DNA of 64,000 bases from Parcubacteria bacterium C7867-006. Its GTDB lineage: Bacteria; Patescibacteriota; Minisyncoccia; Phycocordibacterales; DATDWN01. The translations under genes and the position numbers were made by a program. Numbering within the stretch: the stretch's first letter is position 1; each line of letters begins with the position of its first letter. Of this stretch, positions 1 through 64,000 are shown in pieces. The notes below the pieces were generated by a model. The model was not told the DNA's origin. It searched no databases and saw only the letters and a list, made by a program, of their open reading frames with translations. The stretch is from NCBI GenBank assembly GCA_001189155.1, contig LFCP01000004.1, positions 133,618 through 197,617 of the forward strand, in the 5' to 3' direction.

Positions 1-1550
1 CTGTTCCAATGAATGGAAGCATTTTCTTTGCGATATTCCAAACCTTCATGTGTGGTCCAAACGAGACACCTTATTACGGTGATTATCCATCAGATTATTT
101 TGACTTTATTATTATAGATGAATGCCATCGTGGCGGTGCGAATGATGAATCTAACTGGCGTGGCATATTGGAGTATTTTTCTTCTGCCGTTCAACTAGGT
201 CTTACTGCTACCCCAAAAAGAAAAGACAATGTCGATACATACAAATATTTCGGTGATCCAGTTTATATTTACTCCCTGAAGGAAGGTATAAATGACGGGT
301 TCCTAACTCCTTTTAAAGTAAAAAGAGTTCAAACAACTCTAGATGAGTATATCTATACTTCAGATGATGAGATTGTTGAGGGCGAAGTTGAAGAAGGAAA
401 AATATATAAAGAGGACGACTTTGCTAGAGGAAATATAAAAATAATTGAAAGAGAGGAGTATAGGGTTAAGATTTTTTTGAAAGAAATAAACCAGAATGAA
501 AAAACTATCGTATTTTGTGCTACACAAGGTCATGCCTTGCTAGTTCGGGATTTGATAAATAGAAACAAAGAAAGTAAAGATACAAACTATTGCGTGCGGG
601 TTACAGCAAACGACGGTTTTCTTGGTGAACAATATCTTCGTGAGTTTCAAGATAACGAAAAGACTATTCCAACTATTCTAACCACTTCTCAAAAACTTTC
701 TACTGGTGTTGATGCTAGAAATATAAGGAATATTGTTTTGATGCGCCCCGTAAATTCAATGATTGAATTTAAACAGATCATAGGTCGTGGGACTCGTCTT
801 TTTGATGGTAAAGAGTATTTCACTATTATTGATTTTGTTGATGCCTATAAGAACTTTCTTGATCCTGAATGGGATGGTGAGCCAATTGATAAAACAACAG
901 AGCAAGGACCAATAGAACCTCCAGGACCTAGAGGACCAAGAGTTCCACCTCCTTTACCACCAGAGCCAATACAGAAACTCAAGATAAAATTGCGAGATGG
1001 TAAAGAAAGAGAAATTCAACACATGGTTAGAACATCTTTTTGGAGTGCAGATGGAAAACCAATTTCTGCTGAAGAATTTTTGCAAAACATGTTCGGAGTG
1101 TTACCTGAATTTTTTAAAGATGAGAAAGAACTTAGAGTAATTTGGTCAAATCCTCAAACAAGAAAAGTATTTCTCGATAAACTTGGAGAAATGGGTTTTG
1201 GCAAGGAACAATTAGAATCTGTACAAAAAATAATTAATGCTGAAAACAGTGACCTTTTTGATGTTCTTGGATATATCGCTTTCGCATTGCAACCAATTAC
1301 TCGCCTAGAAAGAATCCAAAATACTAAGTATGATATTTTTGATGGTTTAGACATTAAGCATAGAGAATTCATTGAGTTCGTACTTGCTAAATACCAAGAA
1401 AGAGGTGTTGAGGAGCTGGATGAGGAGAAATTACCTCAACTATTAAAGCTAAAGTATGACGCTATTTCTGATGCCGAGAAAAACTTGGGGAGCGTGGACA
1501 AAATACGGACAGCATTCTTCGATTTTCAAAAGTTACTTTATTCAAAATAA
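1..1550 (+). CDS. hsdR: Type I restriction enzyme R subunit (HsdR), C-terminal part; 5' end lies outside the window
   Basis: Helicase motifs DECHRG (motif II) and LTATP (motif III). The tail is EcoEI_R_C-like. Between them is a Pro-rich linker, GPIEPPGPRGPRVPPPLPPEP. The ORF is open to the window edge. Confidence 0.75.
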   Translation, partial: VPMNGSIFFAIFQTFMCGPNETPYYGDYPSDYFDFIIIDECHRGGANDESNWRGILEYFSSAVQLGLTATPKRKDNVDTYKYFGDPVYIYSLKEGINDGFLTPFKVKRVQTTLDEYIYTSDDEIVEGEVEEGKIYKEDDFARGNIKIIEREEYRVKIFLKEINQNEKTIVFCATQGHALLVRDLINRNKESKDTNYCVRVTANDGFLGEQYLREFQDNEKTIPTILTTSQKLSTGVDARNIRNIVLMRPVNSMIEFKQIIGRGTRLFDGKEYFTIIDFVDAYKNFLDPEWDGEPIDKTTEQGPIEPPGPRGPRVPPPLPPEPIQKLKIKLRDGKEREIQHMVRTSFWSADGKPISAEEFLQNMFGVLPEFFKDEKELRVIWSNPQTRKVFLDKLGEMGFGKEQLESVQKIINAENSDLFDVLGYIAFALQPITRLERIQNTKYDIFDGLDIKHREFIEFVLAKYQERGVEELDEEKLPQLLKLKYDAISDAEKNLGSVDKIRTAFFDFQKLLYSK

Positions 1551-1562
1551 TTTATTATTTTT

Positions 1563-2504
1563 ATGACACTATTTAAAAATCAAAATGAAAAGATCAGTAT
1601 AGTTAAGGATATGCCTTTTTCTTTGGAAAAAGACCTTCAAAAACTTACGGAAAAAAATATCAGGGAGATATTCGGATTAGAATTTGTTTCAAGTGAGTTT
1701 CAGCATAATGATTTAAGAATAGATACGTTAGCTTTTGATAGAAACCTAAACACTTTTGTTGTTCTTGAGTATAAAAGAGAAAAGAGTTTTAGTGTTATAG
1801 ATCAGGGATTTGCCTATCTATCGCTAATACTAAACAATCAAGCTGAATTTGTCTTGGAATTTAATAAAAAATTTGAAGAAAAAAGAGGAAAGGCAGATTT
1901 TGATTGGTCACAAATGAGGGTACTATTTCTAACAAGATCGTTCACCCCGCATCAATTAGAGGCAATAAATTTTAAAGACCTACCTATTGAGCTTTGGGAA
2001 GTTACAAGATATGAAGGAGATTTAATTCAGTACTCTCAAGTCAAAAAATCTGGTGCAAAAGCTTCTATTGAAAGTTTAGGTATAAATAATAATGATGTCA
2101 AAAAAGTTTCTAGAGAAGTAAAAACCTATTCTGAAGAGGATTATTTAAATAGTAAACCTGACGGTGTTGGTAAAAAGATATTTGAGTTATTGAAAGAAAA
2201 AGTATTAGTTATAGATTCAAGTATAGTCATGAACCCAACAAAAAGTTATATTTCATTCCAATTGCCTAATAACTGGAGAAATATTTTTTACTGTCATGTG
2301 TATGGAAGTAAGTTAAAAATTGATTTCACTAGATCAGAGCCAAAAGATTTTAATGATCCTGAAAAGAAAGTGTTTTACAATGAAAACAGTGTTAAACACT
2401 ATAATCAGCATATATCATATATAGAAATAGATAACGAGAAAGGTTTGGATTATGGGTTGTATATAATACAGCAAGCATATGACAAGTTTATGAAAGAAAA
2501 TTAA
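1563..2504 (+). CDS. PD-(D/E)xK-like nuclease domain protein (hypothetical)
   Basis: N-terminal D...VVLEYK (D / ExK) motif typical of PD-(D/E)xK nucleases. It lies immediately downstream of hsdR. The C-terminal domain is unknown. Confidence 0.4.
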   Translation: MTLFKNQNEKISIVKDMPFSLEKDLQKLTEKNIREIFGLEFVSSEFQHNDLRIDTLAFDRNLNTFVVLEYKREKSFSVIDQGFAYLSLILNNQAEFVLEFNKKFEEKRGKADFDWSQMRVLFLTRSFTPHQLEAINFKDLPIELWEVTRYEGDLIQYSQVKKSGAKASIESLGINNNDVKKVSREVKTYSEEDYLNSKPDGVGKKIFELLKEKVLVIDSSIVMNPTKSYISFQLPNNWRNIFYCHVYGSKLKIDFTRSEPKDFNDPEKKVFYNENSVKHYNQHISYIEIDNEKGLDYGLYIIQQAYDKFMKEN

Positions 2505-2509
2505 AACTT

Positions 2510-3190
2510 ATGAAAACATTATATTTCGATATTGAAACATTGCCAGCAGATGAATCTTCATATAACAAGTTAAAATATCTTTTTGATAAAAAGAAAGAAA
2601 AGAAGTCTAAAGTCAAAAAGATAGAAGATGAGGAGATTGTTGATTCTAGTTCAAAAAGTCTTGATGATTTTATCAATAAAACAGGTTTAGATGGTGCGTT
2701 TGGTAGAGTTCTTTGTATTGCCTATGCTATTGATGATGGAGAGTTACAAGTTTTGTGTAATGACGGAAACGAAAAGAAAACCATAGAGGAATTCTGGGAT
2801 GTAGCAAAAGATTGTGATTTATTTGTTGGTCACAACATTATGTCTTTTGATTTTAAATTTATAATGCAACGATCTATTGTTTTAGGAGTCAAACCAACTT
2901 GGCAGACTCGAGAAATGAGATCTCCAAAGTATCTATCATTTGCAAGATATAGAAATAATCCAATATTCGACACTATGTGTGAGTGGGTTGCTTGGGGTGA
3001 GAATAAAAACTCATCACTAGAGCATGTTGCTCTAGCATTGGGAATTCCAACACCTAAAGATGGAGTTGATGGTTCAAAAGTAGCTGAGGTTTATAAAGAA
3101 GAAGGAGGTATTCAAAAAATTTGTGACTATTGTAAAAGAGATGTTGGTACTACTCGAGCTGTATACAAAAGAATGACTTTTGAAAATTAA
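2510..3190 (+). CDS. RNase H-like 3'-5' exonuclease (PolB exonuclease-domain-like, COG3298-type)
   Basis: Motifs YFDIETLP, GHNIMSFDFKFI and CKRDVGTTRAVY match the DEDD exonuclease pattern. Confidence 0.55.
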   Translation: MKTLYFDIETLPADESSYNKLKYLFDKKKEKKSKVKKIEDEEIVDSSSKSLDDFINKTGLDGAFGRVLCIAYAIDDGELQVLCNDGNEKKTIEEFWDVAKDCDLFVGHNIMSFDFKFIMQRSIVLGVKPTWQTREMRSPKYLSFARYRNNPIFDTMCEWVAWGENKNSSLEHVALALGIPTPKDGVDGSKVAEVYKEEGGIQKICDYCKRDVGTTRAVYKRMTFEN

Positions 3191-3235
3191 TTTAAGCCTA
3201 AAAATTTTCTATACTTTTCAAAATACTAGACCTAC

Positions 3236-3251
3236 AAAAAACTGACGAGGA
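3236..3251. repeat. Left arm of a 15-bp inverted repeat (aaaaactgacgagga) flanking the DUF1508 gene and its leader
   Basis: The reverse complement occurs at 3593..3607 (tcctcgtcagttttt). Confidence 0.5.
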
Positions 3252-3263
3252 ATTGCCTAGACA

Positions 3264-3449
3264 CTAGTTTGTAGAATCTACAATCACAGCATCCCAAGCA
3301 ATTTGCTTGACACGAGATGCAGAATTTATAGCACCTTGCTTAGAAACATAAGCTTCTGAAGCAGCAACTTTTTCGCCGTTTCCAGCAACTAGTCGCCATC
3401 GGTAATAACCTGCCGTGTCTTTGTAAATAACAAATATTGTTTTGTTCAT
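3264..3449 (-). CDS. DUF1508 (YegP-like) domain protein
   Basis: 61 aa; YKDTAGYYRWRLVAGNGEKVAASEAYVSKQGA is the typical YegP repeat. Confidence 0.55.
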   Translation of the reverse strand: MNKTIFVIYKDTAGYYRWRLVAGNGEKVAASEAYVSKQGAINSASRVKQIAWDAVIVDSTN

Positions 3450-3592
3450 ACAGTTTAATCTTGTTAACTCTAATAATGTTTAGGGACCGACCAGCGTAGA
3501 GCGCTCCCCGAATAAAAACCGAAATATTCAGTTTCTATTCGGGAGGTCTAGTGGCAGTGTGATCTAAACAAAAGAGAGGGGTCCAAGGTATA

Positions 3593-3607
3593 TCCTCGTC
3601 AGTTTTT
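3593..3607. repeat. Right arm of the 15-bp inverted repeat
   Basis: Pairs with 3236..3251. Confidence 0.5.
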
Positions 3608-3715
3608 CAAAGGCCTGTTTTGATAGAATTTTACACCTTCCCTTTTATGGTGTCTACTGTGATCCGGACGGGGGGTAAAGTGTGAACTACTTGTTATTTT
3701 TGTTAATATGGTCAC

Positions 3716-4357
3716 ATGAATACAATCTGGCTAGACAAAGTTTCTGAAAATATTTTCCCTTTGAGTTTGGAGCAAAAAGATATCAAGAAGGCTCTTACAG
3801 AATGGATATATGAAGGTAATTTTTACGATCTAGAAACTCCCTCAGAACTGTGTCAGCTTTGTAATCATCCTGACATTCGATATCAGTTTGAAATTCGAAA
3901 TAAAAATACCAGCAGTACTTTATTAATTGGTTCAGAATGTGTAACTAGATTTGGCGGTATTGTTGTGGTTGATGGGCAAGGAAATACAGTGGAAATAAAA
4001 GAAGCTAAGAAAAGAGTAGCAAAAGATAAAAACAAACTTATAAGAGATGCTGAAACAAAAAGTGTCATCAATACTCTTGTTACTTTAGGATCCTACGACC
4101 ACGAGTTCGACATCTCAAACTTTTTAAAATATTACCAAGAAAGAATGGCTTTCACACCTAATCAATTATCAACTATTCTTTGGAGAATAGAGAAGCATAA
4201 AGTTTACTTCAATAAGTCTCATTTTAAATTAACAATAAAAAGAGAGAGGGAGAAACAACAGCTTTTGAATATGGAAGATTGGAAACTAAAAAAGCTATTT
4301 CCTTGTCTATCGTCATCTCAAAAGAAATTCATTCAAGACGCTACTAATAATAAATAG
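3716..4357 (+). CDS. Hypothetical protein
   Basis: 213-aa ORF with a CQLCNH...GSECVTRFG Cys/His cluster. No family recognised. Confidence 0.4.
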   Translation: MNTIWLDKVSENIFPLSLEQKDIKKALTEWIYEGNFYDLETPSELCQLCNHPDIRYQFEIRNKNTSSTLLIGSECVTRFGGIVVVDGQGNTVEIKEAKKRVAKDKNKLIRDAETKSVINTLVTLGSYDHEFDISNFLKYYQERMAFTPNQLSTILWRIEKHKVYFNKSHFKLTIKREREKQQLLNMEDWKLKKLFPCLSSSQKKFIQDATNNK

Positions 4358-4398
4358 TCGTGTTTAGCTTTTTTAAGAAAAAAAGAAATTTTGTTGCC

Positions 4399-5085
4399 AT
4401 GAAGCTGGTTATAACTGATCATCTAAAGCAACTAGAAGAAAAAAGGACTTCTATCCCTGAAGATGTTTTTGATGTCACTAGGTTTTCTTTAGAAGAACTA
4501 CTGAGCACATTTGAGTCGATGGATACTTTGATTAAGAAAACTGACTACGAAGGTTGCATTAAGTTATCTAGGTCCATACTCGAAAATTCTGTAAACCTTA
4601 GATATATCTACAAAGAGGATACCGAAAAACGTGCTAAAAACTTTAAATTGAAATCAGTAAAGGAACTCTCAAGAAAGTTTGATTCTTTGGAAGAACGTAC
4701 ACCTGAGGCAAAAGAGATGAATGACTACTTTCAGGAGCTTCTTAAGGATTACACGCCTGAGAAAAATATACGTGAAAAATTCAAAGCCGTTAATTCTGAC
4801 GCTACATACATAAGATCATATAGGCGACTTTCGGAATTCATTCACCCTGCATATCGCCCAAAGAAAATAGATTTTAATGAAAACAGACCGTATGTTCTGG
4901 AAATGAAAAGAACTGTTAGATCAGATACATGCATTGTGGCTCTAATGGCTCTAGAAGTGGTTTGTCTTAAATATGACTTGGATGGAGGAATCGTTATGGT
5001 TGATGAACCGGGCTACATAGGAAAGGTATTTTTTGCCACAAACCCAAAGAAAGCATCGGAGGATGTAAAAGACCTTAAATTCTAG
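4399..5085 (+). CDS. Hypothetical protein, possibly HEPN-like (Rx4-6H motif RRLSEFIHPAY)
   Basis: ATG at 4399 is preferred over the GTG at 4360. The helical sequence carries an R-x5-H-x2-Y motif. Confidence 0.35.
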   Translation: MKLVITDHLKQLEEKRTSIPEDVFDVTRFSLEELLSTFESMDTLIKKTDYEGCIKLSRSILENSVNLRYIYKEDTEKRAKNFKLKSVKELSRKFDSLEERTPEAKEMNDYFQELLKDYTPEKNIREKFKAVNSDATYIRSYRRLSEFIHPAYRPKKIDFNENRPYVLEMKRTVRSDTCIVALMALEVVCLKYDLDGGIVMVDEPGYIGKVFFATNPKKASEDVKDLKF

Positions 5086-5280
5086 ATACCCAAAGTAGTG
5101 TCGCATTTGTCGCTTTTGACCTATTCCGAAGAGGGTCAAAATGATAAGATAAAAGTAATCAAAAAAGCCTTGTGGGGCTTGATGGGTAAATATACGAGAC
5201 CGAGGAGGCCAGCCCTGAAAGCAATATTGATAACAAAAAATCACAGATGCAAATCTGGGATTTTTTGTTATTATGGGGTT

Positions 5281-5913
5281 ATGAAAATTACTAAACTAGG
5301 ACACTGTTGTTTACTCATAGAAACCAAAGGTAAAATAATTCTTACTGACCCAGGGAGTTATACCGTAGAAGCTCATTCTACTCTCGAAAATATTGACTAC
5401 ATTCTGTTTACACACGAGCACCAAGATCATTATCATATCGACTCTTTGAAAGTCATTATCAGAAACAACCCGAATGCTCTAGTATTTTCAAATAGTTCCG
5501 TGAGTGAACTATTAACTCAAGAAGGAATACCACACACTAAAATCAATCATGATCAGGATTTTGACCTAGGAGGTGTTCCAGTTCTAGGTTTTGGAGAGAA
5601 GCATGCACAGATGCATAGCTCAATTCCACCCTCATCAAATCTTGGATTTTTTATTGATAACAAACTCTGGTACCCAGGTGATGCATTCACTAACCCAGAA
5701 CGACCAGTTGAAGTTTTAGCCCTTCCCGTCTCTGGACCTTGGATGAAACTTAGTGAAGCTATTGATTATGCTCTTTTACTCAAACCAAAATTAGCTTTTC
5801 CCGTACATGACGGCACAAGATTTGGTTCTGCTCATGTTCTTCCTGGTAAGGTTCTTACTCAAAATGGAATTGAATTTGTTGTTATGATAGAAGGTGATGC
5901 TAAAGAATTCTAA
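5281..5913 (+). CDS. MBL-fold metallo-hydrolase
   Basis: HEHQDH motif (HxHxDH); start chosen at MKITKLGHCCLLIE. Confidence 0.7.
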   Translation: MKITKLGHCCLLIETKGKIILTDPGSYTVEAHSTLENIDYILFTHEHQDHYHIDSLKVIIRNNPNALVFSNSSVSELLTQEGIPHTKINHDQDFDLGGVPVLGFGEKHAQMHSSIPPSSNLGFFIDNKLWYPGDAFTNPERPVEVLALPVSGPWMKLSEAIDYALLLKPKLAFPVHDGTRFGSAHVLPGKVLTQNGIEFVVMIEGDAKEF

Positions 5914-5914
5914 T

Positions 5915-6244
5915 ATGAAATACCTCAAATTCGCCCCACACCTCGTCGAAAAAATCCTAATTGGAGAAAAAGTTTCTACCTGGAGACTTTTTGATGACAA
6001 AGACCTAACTCTCGGCGACGAATTAGCATTCATCAATAAAGAAACTAGCGAAGAGTTCGGTACAGCAAAAATTACTGAACTAAAAATAAAAACTTTAGGC
6101 ACAGTGACTGACGAAGACTACTTTGGTCAAGAAAAGTATCCATCGGATGAAGAAATGTACAAAAACCTTCGAAAATATTATGGAGATAATGTTAGTGAAA
6201 ATACCGAAGTGAAGATAATAAATTTTGATTTCAAACCAATATAA
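5915..6244 (+). CDS. ASCH domain protein
   Basis: Small PUA-like protein with KILIGEKVSTWRL; an alternative start is at 5894. Confidence 0.45.
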   Translation: MKYLKFAPHLVEKILIGEKVSTWRLFDDKDLTLGDELAFINKETSEEFGTAKITELKIKTLGTVTDEDYFGQEKYPSDEEMYKNLRKYYGDNVSENTEVKIINFDFKPI

Positions 6245-6247
6245 ATC

Positions 6248-6730
6248 ATGCTCCCAATCCCCCTCACAGAAAAATATCTCGAGGCAGCAGTCAAAATGGT
6301 GGATGAAGTTTTTCCTCAAGACCTTGATGCAATCTGGAACCCAGAGAAATCTCTACCACTCAGTCTGCGACCTCAAAGCGAATTGAAGCAAGATGTGTTT
6401 GTTGACTATTGGATTGTACTTAACGACAATGATGAAATTATTGGAGTAACCGGTATGTACAGACTCAAAGAAGATCCGGAAGATGTTGTTTGGTTAGGTT
6501 GGTACTGCATTCGAGCAGACCAGAGAGGCAGAGGACTTGGACGAGAACTGTTGAACTGGACGATCGACAAAGCAAAAGAGAGAGGATTCAAGAAAATGAA
6601 ACTATACACGTCTACAGACCCAAACGAAGCGGCAGCACAAATACTATACGACAAACTTGATTTCAAAATAATTGGAGAAGATGAGGGTGACGGCATTCAT
6701 AAGACATTATATCGACAGAAGTTGTTATAA
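6248..6730 (+). CDS. GNAT family N-acetyltransferase
   Basis: RGRGLGRELL acetyl-CoA binding motif. Confidence 0.7.
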   Translation: MLPIPLTEKYLEAAVKMVDEVFPQDLDAIWNPEKSLPLSLRPQSELKQDVFVDYWIVLNDNDEIIGVTGMYRLKEDPEDVVWLGWYCIRADQRGRGLGRELLNWTIDKAKERGFKKMKLYTSTDPNEAAAQILYDKLDFKIIGEDEGDGIHKTLYRQKLL

Positions 6731-6753
6731 TTAAATTAGCCATGCCCTCCCCT

Positions 6754-6790
6754 AAAAAACGATAGGCCCGTCCGAAGACGGGCCTATTTA
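6754..6790 (-). terminator. Intrinsic terminator (GGCCCGTC-cgaa-GACGGGCC plus a U run on the minus strand)
   Basis: GC-clamp hairpin followed by a T run; it closes the GC-rich two-gene cassette. Confidence 0.6.
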
Positions 6791-6804
6791 GTGCCGACTA
6801 ACTG

Positions 6805-7188
6805 CTACGTGAGAAGGCGCAAGAGCTTCCTCAAACCATCGCGAAACCTCCTGCGAGTCATCCGGTCGACCGAGGTGAGTTCCTCGGGAAGTATCGTTCC
6901 GCTCACCCTCGACGAAAACGAAAAACCATGAATCCCCAGGAACCGTTCAACAGCAATGATCACTGAACGACGACACGAGCCAAGGAGTGGGTAGACCTCG
7001 ATGATCATCTTCACCTCATCCTTGGTCAGACCCTTTGCGACTCGGTAGGGACTGAAGAACATGTGAAGCACTCCAGCCTCCTTCTTGGAGAGCCGATAGC
7101 GCTTCCTGTAGCGATCCAGAACACCGTCTTGCGCGTTCCGGAGTCTTGCTTCCGAAAATTTCTTCAACTTGATCACTCGCTCCTCCAT
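6805..7188 (-). CDS. Hypothetical protein (GC-rich cassette A, downstream gene)
   Basis: 127-aa ORF in a segment of about 55% GC; it overlaps the upstream ORF by 1 nt. Confidence 0.4.
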   Translation of the reverse strand: MEERVIKLKKFSEARLRNAQDGVLDRYRKRYRLSKKEAGVLHMFFSPYRVAKGLTKDEVKMIIEVYPLLGSCRRSVIIAVERFLGIHGFSFSSRVSGTILPEELTSVDRMTRRRFRDGLRKLLRLLT

Positions 7189-7189
7189 T

Positions 7190-7540
7190 CTAGCTCTGAA
7201 TCTGCCCGACTTCAGCAGCCATGGCCTCCTCGTGTTTCCTCATCTCATCGGCTGCTGCTCGGAAGAACACCTTCAGGCCATCAGGATCCTTCTCCTCGCG
7301 AATCTCATCAGCAACCCAGGAGAGATCGCTCGACGAAAGCCCGAGATCCGGCAGAGCAGTCTTTCCGCTCTTCAGGATTTCTCTAGCTTTCTCGAAACGT
7401 TCCCTTCTCGCATGTAATTCACGACGAGCCAGCCTGAGACCTCCGGGAAGGAACTCGTTCAGGTAGGTGCGCACGGCCTTGCCCACACACATGTGAGCCA
7501 CTCCGCGAAGCAACTCATCTGTTAGTTGGTTGTCGCTCAT
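7190..7540 (-). CDS. Hypothetical protein (GC-rich cassette A, upstream gene)
   Basis: 116-aa helical ORF in GC-rich DNA. Confidence 0.4.
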   Translation of the reverse strand: MSDNQLTDELLRGVAHMCVGKAVRTYLNEFLPGGLRLARRELHARRERFEKAREILKSGKTALPDLGLSSSDLSWVADEIREEKDPDGLKVFFRAAADEMRKHEEAMAAEVGQIQS

Positions 7541-7639
7541 TTGGTACCCCCGGACACAACTATATAATTATCAAAACATAAATCAAGTATTAATTTAACC
7601 TTGATTTCAAATCACTCTGAATAAGTTATAATACCTCCT

Positions 7640-8200
7640 ATGCAAACATCAATCATTATCCATGGTATGCCATCAAAACAGGAATACCTGAACCCCGAGT
7701 TCCCTTCTGCATCAAATGCACATTGGTTCCCTTGGATACAAAAACAACTAACAATTAAAGGTATTTTGGCTCAAACTCCAGAAATGCCAGAGCCATATGA
7801 CCCTGACTATAAAAAATGGAGTGAGGTTTTTGAACAATTCAAATTAAATCAAGACACAATACTCATCGGACATAGTTGTGGAGGTGGATTTCTTGTTAGA
7901 TGGCTTGGCGAACACAAGGTAAAAGTCGGAAGGGTCGTGCTTGTTGCACCATGGATAGATCCTAAACACGAATACCCTAAAATGTTTGACTTTGAAGCGG
8001 GAGATATTTCTGACAGAGCTGACAGCGTGCATCTGTTTATATCTTCGGATGATGATAAAGAAGAGCTAGATTCAGCTGAAATTTTAAAAGCTAAAATTTC
8101 AAATCTTAAAGTACATCATTTCAACGACAAAGGTCATTTTATAACAGACCACATGAAGACTAATGAGTTTCCAGAATTGCTCGAGATCGTTTTAAGTTAA
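7640..8200 (+). CDS. Alpha/beta hydrolase (YdeN/RBBP9-like serine hydrolase)
   Basis: GHSCGG nucleophile elbow; 186 aa. Confidence 0.55.
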   Translation: MQTSIIIHGMPSKQEYLNPEFPSASNAHWFPWIQKQLTIKGILAQTPEMPEPYDPDYKKWSEVFEQFKLNQDTILIGHSCGGGFLVRWLGEHKVKVGRVVLVAPWIDPKHEYPKMFDFEAGDISDRADSVHLFISSDDDKEELDSAEILKAKISNLKVHHFNDKGHFITDHMKTNEFPELLEIVLS

Positions 8201-8217
8201 CTTGCTATAATACCCTA

Positions 8218-8727
8218 ATGGAATCAGCCCCAAAACTATTTAATCCCGAAACAAGTCCCCTCCGCGAAGCTTATGAACTACTGGGAGCAACAACCCCACT
8301 AGAGCTACACCGTCTTTATAGTGAACAAGACCAGATACTAATGAAGTCTGGTAAGTGGGATTATGAAAATCCAGACCTTGTAGTTAACAGAGTGAAAGAA
8401 ATTTTAGAATCAGTTAAACCTGGAGAACTGACAGAAGATGAAATGGAGTGGAGAAACGAAATACTTTGGTTCTGGTATCATCACGCTATTAGCTGTGCTA
8501 TCGGAAGATACAAAGACAAAGAAGCAGCTAAAAAATATTCTGCACACGCATTGGCAATTCAATCAGAAAATCATCCTAACAAAATTACTAAACTCTTGGA
8601 TTTATTAGTAAACGACAAACTTGAAGAAGCAGAAGCTTGGGCAAAAGCAATACAAGAAGAACCAGAGAAAGAAACTGCGCAATTTTTATTAGAGGAATAT
8701 AGATCTGGAAACTTTTTTCTAAACTAA
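8218..8727 (+). CDS. Hypothetical protein
   Basis: 169-aa ORF in native AT-rich composition. Confidence 0.4.
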   Translation: MESAPKLFNPETSPLREAYELLGATTPLELHRLYSEQDQILMKSGKWDYENPDLVVNRVKEILESVKPGELTEDEMEWRNEILWFWYHHAISCAIGRYKDKEAAKKYSAHALAIQSENHPNKITKLLDLLVNDKLEEAEAWAKAIQEEPEKETAQFLLEEYRSGNFFLN

Positions 8728-8728
8728 C

Positions 8729-9175
8729 ATGCTCCCACTCGAAATATTCTACATTTATTTCTCTCCATATACAGCACATGCAATCGAAATCGATGGGGTT
8801 GTCTATCCTACTCTCGAACATGCATATCAGTGCGCAAGATACACTGACCCCAAAATAATTGCTGAAATAATTTCAGCAAAAAGCCCAGTCAAAGCTTGGA
8901 AGGCTTCTTCAAAATATAAACACCTGCAAATACCTGAATTCAAAACTGGAGAACACAAATTAAAAATTATGGAAAAGTTAATGAGACTGAAAACAGAACA
9001 ACATGAGGAAATACAAAAAGCTCTCATTGACTCTGGAGATTTAGAAATAGTAAAACATATCGTGACTCCTCCACCAGGAGATAGTTTCTGGGACGATGGT
9101 GAAGATGGTAAGGGGCTAAACCATATAGGCAAAATCTGGATGAAAATAAGAGAAGGACTCATTGACGCGACATAA
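8729..9175 (+). CDS. NADAR (YbiA-like) domain protein
   Basis: VYPTLEHAYQCARY and FWDDGEDGKGLNHIGKIWMKIRE match the NADAR/DUF1768 pattern. Confidence 0.6.
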   Translation: MLPLEIFYIYFSPYTAHAIEIDGVVYPTLEHAYQCARYTDPKIIAEIISAKSPVKAWKASSKYKHLQIPEFKTGEHKLKIMEKLMRLKTEQHEEIQKALIDSGDLEIVKHIVTPPPGDSFWDDGEDGKGLNHIGKIWMKIREGLIDAT

Positions 9176-9232
9176 TTTAAGTGTTAATTTAACGAACAGA
9201 TTTGCCCTACCTACCTGGGCAGAAAGGATCCG

Positions 9233-9508
9233 ATGAATCAGCGGGCTATCAGAAAGCTTCCATTTCCACCGGCGAGTCACTTCACATTGGAAATGGTCAG
9301 GCAGATCAAGGCAATCCCTGATGAGGAAATCAGTTACTCCGAACAAGAGATTGTCTGGATGGAACTGGCAATTCAGAATCTTGAGTACATGATTGCCTGT
9401 GCGAAATCACTCGGCATCAAGACGACCGAGATGGATGAGCACAAGGCTCTGTACGAGGCAGTCATTACCAAGAACAATAACCTGACCGCCTCAGACCGCT
9501 CACGCTAA
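9233..9508 (+). CDS. Hypothetical protein (GC-rich cassette B)
   Basis: 91-aa ORF; AAAGGA RBS 4 nt upstream; raised GC. Confidence 0.4.
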   Translation: MNQRAIRKLPFPPASHFTLEMVRQIKAIPDEEISYSEQEIVWMELAIQNLEYMIACAKSLGIKTTEMDEHKALYEAVITKNNNLTASDRSR

Positions 9509-9555
9509 ATTTTGCGTGGGCGGTCAATTGTTTTATATTTTGCTATAATAACTCT

Positions 9556-9852
9556 ATGAAAAAACCATTTTTACATGCCTTAGCAGCGGCACTATACATA
9601 GTTGCTATAGTCCTCATCGCAGAGAGAGTTGGTAATGCATTAAAAAACCAACCTGACACCATAGTCATTCCAATGACCATGCTCAGTCTTTTTGTTCTAT
9701 CCGCAGCCATCATGGGATACATTTTTCTATCTGAACCACTACAGTTACTTATTGAAGGAAAGAAAAAGGAAGCCATCGCTTTCTTCTCAAAAACTGTTGG
9801 TTTCTTTGCGTGTTTTGTTTTAATTTACACAATAATTCTTTTCCTCGTCTAA
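9556..9852 (+). CDS. Small membrane protein
   Basis: 98 aa with three hydrophobic helices. Confidence 0.4.
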   Translation: MKKPFLHALAAALYIVAIVLIAERVGNALKNQPDTIVIPMTMLSLFVLSAAIMGYIFLSEPLQLLIEGKKKEAIAFFSKTVGFFACFVLIYTIILFLV

Positions 9853-9930
9853 ACTCAGTTTAATAACAATTTAATAAATCTTATCATTATTCGTCTTCTG
9901 CAGTATACAAATTAGCGATATAATATTTAT

Positions 9931-10212
9931 ATGAAAAATAAAAACATAGTTATTTCTCTATCAATAATATTTGCATTAGCATTAATAGGTTATTTCTTTT
10001 TTTACAACAAATCAGCACAAAATACAAAAAACCCAAACTCAACAGCAAAAATAAATATAGAAGCCGTTTGCCAAGGTGCACTAGCATATATGACATTCCC
10101 TGACTCAAAAAGTGCAGACATTTATGTAGAGGAGTGTATAGAAGGTAAACATCCAGAAGTAATAGAACGCTATAAAGCATCTTTGAATCTTGATGCTGGA
10201 GTAGCTATATAA
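9931..10212 (+). CDS. Small secreted/membrane-anchored protein
   Basis: 93 aa with an N-terminal hydrophobic segment. Confidence 0.4.
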   Translation: MKNKNIVISLSIIFALALIGYFFFYNKSAQNTKNPNSTAKINIEAVCQGALAYMTFPDSKSADIYVEECIEGKHPEVIERYKASLNLDAGVAI

Positions 10213-10248
10213 TTTAAATCTCATACAAGATTTTGGTATAATAACTAA

Positions 10249-10587
10249 ATGAAAATATTCACACATTTGCTAGTTTCTACACTAGCCATAATCATAGCAA
10301 CATACATTATTCCTGGAGCAACGATAACTCTCTCAAGTGCTATCGTGCTAGCGGCTGTTCTAGGAGCAATAAATGTTTTCATCAAACCAGTAGTAAAAAT
10401 CATCGCCCTACCGATCACAATACTAACGCTTGGATTCTTTTCTCTCGTTATAAATACTCTATTTATTATTCTAGCTTCAAAAATAGTTCCTGGTTTCTAT
10501 GTATCAGGTTTCTGGCCAGCCTTTTGGTTCTCAATTGCTCTATCACTCATAAACGCTTTTTTCAATCTATTCCAAGATAAAGATTAA
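10249..10587 (+). CDS. DUF360/YvlD-like 4-TM membrane protein (phage holin family IV-like)
   Basis: 112 aa with four TM segments and the YvlD pattern. Confidence 0.45.
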   Translation: MKIFTHLLVSTLAIIIATYIIPGATITLSSAIVLAAVLGAINVFIKPVVKIIALPITILTLGFFSLVINTLFIILASKIVPGFYVSGFWPAFWFSIALSLINAFFNLFQDKD

Positions 10588-10612
10588 AGGATCTCCAAAA
10601 AACTTGAAAAAC

Positions 10613-10641
10613 AAAAGCCCCTAACGGGGTTTTTGTTTTTT
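10613..10641 (+). terminator. Intrinsic terminator
   Basis: agcccctaacggggttttt hairpin plus a T run. Confidence 0.6.
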
Positions 10642-10655
10642 GATATACTAACTAA

Positions 10656-11348
10656 ATGACAGAAGAAAAAGTAATTCCTAAAACAAACTTGATTGGTGTA
10701 ATTCTCCAGATCGCTTCTGTATGGGTTCTATCTGACATTGGATACTATATTTTTCTTCCGGCACTTGGTTTTAATGGTGGGTACAATGTTCATCCAGTAC
10801 AAATAACAATCTACTACCTCATATGGACCATAATAGCCATATTTGCCTTCAAAGATATTTTAAAAGATAAAGTAGTTCTAGAAAAAAGACTAGGGACATA
10901 TATTCCACTTGTGGTTGGAAATATTTTTATAGTAATTTACGTATTTTATATACTTCCACTACTTCCAACTATAACATGGACTCCGCCATGGATGCCTCCA
11001 TCAGAGTTACTGAATGCAACAACTTGGTACTTTCTACCGAAATCAATAGAGATATTTCTACAACAAATCCTTCTTCTCGCTCTTGTGATTTCTTTTCTCG
11101 ATAACCAATACAAATTCAAAACAACAGCAATATGGTGCGCACTTCTGTTTGGTGGCAGTCACCTACTGCTAGTTTTTAGTGGAGGTTTTATGTATGCAAC
11201 AGTTTTCACAATAATAGCAGTTGTTGCATCTTTTATATTCACATATCTTTTGCTCGAAGTAAGAAATGGTTTTTTGTATTCATATTTTCTACACTGGATT
11301 TTCTATGCATTTGTCGTTGTTGTAACAAAACTAATTTTCAAAGTTTAA
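10656..11348 (+). CDS. Polytopic membrane protein (possibly CPBP/CAAX-protease-like)
   Basis: Six or more TM segments; FGGSHLL motif. Confidence 0.35.
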   Translation: MTEEKVIPKTNLIGVILQIASVWVLSDIGYYIFLPALGFNGGYNVHPVQITIYYLIWTIIAIFAFKDILKDKVVLEKRLGTYIPLVVGNIFIVIYVFYILPLLPTITWTPPWMPPSELLNATTWYFLPKSIEIFLQQILLLALVISFLDNQYKFKTTAIWCALLFGGSHLLLVFSGGFMYATVFTIIAVVASFIFTYLLLEVRNGFLYSYFLHWIFYAFVVVVTKLIFKV

Positions 11349-11350
11349 TT

Positions 11351-11385
11351 AAAACAAAACCCCCTTTCGGAGGTTTTGTTTTAAT
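11351..11385. terminator. Bidirectional hairpin terminator
   Basis: aaaacaaaaccccctttcggaggttttgtttt; it serves the converging plus-strand gene and the minus-strand small ORF. Confidence 0.5.
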
Positions 11386-11396
11386 TTAGTCTCGAA

Positions 11397-11489
11397 TTAC
11401 TTTTTTCCCACCTGACATCCACAAGAACATGTACCGTCTTCATTTGTATGAACGTGACCACAAGCTTCGCACTTCATTTCATCTGACAT
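11397..11489 (-). CDS. 30-aa Cys-rich peptide MSDEMKCEACGHVHTNEDGTCSCGCQVGKK (mini zinc-ribbon-like); not in the ORF track
   Basis: Two Cys knuckles (CxxCGH and CxCGC); ends at the shared terminator. Confidence 0.3.
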   Translation of the reverse strand: MSDEMKCEACGHVHTNEDGTCSCGCQVGKK

Positions 11490-11574
11490 GTATGTTTTTT
11501 GGTTATGTCTAATATATTCGACCCTTTATTATTTTACCATTTATAATCTCCAAACCTCAATGATTATTTTATAT

Positions 11575-11603
11575 TTGACATTATAGTTAAAATGTGATAT
11601 TAT
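11575..11603 (+). promoter_or_regulatory. Sigma70-like promoter TTGACA-17-TATTAT with extended TG
   Basis: Consensus -35 and -10 boxes read directly, 40 nt upstream of the GT2 start. Confidence 0.55.
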
Positions 11604-11642
11604 TGTACTAGAAGAACATTGAAACCTTTCACAGGAGAGACG

Positions 11643-12653
11643 ATGTCTACGACTGAAGGCCTAGAGGCCCCGCTCGTCACGATACTCGTCCCCTGCTATC
11701 AGTACGGACGGTATCTACGCAATTGTCTGGAAGGAATTTTCGCCCAGACAATCATCGACCAAATATCGGTTGAAATCATCGTCATCAACGATGCATCAAC
11801 CGACAACACTGACGCTGTTATGCGTGAGTTCACGGACCCGCGTATTCACTACATCCGCCACGACAGAAACCGTGGACTCTGCTACACACTGTCAGAAGGA
11901 CTCACCCTCGCAAGAGGTAAGTACTTTACTCGGATTGACGCGGACGACAGATGGAAACCTCACTTTCTGGAAGTAACACTTCCTGAGCTTGAGAGATACC
12001 CTGATGTTGCTCTCGTCTTCGGTGATGTTGCCCATGTTGATGAACAAGGAAACATCATCAACGAGGAAAGTACAATCGCTCGCTCACTTGAGGTTCACGG
12101 CGATCGTGATTTCAAGGGAGACAGATTTCTTTCACAAGTCGGCGAATGCACAATCGGCACCGCTGGTGTGATAGGAAGAACCGAAGCTTGGCGTAAGGGC
12201 CTACCTTTCCCCAAATGCTTTACTTGGGAGTCCCCGTCTGACTGGTGGCTGAACATCATGGCCATCAGAGATGCAGACGTGTACTACAAGAAGGGTATTC
12301 TTGGGGAATACCGCATGCACAGTGCGAGTATGACCCACCAACAAGGTAGTGTTGATGCGGTCGATATTGAACAGACCACCATCGGCGCTATCAATGAAGC
12401 GTTTAGCGGGGTAAATCTGAAAAGAGAACACCGCCTTGCGCGACGCATGATCTACGCCAACGCATGGACCACCCTCGGGAATATCAATTTCGAAAAAAAC
12501 CGAGGTAAAGATTCGAGGAGGTGCTACGCCAACGCAGTGCTCTGGCGACCGGACTATGTTTTAAGAAAGTCCATCGCTCGACACTTCCTGTCGAGTCTCC
12601 TGCCTCGGAAACTGTACGAGAAAATAAAGAAAGGGGTGAAGAAAATGTTCTGA
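11643..12653 (+). CDS. Family 2 glycosyltransferase (GC-rich cassette C)
   Basis: ILVPCYQ...IIVINDASTDNT...RIDADD GT2 motifs; AGGAGAG RBS 4 nt upstream; about 52% GC. Confidence 0.75.
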   Translation: MSTTEGLEAPLVTILVPCYQYGRYLRNCLEGIFAQTIIDQISVEIIVINDASTDNTDAVMREFTDPRIHYIRHDRNRGLCYTLSEGLTLARGKYFTRIDADDRWKPHFLEVTLPELERYPDVALVFGDVAHVDEQGNIINEESTIARSLEVHGDRDFKGDRFLSQVGECTIGTAGVIGRTEAWRKGLPFPKCFTWESPSDWWLNIMAIRDADVYYKKGILGEYRMHSASMTHQQGSVDAVDIEQTTIGAINEAFSGVNLKREHRLARRMIYANAWTTLGNINFEKNRGKDSRRCYANAVLWRPDYVLRKSIARHFLSSLLPRKLYEKIKKGVKKMF

Positions 12654-12687
12654 GCCGACCAACGCTAACGCGAAGGTCGGCTTTTAC
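12654..12687 (+). terminator. Intrinsic terminator (GCCGACC...GGTCGGC-TTTT)
   Basis: GC hairpin plus a T run directly after the GT2 stop. Confidence 0.6.
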
Positions 12688-12697
12688 TATATAGAAA

Positions 12698-13720
12698 TTA
12701 TTTATCGCCTATTATATTTACTAAAGCAAGTTCCAATGGAAGAGAAGGTATGTATGCACCGTTTGTTTTTTCATATGCGGTTAGAAGTTCAACCAAATCA
12801 GATGAAGTTAGATTCCCCTCGCCTTTTGCTAGAGAACCAACAAACTCAAATTCTTTTTCTGACAAATCATCTTTTATGATATTTCCAGCATTAAACCGAA
12901 CAAGTAGAACCGCTCGTGCAGTGTGGAGAATAAGTTTTAAGAAAACAGACATATCTATGTTTTGACTTACTGATTTTTTAACCGCATCTAGTCCTAAATT
13001 TAAATCTTTATTAACTATTGAAAAAACTACATCATGAACCATGTCGATAGCTGGAGCTCCTGTAACAAGACGAACTTCCTCCTCACTTATAGTTTTATTT
13101 TTAGAGTATGCTAAAACTTTTTGAAGTATTCCGAGTGTATCCCGAAAAGAACCGTCACCGAGCAAAGCAATAAGCTCTGCTGATGCATCATCCACTACTG
13201 AACCTTCTTGTTTTGCAATACTGGTTACAACTTTTTTCAAAACATCTTGAGATGGTTTTTTGAATGTGTATGTTTCGCAACGGGACAAAACTGTTTCTGG
13301 AATTTTGTGAGTTTCTGTTGTAGCTAGAATAAAAACAACATGAGATGGTGGCTCCTCCAAAGTTTTGAGAAGTGCGTTTGATGCTGATTTTGAAAGCATA
13401 TGAACCTCGTCCAAAATATAAACTTTATATTTTGATTCAAAAGGCAGTGTAAAAACAGAATCATTTAGATTTCTAATATCTTCTACACTAGTGTTTGATG
13501 CCGCATCTATTTCATAAATATCATTTTTACTTGTTCCTATAGCTGCAGCAAATATTCTTGCTACAGAAGTTTTTCCCGTTCCCCGTGTTCCAGAAAAAAG
13601 GTATGCGTGGGAAATTTCTCCAGATTTTGCTTCTGCTTCTAGAACTTTAACTATGTGGTCCTGACCAACAACTTCAGAAAACTTACTTGGGCGGTATTTT
13701 CTATATAGTGCTTCTGACAT
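12698..13720 (-). CDS. dnaX: DNA polymerase III subunit gamma/tau (short form)
   Basis: GTRGTGKTS Walker A and the clamp-loader box; 340 aa. Confidence 0.85.
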   Translation of the reverse strand: MSEALYRKYRPSKFSEVVGQDHIVKVLEAEAKSGEISHAYLFSGTRGTGKTSVARIFAAAIGTSKNDIYEIDAASNTSVEDIRNLNDSVFTLPFESKYKVYILDEVHMLSKSASNALLKTLEEPPSHVVFILATTETHKIPETVLSRCETYTFKKPSQDVLKKVVTSIAKQEGSVVDDASAELIALLGDGSFRDTLGILQKVLAYSKNKTISEEEVRLVTGAPAIDMVHDVVFSIVNKDLNLGLDAVKKSVSQNIDMSVFLKLILHTARAVLLVRFNAGNIIKDDLSEKEFEFVGSLAKGEGNLTSSDLVELLTAYEKTNGAYIPSLPLELALVNIIGDK

Positions 13721-13829
13721 AGTAAATAGTATATCTTATTGTGAGTTTGAGACAAAACATATAATTAAGTAATAATTGGAAAAGTGCCTCCTGGACAGAG
13801 GCACTTTTTCGTGCAGAACGAAGAACAAA

Positions 13830-14150
13830 TTACCCCTTTCGGTGGCCGTTGTCATGGCGATTGTTATCCAGACCCAGATCGATTCGCCTGGACCGAGGCA
13901 GTCGAGGGGCCTCGGTCTGAGGATGACCAAGTGGCTTGACCTTGCTGAGCTCTTGAAGCCCAGCAAAGATCAACTTCCTGACTTCATGACGGGAGGGTTC
14001 GTGCTCGAACATCTTCTTGAACTCCCTGAACAGGAATTCGGGAGTCTCACTGACCAACTTCTTCTGACAGTCCTCGCACACTCCATAATGGCCACTGGTG
14101 AACTTCGGGTCCTCATACAAATGATTACCCTCAACACACATCAAAACCAT
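13830..14150 (-). CDS. Hypothetical protein (GC-rich cassette D; Cys/His-containing)
   Basis: Start preferred at MVLMCVEGNH with GGGGG 5 nt upstream; contains a GHYGVCEDC motif. It overlaps a plus-frame ORF judged less likely. Confidence 0.35.
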   Translation of the reverse strand: MVLMCVEGNHLYEDPKFTSGHYGVCEDCQKKLVSETPEFLFREFKKMFEHEPSRHEVRKLIFAGLQELSKVKPLGHPQTEAPRLPRSRRIDLGLDNNRHDNGHRKG

Positions 14151-14761
14151 TGGAACCCCCTCTACACAATCCTTACTTGAGAATATCATATTCAAAAAAC
14201 ATGAGTCAATTTTTTTATATAAAAAAACGAGCCGAAGCTCGATGTAAAGACCCGACTCCACCAATTATGAATCTGGCCAGGATGCAAAATTGGTGGAGTG
14301 GAACGGACTTACCTATCCGTATTACCAAAAACTAGGATAGGTCGGTTACTGATACAGACGCTAGAGATCTCCGTGACTCGCTAGCATCATATCGAAGGTG
14401 AAGGTCCGCTATCCTTCAGGGTGGGAGGACCCTGGGGATTTTTGAGCGATCACCACACAAAAACCAGTGATGTTCTACAACAACGGAGATTGTCGTCACC
14501 ACCAGTTTTCCGCTCAACAAAATACATTATTAAATAATTATTGTCAAATAAAAAAACCGTCACATTGACGGCAAATTTCAATGGCATAGTGCCCCCGTCA
14601 ATAAGGTGACGAGCCATTATTGACGGGGGCAAGAGTAACAAAGCTACTCTCTTGTGCCTGATGTGGGTGATTTCTGGTGCCCTGACGGAGTTGAGGACTA
14701 ACACTATCAACACCACACCTTCGAGGAGACATAGTACGAGAAAATAATATTTTGTCAAATT

Positions 14762-15760
14762 TTATAAACCTTTTATATATTCCTCTATTATTTCCCCCAC
14801 TTCATTTGAATCCTTTGCCTCCATCAGTTTCATTCGAAGTTCCTTTGCCCCATCCCATCCATGAACGTAAGCTTTATAATGTTTTTTCATTATTGCAAAA
14901 CTTTTGTGTGAAAGAGTTTTTTCAAAAAGTTTAGTGTGTTCAACCATTACCCGAAGTCTATCTGGTATTGAAACATCCTCTCTGCTAGTTGTTTTACTAA
15001 ACAACCAAGGGTTTCCGAAAATAGCCCTGCCGAGCATAACACCATCACAGCCAGTCTCGAGAACTTTGGCTTCAGCATCTTTCAAATCAATGACATCCCC
15101 GTTTCCAAAAATTAGCGTCTCACTTTTATTACCGAGTGAGTCAACAAAACTATCACGTATTTCAACAGCTCTTTTTATATGCTCCCATCTTGCAGGAACC
15201 AAAGACATTTCTTTTCTTGTCCGAGCATGGATAGTAATAACAGCAGGATTTGTTTCTAATAGTGCTGGCAACCAATTCTCAAGTTCGTTTTTGTTATAAC
15301 CAATTCTGGTTTTTACACTTACAGGAATATTTTTACCATTCTTACTTGCGCCTCTTTTTGCGGCCAGAATTATTTCTTGTGCAAGTTTTAGGTTTTTTAT
15401 TAGTCCAGCTCCAGCCCCCTGCTTCTCTATGCTTTTATCTGGACAACCCATATTTATATCTATCCCATCAAAACCTAAATCAACTGCAAGTTCAGCAGCC
15501 TTTTCCATTATCTCTGGTTTGCTCGTAAAAAACTGTGCAACTATAGGTCTCTCTGCTTCTGTATATGACAGATCTTTTATTAAAGCATCATACCCACCAA
15601 GAAAAAGTCCGTCAGCAGAAACGAACTCAGTCCATGTAACATCAGGTTTTCCATATTTTGAAATAATACTTCGAAAAGCCGAGTCAGTTACATCCGCCAT
15701 AGGAGCAAGAACCATTATCCCCTTAGGTTTATTATTTTTTAATTCTTTCCAAAAATTCAT
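14762..15760 (-). CDS. dus: tRNA-dihydrouridine synthase
   Basis: VLAPMADVTD and IDINMGCP motifs. Confidence 0.85.
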   Translation of the reverse strand: MNFWKELKNNKPKGIMVLAPMADVTDSAFRSIISKYGKPDVTWTEFVSADGLFLGGYDALIKDLSYTEAERPIVAQFFTSKPEIMEKAAELAVDLGFDGIDINMGCPDKSIEKQGAGAGLIKNLKLAQEIILAAKRGASKNGKNIPVSVKTRIGYNKNELENWLPALLETNPAVITIHARTRKEMSLVPARWEHIKRAVEIRDSFVDSLGNKSETLIFGNGDVIDLKDAEAKVLETGCDGVMLGRAIFGNPWLFSKTTSREDVSIPDRLRVMVEHTKLFEKTLSHKSFAIMKKHYKAYVHGWDGAKELRMKLMEAKDSNEVGEIIEEYIKGL

Positions 15761-15761
15761 A

Positions 15762-16562
15762 CTATATATTTAAAAATAGACTAGCTAGTGTAACCGGCCC
15801 AACTCCACCAGGAACTGGTGTGACTAGAGAAGCTTTTTCAAAACAACCAGGGTCAATATCGCCAACTATCTTTCCAGCTTGTTCGCTAGTCCCAGCGTCT
15901 ATCAAAACCACTCCATTTTTTATCATATCTGGCTTAATCATATGAGGAGATCCTGCACCAGAAATAATAACATCTGCAGACATTATCAAACTTTTGCTTA
16001 AATTGGAATCTGTATTTTTATCTATAGTATTAAAATAGATACCTTTTAGTGTAAGCATATTTTGAACCGGTTCACCCACCAACCGACCATTACCAATAAC
16101 TAAAATATTTTTATTATTCAAATCCACATTATAAAAATCTAAAATCTCAGAAACAGCTTTTGCGACAGGTGGGGTCTTATTTAATCTCCCATTTTTATAT
16201 TCATTTTTTGCTTTTTCACTCAGGATATCTATATCTAACTCAACTGGAACCAGATTTAAAACATCTTGAACTGGGAAACTTGAAGGTAGAGGCAACTGTA
16301 TAACCACCCCGGCGATATCTTGTTCCACTATACTGCTAACGATCGAAGAAACTTCTTCAAAGGACAGATTTTCTCTATCTTTAAAAACTCGAGTTGGAAT
16401 ACCTAAAGACTCAGCAAATCTACATTTCATTTTTATAAACTGTTTACTAGCCAAATCATTTCCAAATATGATAAAACAAACCTCTTTTTTGGGTTTGTTT
16501 TTTAAATTATGGGCAATATCTTTCTTTAATTTATCCGAAACCAATTTCCCATCAGCTATCAT
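15762..16562 (-). CDS. folD: Bifunctional methylene-THF dehydrogenase/cyclohydrolase
   Basis: FolD pattern GAGSPHMI...PGGVGP. Confidence 0.85.
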   Translation of the reverse strand: MIADGKLVSDKLKKDIAHNLKNKPKKEVCFIIFGNDLASKQFIKMKCRFAESLGIPTRVFKDRENLSFEEVSSIVSSIVEQDIAGVVIQLPLPSSFPVQDVLNLVPVELDIDILSEKAKNEYKNGRLNKTPPVAKAVSEILDFYNVDLNNKNILVIGNGRLVGEPVQNMLTLKGIYFNTIDKNTDSNLSKSLIMSADVIISGAGSPHMIKPDMIKNGVVLIDAGTSEQAGKIVGDIDPGCFEKASLVTPVPGGVGPVTLASLFLNI

Positions 16563-17446
16563 ATTTTTTCTCCTTTTAGTTTATAAAACAATTTGTTTCC
16601 ATATCGTAGATCAATATACTCTATCGGTAAATCAGAATTTGTACTAGTTGATAAAGCTGGAGTTTTTAACAAAGACTCAAGATTTTTTGAAATTTCTGTT
16701 AGAGGCTTTTTTGTATCAAAGAAAATTTTACCGCCCCCAGAAACCACCAGAGAAAAATCCCCCTCATCTTCAGCAATTAAATAGAGAGGTCTAATAGACA
16801 TCGCTTTGATATCAGAAATAAAATGTACTATTTCTTGAAACTTTGTTGATGATGAAATGTAATAGTTTCCTATAGGAGTAGATGTTGAAACCAAACCATA
16901 GAATTTAAAATACGCATCTCCAGAAAAATATGGGGCTTCAGAAAAAATGGTACTATTCTGATCTATAAAAAAACACTTTTGATATTCTGAATCTTTCTCA
17001 ACTGGAGTTGTTGTTGAAATCTCAACCTGGCCTGGTAATTTATCACACCAAATAGCAAAAGGTTTTCTCTCCTCTACCGTTACAACCATAGTCCTCAACC
17101 CGTCTAAACCAATACTAATAGTGTCTATTCTTTTAAAATTTTCTTTCAAATAAACAGAAAGTTGTTTTTTGGGATACCAAAAACTGCTATTTTTTGGAAA
17201 AAGCCAAAAATAAGAATCTTTCATATAAGAAAAAGACTTATCTGAAATGTCTGACTCAGTTACCAACACTCCTCCTTTCAATACAACTTTTGAAATCCGA
17301 ACTTCTGGTCTGTGTGAAATATATGAAGACAGACCTATAATAAAAATAATTAAAAAAGAAATTATAGAATACTTTATTATTCTTTTTTTTCTTTTTCTTC
17401 TGAGAAACTCCTCATGCGAAGGTAGTGTTGAATTATTGATTGGCAT
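16559..17446 (-). CDS. ftsQ: Cell division protein FtsQ/DivIB-like (POTRA)
   Basis: N-terminal TM anchor plus POTRA-like region; 4-nt overlap with folD. Confidence 0.55.
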   Translation of the reverse strand: MPINNSTLPSHEEFLRRKRKKRIIKYSIISFLIIFIIGLSSYISHRPEVRISKVVLKGGVLVTESDISDKSFSYMKDSYFWLFPKNSSFWYPKKQLSVYLKENFKRIDTISIGLDGLRTMVVTVEERKPFAIWCDKLPGQVEISTTTPVEKDSEYQKCFFIDQNSTIFSEAPYFSGDAYFKFYGLVSTSTPIGNYYISSSTKFQEIVHFISDIKAMSIRPLYLIAEDEGDFSLVVSGGGKIFFDTKKPLTEISKNLESLLKTPALSTSTNSDLPIEYIDLRYGNKLFYKLKGEKI

Positions 17447-17470
17447 AGATTTTTCAATTTTTATTTTTTA

Positions 17471-17503
17471 GAGCACGCATAATCGCAAGCTTGCGATTTG
17501 CTC
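17471..17503. repeat. Hairpin containing a perfect 18-bp palindrome AATCGCAAGCTTGCGATT
   Basis: Read directly; it lies in a 200-bp intergenic segment with raised GC between serS and ftsQ. Confidence 0.6.
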
Positions 17504-17655
17504 TCACTCAACGATCAAGAAAACGATTCTCTCATTCCAGAGCCCTCTCGCAAACTCGGGCTCCGCCCTCAAACAGTGCTCCGGGCTTCTTCTCATTCGT
17601 TGTCGTTTTCTAATCGTTTCCGTAGTCTCCAAAAAACAAAAATCTCAAATAGACG

Positions 17656-18939
17656 TTACTTTTTGGAGATTACGGTCTGGCCACCCATGTATGGTCTCAG
17701 AACTTCTGGAATAGTAATTGAGCCATCTGCGTTTTGATAATTTTCAACAATCATAATAAGAGGTCTACCAGAAAGAGCAGTATTGTTTAGTGAGTGAACA
17801 AATTTCATTTTTCCATCATCATCTCTGTATCGGATGTTGAGCCGTCGTGTTTGAAAATCATGAAAATATGAAGCTGAACCTGTCTCTCTGTATGTATTCT
17901 CTGATGGAAGCCAAACTTCAATATCATATTTTTTAACCTGACCTAAACCTAAATCTCCTCCGCAGTTTGCTACAACGTGATAGTGAAGACCGAGAGCCTC
18001 TGTTATCTCCTCACTATTTCTCTGTATTTCTTCGTGATATTTTACAGACTCCTCATGACTTGCTTCACACAAAACAACTTGTTCATATTTATAGAACTCA
18101 TGAACTCGCAAAATTCCTCGCGTATCTTTCCCATGACTTCCTGCTTCTCTTCTAAATGCTGGAGAAAATGAAAGCATCTTTAACGGTAAATCTTTTTTTT
18201 CTAAAACTTCATCCATATAGTAACCCATAGTAGCAACCTCTGCTGTTCCAGCGAGATAATCTCCGTCTTGAGTCTTATACAAATCCTCTTCACCTTGTGG
18301 AAGATATCCAGTTCCCATAAAAACTTCTCGTTTGAGTAACGAAGGAACAATCATAGGTGTCCAGTTATTTCCATCTGCTCCTTTTTTATAAAAATATTCC
18401 TGTGTAAAGTTCCACAGTGCATTCATTAAACGAACCCCGTCACCTTTCAAAAAATATCCTCTGAAACCAGCGACTTTTGTTCCCCTCTCTAAATCAAGCA
18501 TCCCGAGGTTTGTCATAAGCTCAATATGATCCTTTGGCTCAAAATCAAACTTTGGCTTTTCACCCCAAACTTTAACTTCTCTGTTGTCTTTGTCATCAAC
18601 CCCTTCTGGTACTGAAACATCTGGAATATTTGGTACAGCAACCATCAAAACCTGCCAATCATGCATAACAGTTTTTAGCTCCTCTTCTTCTTTCTGAAGA
18701 GATTCTTTCAAAACTTTCATTTCAGCTATCATCTGAGACTTCTGTGCTGGATCAGATATAGAAACAATTTTCTGACTGACTTCGTTTTGCTCTGAACGTT
18801 TCTGATCTATAGACAAAATAAGTTCTTTTCTCTTATCGTCTATTTTTATGAGAGCTTCTACATCAAAATCTATATGCTTTTTCTTTGCACCCATAGCCAC
18901 AAGATCCTTGTTTTCTCGTATGAATTTGATATCTAACAT
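17656..18939 (-). CDS. serS: Seryl-tRNA synthetase
   Basis: Class II aaRS motifs and an N-terminal coiled coil. Confidence 0.9.
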   Translation of the reverse strand: MLDIKFIRENKDLVAMGAKKKHIDFDVEALIKIDDKRKELILSIDQKRSEQNEVSQKIVSISDPAQKSQMIAEMKVLKESLQKEEEELKTVMHDWQVLMVAVPNIPDVSVPEGVDDKDNREVKVWGEKPKFDFEPKDHIELMTNLGMLDLERGTKVAGFRGYFLKGDGVRLMNALWNFTQEYFYKKGADGNNWTPMIVPSLLKREVFMGTGYLPQGEEDLYKTQDGDYLAGTAEVATMGYYMDEVLEKKDLPLKMLSFSPAFRREAGSHGKDTRGILRVHEFYKYEQVVLCEASHEESVKYHEEIQRNSEEITEALGLHYHVVANCGGDLGLGQVKKYDIEVWLPSENTYRETGSASYFHDFQTRRLNIRYRDDDGKMKFVHSLNNTALSGRPLIMIVENYQNADGSITIPEVLRPYMGGQTVISKK

Positions 18940-19022
18940 ATTTCAGATTGTAACAGAATTTTTTATATATGAGAATAGCCGGTCGCCCGGCTATTTTAAT
19001 CATCTCACCCCCCTTTGCTCGT

Positions 19023-19268
19023 TTAAACTTTCTTGTACCTACCAACAAGTTCGGACTTGATGGCGTACACAACGCCACCATCGCCAATAGTCCGCATTGG
19101 CACAACAAACATTCTCTTCGTGCTCTCGTCATTCGGGTTGATCCTCACCTCCTCTTTCCTCTGTCTTTGAATCTCGACAGTGGTTCCAGAATACCAAACA
19201 CCGATCCAGACGAGCTCTCTCAAGCGCTCTCTGTAAACAGAGATGTCGTCGGTAAGTCTAACAATCAT
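19023..19268 (-). CDS. Hypothetical protein (GC-rich cassette E)
   Basis: 81-aa ORF with AGGAGA RBS 5 nt upstream and a TTGACA -35-like box; GC-rich. Confidence 0.35.
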   Translation of the reverse strand: MIVRLTDDISVYRERLRELVWIGVWYSGTTVEIQRQRKEEVRINPNDESTKRMFVVPMRTIGDGGVVYAIKSELVGRYKKV

Positions 19269-19337
19269 AAAGTCTCCTGATAATTAGGTTACCTTTTTAA
19301 ATAGTGGTGTCAATTATTTTGCTATACTATATATATT

Positions 19338-20192
19338 ATGGAAATCAGGGATCTTCCAAAGAAAGACTTTCCTCCACTCTTGAATGAAATAAACGACCCA
19401 CCAAAGTCACTCAGAATTATTGGTGAGTTACCGAAAACAGAAAAATATCTAGCGGTTGTTGGTTCTAGAAAATATAGTGAGTATGGAAAAGCTGTTTGCG
19501 AAAAACTGATAGAGGGGCTGCGAGGTTATCCTATTACTATAGTATCAGGCCTTGCACTTGGTATTGATTCTATTGGTCACAAAGCTGCAATAAAAGCTGG
19601 ACTACCAACAATTGCAATCCCCGGTTCTGGTCTTTCTCCAAAAGTTTTATATCCATCAAGCCACCAGAACCTAGCAAAAGAGATAGTAGAAAATGGCGGA
19701 TGCTTACTTTCAGAATTTGAAGACAATACTCCTGGATATCCATCAAACTTTCCACAAAGAAACAGAATCATTGCTGGAATGTCCCATACAACTTTAGTTA
19801 TCGAAGCTGAACTTAAATCTGGGACTTTAATTACCTCAAAATACGCTATTGAATATAACCGTGATGTGTTCACGGTTCCTAACTCAATATTTTCAAAAAC
19901 ATCCGAAGGACCGCACATGCTACTCCGACTAGGAGCCACACCCATAACACAGTCCAGTGATATCGTCACAGCACTTGGACTTACTCCACACGAAAATCTT
20001 TTTGAAAAAAGAGATTACAAAGACTGCTCTAGTGATGAACACGAAGTCATAAATCTCCTGTATGAACCAATGTCACGTGATGAAATTATTCAAAAGCTAG
20101 GTAAGCCTGTATATGTAACACAAACAATCCTAGCAACAATGGAAATCAAAGGAATCATAGAAGAAGTGTTGGGAGAGATTCATTTGAAATAG
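19338..20192 (+). CDS. dprA: DNA processing protein DprA (Smf)
   Basis: VVGSRKYSEYG...SGLALGIDSIGH Rossmann-like DprA motifs. Confidence 0.8.
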   Translation: MEIRDLPKKDFPPLLNEINDPPKSLRIIGELPKTEKYLAVVGSRKYSEYGKAVCEKLIEGLRGYPITIVSGLALGIDSIGHKAAIKAGLPTIAIPGSGLSPKVLYPSSHQNLAKEIVENGGCLLSEFEDNTPGYPSNFPQRNRIIAGMSHTTLVIEAELKSGTLITSKYAIEYNRDVFTVPNSIFSKTSEGPHMLLRLGATPITQSSDIVTALGLTPHENLFEKRDYKDCSSDEHEVINLLYEPMSRDEIIQKLGKPVYVTQTILATMEIKGIIEEVLGEIHLK

Positions 20193-20233
20193 TTTTTTAT
20201 TTCACGTATAAATAATGTAGAACTGGAGGGTTC

Positions 20234-20500
20234 ATGATACTCGCACTTGAAAAAATGTTGGTCGATGTCCCGATTTCTGCTGGAGACAGACTGCAGTGGA
20301 ACAACGAAGGTAAGTTTATCACTGCTCAGGCGCAAAGTGGGAAACCACTCTACTGGCACGGCAACCAGCTGAAGAAGATGGCTAGCTGGCTGCGGAGCGA
20401 CGAACAGTTCGACAGCTATGTGATGATTCTGGCAGAAATACTGAATCTCAAGGCTGTCCTCGTTGAAGGTGAACGTCACAGGACTTATCGATTTGAGTGA
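20234..20500 (+). CDS. Hypothetical protein (GC-rich cassette F, inserted between dprA and topA)
   Basis: 88 aa; GGAGGG RBS 5 nt upstream; a GC hairpin (CGGCTCCG...CGGAGCCG) follows. Confidence 0.4.
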   Translation: MILALEKMLVDVPISAGDRLQWNNEGKFITAQAQSGKPLYWHGNQLKKMASWLRSDEQFDSYVMILAEILNLKAVLVEGERHRTYRFE

Positions 20501-20614
20501 TGTTCTTTCGCTCACACACGGCTCCGCGCAACACTGCGCCGGAGCCGTTAAACTTTATAAAAAATAATATGTTAAATTGGACAAAATTTATTTTTATAGT
20601 AATACTAGATAGCA

Positions 20615-22822
20615 ATGACAAAATTATTAATTGTTGAGTCTCCAGCAAAAGCAAAGACAATTTCAAAATATCTGGACGGAAAATATAAAGTAGTTGCTTC
20701 GGTTGGACATGTTAGAGATCTCCCAAAATCAAACAAAAAAGCCATTGATATCGAGGGTGGTTTTGTGCCACATTATGAAATCTCAAAAGGTAAAGACAAG
20801 GTAGTAGAAGAAATAGCATCACTTGCTAAAAAAGCAGATGAGATTCTTCTTGCTACCGACCCAGATCGTGAAGGAGAAGCTATCGCTTGGCACGTTGCCC
20901 AAGCAACTGGAATGAAAAATCCTAAACGGGTTGTATTTCATGAGATTACAGAAGAAGCGGTAAAAGAAGCGATCCAGCATCCACGTAAAATAGATATGAA
21001 CCTAAAAGAGGCTCAGGAAGCTAGACGAGTCCTAGATAGGCTTGTAGGTTATGATCTATCTGGACTTATTTGGAAAAAAGTTAGATATGGTCTTTCTGCT
21101 GGTCGAGTACAATCCCCTGCACTTCGAATAATAATGGAAAGAGAAAGAGAGATTCGAGCTTTTAAAAGTCATACTTTTTGGGTTATTTCAGCAGATGTTG
21201 AAAGCAAAGATGGAAAAGCTTTTAATATAGTATGTGAAGACGAGCCAACAGATAAAAAAGTACTAGATGAAATAGTTGCAACTGCTGAAAAAGCTGGCAA
21301 AGCCGGTGAATGGTTTATAAAAGATGTAAAAGAATCAAATGTAAAAAAATCTCCGCGTGCACCGTTCATTACATCCACACTACAACAGGCGGCATCATCT
21401 AGATTAGGGTTTGCTCCATCTAGAACTATGGGTATTGCACAGAAACTATACGAGGAAGGTCATATTACATATATGAGAACTGACTCAACCAACCTAAGTA
21501 AAGTCGCTATCACTCAAATCGAGGATATTGTTACAAAAAAATACGGAAAAGAATATCTGCAGGTCAGAACATATAGTGCAAAAAGTAAAAATGCTCAAGA
21601 GGCACACGAGGCGATACGACCAACACATTTTAATGTTGAAAATGCTGGACACACAGATGAACAGAAAAAACTTTATAAACTCATCTGGGAAAGAGCGGTT
21701 TCCTCTCAAATGTCAGACGCTCAAACTCTCCGAACAAAAATAACCGCCAACATAAAGGGAGAAACTATTCCAGATTTCTCTATCACAGGTTCCCAAATAA
21801 AGTTTGCAGGATGGCTATTAGGAGATCCGGATTCAAGAGGAGATGATGTGGAACTTCCAAAAGTTTCTGCTGGAGATAAACTAGGTTTCCAAAAAATAAA
21901 TACTGAAGAAAAACAAACTGAACCACCAGGAAGATATTCGGAAGCTGGTTTAGTTAAAGAACTTGAGAAAAGAGGCATTGGAAGACCTTCTACATATGCA
22001 TCTATCATAAAAACCCTAGAAGACAGGGGTTATGTTGAGAAAGTTAATAAAGCTTTAGTCCCAACAGATACAGGAGATGTTGTATCAAGTTTTCTAGAAG
22101 CAAACTTCCCTACATATATTTCAGATGGATTTACTGCTGAAATGGAAGATAAACTAGACCTCATCGCAGAAGGAAAAGAAGAATACGTGAAGACTCTGAA
22201 AACTTTTTACAAACCTTTTCTAGCTGAAGTAAAAAGCAAAGACAAAATGGATAAAGTCACTAACCTGGGAGATGCAGATCCAAAGTTTAAGTGCCCTATT
22301 TGTGGAAGTTCTATGATTATTAAACTTTCTCGTTCAGGAAAGTTCCTATCATGTTCTAGATATCCAGACTGTGAAGGAGCACTAACGATGGATGGTGTAG
22401 AAATCAAAAAAGATGCACCTATTGGTAACGATCCAGAAACTGGACTACCTATATTTGTTCTGTTCGGAAAATATGGACCATATGTACAACTCGGCGAAAG
22501 AGTAAAAGGTAAAGGAAGTAAAAAGGCTCCAAAACCAAGAATGGCAAGTGTTCCAAAAGAAAAAGATTTAAATTCTGTTACTGTAGATGATGCACTAGTG
22601 TACCTTTCACTCCCACGAATATTAGGAAAACATCCAGAAACTGGAGAGAATATTACAGCAAACATCGGACGATTTGGCCCATATATTGCACACAACACAA
22701 AACCTAAAGCAGACTTTAGATCACTAAAGACTGACGATGTGTATAAAATAGACCTCCCACGAGCATTAGAAATACTGAAAGAAGAAAAAAAGAAACGTGG
22801 TTTTGCAAAAAAAGCAAAATAG
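20615..22822 (+). CDS. topA: DNA topoisomerase I
   Basis: TOPRIM domain, active-site Tyr region and C-terminal Zn-ribbon CxxC motifs. Confidence 0.9.
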   Translation: MTKLLIVESPAKAKTISKYLDGKYKVVASVGHVRDLPKSNKKAIDIEGGFVPHYEISKGKDKVVEEIASLAKKADEILLATDPDREGEAIAWHVAQATGMKNPKRVVFHEITEEAVKEAIQHPRKIDMNLKEAQEARRVLDRLVGYDLSGLIWKKVRYGLSAGRVQSPALRIIMEREREIRAFKSHTFWVISADVESKDGKAFNIVCEDEPTDKKVLDEIVATAEKAGKAGEWFIKDVKESNVKKSPRAPFITSTLQQAASSRLGFAPSRTMGIAQKLYEEGHITYMRTDSTNLSKVAITQIEDIVTKKYGKEYLQVRTYSAKSKNAQEAHEAIRPTHFNVENAGHTDEQKKLYKLIWERAVSSQMSDAQTLRTKITANIKGETIPDFSITGSQIKFAGWLLGDPDSRGDDVELPKVSAGDKLGFQKINTEEKQTEPPGRYSEAGLVKELEKRGIGRPSTYASIIKTLEDRGYVEKVNKALVPTDTGDVVSSFLEANFPTYISDGFTAEMEDKLDLIAEGKEEYVKTLKTFYKPFLAEVKSKDKMDKVTNLGDADPKFKCPICGSSMIIKLSRSGKFLSCSRYPDCEGALTMDGVEIKKDAPIGNDPETGLPIFVLFGKYGPYVQLGERVKGKGSKKAPKPRMASVPKEKDLNSVTVDDALVYLSLPRILGKHPETGENITANIGRFGPYIAHNTKPKADFRSLKTDDVYKIDLPRALEILKEEKKKRGFAKKAK

Positions 22823-22864
22823 CTCAAGATTGTTTTTAGTTTAGTTTTAACTACAATTAATAGT

Positions 22865-24358
22865 ATGAATGATATAAAGGAGATATTCTCCTTATTAAAC
22901 AACCCCACAGAAGAAGATAAAGCCTTAATACAAAAGGCCTATGATTTCGCGCAAAAAGCCCACACTGGAGGAGTTAGAAAAAGCGGAGAACCTTATTTTA
23001 ACCATCTTTTCGGTACGGCAAAAAATATTGCAGAACTTGGAATGAGTTCAACAACAATAGCTGCCGGTTTTCTTCACGACATAATAGAGGATACAAATGT
23101 AACCCCAGATGAACTCAAAAAAGAATTTGGAGATGAGATACTTTTCCTTGTTGAAGGTGTTACAAAACTTGGGAAAATCCGCCACCACGGCACAGCTAGG
23201 TATGATGAAAGTTTAAGAAAACTTTTTGTTGCAATGTCTCAAGACATTAGAGTACTTATAATAAAACTCTGCGACAGACTTCACAATATGATGACTCTCG
23301 AACATGTTCCAAAAGAAAAACAACTCAGAATTGCAAAAGAAACTCTAGAAATATATGCCCCTATCGCCTACCGATTGGGAATCAAAAAACTTCAACGTGA
23401 TCTAGAAGACACGGCTTTTAAATATGTTTACCCGAATGAATATGAAGAAATAAGAAAAATAATGAAGGCAAAAAGGGAGAAAATCGAAATTGAGCTAACA
23501 AAATTTGAAAAACTCCTAAAAAAAGAGTTGGCGAAAAATAATTTTACAGATTTTCACATAGATCATCGTGTAAAAAGTATGTACTCTCTTTTTAAGAAAC
23601 TAAAAAAATACAAAGGTGATGTAGAAAGTATATATGATATATCTGCTCTACGTGTGACAGTAAAAGAAGTCGCTGATTGTTACAAAGTTTTGGGCATTGT
23701 CCATAGTAACTGGCGACCTCTACCAGAGAGAATAAAAGACTATATTGCCTCCCCAAAACTTAATGGTTACCAGTCTATCCATACAACCATATTTACTGGT
23801 GATGGAGGAATTATTGAAGTTCAAATAAGAACACAAGAAATGGACAAAGAAGCTGAATACGGAATCGCTTCTCATGTTTCATACAAAGAAGGATTGAAGA
23901 AAAAAACAACAAATCCAAATCTACTATGGATAAGAAGTATCCTACCTGGGAAAAATATGTCTGGTAAAAAAACTTCTACATCAACTGATGTACCGAGTTG
24001 GATAAAAGAGTTAGTAGAATACCAAAATGAAGCAGGAGATGAGTTTATTGATGATATAAAAAACGACTTCTTTGAAGAAAGAATATTCGTATTTACCCCA
24101 AAAGGAGATGTTATAGATTTACCAAAAGACTCTTGTGTTATTGATTTCGCCTATGCGATACATACAGACATTGGTGACCATATTTCATCGGCGAAAATAA
24201 ATGGAAGGTTTTTAGCTATAACAACTACACTAAAAAATGGAGACAGAGTAGAAGTTGAAACAAAAAAGGGTGCAAAACCAAGTTTCAAATGGATTGAGTT
24301 CTGCAAAACAACGATGGCTAGAAGAAAAATAAATCAGGCACTAGGAATTATCAAATAA
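22865..24358 (+). CDS. rel: Bifunctional (p)ppGpp synthetase/hydrolase (RelA/SpoT family, short)
   Basis: HD hydrolase HDIIED, synthetase domain and TGS domain. Confidence 0.85.
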   Translation: MNDIKEIFSLLNNPTEEDKALIQKAYDFAQKAHTGGVRKSGEPYFNHLFGTAKNIAELGMSSTTIAAGFLHDIIEDTNVTPDELKKEFGDEILFLVEGVTKLGKIRHHGTARYDESLRKLFVAMSQDIRVLIIKLCDRLHNMMTLEHVPKEKQLRIAKETLEIYAPIAYRLGIKKLQRDLEDTAFKYVYPNEYEEIRKIMKAKREKIEIELTKFEKLLKKELAKNNFTDFHIDHRVKSMYSLFKKLKKYKGDVESIYDISALRVTVKEVADCYKVLGIVHSNWRPLPERIKDYIASPKLNGYQSIHTTIFTGDGGIIEVQIRTQEMDKEAEYGIASHVSYKEGLKKKTTNPNLLWIRSILPGKNMSGKKTSTSTDVPSWIKELVEYQNEAGDEFIDDIKNDFFEERIFVFTPKGDVIDLPKDSCVIDFAYAIHTDIGDHISSAKINGRFLAITTTLKNGDRVEVETKKGAKPSFKWIEFCKTTMARRKINQALGIIK

Positions 24359-24376
24359 ACTCTTTACTGGATTTAA

Positions 24377-24398
24377 GAATTTCCAAATTTGGAAATTC
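24377..24398. terminator. Perfect 22-bp palindrome GAATTTCCAAATTTGGAAATTC between converging rel and parB
   Basis: Read directly; likely a bidirectional terminator hairpin. Confidence 0.45.
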
Positions 24399-24400
24399 TA

Positions 24401-25459
24401 CTATATTGAGAAATTTTTGATGGAGTACAACTGCTCATCATCTTGATTCTCCTCTTCTTTTTTTTGTTCAGGAGTTCTATCATCCAGATTTTCTGGCTCA
24501 CTCTTTAAATCTTCAATAGTCATCTCTGCGATACCTGGATCTCGAACATAATTTGGGATATTTTCATTTACTGGAGGGATAGGATTTGCCTCTATATGCC
24601 TATCCATTTTCTCAGTTGGAGAAACTGTTTTATTACTTTTTATTAATTCCAATATTTCATGCAAATCCTGTGGTGAGAAGAAATCTATTGTTATCTTTCC
24701 ACCATTATCTCTTTTTTCTATTGATACTCGTGTTCCAAGAGTCTCTGTGAGTTTCTCTTCCATTTCTTGAGTTTCTGGGTCCAAAGTTGCTCCTTTCTTT
24801 TTTATTTTATCGTAAGCAATTCTTCGTCCAATAGCCTCTGCCTCACGAACTGTGAGTTTTTTAAACATTATTTCTTTAAACAAAGTGGTCTGTTCCTCTG
24901 GTCTGTCACCCAACATCATAAGAGGTCTTGCGTGACCTTCTGATATTTTCCCTTGAGAAAGAGCATCTAAAATATCTGATGGGAGAGCCAGAAGACGGAT
25001 TGAGTTTGAAACATATTCACGACTTTTTCCAACTTTTTTTCCAATATCAACATGCTTAAAACCAAATTCATCAATAAGTCTCTGGAAGGCTCTGGCTCTA
25101 TCAACTGGATTTAGATCCTCTCGTTGAATATTTTCAATAATAGCAAGCTCAAGCTTCATCAAATCGTTCTCCTCATCACCCACCTTAATCAAAGCAGGGA
25201 CTTGAGTCAGTCCAGCAAGTTTTGATGCTCGAAGTCTTCTCTCTCCAGCAATCAATTCATATTCAACTGCAAGACCACCATCCTCTTTTGGAACTTCTTT
25301 TCTAGTAACAACTAGGGCTTGCAAAACACCATACTGACGGATTGAATCAGCCAAGCTTTGTAACTCCGGTTCACTGAATTCCCTTCTTGGTTGAAAAGGG
25401 TTAGGAACTATTTTATCGACATCTATCCAGAATACTGAATCATTATAGAATTGTGACAT
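24401..25459 (-). CDS. parB: Chromosome partitioning protein ParB/Spo0J
   Basis: ParB box ELIAGERRLRASKLAGL. Confidence 0.85.
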   Translation of the reverse strand: MSQFYNDSVFWIDVDKIVPNPFQPRREFSEPELQSLADSIRQYGVLQALVVTRKEVPKEDGGLAVEYELIAGERRLRASKLAGLTQVPALIKVGDEENDLMKLELAIIENIQREDLNPVDRARAFQRLIDEFGFKHVDIGKKVGKSREYVSNSIRLLALPSDILDALSQGKISEGHARPLMMLGDRPEEQTTLFKEIMFKKLTVREAEAIGRRIAYDKIKKKGATLDPETQEMEEKLTETLGTRVSIEKRDNGGKITIDFFSPQDLHEILELIKSNKTVSPTEKMDRHIEANPIPPVNENIPNYVRDPGIAEMTIEDLKSEPENLDDRTPEQKKEEENQDDEQLYSIKNFSI

Positions 25460-25501
25460 AAGGCAATTTTATCACACAAAAAAATCTGGCTCAACTTTGG
25501 G

Positions 25502-26584
25502 TTATTTAAAGTCCCCAACTAACTCTGGTTCAACATTTAGTTTTACGCCAAACTCATTTTTGATACTTTCACGAACTTTGTTCGATAAATCTATAACCTC
25601 TTTAGCTGTTCCAGAACCAGTAAAATTATTTATAACACCCGCATGACTTTCTAGTATTTTTACTCCACCATTCACTACCCCTTTAAAACCCAGAACTTCT
25701 ATCAAAACCCCGTAAGGAACCTTCATACCCTGAGCTACGGTAAAAGAAGCTTTTTTATTCTTAATATCATTAGCTTTATCCAAAAAACCCTTCTGTTCTA
25801 ATTTTTTTATTATTTCTTCATACTTTTTTTCATCAATAACTTCAGCGTTCCAAAAGCTCCCAACCGTTCCATCAACTGGGCTTTTGGGAAATGGAAACTT
25901 ACTATCTCTTATTGAGATAACAGCTTCACGGATTGATTTGAGTGTCGGTTCTTTTTGTGGATGGTTTGTAAAATATTTTGTAAAATCACCATATTTTAAA
26001 TTTAATTCTCCGAATTTATGTAAACAAAATGTTACACTCGTAACAACATACTTTCCTTTATGTTGATTAATATCATTTAAACAACTCTTTCTATAAGAAA
26101 AATTTAAATCAGATTTTGATAAAACTTTTTCTTTCAATGATTCAATATCTACTACCTTAACAGACACAATGCAACTAGAAACCTCCTGACCATATGCCCC
26201 TATATTCTGAACAACAGATGCTCCTACAGATCCAGGAATGTGTGATAAATTTTCAATACCATATAAACCACGATCAATACAAAATTTCACAAAGCCATCC
26301 CAACTCTCTCCTGCACCAACTTCGAAAGTAGAACTATTTTCATCATCACAAACCAACTCAATACTAGGAATTAAAATTTTTATAACCAAACCATCAAAAC
26401 CAGAATCAGATATTATGATATTGCTACCTCCACCTAAAATAAAATGATTAATATTTTTTTCTTTGGCGAAAGATATGGCTTTTTTCAGCTCTAGAATAGA
26501 AGAGGCTTCAACAAAATATCTAGCATTTCCACCAACATACATACTTGTTAAAGGTCTGAGATTGTGGTTCTCTAATATCTTCAT
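25502..26584 (-). CDS. murB: UDP-N-acetylenolpyruvoylglucosamine reductase
   Basis: FAD-binding GGGSN motif; start chosen at MKILENH (the track ORF extends 40 codons upstream). Confidence 0.8.
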   Translation of the reverse strand: MKILENHNLRPLTSMYVGGNARYFVEASSILELKKAISFAKEKNINHFILGGGSNIIISDSGFDGLVIKILIPSIELVCDDENSSTFEVGAGESWDGFVKFCIDRGLYGIENLSHIPGSVGASVVQNIGAYGQEVSSCIVSVKVVDIESLKEKVLSKSDLNFSYRKSCLNDINQHKGKYVVTSVTFCLHKFGELNLKYGDFTKYFTNHPQKEPTLKSIREAVISIRDSKFPFPKSPVDGTVGSFWNAEVIDEKKYEEIIKKLEQKGFLDKANDIKNKKASFTVAQGMKVPYGVLIEVLGFKGVVNGGVKILESHAGVINNFTGSGTAKEVIDLSNKVRESIKNEFGVKLNVEPELVGDFK

Positions 26585-26623
26585 AATTATTACCAATATA
26601 TCACATATGATATAATCCCAAAT

Positions 26624-27955
26624 GTGAAAAAAACTGAAAAAATACAAAAAAATACTGATGATTTTAAGATAATTGGTGGGAAAAAACTTTCTGGAACAAT
26701 ACAAACAAATTATTCAAAAAATGGTGCGATGGGGCTTTTCTGTGCATCATTACTAAATAAAGACATAACTATACTTCATGGTATTCCTCGTATAGAAGAA
26801 ATAGCTAGAGCTATGGAAATATTTGAAAGTATAGGAGTAAAGACAGAGTGGACTGGAAAAAATACTGTAAAAATAACTCCTCCTAAAAAATTCAAAATAA
26901 ATAACATAGATATGAAATCTGCCGGCAGAATACGTTCTGTACTAATGATGATAGGTTCTCTAATACACTCTGAAAATAAATTCAATATTCCACATGAAGG
27001 AGGTTGCAAAATGGGACAAAGAACGATCGCCGCACACAGATATGGCCTAGAGTCTCTGGGAGTAAAAATCGTAACAAAAGAAACGCATTATGAAGTGAGT
27101 CACAAAAAACTTAAACCAGCTGATATTGTCCTATATGAAGCCAGCGACACAGCAACAGAAAACCTACTGATGGCGGCGTCTCTTGTACCAGGAAAAACCG
27201 TACTACGTTTTTGCCCGCCAAACTATCAAGTTCAGGAGGTTTGTTTTTTCCTAGAAAAATGCGGAGTTAAAATAGAGGGTATTGGAACAACAACATTAAC
27301 CATACATGGGATAAAAGAAATAAATCAAAAGATAGAATACCACAACAGTGAAGACCCTATAGAATCTATGATGTTTATATCTGCTGCAATAGTTACAAAT
27401 TCAAAGCTAACTATAACGAGATGCCCTATTGATTTTCTATCTTTGGAAATACTGAAACTAGAAAAAATGGGGTTGAAATATGAAAAATCAAAAGAATATT
27501 TAGCGGAAAATGGTGGAACAAAACTAGTAGACATAACTGTTCACCCTTCAAAGCTAAAAGCTTTATATGACAAAATACATGCATCTGCATACCCAGGAAT
27601 AAACACAGACAACCTACCATTCTTTGTCCCGATAGCTACTCAGGCAAAAGGAACTACACTAGTACACGACTGGATGTGGGAAAATAGAGCCATCTATTTT
27701 ACCGAACTGAACAAGCTTGGTGCAAATATTGTCCTAGCTGACCAACACAGAGTTTTAGTGCAAGGCCCAACCGAACTAAAAGCAAACCAAGTTGTCTGCC
27801 CTCCTGCCCTACGACCAGCTATGATAGTTTTTGTATCAATGCTCGGAGCAAAAGGAACTTCAATATTAAGAAATGTTTATTCAATAAAACGAGGCTACGA
27901 AAATATAGCTGAAAGACTAAATGCAATAGGTGCTGAAGTTACAATATTAGATTAG
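26624..27955 (+). CDS. murA: UDP-N-acetylglucosamine 1-carboxyvinyltransferase
   Basis: EPSP-synthase fold motifs; typical MurA length. Confidence 0.85.
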   Translation: MKKTEKIQKNTDDFKIIGGKKLSGTIQTNYSKNGAMGLFCASLLNKDITILHGIPRIEEIARAMEIFESIGVKTEWTGKNTVKITPPKKFKINNIDMKSAGRIRSVLMMIGSLIHSENKFNIPHEGGCKMGQRTIAAHRYGLESLGVKIVTKETHYEVSHKKLKPADIVLYEASDTATENLLMAASLVPGKTVLRFCPPNYQVQEVCFFLEKCGVKIEGIGTTTLTIHGIKEINQKIEYHNSEDPIESMMFISAAIVTNSKLTITRCPIDFLSLEILKLEKMGLKYEKSKEYLAENGGTKLVDITVHPSKLKALYDKIHASAYPGINTDNLPFFVPIATQAKGTTLVHDWMWENRAIYFTELNKLGANIVLADQHRVLVQGPTELKANQVVCPPALRPAMIVFVSMLGAKGTSILRNVYSIKRGYENIAERLNAIGAEVTILD

Positions 27956-27956
27956 T

Positions 27957-27990
27957 AAAAACAACCTCATAAAGAGGTTGTTTTTATTTG
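27957..27990 (+). terminator. Intrinsic terminator after murA
   Basis: aacaacctcataaagaggttgttttt. Confidence 0.6.
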
Positions 27991-28010
27991 GTGCCGGAGG
28001 AGGGACTCGA
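27991..28010. repeat. 20-nt direct repeat of the tRNA-Leu(CAA) 3' end (gtgccggaggagggactcga)
   Basis: Identical to 28137..28156 inside or next to the tRNA gene. Confidence 0.6.
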
Positions 28011-28076
28011 GTCTTACAGACTCAGTACTCCAATTGGATATTTTTTCAAAATATCTCAATCGGGTTTCGAGTCCTC
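28003..28076 (-). repeat. tRNA-linked structured repeat, copy E1 (outer stem GGACTCGA/TCGAGTCC)
   Basis: Shares GAGAT(A)TTTT...AAAAATATCCAA...TACTGA..CTGTAAG..TCGAGTC architecture with copies at 38840..38925 and 39233..39327. Confidence 0.5.
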
Positions 28077-28137
28077 ACGAAAGTCAAAACATGACTTTCT
28101 CTCCGGCATGCAAAAATCCCCTTTCGGGGATTTGTTG

Positions 28138-28219
28138 TGCCGGAGGAGGGACTCGAACCCTCACGCCTTGCGACACACGATTTTGAGTCGTGCGCGTATA
28201 CCAATTCCGCCACTCCGGC
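28138..28219 (-). tRNA. tRNA-Leu (anticodon CAA)
   Basis: Cloverleaf folded by hand: acceptor GCCGGAG/CTCCGGC, anticodon loop CTCAAAA, long variable arm, T-loop TTCGAGT. Confidence 0.8.
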
Positions 28220-28298
28220 ATAAAACCAATATAACATATTTTAATATAAAGTTCAGGGCCGACAAACACTAGCGCTTGTCGGACCCTGACTGCAGTCA

Positions 28299-28814
28299 TT
28301 ACCCCTTCTTCAGAACTAATCTTGGCAAATTCTGAGTAATGGGTAGAGACACAAGTGTCTTTGCTTTGTACAACCTGAAAGCTTCTTGGCGATTGCCATC
28401 AAGAAGATTCGAGATCCTTATGCCGAGTCTCGAAACAGCCTGAGGTTTCGCTTGGGTGGTCGAAGGATAGCACAGAAAGGTAGCATCGTCGTGCACAGGC
28501 TCTGCTCCATATCCAAGTGTACGCAAAGCAGTGCACAAACAGAATGCAAGCCTCTCAGCCCTAGCAAACACAGGGCTAGTTGCGTATCCAATTGGATGAA
28601 TTTCGTTCGCGAGCCAGACGATGCTGAAGTCATCTTTCAGCTTACCGTCAACCTTTCTCTTTGAGGCAACTTGCGCTGCGTTGAAGACCTTCTTCTCGAG
28701 CTTAAAATTCAGCTGGAGAGATGGTTGAAGTCGAAGCTTGTGCCACTCCTTCACTCCCACTTCAACAAACTTGTTCCATTCATCGCTACCAACTGCTCGC
28801 ACCCAGTATTTCAT
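28299..28814 (-). CDS. Hypothetical protein (GC-rich cassette G, adjacent to tRNA-Leu)
   Basis: 171-aa ORF in DNA of about 52% GC; no family recognised. Confidence 0.4.
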   Translation of the reverse strand: MKYWVRAVGSDEWNKFVEVGVKEWHKLRLQPSLQLNFKLEKKVFNAAQVASKRKVDGKLKDDFSIVWLANEIHPIGYATSPVFARAERLAFCLCTALRTLGYGAEPVHDDATFLCYPSTTQAKPQAVSRLGIRISNLLDGNRQEAFRLYKAKTLVSLPITQNLPRLVLKKG

Positions 28815-28868
28815 TTCGCAATCTCCTTGCCGAAATAACCTGTCCGTTGTACAGTTTGTCTTATTAAA

Positions 28869-29795
28869 ATGAAAAAATCAAGTTTTAAAAATAATCCAAT
28901 AAAACCTAAAATACTAGTTATCCTTGGTCCAACAGCCACAGGCAAAAGTGACCTAGCTGTTAAACTCGCTAAAAAATATAATGGTGAGATTATTTCTGCT
29001 GATTCAAGACAAGTATACAAAGGTTTAGATATCGGCACAGGAAAAATCACTAAAAAAGAGATGCTAGGGATTCCGCACTACATGCTAAACGTCATATCTC
29101 CTAAAAAAGTATTCTCTGTTTCTGATTTTCAAAAACTAGCTAATGCAAAAATAGAAGAAATAATTTCAAAAGGAAAACTCCCTATAATAGTTGGAGGAAC
29201 AGGATTCTATATTCAATCAATCGTAGATGGAATAGTTCTACCAGAAGTTCCTCCAAATAAAAAACTCAGAAAAGAATTAGAGAAAAAAAATATTGATGAG
29301 TTAGTTTTAATGCTAGAAAAAATTGATAAAGAAAGACTAAAAAATATAGATAAAAACAACCCTGTACGACTGATAAGAGCTATTGAAATAGCAGAAAAAC
29401 TTGGCTCTGTGCCAAAGATAAAAACACAAAAAAGTAACTATGATTTTATACAAATCGGTCTTAACCTCCCAGAGGGAGAAATAAAAGAAAAAATACACAA
29501 AAGACTCCTAGCAAGAATTAAAAAAGGAATGATGAAAGAAGCAGAGAAAATTCATAAAAATGGCTTATCCTGGAAACGTATGCGAGAACTAGGACTTGAG
29601 TATCGATACCTGGCAGATTTTCTGGAAAAAATAATAGACCAAAAAGAACTCATTAATAAACTAGATTCCGAGATATATCATTACAGCAAAAGACAGATGA
29701 CTTGGTTTAAAAAAGATAAAAAAATTAAATGGTTCAATCCAAAAAATTTATTAAATATAGAAAAATTTGTTAATAACTCATTGATTAATAACTAG
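28869..29795 (+). CDS. miaA: tRNA dimethylallyltransferase
   Basis: P-loop GPTATGKS and DSRQVYKGLDIGT. Confidence 0.85.
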   Translation: MKKSSFKNNPIKPKILVILGPTATGKSDLAVKLAKKYNGEIISADSRQVYKGLDIGTGKITKKEMLGIPHYMLNVISPKKVFSVSDFQKLANAKIEEIISKGKLPIIVGGTGFYIQSIVDGIVLPEVPPNKKLRKELEKKNIDELVLMLEKIDKERLKNIDKNNPVRLIRAIEIAEKLGSVPKIKTQKSNYDFIQIGLNLPEGEIKEKIHKRLLARIKKGMMKEAEKIHKNGLSWKRMRELGLEYRYLADFLEKIIDQKELINKLDSEIYHYSKRQMTWFKKDKKIKWFNPKNLLNIEKFVNNSLINN

Positions 29796-29827
29796 CAATA
29801 TAGTAAAAATAAAAAAGGAGGACCGAC

Positions 29828-29929
29828 ATGCTCGAGATCCTTGGTAAATCAGTTCTCGCTCTGGTAGCGTTCTGGCCATTCTGGGTTACTCCACTGGCGA
29901 TAGTCTTCGCCTGCAGGCGAACTCAGTAG
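29828..29929 (+). CDS. 33-aa hydrophobic peptide MLEILGKSVLALVAFWPFWVTPLAIVFACRRTQ (GC-rich mini-cassette H)
   Basis: Perfect AGGAGG RBS 6 nt upstream; GC-clamp terminator directly downstream; single TM helix. Confidence 0.35.
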   Translation: MLEILGKSVLALVAFWPFWVTPLAIVFACRRTQ

Positions 29930-29948
29930 AACGACTCCACAGTTGTAT

Positions 29949-29984
29949 GCCCCGTGACCTACCTAGGCACGGGGCACCGTTTTG
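29949..29984 (+). terminator. Intrinsic terminator GCCCCGTG...CACGGGGC-accgTTTT
   Basis: Read directly. Confidence 0.55.
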
Positions 29985-30021
29985 CCTAAAGGTAAAAAAT
30001 CCTGTAGGATTGAACAAATAA

Positions 30022-30092
30022 GGGGGGTTAGTTAAGTGGTATAACTACGGTCTCCAAAACCGTCGTCGGGAGTCCGATTCTTCCACCCCCCG
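30022..30092 (+). tRNA. tRNA-Trp (anticodon CCA)
   Basis: Acceptor GGGGGGT/ACCCCCC, anticodon loop CTCCAAA, T-arm GGGAG-TCCGATT-CTTCC. Confidence 0.75.
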
Positions 30093-30107
30093 CATATTTT
30101 TATAAAA

Positions 30108-30136
30108 CAAAAAACCGCTTGTAGCGGTTTTTTGTT
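30108..30136. terminator. Bidirectional terminator (aaaaccgct tgt agcggtttttt)
   Basis: The hairpin lies between converging tRNA-Trp and rpmG. Confidence 0.55.
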
Positions 30137-30313
30137 TTATTTCTTCACAGCTTTTAACGGGAATTTAACCTCACCAAAAACAACTCTCTTTCGAAGTTTC
30201 TTGTCATACTTCTTTAGGGAAATCTTCCTTTCAACTTTCCTCTTGTTTTTTCCAGTGAAATAAACTGATCCAGTTTCTTTGTTTGATATTGGTATTAATC
30301 TGTCTTGTGACAT
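30137..30313 (-). CDS. rpmG: 50S ribosomal protein L33 (bL33); not in the ORF track
   Basis: 58 aa: MSQDRLIPISNKETGSVYFTGKNKRKVERKISLKKYDKKLRKRVVFGEVKFPLKAVKK fits the bL33 pattern (YxTxKNKR...LxLKKYDxxLRKxVxFxExK). Confidence 0.7.
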   Translation of the reverse strand: MSQDRLIPISNKETGSVYFTGKNKRKVERKISLKKYDKKLRKRVVFGEVKFPLKAVKK

Positions 30314-30419
30314 AGTTTTAATAAATTACCAGAAAAGAGACTAAAATGCAAGGTTTATAAAGTAAAAAGCCGTCCGAGTAAAAGTAACCTCGGACAGGCC
30401 TTTCACTCTTGGACAGACT

Positions 30420-30626
30420 TCAGAATTCGAAGATTGGACGCGGGATGAGGATCTGCTCTGTTCCAGCGACCCTCATAGAGATGTGCTTTTCACCACCACA
30501 GTGTCGAAAGACGACAACACCGCGAGTGTTGTCTGGGTCGTTCTGCACATAAACGACAGTGCAGTTGTTGACCTTGTCACCAACTTGAAGCGAGCTCCAC
30601 TGATCGCTGGACATCTCGTTAGACAT
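30420..30626 (-). CDS. Hypothetical protein (GC-rich cassette I, between tRNA-Tyr and rpmG)
   Basis: 68 aa starting MSNEMSSDQ; GGAGG RBS 5 nt upstream, a TTGACT box upstream and a GC hairpin terminator downstream (about 30340..30400). Confidence 0.4.
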   Translation of the reverse strand: MSNEMSSDQWSSLQVGDKVNNCTVVYVQNDPDNTRGVVVFRHCGGEKHISMRVAGTEQILIPRPIFEF

Positions 30627-30710
30627 CGCGGCCTCCAAAATTGTTCCAACTATTATGTTAGTTCTAAAAAAGTTACTAGTCAACAAAAATCCCCTTGCGG
30701 GGAATCTTTG

Positions 30711-30793
30711 TGCGTAGGGAGGGATTCGAACCCCCGTAGGCCGAAGCCGAGAGATTTACAGTCTCTTGTAATTGACCACTCTACCACCTACGC
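30711..30793 (-). tRNA. tRNA-Tyr (anticodon GTA)
   Basis: Acceptor GCGTAGG/CCTACGC, anticodon loop CTGTAAA, long variable arm, T-loop TTCGAAT. Confidence 0.75.
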
Positions 30794-31165
30794 AATCTTA
30801 TATTTAACGTATTTACTAGTCTCGATACTTATTTCATTTCTTGATTCTACTTCAGCCCATGGCAAATCATACATTTGCCCTTTTTGAGTAAAAATAAATA
30901 ACCTATCAAATGAATTTTTATCGTATTTCTTGGAATAACTGAAAGATTGATTTCCCCCTGTTATTCTGAGACCGACTTTACAGGTTTTGCTATTACTATA
31001 AAGTCCTGCGTATTTTACTTGAACTTTGGACAAAAGTCCATTTTTTTCAATTATCAAATCATAATCTCTTTTATCACCAATAGGCAAACACACTTCATAA
31101 CCAGAAGTTATATAATGTCTTATAGCATTACCAACTGCTATATCTCCTTTACTTTTGGTATTCAC
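30788..31165 (-). CDS. PD-(D/E)xK endonuclease family protein (PDDEXK_5 / group-I-intron-associated type)
   Basis: TKSKGDIAVGNAI...GYEVCLPIGDKRDYDLIIEKNG...KVQVK motif pattern; the stop overlaps the tRNA-Tyr 5' end by a few nt. Confidence 0.4.
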   Translation of the reverse strand: MNTKSKGDIAVGNAIRHYITSGYEVCLPIGDKRDYDLIIEKNGLLSKVQVKYAGLYSNSKTCKVGLRITGGNQSFSYSKKYDKNSFDRLFIFTQKGQMYDLPWAEVESRNEISIETSKYVKYKIA

Positions 31166-31200
31166 AACTAGATTATAACAGAGTATTAGTCTGTCATCAA

Positions 31201-33876
31201 TTAGGCCAATGCATTTTCGTTTACAAAACCATCAGTTACAAACGAGCCATTCTTTCCCTTCTTTACATTAAACACGAACTCACTACCCTTCATATCAACA
31301 GTAATAGAACCACCTTTTGATATTCCCTTACTTACCATAAGTGATGCAATAGGAGTCAAAATCTTTGACTGTATAAGTCTCTTTAGAGGTCTTGCACCGT
31401 ACTGTGGGTTATAACCTTCTTTAGATAGATGCTCCATAACAGAGTTTGAGAGAGTTAATTTTATTTCTTTCTGCTCAAGTCTTTCTTTAACAATATCAAC
31501 TTGGATTTTAACAATCTGGGCTATTGCTTCTTTACTCAAAATATCAAAAACAATAATATCATCTAACCTATTCAAAAACTCTGGTCGGAAGTGATCTTTC
31601 AGTGCCTCCATTACTTTTGATTTCGCTTCTTCATAGTTTGCCTTCTCTGTTCTTTCTGAAGCAAAACCAATTTTCTCCATTTTATCTATATACCTAGCAC
31701 CAATGTTTGATGTCAGAATGATTACAGTATTTCTGAAATTAACAACTCTACCCTTACTATCTGTAAGTTTACCGTTATCTAGAACTTGTAGAAGAATATT
31801 GAAAACTTCTGGATGAGCTTTTTCTATCTCATCAAAAAGAATAACTGAATATGGTCTATGTCGAACCATCTCTGTTAGATTTCCACCTTCTTCATGACCA
31901 ACATATCCTGGAGGAGCACCGATAATTTTTGAAACACTGTGTTTCTCCATAAACTCTGACATATCAACTCTTATAAGAGCCTTGTCGTCATCAAACAAAA
32001 ACTGCGCTAGAGCTTTTGTTAACTCTGTTTTTCCAACTCCAGTTGGACCTAGGAACAAGAATGAGCCAATAGGTCTGTTTGGGTCTGAAATACCAGCACG
32101 ACTTCTTTTGATTGTATCTGATATTTTCTGAACAGCCTCTTCTTGTCCAACAATTCTGTTTTTCAAAACCTCATCCATTCTATTTAGTTTATCTGCCTCC
32201 TCCTCAAGCATCCGGCTAACAGGAATACCTGTCCATTTTGAAACAATGGTTGCAATATCATTTTCTGTAATTTCTTCTTTCAAAATTCTTCTTGAACTCT
32301 GAAGCTTCTTTAATCTTTTTGATTTTGTATCCAAATCTTTTTCTAGACCTGGAATTTTTCCATAACGTATTTCGGCTGCACGAGAAAGATCTGCTCTAGC
32401 TTCTGCAGTCTCTGCTTCTCGTCTCAATTCCTCTAGTTGTTTTTTAATAGCTTTAATATCTGATACAGTCTCTTTCTCATTGTTCCATTTAAGTTCTATT
32501 TCAGATATTTCTTCCTTCAAATCTGCAATTTCTTTTTCAATCTCTTTAAATCTAGCTTTTGATTTAGGATCAGTCTCTTTTTTTAGAGCCTCATGTTCTA
32601 TTTGTAGTTTAACTATTTTTGAGTGAGCAGTCTGAAGAACTGGAGGTTTGTTCTCCATTGCAATTTTCAAATATGAAGCAGACTCATCAATAAGATCTAC
32701 AGCCTTATCAGGAAGAAATCTATCAGAAATATATCTCGAACTTAGATTTACAGCAGCGACAATAGCCTCATCGGTTATGTGAACACCATGATAAAGCTCA
32801 TATTTTTCTTTTAGTCCTCTCAAAATAGTGATGGCGTCATCAATACTTGGCTCATTAACATAAACAGGTTGGAATCTTCTAGTTAAAGCGGGATCTTTTT
32901 CAATATGTTTTTGGTATTCTTTCAAAGTCGTTGCACCAATAGCTCGAAGTTCCCCCCTAGCGAGAGCTGGCTTTAACATATTTGATGCATCTAGAGATCC
33001 TTCTGCTGATCCAGCCCCAACAATAGTATGAATTTCATCGACAAAAAGAATTATTTTCCCATCAGATCTTTCTATTTCTTTTAGTATGTTCTTCAATCTC
33101 TCTTCAAACTCACCTCTGTATTTTGTTCCTGCAATAAGTAATCCTAAATCCAAAGAAACAAGCTCTTTGTCGCGCAATGACTCTGGAACTTCTCCCATAG
33201 ACATTCTGATAGCTAGACCTTCTACAATAGCTGTTTTTCCAACTCCAGCCTCACCAATAAGAATAGGATTGTTTTTTGTTCGTCGAGAAAGAATTTGAAC
33301 TATTCGTCCGATTTCGTCATCGCGTCCAATAACAGGGTCTAGTTTATTTAACTGAGCCAGTTTTGTTAAACTTCTTGTGTATTTTGATAGAGCTTTAAAC
33401 TTTTTTGGACTATCAGTCTCAACTGTTTTTGTTTTTCTGATATCTTCAATAACTCTCAAAACAGTATCTTTATCAATTTTAAATTTCTTTAATAAATCTT
33501 TTGCTACACTCGGAACCTCAGTTAAGGCTAGGAAAAGATGTTCTGTTGAAACAAACTCGTCATTCAAAATAGATGTTTGCTTACCTGAGTTCTCTATTGT
33601 TTGTGCTAACTCTGGAGTTAGATATATCTGGTATGAAGCAGACAAAGTCTGACCAGGATCACTACCCTCGATACCCTCAAGAAGAGAGTCTGTCATAAGA
33701 ATTGTATCAACCTCTAATTTTTCTAAAATAGAATTAACCACACTCTCCTCCTGTAGAATAAGAGCTGTTAGAAGATGAAGTGGATTAACGTGATTCTGAC
33801 CACGTTCAATAGCTAGCTCATGAGCCTTTCGTATTGCTTCCTTTGCTTTAGTTGTAAAGTTATTAAATGGTTGCAT
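31201..33876 (-). CDS. clpB: ATP-dependent chaperone ClpB
   Basis: Two AAA+ modules ([11 protein letters not shown] and [14 protein letters not shown]) and a middle coiled coil. Confidence 0.9.
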
Positions 33877-33941
33877 AAATATGCTTATTTTGGCCTATTA
33901 TATTACATTTTTGGCTAAAGTCAATGTAACCTAAATCAGAA

Positions 33942-34784
33942 TTATTGAGCTTTTGAAGCCTCATTTAGAGTAGAAAGTTCCTTCTTCAAAATCGATACTG
34001 GGACGAAAACTTTTGACGCATCAGATGATAGTTTAAAACCAATTACATCTCCAGAGAGGTTGAAGGCTGGACTTCCATCTACCAAATCTTTTATAGAAAT
34101 ATCTGTATTAATTCCTGATAGATACTTTATAGTACTTGTTCCAACGCCGGATTCTTTCATATCTAAAGATATTACTCTACCAACAGCAATTGCATTTGTG
34201 TCATTACCACCCAAAGCAATAATTGTTTGTCCCAGTTTAGGATCTGAATCTCCCAGAACAGCTGGTGAAAACGGGTAAGATGTTTTATCTGTTACTTTTT
34301 CTCCTTGATTAGCTTTAAATAATATAAAATTTGTTTGTTTATCTACTCCCATAGGAATAAGAGGAAATTCTTTACCGTCACTCATTGTAACAGTATAAAC
34401 ATTACCAGCTGGGAGATATTTCCTATCAGCTGCGATAACACCGTCTTTTGTCAGAACCAAACCTATACCGTAAAAACTAACTGTACCAACATTTCCATCT
34501 TTTTCTTTTATTCTCACAATACTTTTTAGGTTTTTATTTATTGAATCAACAATCAAATCCTCTTCTTTAACAACAACAGTTGTGACCTCTTTCTGTCCAG
34601 ATGTTGTAACAGCCGCAGGAGTAACTGTCTCAATAGTTTTTTCTACAATTCTATTTATGTTTCTTGTTACTTCAATAGGAGTCTCTTGCAAAAGAGAAGT
34701 TGTCATAATTCCAGTAGCAATAGATGTAACAAAGCTAATAAGTAGAGTCAAAAGAATGATTTGATTTTTATTTAGATCTTCCAT
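33942..34784 (-). CDS. Trypsin-like (S1/HtrA-like) peptidase domain protein, membrane-anchored
   Basis: N-terminal TM plus a chymotrypsin-fold-like region; the catalytic Ser motif looks degenerate (VDGSPAF). Confidence 0.45.
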   Translation of the reverse strand: MEDLNKNQIILLTLLISFVTSIATGIMTTSLLQETPIEVTRNINRIVEKTIETVTPAAVTTSGQKEVTTVVVKEEDLIVDSINKNLKSIVRIKEKDGNVGTVSFYGIGLVLTKDGVIAADRKYLPAGNVYTVTMSDGKEFPLIPMGVDKQTNFILFKANQGEKVTDKTSYPFSPAVLGDSDPKLGQTIIALGGNDTNAIAVGRVISLDMKESGVGTSTIKYLSGINTDISIKDLVDGSPAFNLSGDVIGFKLSSDASKVFVPVSILKKELSTLNEASKAQ

Positions 34785-34811
34785 TTGTGATTATAATAAC
34801 ATAACTAATTA

Positions 34812-35993
34812 TTATTTGATAACTTTCTTCAACACTTTTATTAAATAATCTATATCTGATTTTTTAGTTCCCCGACCCATAGTAAATCTTAAACTTGATA
34901 GGCTACAATTCTCTTTACCTATATTGGATATAACGTAAGAAGATGAATCTTCTTTCAAAGTTCGACAAGAAGAAGAATACGATGCACACACACCATTAAC
35001 ATCCAGAGATATAACAGAGAACTCAGCGTCCAATCCATGGAAACAAATGTTTAAATTATTAGGTAATCTATTTTTGTGAGAGCCATTTAGTGAGGCTTTT
35101 GGGAAAATCTCTAAAATATTTTTTATCCCGTAATCACGAATTAATTCTAATCTTTTGCTTTCTCTTTCCCTTTCTGAAGTCACTATCTCGAGAGCTTTTG
35201 CTAATCCCACAACATTAGAAATATTTTCTGTACCACTTCGCAGACCCTTCTCCTGACCGCCACCAAAAACTATTGGTTTTATTTTTACATCACCTCTAAC
35301 ATATAGAAATCCAGAACCTCTTGGGCCGTAAATTTTTATTCCATCAACAGTCATCAAATCCACTCCGAGTCTTAAAACATTCATATCCAAATATGATGGT
35401 GCCTGACAAGCATCTGTATGGAAATAAGGCAGTATAGTATTTTTACTTTTTCTAAACTCCCTTATAACTTTTGAAATCTCGTTTATAGGTTGTATTGTTC
35501 CTATCTCGTTGTTTGCGTACATGACAGAAACTAAAACAGTATTCTCTCTCAAAACTTCTTTAATTGATTTTGGAGAAACTATTCCATCTTCACCAACCGG
35601 AACAATAGTTACTTCACCACCCCTATTTTCTATTTCTTTAAAAACTTCCAAAACAGCAGGGTGCTCTATCGTTGTAGTTACAAAATGCTGAGTAAATCCA
35701 TTTTTTCTATTAGCTTCAAACACTCCCAATATAGCCAGGTTGTTACTCTCTGTTCCCCCACTAGTAAAAACAATATCCTCTTTCTGTGAACTAATTATGT
35801 TTGCTATCTTTTTTCTTGCAGAAGACAACTCTTCCTTTGCTAAAATAGACTCAGAATACAGAGCTGATGGGTTAAAATATAGACTTGTCTTTTTTTTATT
35901 TATCTCAAACTCCACTTCTTTTAAAATTGGTGTCGTTGATGCATAATCCAAAAAAACTCGTTTTTTAGGCAAAAAATTACTTAAAAATGTCAT
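34812..35993 (-). CDS. Cysteine desulfurase (class V aminotransferase, NifS/IscS-like)
   Basis: PLP-lysine region and FTSGGTESNN; start chosen at MTFLSNFLPKK. Confidence 0.75.
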   Translation of the reverse strand: MTFLSNFLPKKRVFLDYASTTPILKEVEFEINKKKTSLYFNPSALYSESILAKEELSSARKKIANIISSQKEDIVFTSGGTESNNLAILGVFEANRKNGFTQHFVTTTIEHPAVLEVFKEIENRGGEVTIVPVGEDGIVSPKSIKEVLRENTVLVSVMYANNEIGTIQPINEISKVIREFRKSKNTILPYFHTDACQAPSYLDMNVLRLGVDLMTVDGIKIYGPRGSGFLYVRGDVKIKPIVFGGGQEKGLRSGTENISNVVGLAKALEIVTSERERESKRLELIRDYGIKNILEIFPKASLNGSHKNRLPNNLNICFHGLDAEFSVISLDVNGVCASYSSSCRTLKEDSSSYVISNIGKENCSLSSLRFTMGRGTKKSDIDYLIKVLKKVIK

Positions 35994-36049
35994 AACTTTA
36001 TAATACAGAGTCTTTTGCAAAATACAACAAAATGTAGTATAGTTGCGAA

Positions 36050-36520
36050 ATGATTTTTGATCCATTATATATCACATACGGTCTAATAGCCCTAGTAGTG
36101 ATACTTGTTGGATGGAATCTGAGACTAGAGATAAAAATCAAAAAACTCCTTATCGGAAAGGATGCGAAATCGTTAGAGGACTCTATTGTAAGTGCAAAAG
36201 ATAATCTAGAGAAACTTAATACTTTCCAAAAGGAATCTTCTTTGTACTTTAGAAATATTGAAAAGAGACTCAATCGAAGCCTACAGTCAGTAGAAACTAT
36301 AAGATTTAACCCCTTCAAAGGCACTGGTGATGGAGGTAACCAAAGCTTTTCAACATCTTTTCTTTCAGAAAATGGTGATGGAGTAGTAATATCGAGCCTC
36401 TATTCTAGAGACAGAGTTAGCGTATTTTCAAAACCATTGAACAAGTTTGAAAGTAGTTTTGAACTTACAGAAGAAGAAAAAGAAGTCATAAAAAATTCGA
36501 AATCTCAACTTTCACAATAA
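36050..36520 (+). CDS. DUF4446-like protein
   Basis: N-terminal TM; RFNPFKGTGDGGNQSFS...GDGVVISSLYSRDRV pattern. Confidence 0.45.
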   Translation: MIFDPLYITYGLIALVVILVGWNLRLEIKIKKLLIGKDAKSLEDSIVSAKDNLEKLNTFQKESSLYFRNIEKRLNRSLQSVETIRFNPFKGTGDGGNQSFSTSFLSENGDGVVISSLYSRDRVSVFSKPLNKFESSFELTEEEKEVIKNSKSQLSQ

Positions 36521-36558
36521 AACTAAAGCTCAGTTTATGAACTTAATCATTTACTACC

Positions 36559-38085
36559 ATGCAAACAACAAAAACAATAGAAGCGAAAGCTACGGTAGAA
36601 CGATCACCTGTGGTAGCAATAATGGGTCACATAGACCATGGTAAGTCCACTCTCCTTTCATATATAAGAAAAAGTAAAGAACCTCTCAACGAAGCTGGCG
36701 GAATCACTCAGCATATTTCTGCATACGAAGTTGAACACGAAACAAAAGAAGGTAAAAAACAAACCATTACTTTTATAGATACACCGGGACACGAGGCTTT
36801 TGGTGGTATTAGAAAAAGAGGGGCTTCTGTTGCAGATGTGGCTGTTTTGGTTGTTTCTGCTGAAGATGGAGTAAAACCTCAAACCATAGAAGCTCTAAAC
36901 TCAATAAAAGACAGTCACACTCCATATGTTGTTGCTATAAATAAAATAGATAAACCAGAAGCAAACATAGATAGAACAAAACAAAGTCTAGCTGAAAATG
37001 AAATCTATGTGGAAGGTTGGGGTGGAGATATTCCTGTTGTTGCTTTGTCAGCAAAAACAGGAGAAGGAGTTCCAGAACTTCTAGATATGATAATTCTAGT
37101 TGCAGAACTAGAAAATCTAACTGGAGACAGAAACACTCTAGCAGAGGGTATTGTTATAGAGAGCAACAGAGATACAAAAAAAGGTATTACGGCAACTTGT
37201 ATAATAAAAAATGGATCAATGGAAAAAGGTATGTTTATTGTCAGTGGAGTTGCTATTGCCCCAGTCAGAATAATGGAAAACTATCTTGGAAAACAGATAG
37301 ACAAAGCTTCTTTCTCTAGCCCAATAAGAATTATCGGCTGGGATGAACTACCTATTGTGGGAAATAGATTCCAAGTTTTTGACGACAGAAACAAAGCAAG
37401 GGAAGCTGTTGAAGCAGAAAAAGAAAAAATCGCAAATAAAAAATCTGCAGAAAATAGTCCTGAAAACTTTAGTAATGAAATAATCATAATACCTGTTTTG
37501 GTTAAAGCAGATACAGGAAGTAGTCTTGAAGCTGCAATAAATCAAATCAAAAAACTGGGTACTGAAACAGTAAAACCTCAAGTTGTTGCCTCTGGTATTG
37601 GAACCATATCAGAAAATGATATTCGACTAGCGAGTGGAACAGAGAAAGCTGTAATCATAGGCTTTAATGTAAAAGTAGACTCCCCTGCAAAAAACCTTGC
37701 AGAAAGAAGCGAAATAGAAATAAAGACTTTTGATATTATCTACAAAATGACAGAGTGGTTAGAAGAATTAATAAAAACAAAAACTCCAAAAATAAAAGTA
37801 GAAGAAATCACTGGTAGAGCAAAAGTACTAAAAGTATTTAGTAAATTAAAAGATAAACAAATTCTTGGTGGAAGAGTCGAAACAGGAAAAATAACTCTCG
37901 GATCACAAGTAAAAATAAAAAGGCGAGATTCTGAAATAGGTGAAGGAAAAGTTAGAGAACTTCAGCAACAAAAAAATGCTACTGAAGAAGTCCGTGAAGG
38001 AAGTGAATTTGGAGCGATGATTGTCTCAAATATAGAGATAGCTCCTGGAGACCACATAGAATGCATAATAGTAACAGAACAATAA
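36559..38085 (+). CDS. infB: Translation initiation factor IF-2 (short form)
   Basis: G-domain GHIDHGKST...DTPGH...NKID. Confidence 0.85.
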   Translation: MQTTKTIEAKATVERSPVVAIMGHIDHGKSTLLSYIRKSKEPLNEAGGITQHISAYEVEHETKEGKKQTITFIDTPGHEAFGGIRKRGASVADVAVLVVSAEDGVKPQTIEALNSIKDSHTPYVVAINKIDKPEANIDRTKQSLAENEIYVEGWGGDIPVVALSAKTGEGVPELLDMIILVAELENLTGDRNTLAEGIVIESNRDTKKGITATCIIKNGSMEKGMFIVSGVAIAPVRIMENYLGKQIDKASFSSPIRIIGWDELPIVGNRFQVFDDRNKAREAVEAEKEKIANKKSAENSPENFSNEIIIIPVLVKADTGSSLEAAINQIKKLGTETVKPQVVASGIGTISENDIRLASGTEKAVIIGFNVKVDSPAKNLAERSEIEIKTFDIIYKMTEWLEELIKTKTPKIKVEEITGRAKVLKVFSKLKDKQILGGRVETGKITLGSQVKIKRRDSEIGEGKVRELQQQKNATEEVREGSEFGAMIVSNIEIAPGDHIECIIVTEQ

Positions 38086-38086
38086 T

Positions 38087-38416
38087 ATGAGCACACGAGA
38101 TGATAGAATAAAAGAAATATTAAGAGACTTGGGAGCACGTTTTTTGCTTATAAATGGAAATGGTTCATCACTTATTACTGTTACAAATGTAGAATTAACA
38201 AGTCGTGGTAAAAATGCTACTATCTTCTTTACAGTCTTTCCAGTTGAATTTGAAAAGACCGCACTTGAGTTCGCAAAGAGAAAACGTAGTGAATTCAAGG
38301 AGTTTGTAATGGATAATTCAAAATTAGGTCGTATTCCTCAACTTGATTTTGAAATAGATACAGGAGAAAAAAATAGACAAAAAATTGACTCTCTCCTTGG
38401 TCAGCAAATAAAATAA
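38087..38416 (+). CDS. rbfA: Ribosome-binding factor A
   Basis: Small KH-like protein directly after infB. Confidence 0.7.
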   Translation: MSTRDDRIKEILRDLGARFLLINGNGSSLITVTNVELTSRGKNATIFFTVFPVEFEKTALEFAKRKRSEFKEFVMDNSKLGRIPQLDFEIDTGEKNRQKIDSLLGQQIK

Positions 38417-38488
38417 GGCGTAGTGGCCAAGTGGTAAGGCAAAGATCTGCAAAATCTTTATACGGCGGTTCGATTCCGCCCTACGCCT
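38417..38488 (+). tRNA. tRNA-Cys (anticodon GCA)
   Basis: Acceptor GGCGTAG/CTACGCC, anticodon loop CTGCAAA, T-loop TTCGATT. Confidence 0.75.
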
Positions 38489-38549
38489 CCCGAAAAAAGC
38501 AAAGCTTTTTAGCGGAATTGGGCCAATTTAGGTCATTCAAATAAATATT

Positions 38550-38634
38550 GCCCGGATGGCGGAACTGGTATACGCGCACGACTTAAAATCGTGTCTCGAA
38601 AGGGATGTGGGTTCGATTCCCACTCTGGGCACCA
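38550..38634 (+). tRNA. tRNA-Leu (anticodon TAA), CCA encoded
   Basis: Acceptor GCCCGGA/TCTGGGC, anticodon loop CTTAAAA, long variable arm. Confidence 0.8.
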
Positions 38635-38761
38635 GAAGAAAAACGGAGTTTTTTGAGTGGGAATCGAACAGATTTCCGGTTTACAAATTCAATAGAATTT
38701 GTCGGAAATTTGCGTTTTTAATTTTATTGAGTGGCGACGAAATAAAATTAAAAAAGATTAC

Positions 38762-38775
38762 CCCACTCTGGGCAC
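38762..38775. repeat. Direct repeat of the tRNA-Leu(TAA) 3' end (cccactctgggcac)
   Basis: Matches 38619..38632. It is embedded in a 21-bp perfect hairpin CTCTGGGCACAATAAAACTCC/GGAGTTTTATTGTGCCCAGAG. Confidence 0.55.
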
Positions 38776-38839
38776 AATAAAACTCCGTAAGGAGTTTTAT
38801 TGTGCCCAGAGAGTAAAGCTATGTTATAATTTTACGTTT

Positions 38840-38925
38840 GGAATCGAAGCCCGATTGAGATTTTTTATGATTTTAAGAAACAAAAAATCCAATTAGGGTA
38901 CTGATCCTGTAAGGATCGAATACCC
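38840..38925 (+). repeat. tRNA-linked structured repeat, copy E2
   Basis: Same architecture as E1 and E3; contains the exact 24-mer gggtactgatcctgtaaggatcga (38896..38919), which is also present at 39299..39322. Confidence 0.5.
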
Positions 38926-38933
38926 AAACTTTG

Positions 38934-39006
38934 TGCACCCACCAGGGATCGAACCTGGGACCTTATCCTTAAGAGGGATCTGCTCTACCAGCTGAGCTAT
39001 AGGTGC
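38934..39006 (-). tRNA. tRNA-Lys (anticodon CTT)
   Basis: Acceptor GCACCTA/TGGGTGC (one G-U pair), D-arm GCTC/GAGC, anticodon loop CTCTTAA, T-loop TTCGATC. Confidence 0.7.
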
Positions 39007-39084
39007 AATTCGTACATATTACCTGATATTTATGGTAATTTCAATATTTTTAAGAATATGTTATAGTTCTCGTGTGATAAATAC

Positions 39085-39166
39085 GGGCAAGTGGCGGAAT
39101 TGGTATACGCGCTAGTCTTAGGAACTAGTTCCTCACGGATTGGGAGTTCGAGTCTCCCCTTGCCCA
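39085..39166 (+). tRNA. tRNA-Leu (anticodon TAG)
   Basis: Acceptor GGGCAAG/CTTGCCC, anticodon loop CTTAGGA, long variable arm. Confidence 0.8.
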
Positions 39167-39232
39167 CAAACAACAAACACCGAAAGGTGTTTTTGTTTTG
39201 GGACAAGGAGAAAAGTCTGGGAGACTTTTCGT

Positions 39233-39327
39233 GGAGACTCGAAGCCTGTTTGAGATATTTTGGGAGTTATGAAATTACGAACAAAAATATCCAAACATGG
39301 GTACTGATCCTGTAAGGATCGAGTCTC
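39233..39327 (+). repeat. tRNA-linked structured repeat, copy E3 (outer stem GGAGACTCGA/TCGAGTCTC)
   Basis: It is followed by two partial direct copies of the tRNA-Leu(TAG) 3' end at 39398..39411 and 39426..39440. Confidence 0.5.
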
Positions 39328-39494
39328 TAATGAAAATTTTGAGTCGCGGACGAGTCTCCTAAAAATGGAACTCATGTACAGAAACTGTAAGTTTCGAGAT
39401 TCTCCCCTTGCTAATTATTCCTGACCGAGTCTCCCCTTACCCCCCCACTTGACAGATACCACATAATGTATTACTGTACAACGCAGGAGCACCT

Positions 39495-39707
39495 ATGACA
39501 CACAACGAGATTGTCACTCTGATGAGGAGCAGTCGCTCTCCAGAGGAGTGGAAAAGCAATGAGGAGAGAGTGAAAGCTCACTTCTCTGGAAGTCTACCCT
39601 CTTTCTGGTACGGACTGATCGTTCAGTCCGAGGTGGCCAAGAAAACAAAAGCTTCATGGCCAAAACCACGACCCACACAACCCAAACGGCCGAGCCTGTG
39701 CCGCTGA
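39495..39707 (+). CDS. Hypothetical protein (GC-rich cassette J)
   Basis: 70 aa; AGGAG RBS 5 nt upstream, TTGACA box upstream, terminator at 39764..39797. Confidence 0.4.
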   Translation: MTHNEIVTLMRSSRSPEEWKSNEERVKAHFSGSLPSFWYGLIVQSEVAKKTKASWPKPRPTQPKRPSLCR

Positions 39708-39763
39708 CACACCGAGCCGCCGAGTTCCGAGAGGAACCCGGCGCTTTCTTATTTTTTTGAATA

Positions 39764-39797
39764 AACAAAAACCACTTGTAAAAGTGGTTTTTGTTTA
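39764..39797 (+). terminator. Intrinsic terminator (aaaaaccactt gtaa aagtggttttt)
   Basis: Read directly. Confidence 0.55.
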
Positions 39798-39958
39798 TTC
39801 AACTACTATATAACTTTCTCACCCCTAATTACTCTGATTAGAATTACTATAATAGCAATCACAAGCAATACATTTATAAAACCTCCTATTGTATGTGCTG
39901 TGACAACACCAAGCAACCATAGTATGAGTAATATAACCGCAATTGTGGTTAACATATA

Positions 39959-40603
39959 CTATTGATTAGTATGAAATGTTGAAGGCCAAGTAATACTCTC
40001 ATTACCTAAACTGTCTCTAACATAAACAATATAATAATATGTTGTATTAGGACTAAGATTAGTTAAAGATGTTGAATGTGAAGACTGTAGATTTGTATCT
40101 ACTAGAACACTAGACCCGCCAATAGTAACTTTAGTTGTCTGACTACCTTCAATCATTGAAAGTGGTGATGTTCCGTAATAAAGAACTGATGAAGAATTCT
40201 CATCTGTATTCCAACTAAGATTGGCCCCAGTATTTGAGACATTTACATTAACTGAATATATAAAAGGAGAAGTATTATCACCATTCATTTGGTTGTTTAT
40301 AGCAGCCAAAGTTATTGGACCAACACGACCAACAGTGGCTATTCCATTTCTTGCCTGAAAGTTAGAAACTGCTGAAGTAGTTAGAGTTCCGAAATACCCA
40401 GTAACTAGACCTTGAGGATAGATTGTTGCATCTTTAGCAAGAAAAGTTTGGAGAAGAGAAACATCTGCTCCAGACATACCTTGCTGTAACTGTCTGGTTA
40501 ACATTTCAGCAGAAGCTATAACTGGACTACCAGCTAAAACTAGAGAACTTATAATTATACTCGCACCGAAAACATACTGAACAAAACTTTTAATATTTGT
40601 CAT
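39959..40603 (-). CDS. Secreted protein with a peptidoglycan-binding (PG_binding_1-like) domain and an Fn3-like domain
   Basis: Signal/TM N-terminus; LQQGMSGADVSLLQTFL...GYFGTLTTSAVSNFQARNG PG-binding repeat; S/T/N-rich beta domain. Confidence 0.5.
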   Translation of the reverse strand: MTNIKSFVQYVFGASIIISSLVLAGSPVIASAEMLTRQLQQGMSGADVSLLQTFLAKDATIYPQGLVTGYFGTLTTSAVSNFQARNGIATVGRVGPITLAAINNQMNGDNTSPFIYSVNVNVSNTGANLSWNTDENSSSVLYYGTSPLSMIEGSQTTKVTIGGSSVLVDTNLQSSHSTSLTNLSPNTTYYYIVYVRDSLGNESITWPSTFHTNQ

Positions 40604-40876
40604 GATTTTTATATTTAATTTATAAAAGAACTTGGGCAAAACAATTTCTAAGTGCAAACTCTAGATACTTTCCACTGGATACAAATTAAATTGTCCAGTC
40701 GACTCTTGGAGATTACGAGTCTGATGTGCACCGTTGTTATTAGATATCCTTGCGACCCATTCATTATACACCCAATATTGACAATATACTACCTATATTG
40801 TTTTATGACACACAAATGCAAATAAACCTATTTTCATAAGTTTATTCTAATAACTTATAAAATATTAATGCAATAA

Positions 40877-41842
40877 CTACCCAACCTTATTCTTCACCTC
40901 ATTTCCTTCAAAAAAGTCTACAATACTTTGAGCAGCTAAAACTGCCATATCATTTCTCGCACTCTCACGTGCAGAGGCTATGTGTGGAGTCAAAACAACA
41001 TTTTGTAAATCTTTCAATCCATCGGCTAGGTTCGGTTCAAACTCAAAAACATCAAGTCCTGCTCCGGCAATAGTTTTATTTTTCAAAGCCTCAACTAGAG
41101 CAACCTCATCAACAACAGGCCCGCGAGAAGTGTTAATCAAAAATGCTGTCGGCTTCATTATTTTCAAATGACTTTCGTTTATCAGATGATGTGTAGAATC
41201 CATAAGCGGGACGTGGAGACTGACGATATCTGCAGCTTTTAGTAATTCATTTACATCACTATAAAAAACAGCTCCGCAATCACTCTCTATTTTCTCATTT
41301 TTTGCAACATCATTATAAATAACATTTACACCAAATCCCTTTAAAATATGAGCTACTCTACCGCCGATATTTCCAACACCAATCAAACCTATAGTTTTTC
41401 CGGACAGATCAGTTCCCACAAAGTTATATGGAGTCCAACCCTTGAATTTTCCCTCTCTCATAAACAAATCACCCTCAACTAGTCTGGTCGTAAGAGCCAA
41501 CATAAGCGCAACTGTATGTTCTGCTACAGCCAAAGCCGAAACTCCTGGCGTATTTGTAACAACAACTCCTCTCTTTTTTGCTTCTTCAACATCTATATTA
41601 TTAAAACCTGTAGCATAGTTAGCTACTATTTTTATATTTGGTGAAGCATCAAAAACACTAGAATCTATTTTATCAGTAAGAAGCGAAACTAGACCAACAT
41701 ATTCGGAACTTTTAAGTCTTTCTAGTAACTCTTCATGACTTGGAGCGTGTTCGTCAGGATAAATATCTAACTCAAAACCTTTCTCCTCCAACATTTTTAT
41801 ACCAACTTCTGGAATTTTTCTAGTTAAAAATATTTTATTCAT
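40877..41842 (-). CDS. D-isomer-specific 2-hydroxyacid dehydrogenase (glycerate dehydrogenase-like)
   Basis: NAD-binding GIGNIGGRVA and the catalytic His/Glu/Arg region. Confidence 0.8.
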   Translation of the reverse strand: MNKIFLTRKIPEVGIKMLEEKGFELDIYPDEHAPSHEELLERLKSSEYVGLVSLLTDKIDSSVFDASPNIKIVANYATGFNNIDVEEAKKRGVVVTNTPGVSALAVAEHTVALMLALTTRLVEGDLFMREGKFKGWTPYNFVGTDLSGKTIGLIGVGNIGGRVAHILKGFGVNVIYNDVAKNEKIESDCGAVFYSDVNELLKAADIVSLHVPLMDSTHHLINESHLKIMKPTAFLINTSRGPVVDEVALVEALKNKTIAGAGLDVFEFEPNLADGLKDLQNVVLTPHIASARESARNDMAVLAAQSIVDFFEGNEVKNKVG

Positions 41843-41859
41843 TTTATTTTCATTTAATT

Positions 41860-42504
41860 TTATTGGTTTTTTAACGATCGAATTTCTTTATTTATCATAT
41901 AACCCTCATTATCTAAATCATAAATAACGATATCACTAAAAAGCATTTCTACATTTGAAATGTCTTCATCTTTAATTTTTTCTATATATTTCATCAGTGC
42001 ACGAATAGTGTTTCCATGAGAAACAATCAAAATATTTTTTCCACTATTTATCAATGGAACAATTACTTCAACAAAAAAAGGTACAGCTCTCTCGTAAACC
42101 ATTTTTAAACTCTCACCATTTGGAACTGGCACATCCCAACCACGGCGAATTTTATTAAATTCGTCCTCACCTATCTCTGTTTCCATATCCCATTTATTTT
42201 TTCCAGTATAGTCTCCATAGTCACGCTCATTTAGAGCTGAAACATGCTCTGTTGGCAAAACAGAATCAGCCATACAAACACTCAATATAGATGAGAGAGT
42301 TTCTATTGATCTGACCTGCATAGAAGCAAAAGCTTTATCAAAACAAATATCTTTAACTAACTCACCCAACTCTTTTGATTTTGCAAAGCCATCTTCAGTT
42401 AAATGAACATCGCGACTACCAGTCCATTGTCCCAACTTGTTCCACTCTGATTCTTGATGACGAACTATTACTAGTTTACCTTTTTTAACAATTTCATTTT
42501 CCAT
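41860..42504 (-). CDS. gpmA: Phosphoglycerate mutase family (2,3-BPG-dependent type)
   Basis: RHQESEWN histidine phosphatase motif. Confidence 0.7.
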   Translation of the reverse strand: MENEIVKKGKLVIVRHQESEWNKLGQWTGSRDVHLTEDGFAKSKELGELVKDICFDKAFASMQVRSIETLSSILSVCMADSVLPTEHVSALNERDYGDYTGKNKWDMETEIGEDEFNKIRRGWDVPVPNGESLKMVYERAVPFFVEVIVPLINSGKNILIVSHGNTIRALMKYIEKIKDEDISNVEMLFSDIVIYDLDNEGYMINKEIRSLKNQ

Positions 42505-42505
42505 T

Positions 42506-43318
42506 TTATTTCAATAAATTAACTTCTGATTTCATATGATTTTCTGATTCAGAAACTATCTTTTCCATAACAGAAACTACTTCGAGAGGATGTTTCCCTA
42601 TTGCAGTTTCTTCTGAAAGCATAACAGCATCAGCACCTTGTGTTATAGCGAACGATACATCTGTAACTTCAGCCCGAGTTGGCTCAATGTTTTCTGTCAT
42701 ACTCAAAAGCATCTGTGTCGCCACTATAACAGGCTTACTAACTAGTTTACATTTTTTTATTATTTCAGATTCAATAAAAGGTATTTCTTCAATCCTAAAC
42801 TCATTTCCTAAATCACCTCTAGCTATCATGATGGCATCAGAGACTTTTATTATTTCATCAATATTATCTACAGCACTTTTTCTTTCTATTTTTGATACAA
42901 CTCTTTGTTCGCCTCCACAGCTTTTTATAAAATCTTTACAAACAACAACATCATTTGCAGAACCCACAAAAGAGAGAGCAATAAAATCAATATTTTTATC
43001 AATCGAAAATTTTATTATTTCTTTATCATTATCAGTTATGGCGGAGTCAAAGTTTTTATCATAAGTATGAGAGTTTCCGTTTTGGACACGAGGACCAGGC
43101 AAATCAGCCATTATTAAAATTTTTCTATTTAAATTTTCTTCAGTTTCTCTAATAACATTTATAACTCTATTTTTCTCATCAAAATCTCCCCAAGAAAAAT
43201 TGAGTCTTGCAATATCCAAGCCAGAAGTGACCATTGATTTGAATATTTCTGGATCTTCAGAAGAACCGTTAATAGTAGCTATAATTTGAGCCCGAGAATT
43301 CATCTTTTTATTATACAA
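42506..43318 (-). CDS. pyk: Pyruvate kinase, truncated form (barrel domain only, 270 aa)
   Basis: ARLNFSWG, MADLPGP and MIARGDLG motifs; the C-terminal domain is absent. Confidence 0.6.
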   Translation of the reverse strand: MYNKKMNSRAQIIATINGSSEDPEIFKSMVTSGLDIARLNFSWGDFDEKNRVINVIRETEENLNRKILIMADLPGPRVQNGNSHTYDKNFDSAITDNDKEIIKFSIDKNIDFIALSFVGSANDVVVCKDFIKSCGGEQRVVSKIERKSAVDNIDEIIKVSDAIMIARGDLGNEFRIEEIPFIESEIIKKCKLVSKPVIVATQMLLSMTENIEPTRAEVTDVSFAITQGADAVMLSEETAIGKHPLEVVSVMEKIVSESENHMKSEVNLLK

Positions 43319-43402
43319 CAGTAAGAACTTAAAGCTATGTAAAAGTAATAAAAAATATAAAAAATATCCTTGTTTTTGGCTGTTTTTTGTTGTATAAAAA
43401 AC

Positions 43403-43431
43403 TTGACTTTTCTATTTTTATGTGATAGAAT
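43403..43431 (+). promoter_or_regulatory. Sigma70-like promoter TTGACT-17-TAGAAT with extended TG
   Basis: Read directly, 70 nt upstream of the SPFH gene. Confidence 0.5.
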
Positions 43432-43502
43432 TATAAGCAGATGAGGATAGGCATCCTGCCGACCTCTCAGAACATTGACATCTGCATGAAAGGAAAAAGA
43501 AA

Positions 43503-44834
43503 ATGTCTGGACTAACGATGCTGTCGCTCGTCTTGACGGCACTGTTTCTCCTCTTCGCATTCTACCAGTCGAGGCCGAGCAAAACAGCCAAACCTGAAGA
43601 AGGACAAGAGAAGAAGTCGTCAAACGAACGACACAACCTTTGGTATCACCTGGGGTTCGTCGATGACACACCGAACCTGATTCGTCAGGTCGTCGCTGGA
43701 AGCGCAAAAAGCGGCCGGCCGATCAGGTACTTTGGGAACCTGCACGACGGGGTTATTGATGAGGCCACTGGCATCATTACATCCAACCCTAACCCACCCC
43801 TCCTTTCGGAGGGTTGGTTCCTGAATTTGATCAGGAAACACTTCGGCAAACGCTGGTGTCGCATTCCGATCATCCAGCATGTGAAGCCTTTGACGATTGA
43901 CCGGGTGGTCAGCAAGGACACCAAGTCAACTGTCAACGAACTCTCCGATGAACTTGACGCCTCAACAGTCGTCAAGGAAGGTCTCTACCGACTGATTCTT
44001 CGCCCAACCCTTCACAAGGATGTTGACGCGAAGAACAACATCCGGTTTAGCGTAATCAGTTACGCTGTTCTGGAAGTGTTCGACGCCAAACCGGCGTTCA
44101 ACATCTACCCGGACAGCTACTTGATCACTGTCAGCAAACTGATCTCTGCTTATCTTTCGAAGAATACCTTCAAACTTTCGTACGATGAGTACAAAGAGCG
44201 AGGGAACTCCTTCGAAAAAGAGCAGATCGATGAGTTGAACGGCGTGCTTCTCAGTCTGGGAATTCGGTGCAAGGAACTTCGTATGGGCGACCCTGAACTC
44301 AACAAGAGTGTTCAGGAAAGCCTTGAAAAAGAAGCCAAGGCTGAACAAGAAGCCAAGGCTCAGAAACGAAAGGGTCAGGGCCAAAAAGACTACGATACTC
44401 TCGTGTCCGAAGGCCAGTCCCAAGCAATCAGGAATCTGGCTGCCGCCAAGGCATCCAGGTTCTCTGAACTCATCAACCTCTACAAGAACGAAGGCTTGAC
44501 TGGGTCTGAAGCAGTGGACAGAGCAAATGCAATGATCTCAGCCGAGTTCAACGCAGATGCTGTTCGACAGCTTCAAGGAACCTACGTCGCTTCAGGTAAC
44601 GGCGTTCAACTTGCCGTTATGGAGAGAAGACCAAGTGCAACTACAAGTTCGACTACCGAAGCTGCAGCTCAAGCAGCGCCTACTGGCAGTCAGTCAGTGG
44701 GCCAGGCCTCGGCTCAACCAGCTCAACCTGTGGCTCAAAAGCCTATGGCTCCGAGCACAACCCAGGCTGGTCAGACTCCGCATCAGAATCAAGGCAGGGG
44801 TCACAAAGACAAGGGCCGCCGCAACAAGAAATAA
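43503..44834 (+). CDS. SPFH/band-7 (stomatin/flotillin-like) membrane protein with a low-complexity A/Q/P/T-rich, basic C-terminal tail (GC-rich cassette K)
   Basis: N-terminal TM; a core resembling the SPFH domain (DVDAKNNIRFSVISYAVLEV...LGIRCKELRMGDPELNKSVQESLEKEAKAEQEAKA). Confidence 0.5.
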   Translation: MSGLTMLSLVLTALFLLFAFYQSRPSKTAKPEEGQEKKSSNERHNLWYHLGFVDDTPNLIRQVVAGSAKSGRPIRYFGNLHDGVIDEATGIITSNPNPPLLSEGWFLNLIRKHFGKRWCRIPIIQHVKPLTIDRVVSKDTKSTVNELSDELDASTVVKEGLYRLILRPTLHKDVDAKNNIRFSVISYAVLEVFDAKPAFNIYPDSYLITVSKLISAYLSKNTFKLSYDEYKERGNSFEKEQIDELNGVLLSLGIRCKELRMGDPELNKSVQESLEKEAKAEQEAKAQKRKGQGQKDYDTLVSEGQSQAIRNLAAAKASRFSELINLYKNEGLTGSEAVDRANAMISAEFNADAVRQLQGTYVASGNGVQLAVMERRPSATTSSTTEAAAQAAPTGSQSVGQASAQPAQPVAQKPMAPSTTQAGQTPHQNQGRGHKDKGRRNKK

Positions 44835-44949
44835 ACGGTCCAACACCATCGTTGCGGTCATTGCGATCATCACGCTGATTATCGCGAAGATCGCAACTAG
44901 CGTCTTCCACTTTCTGTCGGAGATTGGTCTTTGGTTCAAAGCGGAAGCT

Positions 44950-45825
44950 ATGAACTACTATCAAACTCCCAGTGGTGGACTGATTAGCAAGGTAATACTG
45001 GTGGTTCTCCCGGTTGCATCATTTGCGCTTGCGTACGTGATGTATCGGAGGAACCATCCAACTTCTCCGAGGTTCAAATATCGTAGTAGCCGAAGTTCGA
45101 AAGACTTCGCCGCTGCTGTGATGATGCCGTTTGGCCTGGCCATCGGCGTCGGAATCCTCTGGGGAGTTGTGTACTTCCTGGCTTGGGGGCCTGGAATTCT
45201 GCACTACTTCTCTTTCCCTATCTGGGGAAAAGCGGAAGCTAGGATGAGCACTCCAACCAACAGTGGCTTCGTCGACAAAAACGAAGTCCACCGTCGGACG
45301 GGAGAGTTCTGGTATTCCAACTTGCCACCGACCGAGGCCAAGGAGATGCTCGACATCGCCACGGAAGAGTCACATTTCCAGCAATTCAACACTGATGGGA
45401 GTGTCTTCACCGGCGTGGACGACCCAGCCGACACGGGCGTGATGCAAATCAACGTCCGTGAGAACCAGAAAGACCTGATAGCGTGGGGGCTCAACGTCAA
45501 CACTCTCGAAGGAAATCTGGAAGCGGCCAAAAGGCTTCGTCAGAAATACGGCACGAAGCCTTGGCAACGGACGGTGGATAAAATCAAAAACCGTCCGTCG
45601 CAGATAATCACCATCAAGGTGCCAAAGGAAGGTCGCAGTGAAAGGTTTACCCCCGACGGCAGATTCTGCCAGGGTCAAACCGATCTTCCAGTCACCGTAT
45701 GGGACGACAAAGGTAGGAGCCACCCAATGACTCCGACCAGCGTTCCAACTGTTCCGTCGTTGTGGTATGAGTACTCCACTCCAAGTGGAGGCTCACTCCC
45801 AACGATCACCATTTCATGCAGGTAA
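44950..45825 (+). CDS. Membrane-anchored lytic transglycosylase (SLT/lysozyme-like domain) (cassette K)
   Basis: Two TM helices, then ATEESHFQQFN...TGVMQINVRENQ...LEAAKRLRQKYG, which matches the ES...GLMQI...AY SLT signature. The start is uncertain because the in-frame hydrophobic stretch upstream lacks an ATG. Confidence 0.5.
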   Translation: MNYYQTPSGGLISKVILVVLPVASFALAYVMYRRNHPTSPRFKYRSSRSSKDFAAAVMMPFGLAIGVGILWGVVYFLAWGPGILHYFSFPIWGKAEARMSTPTNSGFVDKNEVHRRTGEFWYSNLPPTEAKEMLDIATEESHFQQFNTDGSVFTGVDDPADTGVMQINVRENQKDLIAWGLNVNTLEGNLEAAKRLRQKYGTKPWQRTVDKIKNRPSQIITIKVPKEGRSERFTPDGRFCQGQTDLPVTVWDDKGRSHPMTPTSVPTVPSLWYEYSTPSGGSLPTITISCR

Positions 45826-45831
45826 CGCAAA

Positions 45832-45866
45832 GCGCGGAGACCCTTCGGGGCCCTCCGCGCTTTTTT
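45832..45866 (+). terminator. Intrinsic terminator GCGCGGAG...CTCCGCGC-TTTTTT
   Basis: Read directly; it closes cassette K. Confidence 0.65.
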
Positions 45867-45886
45867 CATATCTGAATTTTGTGTTG

Positions 45887-46195
45887 TTATAGTTTTAGAA
45901 AATTCGTTGCACCTGAAGAATTTATATCAGAAGATGTTATACCGAATGTTCCCATAACAAAACGTATAATCCCAAAAACAGAAAACATAATAACCATACC
46001 TGCGATCCCCCACATTATTGCACTTCTTGACTCTCCTCTAGTTTTATCAGCAGAATTTAAATCTTGATTTAGGAAATTGAATACTCCGTAAACAAAATAC
46101 AAAAACGATACCGCAAACATTAGTAACAAAAGTGGATTGATAATCAAATCAATTACTTTGTTTAGGAAAGGTACAATAGATAATGATGAGGACAT
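45887..46195 (-). CDS. Small two-TM membrane protein, VirB2/TrbC-pilin-like paralog 1 (no signal peptide)
   Basis: Shares the core FxYGxFNFL...K..G....IMWGIAGMVIMFSVFG with the five upstream paralogs. Confidence 0.4.
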   Translation of the reverse strand: MSSSLSIVPFLNKVIDLIINPLLLLMFAVSFLYFVYGVFNFLNQDLNSADKTRGESRSAIMWGIAGMVIMFSVFGIIRFVMGTFGITSSDINSSGATNFLKL

Positions 46196-46210
46196 AATTT
46201 GTCCGAAAAA

Positions 46211-46555
46211 TTAAAGACCTAGAACCTGTGGAGGTTGAATAGCTCCATTGTTAGTTACTCCCAAGTTTGTTTGCAACCAGTAAACTAGACCGTAGATAGA
46301 AAGCATCACTGCAATAGCAACAACACCCCAAATCATCTGATTTCGGCCAGCTTCCTGTGCCTTTGGATCTCCTGCAGCTCGTAGAAATACAACAAGTCCC
46401 CAGAAGAAGTAAATGATAGCTAAGGCGAACATTATTGGAATAATTCTTCCTATAATTTGTCCAAAATCCTGAACTAGAGCAGAAAGGTTACCCAATGTCT
46501 GAGCAAAAGTTAGAACTGGAGCCAAAGCTAAAGCTGAATAAATAATTTTCTTCAT
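46211..46555 (-). CDS. Secreted two-TM small protein, VirB2/TrbC-pilin-like paralog 2
   Basis: Signal peptide, then IPIMFALAIIYFFWGL...K...G..MIWGVVAIAVMLSIYG. Confidence 0.4.
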   Translation of the reverse strand: MKKIIYSALALAPVLTFAQTLGNLSALVQDFGQIIGRIIPIMFALAIIYFFWGLVVFLRAAGDPKAQEAGRNQMIWGVVAIAVMLSIYGLVYWLQTNLGVTNNGAIQPPQVLGL

Positions 46556-46641
46556 TTTTTTAAATTAACTATTAAATAACTAATGTAATAATTGTAGTAC
46601 AAAATCAATAAAAAACAAGTATATTGTGGATAAAGAAAATA

Positions 46642-47043
46642 TTAATTTCCAAATGTTGGTAAAGTATAACCACCTTGTTGTGGTGTATACAAACCAGAAG
46701 AACTACTAGTTCCATTTGGTGAGATACCGATTAGATTACCTATAGCCATTAAGATTCCATAAATTGAAAACATCACAAATAACGCAATAACTCCCCAAAG
46801 CATTTTTTTCTTTCCATCTTCTCGTGTTTTATCACTAGCCGCATCATTTAGAATAAACTGCGCTCCACCCCAAAAGAAAAAAGCCATTGCAAGACCAAAC
46901 ACAATTCTAATTCCAAAATTAATAAGTCCACCAAAATCCACAAGTAATGTTCTGAGACTGTCTAGAGCAGCAAAAGAGACAACCGGTAAAACCAGAGCCA
47001 AAGATGATGCTAAATAAATCCTTTTGTTTAATTTCATATTCAT
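46642..47043 (-). CDS. Secreted two-TM small protein, VirB2/TrbC-pilin-like paralog 3
   Basis: FFFWGGAQFI...K..G.KKMLWGVIALFVMFSIYG core. Confidence 0.4.
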   Translation of the reverse strand: MNMKLNKRIYLASSLALVLPVVSFAALDSLRTLLVDFGGLINFGIRIVFGLAMAFFFWGGAQFILNDAASDKTREDGKKKMLWGVIALFVMFSIYGILMAIGNLIGISPNGTSSSSGLYTPQQGGYTLPTFGN

Positions 47044-47056
47044 ATTATTTTAATAA

Positions 47057-47512
47057 TTATGGTGCCGGAACCCCACTTGGTAAATTAAAAGTACTTGTAT
47101 TCTGACCACTGTTTGTTGAAGTTGGTATAAGTGGAATAGTTGATGAATCCCCTATCTCCAAATCTCGAGCTATCAATCCTATGATAGCTCTTACAGAAAT
47201 AAGAACAAACAGCACAACAACCCCCCATATCATATAATTTTTACCCTTCTGCACATCTGCTGGACTACCAGAGTTTAGAATAAACCTCGATAGACCCCAG
47301 AAAAATGCTAAGAAACTTAAAGCAAAAAGTATCGGAATAATAAGAGAGATAACATTTATTATATGGTAGATACTACAACCAAAATCAACACCTATTAAAG
47401 AAAAACTACTAGTGTCGCAAGCTGTTACTCCAGAAGTAAACTGAGAAAAAACAAAAGTTGGAAACATTAGCACTATCAGAATGAGAAACTTTAAATGTTT
47501 TTTTGTATTCAT
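47057..47512 (-). CDS. Secreted two-TM small protein, VirB2/TrbC-pilin-like paralog 4
   Basis: Start chosen at MNTKKHL; FFWGLSRFI...K.YMIWGVVVLFVLIS core. Confidence 0.4.
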   Translation of the reverse strand: MNTKKHLKFLILIVLMFPTFVFSQFTSGVTACDTSSFSLIGVDFGCSIYHIINVISLIIPILFALSFLAFFWGLSRFILNSGSPADVQKGKNYMIWGVVVLFVLISVRAIIGLIARDLEIGDSSTIPLIPTSTNSGQNTSTFNLPSGVPAP

Positions 47513-47520
47513 ATTTTTAT

Positions 47521-47925
47521 CTAGTTCATAAGAGCTCTGACTGTATTTTCGACAACAACTGAAATAGCAGCCGCTCCCAGAAGTATACCTGCACCAATAA
47601 GTGACCATAAAAGGTTTTTCTTTGCGTCATCAATTTTCTTTGGGTTACCTTGAGCAAGAACAAACTGAAAACCTGCCCAGACAATCCAAACCACAACAGC
47701 AACAGCAGCTATTGGCATAACTATATTTGACAATATAACTCTAATCAAAGCCATAAGGTCATTACCTCCATTAAAAGGATTATCGATTTTCGCACCTATC
47801 TGTGTTGAACCTGGAGTTGGTGATTGTGTTGTTGATGGAGCTGGCATTGTTTGAGCCAACAAAATTACCGGGGCAAGCATCACAAGAAAACCCATAACAG
47901 AAAATATTTTTTTTATTTTATTCAT
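47521..47925 (-). CDS. Secreted two-TM small protein, VirB2/TrbC-pilin-like paralog 5
   Basis: Signal peptide; VVVWIVWAGFQFV...K..KKNLLWSLIGAGILLG core. Confidence 0.4.
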   Translation of the reverse strand: MNKIKKIFSVMGFLVMLAPVILLAQTMPAPSTTQSPTPGSTQIGAKIDNPFNGGNDLMALIRVILSNIVMPIAAVAVVVWIVWAGFQFVLAQGNPKKIDDAKKNLLWSLIGAGILLGAAAISVVVENTVRALMN

Positions 47926-47934
47926 AAATTTTTA

Positions 47935-48399
47935 TTAACCTAATGGTACCAAATTTTTAACATTGTTATTCAATAAACTATTTGTAATCAGTGTAACTAT
48001 GAGCCAAGCTGCTAACATAAAAAATATTCCCCAAGCAACCTTAACAAGCCTACCGTTTGCCCTTGCTCTAGCCCCCGGATTACCTCCAGATGTCATATAC
48101 TCAAAACCAACATATGCAATTATTACAACAGTAAAAGCTAGGGCAAGAGGAATAGCTATTCCAAAAAATTTCTTAACCGCATATATCAAATCATTAAAAC
48201 CACAATCCCCATAGATAGTGGTGCCGTTAGGACCAGGCCTACTACATTCATATGTTATACCAGTACTCTGACCACCTCCAGTTGTGTCTGTACTTCCACC
48301 TGGAGGAACCATTACTTGTGAATATGAAAAAACAGGTAGAGAAATAAATAAAGCTATCAAAAAGAATTTTAATATTTCTGATTTTATTTTATTTTTCAT
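47935..48399 (-). CDS. Secreted two-TM small protein, VirB2/TrbC-pilin-like paralog 6
   Basis: Signal peptide; G/T-rich linker; AYVGFEYM...G....VKVAWGIFFMLAAWLI core. Confidence 0.4.
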   Translation of the reverse strand: MKNKIKSEILKFFLIALFISLPVFSYSQVMVPPGGSTDTTGGGQSTGITYECSRPGPNGTTIYGDCGFNDLIYAVKKFFGIAIPLALAFTVVIIAYVGFEYMTSGGNPGARARANGRLVKVAWGIFFMLAAWLIVTLITNSLLNNNVKNLVPLG

Positions 48400-48400
48400 A

Positions 48401-49693
48401 TTATTTTAATTGAGCATTTAACTCCAAATTAACTCTATTGAGTGCCTCTGGTATACTAGTTTTTCCACCAGTTATAGATTCTATCATATCCCTAAACAAG
48501 TTTGAGCTTTGTGTTGGTTCTGGATCAATCCATGAGTGTGAAATCAAAGCTGAGTTATAAAATACAGTTCTGTAGGCATCTGTTGGCGCATCTGCTAACA
48601 AATCTCTTCTTACTGGAGGAAGATTAACTACAGTTTCAAGTGCTTTTATAGATGCTGGCTCTACCAAAGATACAGCTAGAGTGTATGCGCCAGCAATTTT
48701 TTGAGATTGTTTAACAATAGAGAGCGAATACATATGTCCAAATACAGATTTTTTTGGAGCATTTCTTATTTGAGGAACATAAGTTACATCAAAATTTAAG
48801 TTTGAATTTTTTTGTTGTATAGGGAATATTTCTGAAGCAAATCCAATATATGTTGCAAGATTTCCAGCTAAAAACATATTTAATGAGTTTGGTAATGATC
48901 TGTTCCATGTATAAGCAGGAGAAGTTGGATTTGAAAACTGAGTATAGAAACTGACTGCTGACTGACTAGGTGCTATAGGATAGTTAAATACAGCATTTAA
49001 AACAGATACTACATTGCTGTTTTGTCTTGTTGTAATAGGAGTACCAGCCTGAATCAATATCATTGATAGAATCTCTTTTGCATTTACTATATTTCTCCAC
49101 TCTCCCAATGCAACAGTAGCTTGTAAAATGTTCGCATTGTTATCACGTTTAGTCATTTTATTTATAAGATCATATATCTCATCCCAATATTTTGGAGGTT
49201 GAGGAATGACATTGTTTGAAAACATATCTCTATTCCAATACATAACAAGAGGATCAACAATAAAAGGCAGTGAGGTGACACCATCTGGAGCTAGAAACAT
49301 TTCCCCTTCCTCTATGAAAGTATCTTTAAATGTTCTAGCTGAATAGTTTTTATATGGAATAGTAAAAATTTTATTTCTATTCTGATAAACCCAATCATCT
49401 CTCAATATCACAAGATCAGGTCCCTTTCCGTCAGCAAGAGCCTCAACAAAGCTTTGTTGAAAATCTACAGAATCCTTTTTAACATAAGTAACTTTTATTA
49501 GTTTATTACTTGCAACAGAAGAAGCTTTATAGGCGGCATTAAAAGCATTATCACTTATTGTTCCCCAAACCAACAAATCAGCTTGAGCTGATGAAGATGA
49601 CCCTTTCGACATAGCAAACAAGAAAAGCCCGACCACTATTGAAACAGAAAAGATTGCTAAAACTGCAAGTTGAAATTTACTTAGATTATTCAT
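48401..49693 (-). CDS. Extracellular solute-binding protein-like (family 1 SBP-like), membrane-anchored
   Basis: N-terminal anchor; LLVWGTISDNAFNAAYK...KVTYVKKDS...GKGPDLVIL matches the SBP_bac_1 pattern. No permease genes are adjacent. Confidence 0.45.
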   Translation of the reverse strand: MNNLSKFQLAVLAIFSVSIVVGLFLFAMSKGSSSSAQADLLVWGTISDNAFNAAYKASSVASNKLIKVTYVKKDSVDFQQSFVEALADGKGPDLVILRDDWVYQNRNKIFTIPYKNYSARTFKDTFIEEGEMFLAPDGVTSLPFIVDPLVMYWNRDMFSNNVIPQPPKYWDEIYDLINKMTKRDNNANILQATVALGEWRNIVNAKEILSMILIQAGTPITTRQNSNVVSVLNAVFNYPIAPSQSAVSFYTQFSNPTSPAYTWNRSLPNSLNMFLAGNLATYIGFASEIFPIQQKNSNLNFDVTYVPQIRNAPKKSVFGHMYSLSIVKQSQKIAGAYTLAVSLVEPASIKALETVVNLPPVRRDLLADAPTDAYRTVFYNSALISHSWIDPEPTQSSNLFRDMIESITGGKTSIPEALNRVNLELNAQLK

Positions 49694-49698
49694 ATCTG

Positions 49699-50226
49699 TT
49701 ACATTTTCTTAAAAATAAAACCATAATGATGGCTACCAGCTGAAACTTCTCTATCCATATGAAAACCAGCCTTTTCAAACAGAGTCTGTGCTTTATCTTT
49801 TTTTATGACCGATTTTGGAGTTGGACCTATTCCACCAAAAGAATCTGCCCAATCAACAACTAAAACTCTTCCGCCTGGTTTCAAAACCCTCTTCAATTCC
49901 TTAATCATCCCATCTTTATCATCTAATTGAAATAAAATATTTCCAAGAAAAACTAAATCAATTGAAGAATCACGAAGTTTGGTGCCGTTTGGTTTCTCTA
50001 TATCACCCCAAATAACCTCAACATTGTATAAACCCTCACGTGTAGCGTGGTTTTTGAGTTTTGTAAGTAAGTCCTTATTTACATCTATAGAATAAACACG
50101 GCCAGTAGACATCAAAGCTTTTGCAGCCGCCAGAGTGTAATGACCTGACCCACTACCAAAATCAGCAACCTCCATCCCTGCTTGTATTCCACAACTTTCA
50201 ACATTTTTTACTGGATCAGAGAACAT
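49699..50226 (-). CDS. Class I SAM-dependent methyltransferase
   Basis: Motif I VADFGSGSGHYT and motif II region. Confidence 0.7.
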   Translation of the reverse strand: MFSDPVKNVESCGIQAGMEVADFGSGSGHYTLAAAKALMSTGRVYSIDVNKDLLTKLKNHATREGLYNVEVIWGDIEKPNGTKLRDSSIDLVFLGNILFQLDDKDGMIKELKRVLKPGGRVLVVDWADSFGGIGPTPKSVIKKDKAQTLFEKAGFHMDREVSAGSHHYGFIFKKM

Positions 50227-50325
50227 AGTTTTTGTTAACTATATTGTAATACGAAAAAATATTATAAGTAAGTAGGTTATGAACATAGAATTTGTCGAAC
50301 CAAAAACTTTTTATAGGGGTTAGGG

Positions 50326-50346
50326 GTAGGGTCTGGCATATCAAAA
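50326..50346 (+). other. G-rich tract GGGGTTAGGGGTAGGGTCTGG (potential G-quadruplex) flanked by a 12-bp inverted repeat (AACATAGAATTT at 50282..50293 / AAATTCTATGTT at 50361..50372)
   Basis: Read directly; unusual in AT-rich DNA; it lies between the gyrA 3' end and the methyltransferase 5' end. Confidence 0.4.
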
Positions 50347-50371
50347 GTTTTTGTGAGTAAAAATTCTATGT

Positions 50372-52849
50372 TTACAAACAAATCAATGAAGCAATACTAT
50401 CTCCGTCGCGCAACTTCATGATGCGAACTCCCTGAGTCTGTCGTCCTAACACTGGAATCTCCTTTGCATCCACTCTTATCACTTGAGACTTCTTTGAAAT
50501 AGCCACTATCTCTCCCTCACCTTCGGCAAAAACTTTTGCTGAAATAAGATTTCCTGTTTTTGGAGTAACATTTGCTGTTTTGATACCACTTCCACCTCTG
50601 TTTTGTATCTTATACTCATCTATATCTGTACACTTTCCATATCCATTTGCAGAAATAACCATCAAACTACCATTATTCATTGAGTTTGGAACTGTTTCAG
50701 CGGAAATAACAACATCACCTTTACCTAGTTTTATTGCTCTAACACCCATAGCTGTTCTTCCCATCTCTCTTATATCTGCCTCTTTAAAATGAATTGACTG
50801 ACCTTTTTGTGTAACAACTATAACTGTGTCTTTACTATGAGTGAATGAAGCAGAGACTAGTTCGTCTTTATCTTCTAGCTTGATAGCGATAATTCCTGAA
50901 ATACGCACATCGTGGAATGATGCTGTTGCTACTTTCTTTGCGACTCCCTGCTTTGTAACCATCATCAGAGAACTTGTCTCTTTCTTAACTTCTTTTGGCA
51001 TTGGTAGAACAGATGTAACACTCTCACCCTCACCTAGAGGCAAGAAGTTCATTATAGACTTACCTTTTGTTGCTCTTCGCCCTTCTGGAATATCATACAT
51101 TTTTGTTTGATATGCTTTTCCTTTGTTTGTGAAAAATAGTAGGTCGGAGTGAGTAGATGCGATAAGAAGCATTGTCACAAAATCCTCTTCTTTTGTATCC
51201 AAATCAACAACTCCAACCCCTCCTCGTTTTTGTTTTCGAAATTCATCTGGATTTGTTCTTTTTATGTATCCACCAGCAGTTAGAACTAAAGCGTTTTCCT
51301 CATCAGGAATTAAATCCTCAACTGACAAAACTTGAGCTCCGCCTTTTATAATACGAGTTCTTCTTTCATCACCATATTTCTCTTTTATTTCTTTACTTTC
51401 GTCTTTTATTATTCCCAAAATCTTTTTTGGTGATGCAAGAATCGCCTTACACTCTTCAATAAATAGTTGAACTGCTTTTAATTCATCCTCGATTTTCTTT
51501 CTTTCAAGACCAGCGAGTCTAGAAAGTTTCATTTCCAAAATAGCAGAAGCTTGGATTGCTGAAAACTTAAATTCTGACATCAAACGCTTATGTGCTTCAG
51601 TAGTGTCCTTTGAGCTTCTAATAAGTTTTATAATCTGCTCTATGTGATCAAGAGCTTTTTTAAGACCGAGTAAAATATGCTCTCTCTCAAGAGCCTTTTT
51701 CAAGTCATATTCTGTTCTGCGTCTTATAACAGTAACTCGGTGAGAGATAAAATTCTCCAAAATCCCTTTTAGAGAAAGTGTTTCTGGTACTCCGTTTACC
51801 AAAGCAAGCATATTGTAATGGAAAGTATCCTCTAGTTGAGTATGTTTATACAAATAATTCAAAACTGTTTGAGGATGCGCTGTTCCTTTGAGCTCAATAA
51901 CAATTCTAATATCTTTTGCTGACTCATCTCTAATATCTTTTATACCCTCTACTTTTTTCTCTCTATGTAAATCTACAATTTTCAAAATAAGATCTGATTT
52001 ATTAACACGAAAAGGAATAGAAGTGATAACAATCTGGAACTGACCAGACTTTGTTTCAACTATCTCAGCGTTACCACGAACAACAACACCACCTTTTCCA
52101 CTAGCATATGCATGAGCAATGTCTTTTTGATTGAAAGCAATACCTCCAATTGGAAAATCTGGTCCTTTTACAAACTCTAGTAAATCTTCAGTTGTAGCAT
52201 CTTTATTATCGGCAAGATGAATTACAGCATCCATTACCTCTCCCAAGTTATGCGGAGGAATGTTTGTTGCCATTCCAACAGCAATACCAAGTGTTCCGTT
52301 CAAAAGTAAGTTTGGAACTCTAGTTGGCAAAACCTTTGGCTCCTTCTTTGTTCCATCGTAGTTTGGAATAAAATCAACAGTTTCTTTTTCAATATCCTTC
52401 AAAAGTTCAGCAGCCAAACGAGACATTTTTGACTCTGTATATCTGTATGCAGCGGCGTTATCTCCATCAATAGAACCGAAGTTACCTTGTCCAACTATGA
52501 GTGGATATCGCATAACGAAGTCCTGAGCCATTTTCACCATTGAGTCATAAACAGCAACATCGCCATGAGGGTGGTAGTTTCCAATAACGTCTCCAACAAC
52601 AGTAGCGGATTTTCTTGTTTTACCAGAAAAAGTAAGATTATTCTCACCCATTGAGAACAAAATTCTTCTGTGTACAGGTTTCAAACCATCACGAACATCA
52701 GGAAGAGCACGGTCAGTAATAACTGACATAGCATAATCAATAAAAGAAGTTTTCATCTCATCAGTGATTTCCTGTGAGATCACATTTATATGAGGTAATG
52801 CTGCTACCGGTTCATCTCCATTACTGTCAGACTTGAGTTTTTTTGCCAT
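50372..52849 (-). CDS. gyrA: DNA gyrase subunit A
   Basis: Active-site region AAMRYTE-like ([10 protein letters not shown]), the QRDR region and C-terminal beta-pinwheel repeats. Confidence 0.9.
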
Positions 52850-52902
52850 AGAATTATGAAATTTATCCCACTATTATATCATATTGAGGCCAGAATTCCA
52901 AC

Positions 52903-53265
52903 CTACAAATCAGAGCTAATGTCCTCTGTTGTGTTTGATTCTGGCTCTGAAATAGGAGAAGGGGCAGTATCATTCGATACATAGTAAGTGCTTGTACCAA
53001 TAGAATAGACTGATTCTTTTAAATTATTTATTTGATTCTTAATTCCAAAAATACCCTCTTTTATATTCTCAAAAAAACTAGTAGTCGGACTTGCTTCAAC
53101 CGAAGCTGCTGTTTGTTTTTGTTTTTCTCTAAACCTAAAATCTGGATATATAACTGAAAGCCAAACTGCAAATATAGTTCCAACTAAAACAAAAGAAGTT
53201 AGAAAAGCTATTTTCTTTTTAGAACTTTCTGATTTTTGTCTGAGTCTTTCAATAAAATCAAACAT
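52903..53265 (-). CDS. Hypothetical membrane-anchored protein
   Basis: 120 aa with a single TM helix. Confidence 0.4.
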   Translation of the reverse strand: MFDFIERLRQKSESSKKKIAFLTSFVLVGTIFAVWLSVIYPDFRFREKQKQTAASVEASPTTSFFENIKEGIFGIKNQINNLKESVYSIGTSTYYVSNDTAPSPISEPESNTTEDISSDL

Positions 53266-53270
53266 TTTTA

Positions 53271-53912
53271 TTAAATAGCTTCAAGAATAACGATCTCACC
53301 TTCTTTACCCTCAACATCTTTTCTTTTTATGGTTAATTTATCTATAGGTTTTACTCCCTCTTCTCCAGATTCTTTCAAAAACTTTTTAAGAGCATCTTTT
53401 TCGCCAACATCTCCAAAGTGGCTAGGTATTATGATTTTTGGTTCAAACTGTACAGCTAGTTTGTGAGCAGTGGCTGAATCTAGAACATTATCTCCTCCAA
53501 TAGGAACAAACAAAATATCAACTGACTCTAAACCTTCTTTTGCTTCAGAAGAAAGCTTTTCATCAGAAAGAGCACCGAGAAAACCGAGATTAATCCCTTC
53601 AAGTGAAACTGTATATACAGTATTTATATGCTCTTTACCTCCGTATGTAGAACCAGACAAAAAACCCTTTATGAAAACACCCTGAACTTCGTACTCGCCA
53701 GGACCTTGGATAACAAAGGACTCTTTTTCTCCACGAGAAGTCTGCTCAACTCCGTTGTGCTCAGGTGAGTTTATAGAGACCAAAGTTATATCGCTTCCGA
53801 ACTTTGTTGATTTAAGTTTTGAATCTTTTGAAATAGGATTTACAGCAATAGTTGTATCTCCGAATGAAACTTTGAAAAAATCTGCTCCGTGGTATGTGAT
53901 TATCATACCCAC
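53271..53912 (-). CDS. MBL-fold metallo-hydrolase (UlaG-like)
   Basis: Beta-lactamase-fold pattern with terminal PSHFGD. Confidence 0.55.
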   Translation of the reverse strand: MGMIITYHGADFFKVSFGDTTIAVNPISKDSKLKSTKFGSDITLVSINSPEHNGVEQTSRGEKESFVIQGPGEYEVQGVFIKGFLSGSTYGGKEHINTVYTVSLEGINLGFLGALSDEKLSSEAKEGLESVDILFVPIGGDNVLDSATAHKLAVQFEPKIIIPSHFGDVGEKDALKKFLKESGEEGVKPIDKLTIKRKDVEGKEGEIVILEAI

Positions 53913-54068
53913 AGTGTAGCAAAAAACCTATACATTTCAAATGTATTGCAAAATGGGCATTTTTGGGTATACTTACTCTCTGTATATTAATAGCCGCAAT
54001 AGGACTTAACCTCGACCCATCCGGACACAGTAGTTAGGGATTGAAAAGCCTGGAGCACATATACTAAA

Positions 54069-55199
54069 ATGGCAAAAGCACAAGTTATTGAGGAGGAAAT
54101 AATGGAGGAGGCTGAAGTAAGTAAAAAGACTAGCACTATGGACAAAGTCCTAGATGCATCATCAAATCCCCCATCTATCGACGACGTAGTCGAAGGTAAA
54201 GTTATAGGTATAGAGAAATCAGCAGTTTATATAGATATACCACCTTTTGGAACTGGTATTATTTTTGGACGTGAGTATATAAATGCACGAGACATTATAA
54301 AGAAAATTAACGTCGGAGACTCTGTTGCAGGTAAGGTTGTTAGTATTTCTAACAAAGACGGTTACATAGAGATATCTCTAAAGGAAGCTAGACAAGCTCT
54401 AATCTGGTCAGAAGCAGAGGATGCTATCAGAGACAAGAAAATCTTTGAACTTCCTGTACAGGAAGCAAACAAAGGAGGACTTATCCTTTCATGGCAAGGT
54501 ATTTCTGGATTCCTTCCAGCTTCACAGCTTAAAACAGAGCACTATCCACGAGTTTCAGACGGAGACAAAGATAGAATTCTAGAAGAGCTAAAGAAACTAG
54601 TTGGTCAGAAAATCTCTGTTGCTATAATAGGCGCTTCTCCAAAAGAAGGTAAACTTATCTTCTCAGAGAAGAACCCTGAACAGAAAAACAAAGACTACAT
54701 AATCGGTAAATACCAGCTTAACGACGAAGTTATGGGTGAAGTTACAGGAATGGTAGACTTTGGTGTATTCGTAAAGCTTGAGGAAGGTCTAGAAGGTTTA
54801 GTACACATTTCAGAGATAGACTGGGCACTAGTTGAAAACCCAAAACTTCTATTCCATATCGGAGAGAAAATCAAAGTAAAAATTATTGAAATCAAGGACG
54901 GAAAGATATCTCTATCTATCAAGGCTTTGAAGGAAAATCCTTGGAAAGACGCAGAAAAGAAATACAAAAAGGATGACGTTGTTGAGGGTGTTGTTATTAA
55001 ATTCAACAAACATGGAGCTCTTGCTTCTATTGAAGAAGGTATAGCAGGACTCGTTCACATATCAGAGTTTGGATCAGATGAGAAACTTCATGATGCACTA
55101 GAACTTGGGAAAAACTACAAGTTCAAAATAACAATGTTTGATGCAAAGGAACAAAAAATGACACTTTCATTTGTTGATCCTAATAAAAAAGCTGAGTAA
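54069..55199 (+). CDS. rpsA: 30S ribosomal protein S1 (four S1 domains)
   Basis: Repeated S1 OB-fold motifs (GxV.....fGvFV.l..g..GLvHiSE). Confidence 0.85.
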   Translation: MAKAQVIEEEIMEEAEVSKKTSTMDKVLDASSNPPSIDDVVEGKVIGIEKSAVYIDIPPFGTGIIFGREYINARDIIKKINVGDSVAGKVVSISNKDGYIEISLKEARQALIWSEAEDAIRDKKIFELPVQEANKGGLILSWQGISGFLPASQLKTEHYPRVSDGDKDRILEELKKLVGQKISVAIIGASPKEGKLIFSEKNPEQKNKDYIIGKYQLNDEVMGEVTGMVDFGVFVKLEEGLEGLVHISEIDWALVENPKLLFHIGEKIKVKIIEIKDGKISLSIKALKENPWKDAEKKYKKDDVVEGVVIKFNKHGALASIEEGIAGLVHISEFGSDEKLHDALELGKNYKFKITMFDAKEQKMTLSFVDPNKKAE

Positions 55200-55223
55200 T
55201 TAAAAAATATTCAGATAGCAGAT

Positions 55224-55253
55224 AGGGCGGCCCGTGAGGACCGCCCTTTTTGT
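55224..55253 (+). terminator. Intrinsic terminator GGGCGG...CCGCCC-TTTTT after rpsA
   Basis: Read directly. Confidence 0.6.
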
Positions 55254-55270
55254 GTTAATCGAGTGAGGAA

Positions 55271-55591
55271 TCAATCGTTTTCGCGTTCGAACTCGTCGTC
55301 CTTATGATCCTTCCGACGCTTTTTCTCGACCGACAGTTTCTTTCGCTCGAGGATCTGGACGAGTTGTTCCGCCATCTCCTTGTGGTGTGATGGCAAACGA
55401 CTCGGCCAACTCTCAAGCCTAGAATGTACGAGAGCGATGAGCTCGTCGTGACCGGTCCGAATATCGAGCCTCATCATGAACCTCATGAAGTGGAATTCGA
55501 TACCCGTATCGATAGAAGCCGTTCGCATCTCCTTGATGAACGCCTCCGAAATCGAAAGCTCCTCGTCATCCTCAGACACTCGCTGCGCCAT
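55271..55591 (-). CDS. Hypothetical protein (GC-rich cassette L, between rpsA and pth)
   Basis: Start chosen at MAQRVSEDDEE with a GAAGGAG RBS 5 nt upstream; a TTGACT box is upstream; acidic/basic helical protein. Confidence 0.4.
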   Translation of the reverse strand: MAQRVSEDDEELSISEAFIKEMRTASIDTGIEFHFMRFMMRLDIRTGHDELIALVHSRLESWPSRLPSHHKEMAEQLVQILERKKLSVEKKRRKDHKDDEFEREND

Positions 55592-55642
55592 ATGTACTCC
55601 TTCAGTCTGCCAGAGTAACACTTTAATCGATTTAGTCAATTT

Positions 55643-56230
55643 CTAATTAAATCCTGTCATTGCTTTCTCCAAACCGTCAGATACAAAAACTTCTAGAGCT
55701 TCATTCACACCCTTTGAAAGCTTCTTCAGCTCCTTTATTTCTTCGTCTTTAAACTTTCCAAGTATTACTTTTGTTACAGCATCCTCACCTTTTGGTTTCT
55801 TTATCTTTCCGCTTGGTGTTGTAGGAGAAATCCCCACTCGAACGCGAGCGAACTTTTCTGTTTTTATGCTTTTTATTATCGACTCAAGTCCCCTATGCCC
55901 TCCAGATGATTTATTAAAGGAGATTTTTGAAACTCCGAAAGGTAAATCAAGATCATCATATATCACCATCATTTTTTCTGCAGATTTTACACTAGTAACA
56001 AGAGGCTTCACTGATTTTCCAGAATTGTTCATAAAAGTTTCTGGCAGAACTAAAGTAACAGGAGTTTTACCTACTTTTACTTTTGCTACAGTTGCATTTA
56101 GTTTTTTATCTAGTTTCCATTCTGCATCCAAAGACTTTCCAAACAATTCAACAAGCATCCTACCTGTGTTATGCCTTGTTTCCTTGTATTCATCTCCAGG
56201 ATTACCTAGACCAACTATTATATATGCCAT
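55643..56230 (-). CDS. pth: Peptidyl-tRNA hydrolase
   Basis: GLGNPG...HNTG motifs. Confidence 0.85.
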   Translation of the reverse strand: MAYIIVGLGNPGDEYKETRHNTGRMLVELFGKSLDAEWKLDKKLNATVAKVKVGKTPVTLVLPETFMNNSGKSVKPLVTSVKSAEKMMVIYDDLDLPFGVSKISFNKSSGGHRGLESIIKSIKTEKFARVRVGISPTTPSGKIKKPKGEDAVTKVILGKFKDEEIKELKKLSKGVNEALEVFVSDGLEKAMTGFN

Positions 56231-56419
56231 ACTGACTATACTACCACAACAAATAATCTCGTCGACTCATGATTTTTTTGGAACATCGCGGAGCGCGTGA
56301 AGACGTGAGCGCGAAGAAAATTTTCAGCAGAAAATTATTCTGTTTCCAAAAAAGTTATGAGGAAAAAGAGATTATGAAATTAATTTGTGTCAAACCATAT
56401 TTGGCTGTATAATGCAGCC

Positions 56420-57058
56420 ATGAATCCGGAAAAAGCTCCTATAGAAGCCATAAATACGCCAGAAAATGAACCTAGCTGGTGGAGTAAAGAGGGTCTAAAA
56501 TCTCTCGGAAAAGATGTTGGAGTATTTGCTTTTGTAGCTCTCTTTATAATACTTCCATTTAGAATATATGTAGCAGAGCCATATCTTGTAGATGGTCGTT
56601 CAATGGACCCAACTTTTTCTACAGGTGACTATCTTATTGTAGACAAACTATCAGAAATAAAAAGAAATGATGTGGTTGTTTTTAAAGCAGTTAACGCAAA
56701 CCAACCAAACAAAAGTTTTATAAAAAGAATTATTGGTCTTCCAGGAGAAACCGTAATTGTAAAAGATAATACCGTAAAAATAATCAACTCTGAGAATCCA
56801 GATGGATTCACATTGGATCAATCTTATATAACTCACAAATCTACAGGTAGTTACCAAAAAACTCTAGCTGGTGATGAATATTTTGTTATGGGAGACAATA
56901 GAGCCGAGAGTTATGACTCTCGTTATTGGGGGGCTCTTAATAGAGTATATATCACTGGTAAACCCATAGTCAGACTGTTTGGTATAAAAACATATGGACC
57001 AATGCCGGTTCCATTGTTAAATAAGTTTGATATTCTACCAGGAAAAGAAACTGAGTAA
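56420..57058 (+). CDS. lepB: Signal peptidase I
   Basis: SM (GRSMDPT), RIIGLPGE and GDNRAESYDSRYWG boxes. The ATG at 56420 sits immediately after a TATAAT box (56408..56413), so the mRNA may be leaderless. Confidence 0.75.
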   Translation: MNPEKAPIEAINTPENEPSWWSKEGLKSLGKDVGVFAFVALFIILPFRIYVAEPYLVDGRSMDPTFSTGDYLIVDKLSEIKRNDVVVFKAVNANQPNKSFIKRIIGLPGETVIVKDNTVKIINSENPDGFTLDQSYITHKSTGSYQKTLAGDEYFVMGDNRAESYDSRYWGALNRVYITGKPIVRLFGIKTYGPMPVPLLNKFDILPGKETE

Positions 57059-57073
57059 TTAACAAAAATCACT

Positions 57074-58273
57074 ATGGCCAAAAAAGAAGCAGTAAAGGAA
57101 AACTCTCATCTAGAAATCATTTGTGACAAAGTTGGAGAAATAGCTATTAACTATGGTTTTAATGTTATAAAAGCTCCAAACATAACAAGTGATGACTTGC
57201 ACAAATCAAAACAGTTCAAAGAATTTGATCATTACAATGATGTAGAAGAAAAAGTTGCTCTAACAAGATGGTATATGGATAAAAGAATGGACCTAGAAGC
57301 TCAGCCACTTGCCATTCACTACAAAAAGCCTCTTTCAGGAGGTCCTAACAAAAAGAAAACTAATGTTGAAACATATGGTTTTGAGATTATGGGAAGTAAC
57401 AGATCAACTAGTGAATCCTTGATATTAAAATGCGTAATTGCTGTATTAGAAGAGCTAGGATACAAGGATCTTTTTGTTGATATAAACAGTATTGGAGATC
57501 GTGAATCAATAGCTAGATTTGAAAGAGAAATAAATTCTTATTTCAGAAAACACGCCCATACCCTACCATCAAAAATAAAACTAGACTTTAAGAAAAACCA
57601 CTACGAAATACTGAAAAATAATCCTGAAGAAGCTAAGGAATTTTTGAAAAATGCCCCACAAACAGTTGGCTCTCTATCTGATGTTGCAAGACTACACCTA
57701 AAAGAAGTTCTGGAAAGTGTTGAGGCTTTTAATGTTGCATATAAAATAAAACCGAATCTAGTTTCAAATAAACACTATGCCTCATATACTATTTTCGAAA
57801 TAAGACAAATATCAGATAAAAAAGATGAGGATGGCGAACTTCTAGCTTATGGTTACAGATACAACCATCTAGCAAAAAAACTTGGTGGTAAAAGAGAGAT
57901 TCCTTCTATTGGAGCAACTATAATAGCAAAGAAGAATCACTCTTTAGCAAAAAAGGTTATAATAAAAAATATAAAAAAACCAAAATTCTACCTAGTTCAA
58001 CTTGGTAATACAGCAAAACTTAAGGCTTTAAATGTTGTTGAATTACTGCGAAAAAATAAGATCCCCGTATATCACTCTATAACAAAAGACAAGATAACAG
58101 GCCAACTAAACGGCGCTGAATATATGAAATCCACCCATGTGCTTATTATGGGCCAAAAAGAGGCCATAGAGAACAGTATGGTGGTTAGAAACATCCTAAA
58201 CAGAGAACAAGAAACTGTCCCTATAGCCAACCTCGTAGAATTCCTAAAAAACCTAGATAAAAGCAAAAAATAG
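57074..58273 (+). CDS. Histidyl-tRNA synthetase-like class II aaRS (motif 2 region degenerate)
   Basis: FEIMG...DINSIGDRESIARFEREINSYF matches the HisRS/HisZ core; the C-terminal region is an anticodon-binding-like domain. Confidence 0.5.
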   Translation: MAKKEAVKENSHLEIICDKVGEIAINYGFNVIKAPNITSDDLHKSKQFKEFDHYNDVEEKVALTRWYMDKRMDLEAQPLAIHYKKPLSGGPNKKKTNVETYGFEIMGSNRSTSESLILKCVIAVLEELGYKDLFVDINSIGDRESIARFEREINSYFRKHAHTLPSKIKLDFKKNHYEILKNNPEEAKEFLKNAPQTVGSLSDVARLHLKEVLESVEAFNVAYKIKPNLVSNKHYASYTIFEIRQISDKKDEDGELLAYGYRYNHLAKKLGGKREIPSIGATIIAKKNHSLAKKVIIKNIKKPKFYLVQLGNTAKLKALNVVELLRKNKIPVYHSITKDKITGQLNGAEYMKSTHVLIMGQKEAIENSMVVRNILNREQETVPIANLVEFLKNLDKSKK

Positions 58274-58321
58274 AGCCTAAGTCTTGAATTTTATAGACGA
58301 TTATGTTAGAGTAACCCCCAT

Positions 58322-58567
58322 ATGATAAACGCAGAAGTAGTAAGAACAGGCAGTGAAAATAACCTAAACCTTATCCGACGATTTACCAAAAAAGTCCAAG
58401 GTTCTGGTGTTTTACCTCGTGTTCGAAGTATTCGATACGCAACTAGAAAGCAGTCTGAATATGTAAAACAAAAGAAAACTCTTAAAGTTCTAAAGAGAAG
58501 AGAGGAGGTGTCTGAAATGATTAAGATGGGAAAAATGAACGAATTCACAGGACGAGGAAAAAAGTAA
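58322..58567 (+). CDS. rpsU: 30S ribosomal protein S21
   Basis: EVVRTGSENNLNLIRRFTKKVQGSGVLPRVRSIRYATRKQSE fits the bS21 pattern. Confidence 0.7.
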   Translation: MINAEVVRTGSENNLNLIRRFTKKVQGSGVLPRVRSIRYATRKQSEYVKQKKTLKVLKRREEVSEMIKMGKMNEFTGRGKK

Positions 58568-58568
58568 A

Positions 58569-58955
58569 ATGAATTCTGAGACATTCACAATAACAAACAA
58601 GACTAAAGGTGCGCTCCCAAGCGTGCCTTTTGCAAAAATAAAAGATATTGCAATGGGTAAGGGTTATTCCCTATCTCTAGTTTTTATAGGAGAAAGAAGA
58701 TCAAAAAAGTTAAATGGAAGTTACCGAAACAAAAATAAATCAACAAATGTTTTAAGTTTCACTTTAGATAAAAAAAATGGAGAAATTTTTATAACTCCAG
58801 CTGTTGTAAAAAAACAAACCAAAAAATTTGGGAGAAATTTTCAAAATCTTGTTGCATTTTTGTTTATCCACGGTTTGATGCATTTGAAAGGAATGGACCA
58901 TGGTAGTACAATGGAAAGAGCGGAACAAAAGTTGCGAAAGCAGTTTGGAATTTAG
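58569..58955 (+). CDS. ybeY: rRNA maturation RNase YbeY
   Basis: HGLMHLKGMDH metal-binding motif. Confidence 0.8.
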   Translation: MNSETFTITNKTKGALPSVPFAKIKDIAMGKGYSLSLVFIGERRSKKLNGSYRNKNKSTNVLSFTLDKKNGEIFITPAVVKKQTKKFGRNFQNLVAFLFIHGLMHLKGMDHGSTMERAEQKLRKQFGI

Positions 58956-58984
58956 TAAAAATTTTTCTCCGCACCATTTCACTA

Positions 58985-60166
58985 ATGATGCGTAATATTA
59001 CAGTAGGAATAGATATTGGAACATACCAAGTAAAAGTGGTAGTGGCAGAACTTGTTAGAGAAAATAACAAAAATGTAACAAAAATACTAGGTACTGGGCT
59101 AACAGAATCAAAAGGTTTAAGGCATGGTTATATTATAAACAGCGCTGATGTTACTCAAAGCATACAAACAGCTGTAAGACAAGCGGAAAAAACATCTGGA
59201 GTTAAAATAAATAAAGCCTATGTTGCTGTTGGCGGCATAGGCCTTTCTGGTATCACATCCAGCTCTAGCACTATGATAGGTAGAGCTGATTTGCAAATAA
59301 CTGATCTTGATATAGAAAAACTCAATGAAATCTGCGAGGAAAACATCTCTCCGAATCTAATTCAGAACCACAGAATACTTCACAGTATTCCTCTTTCATA
59401 CAAAATAGATGGAAAACCTGTTCTAGCAAAAACACCTTTAGATATGAAAGGTACAAAACTAGAAGTTAAAATGCTTTTTATAACATGCCTTGAGGCCCAC
59501 TTAAACGACCTGCTAGAAGCTATAGATCAAGCAGGTATAGAAGTAATAGATGTAATGGCCTCACCTATTGCAGCTTCTTTTGTAACTTTAACTAAAGCTC
59601 AGAAAATAGCTGGATGTGTACTAGCAAACATAGGAGCAGAAACCATAACTATTGTTATTTTTGAAAACAATATTCCTATTTCTCTAGAAGTCTTCCCTAT
59701 TGGCTCAACTGATATTACAAACGACATAGCCCTTGGCTTAAAAATCCCACTTGAAGAAGCAGAAAATATAAAAATTGGAGGACTAACATCAACTACTTAT
59801 TCAAAAAAGAAACTAGATGAGATAGTTACAGCAAGACTTACTGATATGTTTGAATTAATAGAAAATCATCTGAAAAAAGTTGGAAGAAACGGATTGCTTC
59901 CTGCAGGAATATTTATAACTGGAGGAGGTGGTGGTATTGGAACAATAGAAGATTTTGCAAAAGCCGCATTAAAACTACCATCAAGAATAGCAAGTATGAC
60001 TTTAGGAGAGCAAAAAAGTAGTGTGAAGGATTCTACTTGGGCTGTGGCTTATGGTTTGTGTATGCTTGGCTTTTCAAAAGAAGAAAAAAGAAATCTTGGA
60101 ATAAAAAACTCAATGAGTAGAACTGGTGCAAAATTACTAAACTTTTTCAAACAATTCTTACCTTAA
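58985..60166 (+). CDS. ftsA: Cell division protein FtsA
   Basis: Actin-fold phosphate motifs (VGIDIGTYQVKVVVAE and the GGGG region). Confidence 0.85.
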   Translation: MMRNITVGIDIGTYQVKVVVAELVRENNKNVTKILGTGLTESKGLRHGYIINSADVTQSIQTAVRQAEKTSGVKINKAYVAVGGIGLSGITSSSSTMIGRADLQITDLDIEKLNEICEENISPNLIQNHRILHSIPLSYKIDGKPVLAKTPLDMKGTKLEVKMLFITCLEAHLNDLLEAIDQAGIEVIDVMASPIAASFVTLTKAQKIAGCVLANIGAETITIVIFENNIPISLEVFPIGSTDITNDIALGLKIPLEEAENIKIGGLTSTTYSKKKLDEIVTARLTDMFELIENHLKKVGRNGLLPAGIFITGGGGGIGTIEDFAKAALKLPSRIASMTLGEQKSSVKDSTWAVAYGLCMLGFSKEEKRNLGIKNSMSRTGAKLLNFFKQFLP

Positions 60167-60311
60167 TCGAAAGAAAATAGCTAAAATTAATGATTTATAA
60201 GAGCACAATTGACGCCATAAAGTCAACTGTTTTTATTTATAGACTTTGATGATATAGTACTGGTACGACAGAGAAGGATAAGAGATTTAACTGTAATAAA
60301 ACCTTAAAAAT

Positions 60312-61475
60312 ATGCCTCAAATTAAACCAGAAGTAGAAGCATTTGCACGAATAAAAGTCCTTGGAATTGGAGGTTCTGGAAAGAACGCTCTAAACCACAT
60401 GATTAACTCCAAAGTAAAAGGGGTTGATTTTATTGCTGTAAACACAGATTCTCAAGACTTACACCACGTTCAAGCTAAAAGAAAAATCCACATTGGAAAA
60501 AACTTGACTCGAGGACTTGGAGCTGGAATGAATCCTGAGCTCGGAAAAAGAGCAGTAGAAGAAACAAAGGAAGAAATCCAAGAAGCGATCAAAGGTGCTG
60601 ATATGGCTTTTATCACTTGCGGACTTGGAGGAGGGACTGGAACAGGTGCAGCCCCTATCGTAGCTAGAATAGCAAAAGAAATGGGAGCTCTAACAGTGGC
60701 TGTTGTTACAAAGCCCTTCTTTTTCGAAGGACAACAGAGAATGAAACTAGCTGAGGCTGGACTTGAGGAACTACGAGGTGCAGTTGATGCAATCATTGTT
60801 ATTCCAAACGATAGACTTCTCTCAACTATTTCAAAGGAGACTACTGCAAAATCAGCTTTTGCAATCTGTGATGATGTTCTAAAGTCGGCTGTAGAAGGAA
60901 TCTCAGACCTTATTACTACTCCAGGTATCATCAACATCGACTTCGCAGATATTAAAGCTGTGATGGCTGATGCTGGTTCAGCTCTTATGGGTATTGGAGT
61001 TGCTACAGGCGAGAAAAGAGCAGAAGAAGCCGCAAAGATGGCCATTAACTCCCCTCTACTAGAAGTTTCAATAAACGGTGCAAAGGGAGTTCTATTCTCT
61101 ATTGCTGGAGGAGATGATTTGGGAATGTTTGAAATCCAGGACGCTGCAAAAATCATCACTGAATCAGTTGATCCAAATGCACGAATTATTTTTGGTACAG
61201 TAAAAGACGATAAACTAAAGAAGGGTGAGGTTAAAATCACAGTTATAGCGTCAAACTTCCCAGAAAACTTTAACAAGAAAACCCTATTCCAATCTTCACC
61301 TACAGTCTCAACTCCAGCGCCAAAAAGAGAAGAACCAGTAGAAGAAAAAGGTAAAATCTACAACTCTATCCCAACTCAAAGCAGTACTACAGAAGAACCT
61401 AAAAAAATAATTGATGATGAGGATGATGAATGGGGTGCAGTGCCAGCATTTCTAAGAAGGTCAAAGATCAAATAA
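60312..61475 (+). CDS. ftsZ: Cell division protein FtsZ
   Basis: GGGTGTGAAP tubulin signature. Confidence 0.9.
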   Translation: MPQIKPEVEAFARIKVLGIGGSGKNALNHMINSKVKGVDFIAVNTDSQDLHHVQAKRKIHIGKNLTRGLGAGMNPELGKRAVEETKEEIQEAIKGADMAFITCGLGGGTGTGAAPIVARIAKEMGALTVAVVTKPFFFEGQQRMKLAEAGLEELRGAVDAIIVIPNDRLLSTISKETTAKSAFAICDDVLKSAVEGISDLITTPGIINIDFADIKAVMADAGSALMGIGVATGEKRAEEAAKMAINSPLLEVSINGAKGVLFSIAGGDDLGMFEIQDAAKIITESVDPNARIIFGTVKDDKLKKGEVKITVIASNFPENFNKKTLFQSSPTVSTPAPKREEPVEEKGKIYNSIPTQSSTTEEPKKIIDDEDDEWGAVPAFLRRSKIK

Positions 61476-61476
61476 T

Positions 61477-61509
61477 AAAATAGCCTCCGAACGGAGGCTA
61501 TTTTATTTT
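61477..61509 (+). terminator. Intrinsic terminator (tagcctccg aa cggaggcta tttt)
   Basis: Read directly. Confidence 0.65.
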
Positions 61510-61536
61510 CCTATAATCCTGATATACTGAAATTCT

Positions 61537-62460
61537 ATGACATACGACTTAATCATAATCGGAGGTGGACCAGCAGGAGTATCTGCTGGTGTTTACGCTG
61601 CTAGAAAAAAATTAAAGACTCTACTTATTGCTCCAGAATTCGGAGGACAAAGTATAGTATCAGAAGGAATTGAAAACTGGATAGGAACAATAAAAATACC
61701 AGGTTCCGAATTAGCAGAAAACCTTAAAAAACACTTGTTGGCTTATGCTAATGATTCAGTTGTGGTAAAAGAAGGAGAAAGTGTAAAAGATATCAAAAAA
61801 GATACTGAAGGTTTTATTGTTTTAACAGATGATGGAGAATACTCAACAAAAACTATTTTGATTGCCACTGGAAGCACTAGACGAAAACTAGATGTTCTTG
61901 GAGCAGAAGAATTTGATAATAAAGGTTTAACATACTGCGCCTCTTGTGATGGCCCTTTATTCGCTGGCCAGGATGTTGTTGTTATTGGAGGTGGAAACGC
62001 AGCGTTTGAAACTTCAGCTCAACTACTAGCCTACTGTAAAAGCGTAACTCTACTAAATAGATCGGATAAATTTAAAGCTGATGAAATTACAATAAACAGA
62101 CTGAAAGAAAATAGTCATTTCAAAGTGATCACAAATGCTATACCAAAAGAAATAAAAGGTGATAAATTTGTCTCGTCTATTGTATATGAGGATGCTGCGA
62201 CAAACGAAACTCATGAGATACAAACTCCTGCAGTTTTTGTAGAAATCGGGTTAATTCCAACAACTTATTTCGCTAAAAATATTATTAACCTAAATCAAAT
62301 CGGGCAAATACCAGTAAATCCAAAAACACAACAAACAGAAGTAAAAGGTATTTGGGCTGCCGGAGACTGTACTGACGGTCTATATCACCAGAACAATATT
62401 GCATCAGGTGACGCTGTTAAAGCCCTAGAGGACATCTACGTTAACCTACATACTAAGTAA
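61537..62460 (+). CDS. trxB: Thioredoxin-disulfide reductase
   Basis: FAD motif GGGPAG and redox CASCDG. Confidence 0.85.
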   Translation: MTYDLIIIGGGPAGVSAGVYAARKKLKTLLIAPEFGGQSIVSEGIENWIGTIKIPGSELAENLKKHLLAYANDSVVVKEGESVKDIKKDTEGFIVLTDDGEYSTKTILIATGSTRRKLDVLGAEEFDNKGLTYCASCDGPLFAGQDVVVIGGGNAAFETSAQLLAYCKSVTLLNRSDKFKADEITINRLKENSHFKVITNAIPKEIKGDKFVSSIVYEDAATNETHEIQTPAVFVEIGLIPTTYFAKNIINLNQIGQIPVNPKTQQTEVKGIWAAGDCTDGLYHQNNIASGDAVKALEDIYVNLHTK

Positions 62461-62463
62461 AAG

Positions 62464-62535
62464 TGACCTTACCGGGAATCGAACCCGGATTGCAGCCTTG
62501 AAAAGGCCGCGTCCTAACCGTTAGACGATAAGGCC
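62464..62535 (-). tRNA. tRNA-Glu (anticodon TTC)
   Basis: Acceptor GGCCTTA/TAAGGTC, anticodon loop TTTTCAA, T-loop TTCGATT. Confidence 0.7.
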
Positions 62536-62603
62536 AACAGCACAGCAAAACTATAGCATTTTTTGTAAAAAAAGCAAAAATATGCTAGTTTTACTGTGTT
62601 AAC

Positions 62604-62676
62604 GCGCGGTTAGCTCAGTTGGTAGAGCATCTCATTGACGTTGAGAGGGTCAGAGGTTCGAGTCCTCTATCGCGCA
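62604..62676 (+). tRNA. tRNA-Val (anticodon GAC)
   Basis: Acceptor GCGCGGT/ATCGCGC, anticodon loop TTGACGT, T-loop TTCGAGT. Confidence 0.75.
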
Positions 62677-62680
62677 CAAA

Positions 62681-63862
62681 ATGAAAATTTTAAGCATCGA
62701 AACCTCCTGTGATGAGACAGCAGTGAGTATAGTTGAAGCTGAAGGAGGACTAGACTCCCCCTCATTTAAAGTCCTGGGAAATGCCTTATTCTCACAGATA
62801 GCCATACACAAAGAATATGGTGGGGTCTATCCTATGCTAGCGAAACGAGAGCACGCAAAAAACCTAGCACCACTTTTAGAAAAAAGTCTAAAAGATGCTG
62901 GTTTACTAAAAAACCAACAAAACAACCATACTGAAGAATTTTGGAAAGACGTAGAAAATATTTTATCTAGAGAAGAAGGTTTATTCCCTGCATTAAAAGA
63001 AACATTCAAAGATATCGATAAGCCAAACATAGATGCAATATCTGTTACTTCTGGTCCCGGACTTGAACCAGCTTTGTGGGTTGGTATTAGTTTTGCGACA
63101 GCATTAGGAAAGCTTTGGAACATACCTGTTATTGGTGTAAACCATATGGAAGGGCATATTGCTTCAGTTTTAATAGAAAATATAGACGAAAGAAAAGTTG
63201 AATTCCCTGCTCTAGCAGTTTTGATTTCAGGTGGTCATACAGAAATAGTCAAAATAAACTCTTGGGGTAAATATAAAGTTATTGGACAAACAGTAGATGA
63301 TGCTGTTGGCGAGGCCTTTGATAAAGTAGCTAGACTTCTAGGATTACCCTACCCGGGAGGACCAGAAATCTCTCGTTTAGCAGAAAAAGCAAGAGAAGAA
63401 AATCTTCCTCACACAGCAAAACTGCCTAGACCAATGCTACATTCAAACAACCTAAACTTTTCATTCTCAGGCCTAAAAACTGCAGTGCTTTATTACATTA
63501 GAGACCATTTTTCTGGTAGTTTTGAAAATATGAACGAAGAAAATAAATCTGATCTAGCACGTGAATTTGAAGATGCCGTTATAGATGTTTTGAGAGAAAA
63601 AACAAATGAAGCGCTAAAAGAAAATAATGTAAAAACTCTTATAGTTGGAGGTGGAGTAATAGCTAATAAAAAATTAAAAGATGTATTCATTGATTTCGAA
63701 AACAAATACTCTGGGCTTGTAGTAAAAATTCCAACGAGAGGCCTAGCAACAGATAACTCACTAATGATAGCCGTAGCAGCATATATAAACACATGCTTAT
63801 ATCCAGAAATATTAACTAATACAAAAAAAATAATAGCAAAAGGTAATTTAGGATTTGAATAA
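62681..63862 (+). CDS. tsaD: tRNA N6-adenosine threonylcarbamoyltransferase (Kae1/TsaD)
   Basis: SCDETAV, HMEGH and GGVIAN motifs. Confidence 0.85.
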   Translation: MKILSIETSCDETAVSIVEAEGGLDSPSFKVLGNALFSQIAIHKEYGGVYPMLAKREHAKNLAPLLEKSLKDAGLLKNQQNNHTEEFWKDVENILSREEGLFPALKETFKDIDKPNIDAISVTSGPGLEPALWVGISFATALGKLWNIPVIGVNHMEGHIASVLIENIDERKVEFPALAVLISGGHTEIVKINSWGKYKVIGQTVDDAVGEAFDKVARLLGLPYPGGPEISRLAEKAREENLPHTAKLPRPMLHSNNLNFSFSGLKTAVLYYIRDHFSGSFENMNEENKSDLAREFEDAVIDVLREKTNEALKENNVKTLIVGGGVIANKKLKDVFIDFENKYSGLVVKIPTRGLATDNSLMIAVAAYINTCLYPEILTNTKKIIAKGNLGFE

Positions 63863-63895
63863 AAAAGTATTTTATGTTATAAAACTTAAAAGAAG

Positions 63896-63945
63896 CACAA
63901 AACAGAAAGGACTCACGCAATGTGAGTCCTTTCTGTTTTATATTT
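63896..63945 (+). terminator. Intrinsic terminator (17-bp stem aaacagaaaggactcac / gtgagtcctttctgttt)
   Basis: Read directly after tsaD. Confidence 0.65.
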
Positions 63946-64000
63946 AACTACTCTTACTTAGTTCAAATCAATCTCCTTATTTATATCTTCAATCTTTTTA

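Follow-up and report, generated by a model that had tools for sequence, protein, structure and literature searches.

In bacteria, larger membrane complexes can be modulated by small single-pass membrane proteins such as AcrZ, KdpF, MgtS, and CydX. Peptides of this kind of size are also found among the type I toxins, i.e., Fst (33 aa), Ldr (35 aa), TisB (29 aa), and Hok (about 50 aa). In trp-type attenuators, a short leader ORF that contains Trp codons precedes a GC-rich hairpin and a U-run, beside a Trp-related gene; in E. coli, trp attenuation is altered by miaA mutations.

A short GC-rich unit of Parcubacteria bacterium C7867-006 has features in common with each of these systems. It lies within a 64-kb stretch of DNA (the window; all positions given without a locus name refer to it). 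The encoded peptide resembles AcrZ, KdpF, MgtS, and CydX in having fewer than 50 residues, one transmembrane helix with a short charged tail to one side, a ribosome-binding site of its own, and a limited taxonomic distribution. It differs from them in having no sequence similarity (Pfam and NCBIfam gave no match) and no conserved partner gene beside the ORF, the neighbors being miaA and tRNA-Trp. With the type I toxins, the unit shares size, a single hydrophobic helix, a basic end, and a strong Shine-Dalgarno sequence (SD); unlike them, it showed no antisense RNA promoter in a consensus scan of either species, no paralog in the window, no family match, and no conserved SD-sequestering fold. 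The trp-type attenuators are matched in the order of elements and in the Trp-related neighbor; the Trp codons, however, are not tandem and only one is conserved, there is no conserved antiterminator, a separate promoter serves the downstream gene, and selection acts on the whole peptide.

Organization and composition of the unit

The C7867-006 genome is a 652-kb bin of 36% GC, the source of which is Hanford sediment (PMC4508563). MiaA and a GT2 glycosyltransferase encoded in the window match proteins of this genome at 100% identity. The unit itself is about 52% GC. The original prediction of an SD, a 33-codon ORF, and a single-pass peptide with a basic end between miaA and tRNA-Trp holds for every element and its position (Table 1). 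Likewise confirmed is its view of the unit as GC-rich and unlike the host core genes: GC content across the unit is 0.47–0.54, compared with 0.17–0.36 in the adjoining miaA sequence. In C7867-006, 226 nt separate the miaA stop from the start of tRNA-Trp, 3′ of which lie a canonical bidirectional terminator and, on the opposite strand, rpmG. The same sequence is also present on contig J055_10000067 of JGI metagenome 3300001199 and on a Logan contig.

Table 1. Features of the unit, its neighbors, and the GC-rich islands of the window
Feature	Position	Strand	Remarks
miaA	28869-29795	+	Pfam IPPT/IPT match; upstream neighbor of the unit
Candidate promoter of the small ORF, TTGATT-N18-AAAAAT	29781-29810	+	Consensus scan, both species
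Shine-Dalgarno AGGAGG	29816-29821	+	6 nt ahead of ATG; same in species B; present in L175
Spacer ACCGAC	29822-29827	+	Between AGGAGG and the ATG at 29828
Small ORF, 33 codons and TAG	29828-29929	+	Single-pass transmembrane peptide MLEILGKSVLALVAFWPFWVTPLAIVFACRRTQ
Small palindrome UUCGCCUGCAGGCGAA	29906-29921	+	In the codons for F-A-C-R-R
TAG stop of the small ORF	29927-29929	+	
GC-rich hairpin, 9-bp stem, 11-nt loop	29948-29976	+	Arms 29948-29956 and 29968-29976, 100% complementary
Tail CCGUUUUG after the hairpin	29977-29984	+	Short U-run; 100% conserved in species B
tRNA-Trp promoter TTGCCT-N17-TAGGAT	29982-30010	+	11 nt ahead of the tRNA; identical in species B
tRNA-Trp(CCA)	30022-30093	+	Conserved downstream neighbor of the unit
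Island ORF	6805-7176		In GC-rich island 6805-7540
Island ORF	9233-9508		Orphan
Island ORF, GT2	11643-12653		Family match
GC-rich island	13800-14300		Only an uncertain ORF candidate
Island ORF	19023-19268		Orphan
Island ORF	20234-20500		Orphan
Island ORF	28299-28814		Orphan
Island ORF, orf68	30420-30626	-	Orphan
Island ORF	39495-39707		Orphan
Island ORF, SPFH	43503-44834		Family match
Island ORF	44557-45825		Listed with the SPFH ORF
Island ORF	55271-55591		Orphan

It should be noted that the arrangement AGGAGG-N6-ATG occurs once in the window against 0.37 expected and is by itself not significant, and that an ATG-initiated ORF of at least 33 codons appears in 6.9% of dinucleotide shuffles of the unit. 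The significance lies in the combination of features and in their conservation; no single chance test is decisive.

No second copy of the unit is present within the window. A reading as a repeat or MITE was rejected: besides being single-copy in the window, the unit has no convincing terminal inverted repeats, and the GC-rich islands are mutually dissimilar. A direct repeat, GTAAAAA, is found at both ends of the unit and is too AT-rich to be meaningful.

Orthologs and insertion of the unit between miaA and tRNA-Trp

At least about 160 loci encoding a MiaA of 50–68% identity were gathered from genome and metagenome collections. Among the loci listed, tRNA-Trp is often the downstream neighbor of miaA; it lies on the plus strand, 19–37 nt past the miaA stop, in L003, L017, L023, L024, L025, L043, L059, and L062. 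Nothing like the unit occurs, among the matches listed, in loci with a MiaA at most 68% identical. The short distance between miaA and tRNA-Trp in many relatives indicates that the unit is a lineage-specific insertion of about 190 nt.

Closer relatives fall into those with and those without the unit. Loci L167-L170 and L172 (MiaA 73–77% identical) lack it and carry NUDIX and nucleotidyltransferase genes downstream of miaA. In a second species (species B; L171, L173, L174, L176, and L177, at least five assemblies), the unit is present at the same place and in the same synteny. This ortholog was found only through a MiaA protein search and contig look-ups. MiaA of species B is 77–78% identical to that of C7867-006, and ParB and MurA are 92% identical. 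The unit is matched by blastn at 69.7% over 221 nt (E = 6e-20), and the peptide by tblastn at 54.5% across all 33 residues. The species B ORF, MIETVAYTALALVVFSPFWGTMLALIVACRRPQQ, has an identical SD, 6-nt spacing, and frame, and there is no indel; with one extra codon it comprises 34 codons. A probable third species is represented by L175, a contig that stops at ...TATAGTAATAATTAAAAAGGAGGT, i.e., at the SD.

Only in the three unit-bearing species does MiaA end in SLIN(N/K), the codons of which hold a -35-like box, TTGAT(T/A). The insertion seems to have remodeled the 3′ end of miaA (29781-29795; P0009, P0011). Some further differences between the loci were observed. ParB, MurA, and RelA are 92–94% identical between the two species and MiaA 77%, which suggests that the miaA–tRNA-Trp segment is more diverged; tRNA-Trp itself (30022-30093 vs L173:6131-6202) shows many differences, with paired changes in the acceptor and anticodon stems. 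Among relatives without the small ORF, NUDIX and nucleotidyltransferase genes follow miaA at L163:998-1504, L167:4948-5460, and L172:2030-2590, and in L163 the NUDIX gene, too, is GC-rich (0.52) and has an SD.

In the public annotation of species B, a 136-aa ORF runs on the opposite strand, across the unit and tRNA-Trp (L173/L174:5896-6306, minus strand). This ORF was dismissed as spurious, as it has two stops in the window sequence and overlaps a tRNA; the antisense call hides the real 34-codon gene.

Coding potential and selection

Between C7867-006 and species B, 18 of the 33 residues are identical, most replacements retain hydrophobic residues, and the invariant motif is L-A-L-V-x-F-x-P-F-W-x-T-x-L-A-x3-A-C-R-R-x-Q. 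The 37 nucleotide differences are distributed over codon positions 1, 2, and 3 as 11:7:19, and nine codons contain synonymous differences alone. The resulting pS of 0.77 and pN of 0.236 give a pN/pS of 0.31 for this one species pair, with synonymous sites saturated. When 37 substitutions were placed at random, an identity of at least 18/33 was reached in 0.23% of trials and hydrophobicity was retained in 2%; identity, hydrophobicity, and an open frame were jointly obtained in none of 20,000 trials (probability <5e-5). The frame of the small ORF is, moreover, the only one open in both species. This conservation of the frame beyond the random trials identifies a protein-coding gene under purifying selection, as opposed to a chance ORF or a pseudogene fragment. 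The basis of the test is one species pair, i.e., two full-length distinct sequences and one contig ending at the SD. The prediction of a small expression unit was right: in species B, the SD, start codon, frame, and length are all retained, as are the hydrophobic core and the ACRRxQ end.

For host genes compared between these two species, pS is 0.57–0.72 and pN 0.04–0.21. The GC-rich enzyme gene GT2, compared in the same genome pair, has a pN of 0.236 and a pN/pS of 0.35. Since its pN equals that of GT2, the small gene evolves at the pace of the other GC-rich accessory genes of the genome. Within species B, there are no differences in 311 nt, and the differences in miaA cluster at a recombination boundary, so that this comparison is uninformative.

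The encoded peptide

The 33 residues form one transmembrane-grade helix and a basic end. Over 19 residues, the Kyte-Doolittle mean peaks at 2.15 in both species; 0.7% of dinucleotide shuffles attain this value. Of the features expected of a generic small membrane protein gene, a short ORF with a start and an initiation signal, a membrane-spanning segment, and, for one species pair, the signature of purifying selection on the ORF are present. By the positive-inside rule, the topology is probably N-out/C-in, with Cys29-Arg-Arg at the cytoplasmic face.

A phmmer search of 1.84 billion representative proteins returned the peptide itself and repetitive false matches only, and its 90% cluster is a singleton. 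No homolog of the unit or the peptide was found in phage and plasmid records by blastn and tblastn, nor in viral contigs by DNA search and a back-translated pattern, nor, with a profile of both peptides, in about 1 Mb of related loci translated in six frames. Pfam (E up to 10), NCBIfam, PADLOC, and PHROGs assign the peptide to no family.

The lipobox, [LVI][ASTVI][GAS]C after a hydrophobic region, has a looser variant in PROSITE. Read by eye, the conserved (I/L)(V/I)(F/V)-A-C motif at 29900-29926 is lipobox-like: IVFAC in the window and LIVAC roughly fit the loose pattern and would leave a "mature" part of 5–6 residues. As to the n-region of a lipoprotein, K7 is present in the window, and species B has no K or R in the first seven residues. 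The h-region of about 21 residues is transmembrane-like, and its length argues for a plain transmembrane helix over a lipidated peptide of 5–6 residues.

Hairpin, promoters, and RNA structure

The hairpin begins 18 nt past the stop codon and has a predicted energy of about -22 kcal/mol (z = -3.6). The stem is retained in species B, where one U-A pair is matched by C-G, a compensatory change, and the loop is different. The "strong terminator" of the original prediction stands as a strong and conserved hairpin and falls as a canonical terminator. The hairpin and tail were not called by the terminator scan because the stem is followed by only UUUU, starting 3 nt beyond it; for comparison, the host terminator 3′ of tRNA-Trp has GCGGUUUUUUG. 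The conserved tail bases overlap the -35 box of the tRNA-Trp promoter (TTGCCT, 29982-29987), an element that lies past the unit and is separate from it. This promoter accounts for the 100% conserved stretch ACCGTTTTGCCTAAAG...AATCCTGTAGGATTG. In L003, which has no unit, the corresponding promoter is TTGCTT-N17-TAGCAT, and its -35 box falls within the final codons of miaA.

In the candidate promoter of the small ORF, TTGATT (29781-29786) falls within the last miaA codons, which encode the SLIN tail, and AAAAAT occupies 29805-29810. An alternative -10 box is TATAGT at 29799-29804, a sequence that serves as the -10 box in host genes that look leaderless. In L175, TTGATA-N18-AATAAT is found ahead of AGGAGG. 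As there is no terminator between miaA and the small ORF, read-through from miaA is equally possible.

The species B version of the palindrome in the ORF, GUUGCCUGCCGGCGAC, has one double change; from two sequences, its conservation is indistinguishable from that of the ACRR peptide. The remaining stem predictions, among them one in which the SD of the window sequence is paired, are not common to both species. Rfam gave no match over 29796-30021, either at the gathering threshold or at E up to 10.

A probable small membrane protein gene and alternative explanations

In our opinion, the unit is quite likely a real gene for a single-pass membrane peptide of 33–34 residues. It would have originated in, or entered, the interval from miaA to the tRNA-Trp promoter in the common ancestor of a small group of Parcubacteria and has been kept by purifying selection. 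It is carried by C7867-006, species B, and, probably, a third species, and the product is most likely a small N-out/C-in membrane protein. The gene would be transcribed by read-through from miaA or from a weak promoter overlapping the miaA stop, and its translation would depend on the SD, in contrast to the core genes of the host, which lack an SD and often look leaderless. The transcript may end at, or be stabilized by, the conserved GC hairpin, which might also shield the adjacent tRNA-Trp promoter. By analogy with characterized small peptides, the product may bind and modulate a larger membrane protein or the membrane itself, and the conserved helix face L10-A-L-V..F..P-F-W..T..L-A....A-C-R-R would be the candidate contact. 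Speaking against this explanation are the lack of homologs of the peptide in the protein, phage, plasmid, and viral collections searched, the single species pair behind the selection test, and the near-absence of SDs from host core genes (an SD-like motif is found near the start in 1 of 46), the 16S rRNA gene being located outside the window; speaking for it is the recurrence of the pattern of SD, ORF, and GC hairpin in other GC-rich islands. Taken alone, the peptide is one more orphan small membrane protein, and the gene is a well-supported example of those missed by gene callers.

The same features gave rise to the earlier comparison with type I toxins. Such a toxin would be a membrane-depolarizing peptide, the translation of which would be checked by an undetected antisense or nearby small RNA. 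Size, the single transmembrane helix, and the basic C-terminal end do resemble those of Fst, Ldr, and TisB-type toxins; the MFE fold of the window sequence pairs the SD with downstream ORF sequence, as happens in some toxin mRNAs; and a lineage-specific, compositionally odd insertion is a fitting setting. We nevertheless consider a toxin improbable. A scan for the antisense promoter suggested as a check returned no sigma-70-like site on the minus strand of the unit, either in the window or in species B, although a scan by consensus might miss an atypical promoter. The SD-sequestering stem is not shared by species B, the unit is single-copy in the window, Pfam, NCBIfam, PADLOC, and PHROGs show no toxin family, and the unit has been stably inherited beside housekeeping genes at a pN/pS of 0.31. 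The toxin interpretation is currently unsupported. Even less can be said for a decaying remnant, either an N- or C-terminal fragment of a larger foreign gene or integration junk, which we regard as extremely unlikely: the complete series of SD, ATG, ORF, and stop is conserved across a species pair with saturated synonymous sites and GC3 has been maintained, despite the non-host composition, the adjacent tRNA gene, and the lack of peptide homologs that would suit such an origin. Conservation of the ORF as an ORF in species B likewise excludes the fragment of a larger pseudogene named in the original prediction as the outcome that would overturn it.

Two other readings place the function in the RNA. 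GC-rich islands of AT-rich genomes often prove to be structured RNAs, and the unit might be a small RNA or a terminator/insulator of about 170 nt between miaA and the tRNA-Trp promoter, with an incidental ORF. Its plus strand folds with z = -3.85 against shuffles (minus strand, -1.9), and the hairpin is conserved with a compensatory change. It is the hairpin, however, that produces this z-score: for the ORF by itself, z is -0.1, no better than for shuffles, and 135-nt segments of the coding islands GT2 and SPFH reach -3 to -4.6, for which reasons the structured-RNA reading was rejected as a candidate. Codon-periodic substitutions, peptide conservation beyond chance, the lack of an Rfam match even at E = 10, and predicted stems that, beyond the hairpin and the small palindrome, differ between species all make a non-coding element very unlikely. 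Less credible still is a leader-peptide sensor, in which translation of UGG codons would be coupled to termination or read-through at the hairpin and would tune tRNA-Trp synthesis. Such a sensor would make sense of two Trp codons (29873-29875, 29882-29884) in a 33-codon ORF directly upstream of tRNA-Trp, of its placement between the gene of the tRNA-modifying enzyme MiaA and the substrate tRNA-Trp, and of a downstream hairpin with a U-run; in nascent-RNA folds of both species, moreover, the 5′ arm of the hairpin is predicted to pair with ORF sequence. Yet the predicted partner of the 5′ arm differs between species, being in species B a UGGGGCA stretch that contains a Trp codon. W16 and W19 are present in the window, but species B has W19 only (FSPFW). 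In addition, tRNA-Trp keeps its own conserved promoter downstream of the hairpin, the adjacency of miaA and tRNA-Trp is older than the insertion, and conservation extends over the entire hydrophobic helix and the ACRRxQ end, more than a simple leader would require.

Two gene classes in the genome

The small membrane protein gene marks a two-class organization of the genome, and it is in this role that it matters more. In 17 of the 46 host genes, a -10 box (TATAAT, TATACT, or TATAGT, often preceded by TGn) ends 3–10 nt ahead of the start codon, which suggests widespread leaderless mRNAs in the host. Examples of SD-less core genes start at or occupy 7640, 8218, 10656, 12698-13720 (minus strand), 19338, 26624, 33942-34784 (minus strand), 36050, 55643-56230 (minus strand), and 61537.

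Dispersed between the core genes are about 12 GC-rich islands (GC about 0.48–0.54). Their ORFs have GGAGG, AGGAG, or AAGGAG at 4–9 nt from an ATG or GTG, and the SD count of 11 out of 11 is partly circular, the island starts having been chosen by the SD. In most islands, a GC-rich hairpin follows soon after the stop, and promoters of the TTGACA type are present in several. Family matches are limited to GT2 and SPFH, and there is no sequence similarity among the GC-rich islands of the window. The small ORF is the smallest member of this GC-rich, SD-led class.

GC3 in the two species is 0.58/0.59 for the small ORF and 0.55/0.55 for GT2, and 0.19–0.32 for host genes. The pairs compared were 29828-29929 with L173:5939-6043 and GT2 at 11643-12653 with L178:6001-6993, with pS of 0.68–0.77. 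Since GC3 is kept although synonymous sites are saturated, the composition has been maintained and is not a mark of recent import. The small ORF has a pS similar to or marginally higher than that of host genes; it has been inherited since before the species split. The description of the unit as foreign therefore applies in part: it is an insertion relative to many relatives and is unlike the core genes in composition, but this composition is no sign of recent import.

It is possible, if at present doubtful, that the unit is the minimal member of a distinct and selectively maintained class of Parcubacteria genes, which are GC-rich, SD-led, and hairpin-ended (GC3 about 0.55–0.6) and embedded among AT-rich, SD-less core genes (GC3 about 0.25). 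If so, composition and mode of initiation would be functional, e.g., as a second regime of translation or mRNA stability for accessory envelope and membrane genes. Alternatively, the two classes might reflect continual exchange with a GC-richer gene pool, as opposed to a one-off import. That the genome divides into GC-rich genes with an SD and AT-rich genes without one is a more interesting lead than the single peptide; a functional split would bear on how Candidate Phyla Radiation bacteria, with their reduced genomes, initiate translation and acquire genes.

Neighboring variable slots

The slot between tRNA-Leu and miaA is hypervariable. In the window, it is occupied by orf171 (28230-28860, minus strand), a 55% identical relative of which adjoins miaA in L163-L166; other relatives have unrelated orphans of 99–165 aa in this slot. 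Two strains of species B are wholly different upstream of a breakpoint in the 5′ end of miaA. Analogously, both species have a GC-rich orphan with an SD in the slot upstream of rpmG, of 68 aa (orf68) and 58 aa, and no similarity is detectable between orf68 (30420-30626, minus strand) and its counterpart in the same slot (L173:6507-6683, minus strand). Adjoining tRNA-Tyr is a gene of the PD-(D/E)XK_5 family (30788-31165, minus strand; PF11645; PHROG 5018, E = 2.8e-22), which is absent from all fetched relatives and may be a remnant of a mobile or phage-derived element.

Follow-up and report, generated by a model that had tools for sequence, protein, structure and literature searches.

A VirB2/TrbC-like pilin array convergent with an SPFH and lysozyme-like gene pair in Parcubacteria bacterium C7867-006

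The stretch of DNA analysed here, called the window, comprises 64 kb from Parcubacteria bacterium C7867-006 (GCA_001189155.1). The genome is ultra-small. The window contains a plus-strand cassette of two genes, encoding an SPFH protein and a lysozyme-like protein, and a minus-strand array of six pilin genes. A preliminary description of this sequence had placed the cassette upstream of the array on the opposite strand; the strand is right, and the arrangement is corrected to convergent, with a 61-nt spacer that contains a strong hairpin terminator. The features are listed below.

43403..43431, plus strand: predicted cassette promoter, sigma-70-like (TTGACT, 17 nt, TG-TAGAAT; consensus scan)
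43503..44834, plus strand: SPFH/stomatin-type membrane protein, 443 aa, AB201_02405 (Pfam Band_7)
44557..44949, plus strand: probable in-frame 5' extension of the lysozyme-like gene (homologue P0002, conserved +1-frame translation)
44950..45825, plus strand: lysozyme-like protein with a membrane anchor, annotated length 291 aa, AB201_02410
45829..45866, unstranded: GC-rich hairpin with a trailing U run, predicted intrinsic terminator of the cassette (fold energy)
45887..46195, minus strand: pilin paralog 1, 102 aa (subthreshold PF18895 score of 17.5 bits, cut-off 26.6)
46211..46555, minus strand: pilin paralog 2, 114 aa (PF18895, 34.2 bits)
46642..47043, minus strand: pilin paralog 3, 133 aa (PF18895, 32.4 bits)
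47057..47512, minus strand: pilin paralog 4, 151 aa from the MNTKK start (PF18895, 26.7 bits)
47521..47925, minus strand: pilin paralog 5, 134 aa (PF18895, 33.8 bits)
47935..48399, minus strand: pilin paralog 6, 154 aa (PF18895, 36.5 bits)
48401..49693, minus strand: extracellular solute-binding protein gene, 5' neighbour of the array (Pfam SBP_bac_8 / SBP_bac_1)

The six small genes lie consecutively on the minus strand between 45887 and 48399, as had been described, and form a tight operon. The Pfam gathering threshold of PF18895 (T4SS_pilin), 26.6 bits, is passed by five of them with 26.7-36.5 bits, a match to the pilin family far beyond chance, and the earlier suggestion that all six are VirB2/TrbC-like is supported by this Pfam check. 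Weak TrbC and Mbov_0395 pilin-like matches were also obtained; paralog 5, for instance, matches TrbC/VirB2 PF04956 at E 0.0029 and reaches 35.6 bits against NF045849 (cut-off 40). Judged by their sequences, the six paralogs are divergent members of the VirB2/TrbC-like T4SS pilin family, with pairwise identities of 12-43%. In each of them, alignment and hydropathy revealed a pair of hydrophobic helices linked by a short K/R/G-rich loop; helix 1 ends in FFWG or a variant, and helix 2 starts with (M/L)(I/L)W(G/S). The common architecture proposed previously holds with these variants, except that the N-terminal signal peptide, a predicted cleavable leader ending in F/L/Y-A/S-Q/A, occurs in 5/6 paralogs and is missing in paralog 1. 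This paralog, the array gene closest to the cassette, has two TM helices and shows the highest conservation among the six (95% identity to its counterpart in the related locus L001); it was recovered at E 4.5e-26 by an HMM of the array paralogs of the clade, in which paralog 1 is itself included. Paralog 6 carries a Cys-containing variable segment besides its signal peptide and two TM helices, and it starts directly 3' of the stop codon of the solute-binding-protein gene. The latter adjoins the array in all related loci extending that far and is probably co-transcribed with it. The start of paralog 4 is placed at 47512 because its relatives begin at the MNTKK/MKTKK methionine; the longer ORF of 183 aa, which runs to 47608 and overlaps paralog 5, is probably spurious.

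The first cassette gene encodes an SPFH protein with an A/Q/P/T-rich tail, in agreement with the preliminary description. Its Band_7 match reaches 30.8 bits (Pfam cut-off 23.6), and the family profile matches the P. horikoshii stomatin 3bk6 at E 1.5e-11 and also QmcA, stomatin, HflC and prohibitin. The protein has a single N-terminal TM helix (residues 1-23, hydropathy) and a coiled-coil-like EAKAEQEAKAQ segment that precedes the tail; the segment EKEAKAEQEAKAQKRK aligns with the helical region of HflC. The N-terminal anchor and the C-terminal coiled-coil region, which would mediate oligomerisation, are thus both present. In this gene, substitutions between the window and L001 fall preferentially at third codon positions, as for a coding gene. 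An SPFH gene directly 5' of a membrane-protein gene, often overlapping it, is also seen in HflK/C-FtsH and in the pair of stomatin PH1511 and NfeD protease PH1510. In those systems the partner is a protease, whereas here it is a peptidoglycan hydrolase-like protein, in which no NfeD domain was detected, setting the cassette apart from SPFH-NfeD (STOPP) operons. A family-specific insert of ~150 aa and, in this genome, the low-complexity tail further distinguish the SPFH protein from HflK/C and PH1511.

The second cassette gene, as annotated, encodes two TM helices (~44965-45200), a lysozyme-like catalytic domain (~45277-45588) and a cupin-like beta domain (~45601-45819). The catalytic domain carries its Glu-Ser within EES and its Asp within DPADTGVMQIN, and the beta domain has a Cys pair. 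The catalytic domain had been described as an SLT-type lytic transglycosylase. The motifs on which this was based (ES...GVMQIN...AAKRL) are present, as is a lysozyme-like domain of the kind found in VirB1-type enzymes, but the assignment to SLT/GH23 was not supported by HMM, and C-type lysozymes match best. The window protein has no Pfam match to SLT (PF01464), Lys (PF00062) or SLT_3 at E up to 1; among 75 family members, weak matches to SLT (12/75) and SLT_3 (4/75) have a best E of 5.3e-5, and those to Lys (3/75) a best E of 4.6e-6. Profile search against the PDB matched GH22 C-type lysozymes at E 8.9e-5, and HMM alignments place both the catalytic Glu and the catalytic Asp on those of C-type lysozymes. 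We take these residues to be the equivalents of Glu35 and Asp52 in hen lysozyme numbering. Of 75 family members, 74 keep Glu-Ser and 62 keep Asp, and the catalytic Glu ends the first long helix (E-S motif) of a lysozyme-like fold. SLT, EtgA and phage lytic transglycosylases follow close behind among the best sequence and fold matches. The predicted chemistry covers either a lytic transglycosylase or a hydrolase. EtgA (T3SS, PDB 4xp8) and GH22 lysozymes (Bombyx 1gd6) are only 15-17% identical to the window domain, which differs from them in being bacterial, membrane-bound and fused to a beta domain; its catalytic domain contains no cysteine, and the GH22 disulphide framework is absent. The sole conserved Cys pair is C-terminal, in the beta domain, and its co-conservation fits an extracytoplasmic location. 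Most likely, the protein is a membrane-tethered peptidoglycan-cleaving enzyme.

The two-TM topology reported previously applies to the gene as annotated, whose start at 44950 probably cuts off a conserved first TM helix. The upstream extension runs in the +1 frame across the SPFH tail (44557-44834), and the helix, predicted by hydropathy, is encoded at 44836-44949. The extension is spanned by homologue P0002, and its +1-frame translation is conserved between the window and L001; the codon-position signal is ambiguous over 36 codons, and no ATG, GTG or TTG occurs between 44634 and 44950. The extension is the probable true N-terminus of the lysozyme-like protein.

The cassette may be transcribed from a promoter-like site within the AT-rich spacer 5' of the SPFH gene, which has 10/12 consensus matches and an extended -10 TG. 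At its other end, the terminator hairpin has fold energies of -24.4 kcal/mol (z -4.0) on the plus strand and -28.3 kcal/mol (z -4.2) on the minus strand, and its inverted repeat is also found in L001. As the hairpin sits between convergent operons, it possibly acts in both directions. Being convergent with the pilins, the cassette is not co-transcribed with them.

The order of SPFH gene, lysozyme-like gene and convergent pilin array was found in 12/12 distinct related loci examined, and every relative examined in the clade thus has homologues of both cassette genes beside such an array, as the preliminary description had required. In most loci the two genes of the cassette either overlap or directly adjoin each other, suggesting translational coupling. 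The far-side neighbours of the cassette differ among the 12 loci, and the cassette-array junction has remained unbroken while gene order on the other side broke repeatedly. Nevertheless, the gyrA-to-cassette block as a whole is syntenic within the clade, so the adjacency of cassette and array may be inherited order without functional meaning. The cassette evolves much faster than its housekeeping flanks: the lysozyme-like enzyme shares 22-35% identity with its counterparts in other loci, compared with 60-75% for the solute-binding protein and a methyltransferase.

Outside this clade, 80 loci with the lysozyme-like domain contain no pilin (best E 0.5), and no T4SS Pfam family was found among 140 neighbour genes in 24 of them. 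Small homologues there lie near ROK, EVE, DoxX, PGI, Asp/Glu racemase and M23 peptidase genes, and in one further lineage an SPFH gene lies directly 5' of the small lysozyme-like gene (9/80 loci), again without pilins. Such housekeeping neighbourhoods are more in line with a general part in wall remodelling than with one dedicated to the pilus. The cassette could accordingly be a general autolysin or wall-remodelling unit, in which an SPFH-controlled muramidase serves growth or division and lies beside the pilins through inherited order only. We regard this as possible yet doubtful, because the low identity of the enzyme relative to its flanks is unusual for a core growth function and the junction with the array stayed intact.

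Similarly tentative is the proposal that the SPFH and lysozyme-like pair is a dedicated VirB1-type wall-opening component, forming one functional locus with the array. VirB1 (Agrobacterium), PrgK (pCF10) and TraG (pIP501) share with the window enzyme a lysozyme-like domain with the Glu-Ser motif and adjacency to T4SS pilin genes, and the Gram-positive PrgK/TraG-type enzymes are likewise membrane-anchored. The window enzyme differs from them in its lack of a Pfam SLT match, its polytopic anchor, its SPFH partner and its cupin-like beta domain in place of a CHAP, NlpC/P60 or M23 second domain, and it lies outside any virB4 cluster. Convergent transcription also argues against a single functional locus. 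In addition, most VirB2-bearing genomes lack VirB1 (PMC12102498), which is apparently dispensable for pilus biogenesis there. The pairing of VirB1-like and VirB2-like genes noted earlier is thus borne out as conserved gene order in one clade, but not as a property of the wider enzyme family, so the argument for a VirB1-like coupling is gene order within that clade. Such a link of the cassette to the pilins is a plausible hypothesis.

The cassette had also been called compositionally foreign. Its composition is indeed distinct, with 51% GC over 44-46 kb against ~35% in the flanks. The GC3 values of its genes, 0.58 and 0.62, lie ~5 sd above the average of 51 other window genes (0.254, sd 0.067). 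Together with the finding of one close homologue only of the lysozyme-like gene among 5.8 billion proteins, this could point to recently imported foreign DNA without a host role (a mobile element, prophage remnant or assembly chimera). However, the same sequence is present in three assemblies, and the cassette is GC-richer than its flanks at the same position in 10/10 loci measured. Third-position divergence between the window and L001 is 0.42-0.52 in the cassette, modestly higher than the 0.29-0.42 of the flanks, indicating vertical co-divergence; its third-position bias indicates purifying selection on both cassette genes. No integrase, flanking tRNA or terminal repeats were found at the cassette, nor did it match phage records, plasmids, viral contigs or defence systems. 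Recent import is therefore very unlikely and largely refuted, and the cassette was inherited vertically; it may nonetheless stem from one ancient acquisition, the donor being a CPR lineage with 42-50% GC.

It is highly improbable that the six small proteins belong to another two-TM class (holins, bacteriocin-immunity proteins or membrane chaperones), as paralog 1, with its subthreshold score and missing leader, might suggest, since the other five pass PF18895, no holin family (Pfam) or PHROG matches any of the six, and homologous arrays lie inside T4SS clusters, the pilin series being essential in Southlakia epibionticum (SEML1_0006-0019 cluster; PMC10633639).

To date, 441 VirB2-like arrays of 2-11 genes, with a mean identity of 25%, have been reported in Patescibacteria (PMC12102498). 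The window array resembles them in its PF18895 family, its tandem divergent paralogs and its chromosomal location, and the genome, GCA_001189155.1, is marked VirB4-positive in Table S1 of that study. Unlike them, it has no adjoining virB4 and follows a solute-binding-protein gene. As previously stated, the window contains no VirB4/VirD4 ATPase: a search of the ORFs with 150 aa or more throughout the 64 kb found neither a T4SS ATPase nor a channel gene, and no T4SS core gene is among the genes called up to 10 kb from the cassette. Given the published multi-gene arrays (PMC12102498; PMC10633639) and the listing of the genome as VirB4-positive, the suggestion of a minimal or novel conjugation-like system is not supported. 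The GC-rich SPFH and lysozyme-like gene pair flanking the array is mentioned in neither study and is previously undescribed.

The best explanation, which we consider probable, is that the locus holds two neighbouring, separately transcribed envelope modules: a pilin array of a known type and a peptidoglycan hydrolase with an SPFH partner. Five of the pilins would be exported by Sec and then cut by signal peptidase, and the pilins would be inserted as two-helix hairpins. Their polymerisation into pili may be carried out by a Gram-positive-type (MPF-FATA-like) T4SS of this genome, whose VirB4 would be encoded outside the window, and the diversity of the paralogs may provide alternative or mixed pilus surfaces. 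The cassette, in turn, would comprise a stomatin-type SPFH scaffold and a polytopic protein that displays the lysozyme-like domain outside the cell, with the small cupin-like domain probably binding glycan. The SPFH oligomer may confine or gate the presumably active enzyme, as HflK/C does for FtsH and stomatin for its operon partner. In one Paceibacteria clade the cassette consistently adjoins the array's distal end, and this gene order suggests that it may open the wall locally for passage of the pilus or T4SS, in a manner resembling VirB1 or PrgK.

The locus comprises a plus-strand pair of genes, here called the cassette, which converges on an array of pilin-like genes:

43503-44834, plus strand: SPFH gene
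44950-45825, plus strand: lysozyme-like gene as annotated, encoding a protein of 291 aa
45887-48399, minus strand: six VirB2-like pilin paralogs

The six consecutive minus-strand genes of the preliminary description were recovered by ORF listing, and the pilin architecture claimed for them was borne out by alignment and hydropathy. The paralogs consist of a leader, missing from one of the six, then a variable segment, two helices joined by a short basic loop, the first ending in FFWG or similar and the second starting with (M/L)(I/L)W(G/S), and a variable tail, with pairwise identities of 12-43% inside the array. In Pfam, five of the six score above the gathering cut-off for PF18895 (T4SS_pilin) and one has a weak TrbC/VirB2 match; all six give sub-threshold matches to the NCBIfam Mbov_0395 pilin-like conjugal transfer family. 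The fourth gene has a long ORF overlapping the fifth, and its relatives begin at an internal Met (47512). Since the array genes are packed with spacings of 8-86 nt and the first directly follows the stop codon of the gene for a solute-binding protein, the array and this gene probably form one operon. The solute-binding protein (48401-49693) is extracellular and carries an N-terminal TM helix. Its gene abuts the first pilin gene without a spacer and is kept beside the array in every locus reaching that far (equivalents in the related loci L004, L013, L018 and L021), so that co-transcription with the pilins is probable. Neither an ABC permease gene nor an ATPase gene lies beside it.

Such arrays have been described previously. 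When 3,035 Patescibacteria genomes were searched for PF18895 and PF04956, VirB2-like pilins turned up in 1,948 assemblies positive for VirB4, of which only 1,135 had them near virB4, and 441 arrays of 2-11 pilin genes each were counted, with an average identity of 25% (PMC12102498). The patescibacterial system has no relaxases, and monoderm conjugation machinery is considered by the authors to be its co-opted source; GCA_001189155.1, the genome to which the window belongs (Paceibacteria, 673,860 bp), is VirB4-positive in their Table S1 (PMC12102498). In Southlakia epibionticum, an essential pilin series lies inside the T4SS cluster (PMC10633639). The role of the T4SS and multi-pilin arrays in Patescibacteria has been called 'completely unknown' (PMC11665869).

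Scanning of window ORFs of at least 150 aa, together with precomputed Pfam annotation out to 10 kb from the cassette, gave no T4SS ATPase or channel gene. What came up were housekeeping genes only, namely gyrA, topA, clpB, relA/spoT, murA/B, parB, ftsA/Z, signal peptidase I, dprA, tRNA synthetases and a type I restriction fragment. Because arrays are published and the genome is listed as VirB4-positive, the array is regarded as an unlinked part of the known system, and the 'minimal or novel conjugation-like system' proposed earlier is abandoned. The array is a further case of a class already known, and the locus tells nothing new about arrays themselves.

What is new is a conserved accessory pair, unreported beside arrays, which as judged from sequence combines a stomatin-type scaffold with a membrane-bound lysozyme-like enzyme whose catalytic residues appear intact. 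In a full-text literature search, no paper joined Patescibacteria, SPFH and lytic transglycosylase. The SPFH identity of the first gene is confirmed by a Band_7 match above the Pfam threshold, and a profile from 11 family members matches Pyrococcus horikoshii stomatin (E 1.5e-11), QmcA, human stomatin, HflC and prohibitin. The protein has a single N-terminal TM helix by hydropathy and, in the window genome, the gene ends with a 65-aa low-complexity tail. In L001, the closest related locus, an in-frame stop between SSGGLY and IILRPT splits the SPFH gene (1265-2668), which is called as two genes of 186 and 260 aa; either the gene is a pseudogene there or the stop is a sequencing error.

The full protein of the second gene has no match in Pfam, NCBIfam, PHROGs, PADLOC or, by single-sequence phmmer, the PDB. 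Word-indexed searching of 5.8 billion proteins found a single close homologue (72% identity), and only three relatives when a profile was used. A full-length AF2 model built on three aligned sequences was of poor quality (pLDDT 56), and nothing meaningful came from comparing it by Foldseek. Six divergent copies (22-26% identical) were recovered from the neighbourhoods of SPFH homologues, and the 7-sequence profile matched C-type lysozymes in the PDB (E 8.9e-5), the alignment placing the catalytic Glu of 'ES' and Asp of 'D-x-G-V-M-Q-I-N' in register. Exhaustive HMMER with the soluble part gave 1,496 cluster representatives at a cut-off of E <= 1e-3, of which 307 reached E <= 1e-10, a mixed set in which some proteins have the catalytic and a C-terminal beta domain and others are small and catalytic-domain-only; the cluster names of these wider-family members were uninformative. 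Among 75 sampled members, Glu-Ser is found in 74 and Asp in 62, the Q, N and W of the core motifs are conserved, the beta domain has a co-conserved Cys pair, and there are weak Pfam matches to SLT (12/75), SLT_3 (4/75) and Lys (3/75). The 'SLT-type' label given earlier to the enzyme stands at the level of fold and catalytic motif, but GH23 rather than GH22 is not assignable.

Hydropathy places two TM helices in the enzyme as annotated and three with a conserved upstream helix. The basic loop between TM helices suggests, by the positive-inside rule, that the catalytic domain faces outward. Most simply, the cassette would encode an SPFH-partnered, membrane-tethered peptidoglycan-cleaving enzyme. 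SPFH proteins form membrane cages around clients, as HflK/C with FtsH and stomatin with its operon partner, and a gating role of the SPFH protein for the enzyme is suggested on this ground.

The annotated enzyme start at 44950 is probably too far downstream. Its reading frame is open from 44557, about 390 nt above the annotated ATG, and overlaps the SPFH tail out of frame. The N-terminus of the L001 protein is homologous to the product of the extension (44557-44949), a basic amphipathic stretch plus a TM helix, and relatives also have this extra helix, which argues for an earlier start. The only canonical in-frame upstream starts in the window sequence are a GTG near 44633 and the ATG at 44557, either of which would create a 200-280-nt out-of-frame overlap with the SPFH gene; such a long overlap is possible, and the codon-position signal is ambiguous over the 36 non-overlapping codons of the extension. 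In most loci the cassette genes overlap by 1-4 nt, and in the corresponding stretch of L001 (2391-2918) they are drawn apart by a 141-nt tandem duplication with 28-nt cores at 2560 and 2701. A putative sigma-70-like promoter, a consensus match with an extended -10, precedes the SPFH start by 70 nt, and the 61-nt gap between the convergent stop codons holds a strong hairpin followed by a U run, which is kept in L001. The promoter-like site and the intervening hairpin terminator indicate that cassette and array are separate convergent units.

The order SPFH gene, lysozyme-like gene, convergent pilin array is the same in every relative retrieved (L001, L004, L007, L008, L009, L011, L012, whose contig ends inside the lysozyme-like gene, L013, L015, L018 and L021), so that SPFH and lysozyme-like homologs do co-occur with such arrays elsewhere. 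Beyond the array, where the contig reaches, follow the solute-binding protein, a methyltransferase and gyrA. A genome-collection scan with a narrow alignment returned one locus, of the same clade. On the cassette's other side the neighbours vary, with pyruvate kinase in the window and fn3/PhoD-like, LGT plus a radical-SAM enzyme, or DUF2127 elsewhere. The window also encodes, some 3 kb away from the cassette, a protein joining PG_binding_1 and a purple-acid-phosphatase N-terminal (fn3-like) domain (39959-40657), relatives of which directly flank the cassette in L007, L011 and L015. Four tRNA genes (Cys, Leu-taa, Lys, Leu-tag) occupy both strands at 38416-39167, between rbfA and this PG_binding_1 gene. 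The gyrA of L013 (9522-12213) contains an intein, with Pfam Intein_splicing between two DNA_topoisoIV matches, whereas the window gyrA (50372-52849) has none.

The wider family shows which of these associations recurs. A metagenome scan outside the clade gave 80 loci with small lysozyme-like genes (median 140 aa), whose core reaches at most 52% identity with that of the window along the best-matching segment. A canonical SPFH gene of 250-260 aa lies 78-939 nt upstream on the same strand in nine of the 80 (6/37 of those with at least 1.5 kb upstream); as their SPFH proteins are 77-89% identical to one another, these nine represent one additional lineage, which has a near-identical 'DPADTGVMQIN' motif. 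An HMM from 83 pilin ORFs of the window and related loci found no pilins in the 80 loci (best E 0.5). Among 140 neighbour genes of 24 long loci, Pfam gave ROK (20), EVE (16), DoxX (12), LOG (9), Asp/Glu racemase (8), PGI (7), M23 (5) and Band_7 (4), and no T4SS family. The SPFH-enzyme pairing, recurring at least twice, is a functional unit with better support than the pilin link, which, as read from gene order alone, is confined to one clade. In other CPR-like lineages (e.g. L024, 7481-11605, one of the 80 loci), small secreted lysozyme-like genes recurrently have ROK kinase, EVE-domain, DoxX, LOG-like, Asp/Glu racemase and PGI genes as neighbours, and one lineage has a canonical stomatin gene directly upstream.

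The 291-aa protein is identical to AB201_02410 of 'Parcubacteria bacterium C7867-006', and the same DNA recurs in a Logan assembly and in a contig of a JGI metagenome, which rules out an assembly chimera. The cassette segment has 51% GC against about 35% in the flanks, and GC3 is 0.58 and 0.62 in its two genes against a mean of 0.254 (sd 0.067) in 51 other window genes. In all ten loci measured, both cassette genes are GC-richer (44-54%) than the pilins and other flanks (33-43%). Rfam over the window gave tRNAs only and no structured RNA as a cause of the GC island. A mobile-element origin was rejected, there being no flanking direct repeats, terminal repeats, integrase or flanking tRNA; an anti-phage defence system was likewise discarded, with no PADLOC match. 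Phage, plasmid and viral-contig searches gave no cassette relatives.

Identities to the window in other loci are 60-69% for the solute-binding protein, 60-75% for the methyltransferase, 44-68% for the pilins, 34-48% for SPFH (one outlier 18%) and 22-35% for the lysozyme-like protein. Compared with L001, its closest relative, the window differs at third positions by 0.42-0.52 in the cassette and by 0.29-0.42 in the flanks, and first- and second-position differences are likewise higher in the cassette. These identities and codon-position divergences show co-divergence with the flanks, and the history of the cassette is one of vertical descent with faster protein evolution, not recent replacement. 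The cassette had been described as 'compositionally foreign', which is true of its composition but finds no sign of recent replacement. An old import from a lineage like the wider-family loci, with slow amelioration, is possible because those loci have 38-50% GC. The cassette offers a clean case of codon composition staying deviant (GC3 about 0.6 vs 0.25) over long vertical descent, a persistence that simple amelioration models do not predict. Elsewhere in the window, a family-2 glycosyltransferase gene (11619-12653; GC 0.50, GC3 0.55) and a 171-aa ORF adjoining tRNA-Leu (28299-28814; GC 0.475, GC3 0.49, no Pfam match) both have a GC3 strongly raised for the genome and may be further compositional islands. 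The left end (9-5085) is a possible defence or mobile region, where part of a type I restriction R subunit (EcoEI_R_C, ResIII) precedes genes for DUF5655, a PolB-like 3'-5' exonuclease and DUF5677.

As for function, the enzyme might open the wall for the pilus in a VirB1/PrgK-like manner, a tentative reading. General wall remodelling by the enzyme is an alternative to be held with similar reserve. It is rather improbable that the SPFH-enzyme pair is a host-directed weapon and not a housekeeping enzyme, in which case a fast-evolving, SPFH-gated, membrane-tethered muramidase would act with the variable T4SS pilins to breach the host wall at the contact zone in Paceibacteria episymbiosis. In its favour are the predicted outward-facing enzyme domain, the divergence of the enzyme, faster than that of all its neighbours, and the locking of the cassette to the pilin array in the clade; the persistent atypical codon composition would then reflect special expression control or recurrent module exchange. 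Whichever wall is concerned, the cell's own or the host's, the SPFH-enzyme pair provides a concrete, testable candidate for opening peptidoglycan for a pilus in a thick-walled ultra-small cell, and the lysozyme-like enzyme may represent a new type of client for SPFH cages.
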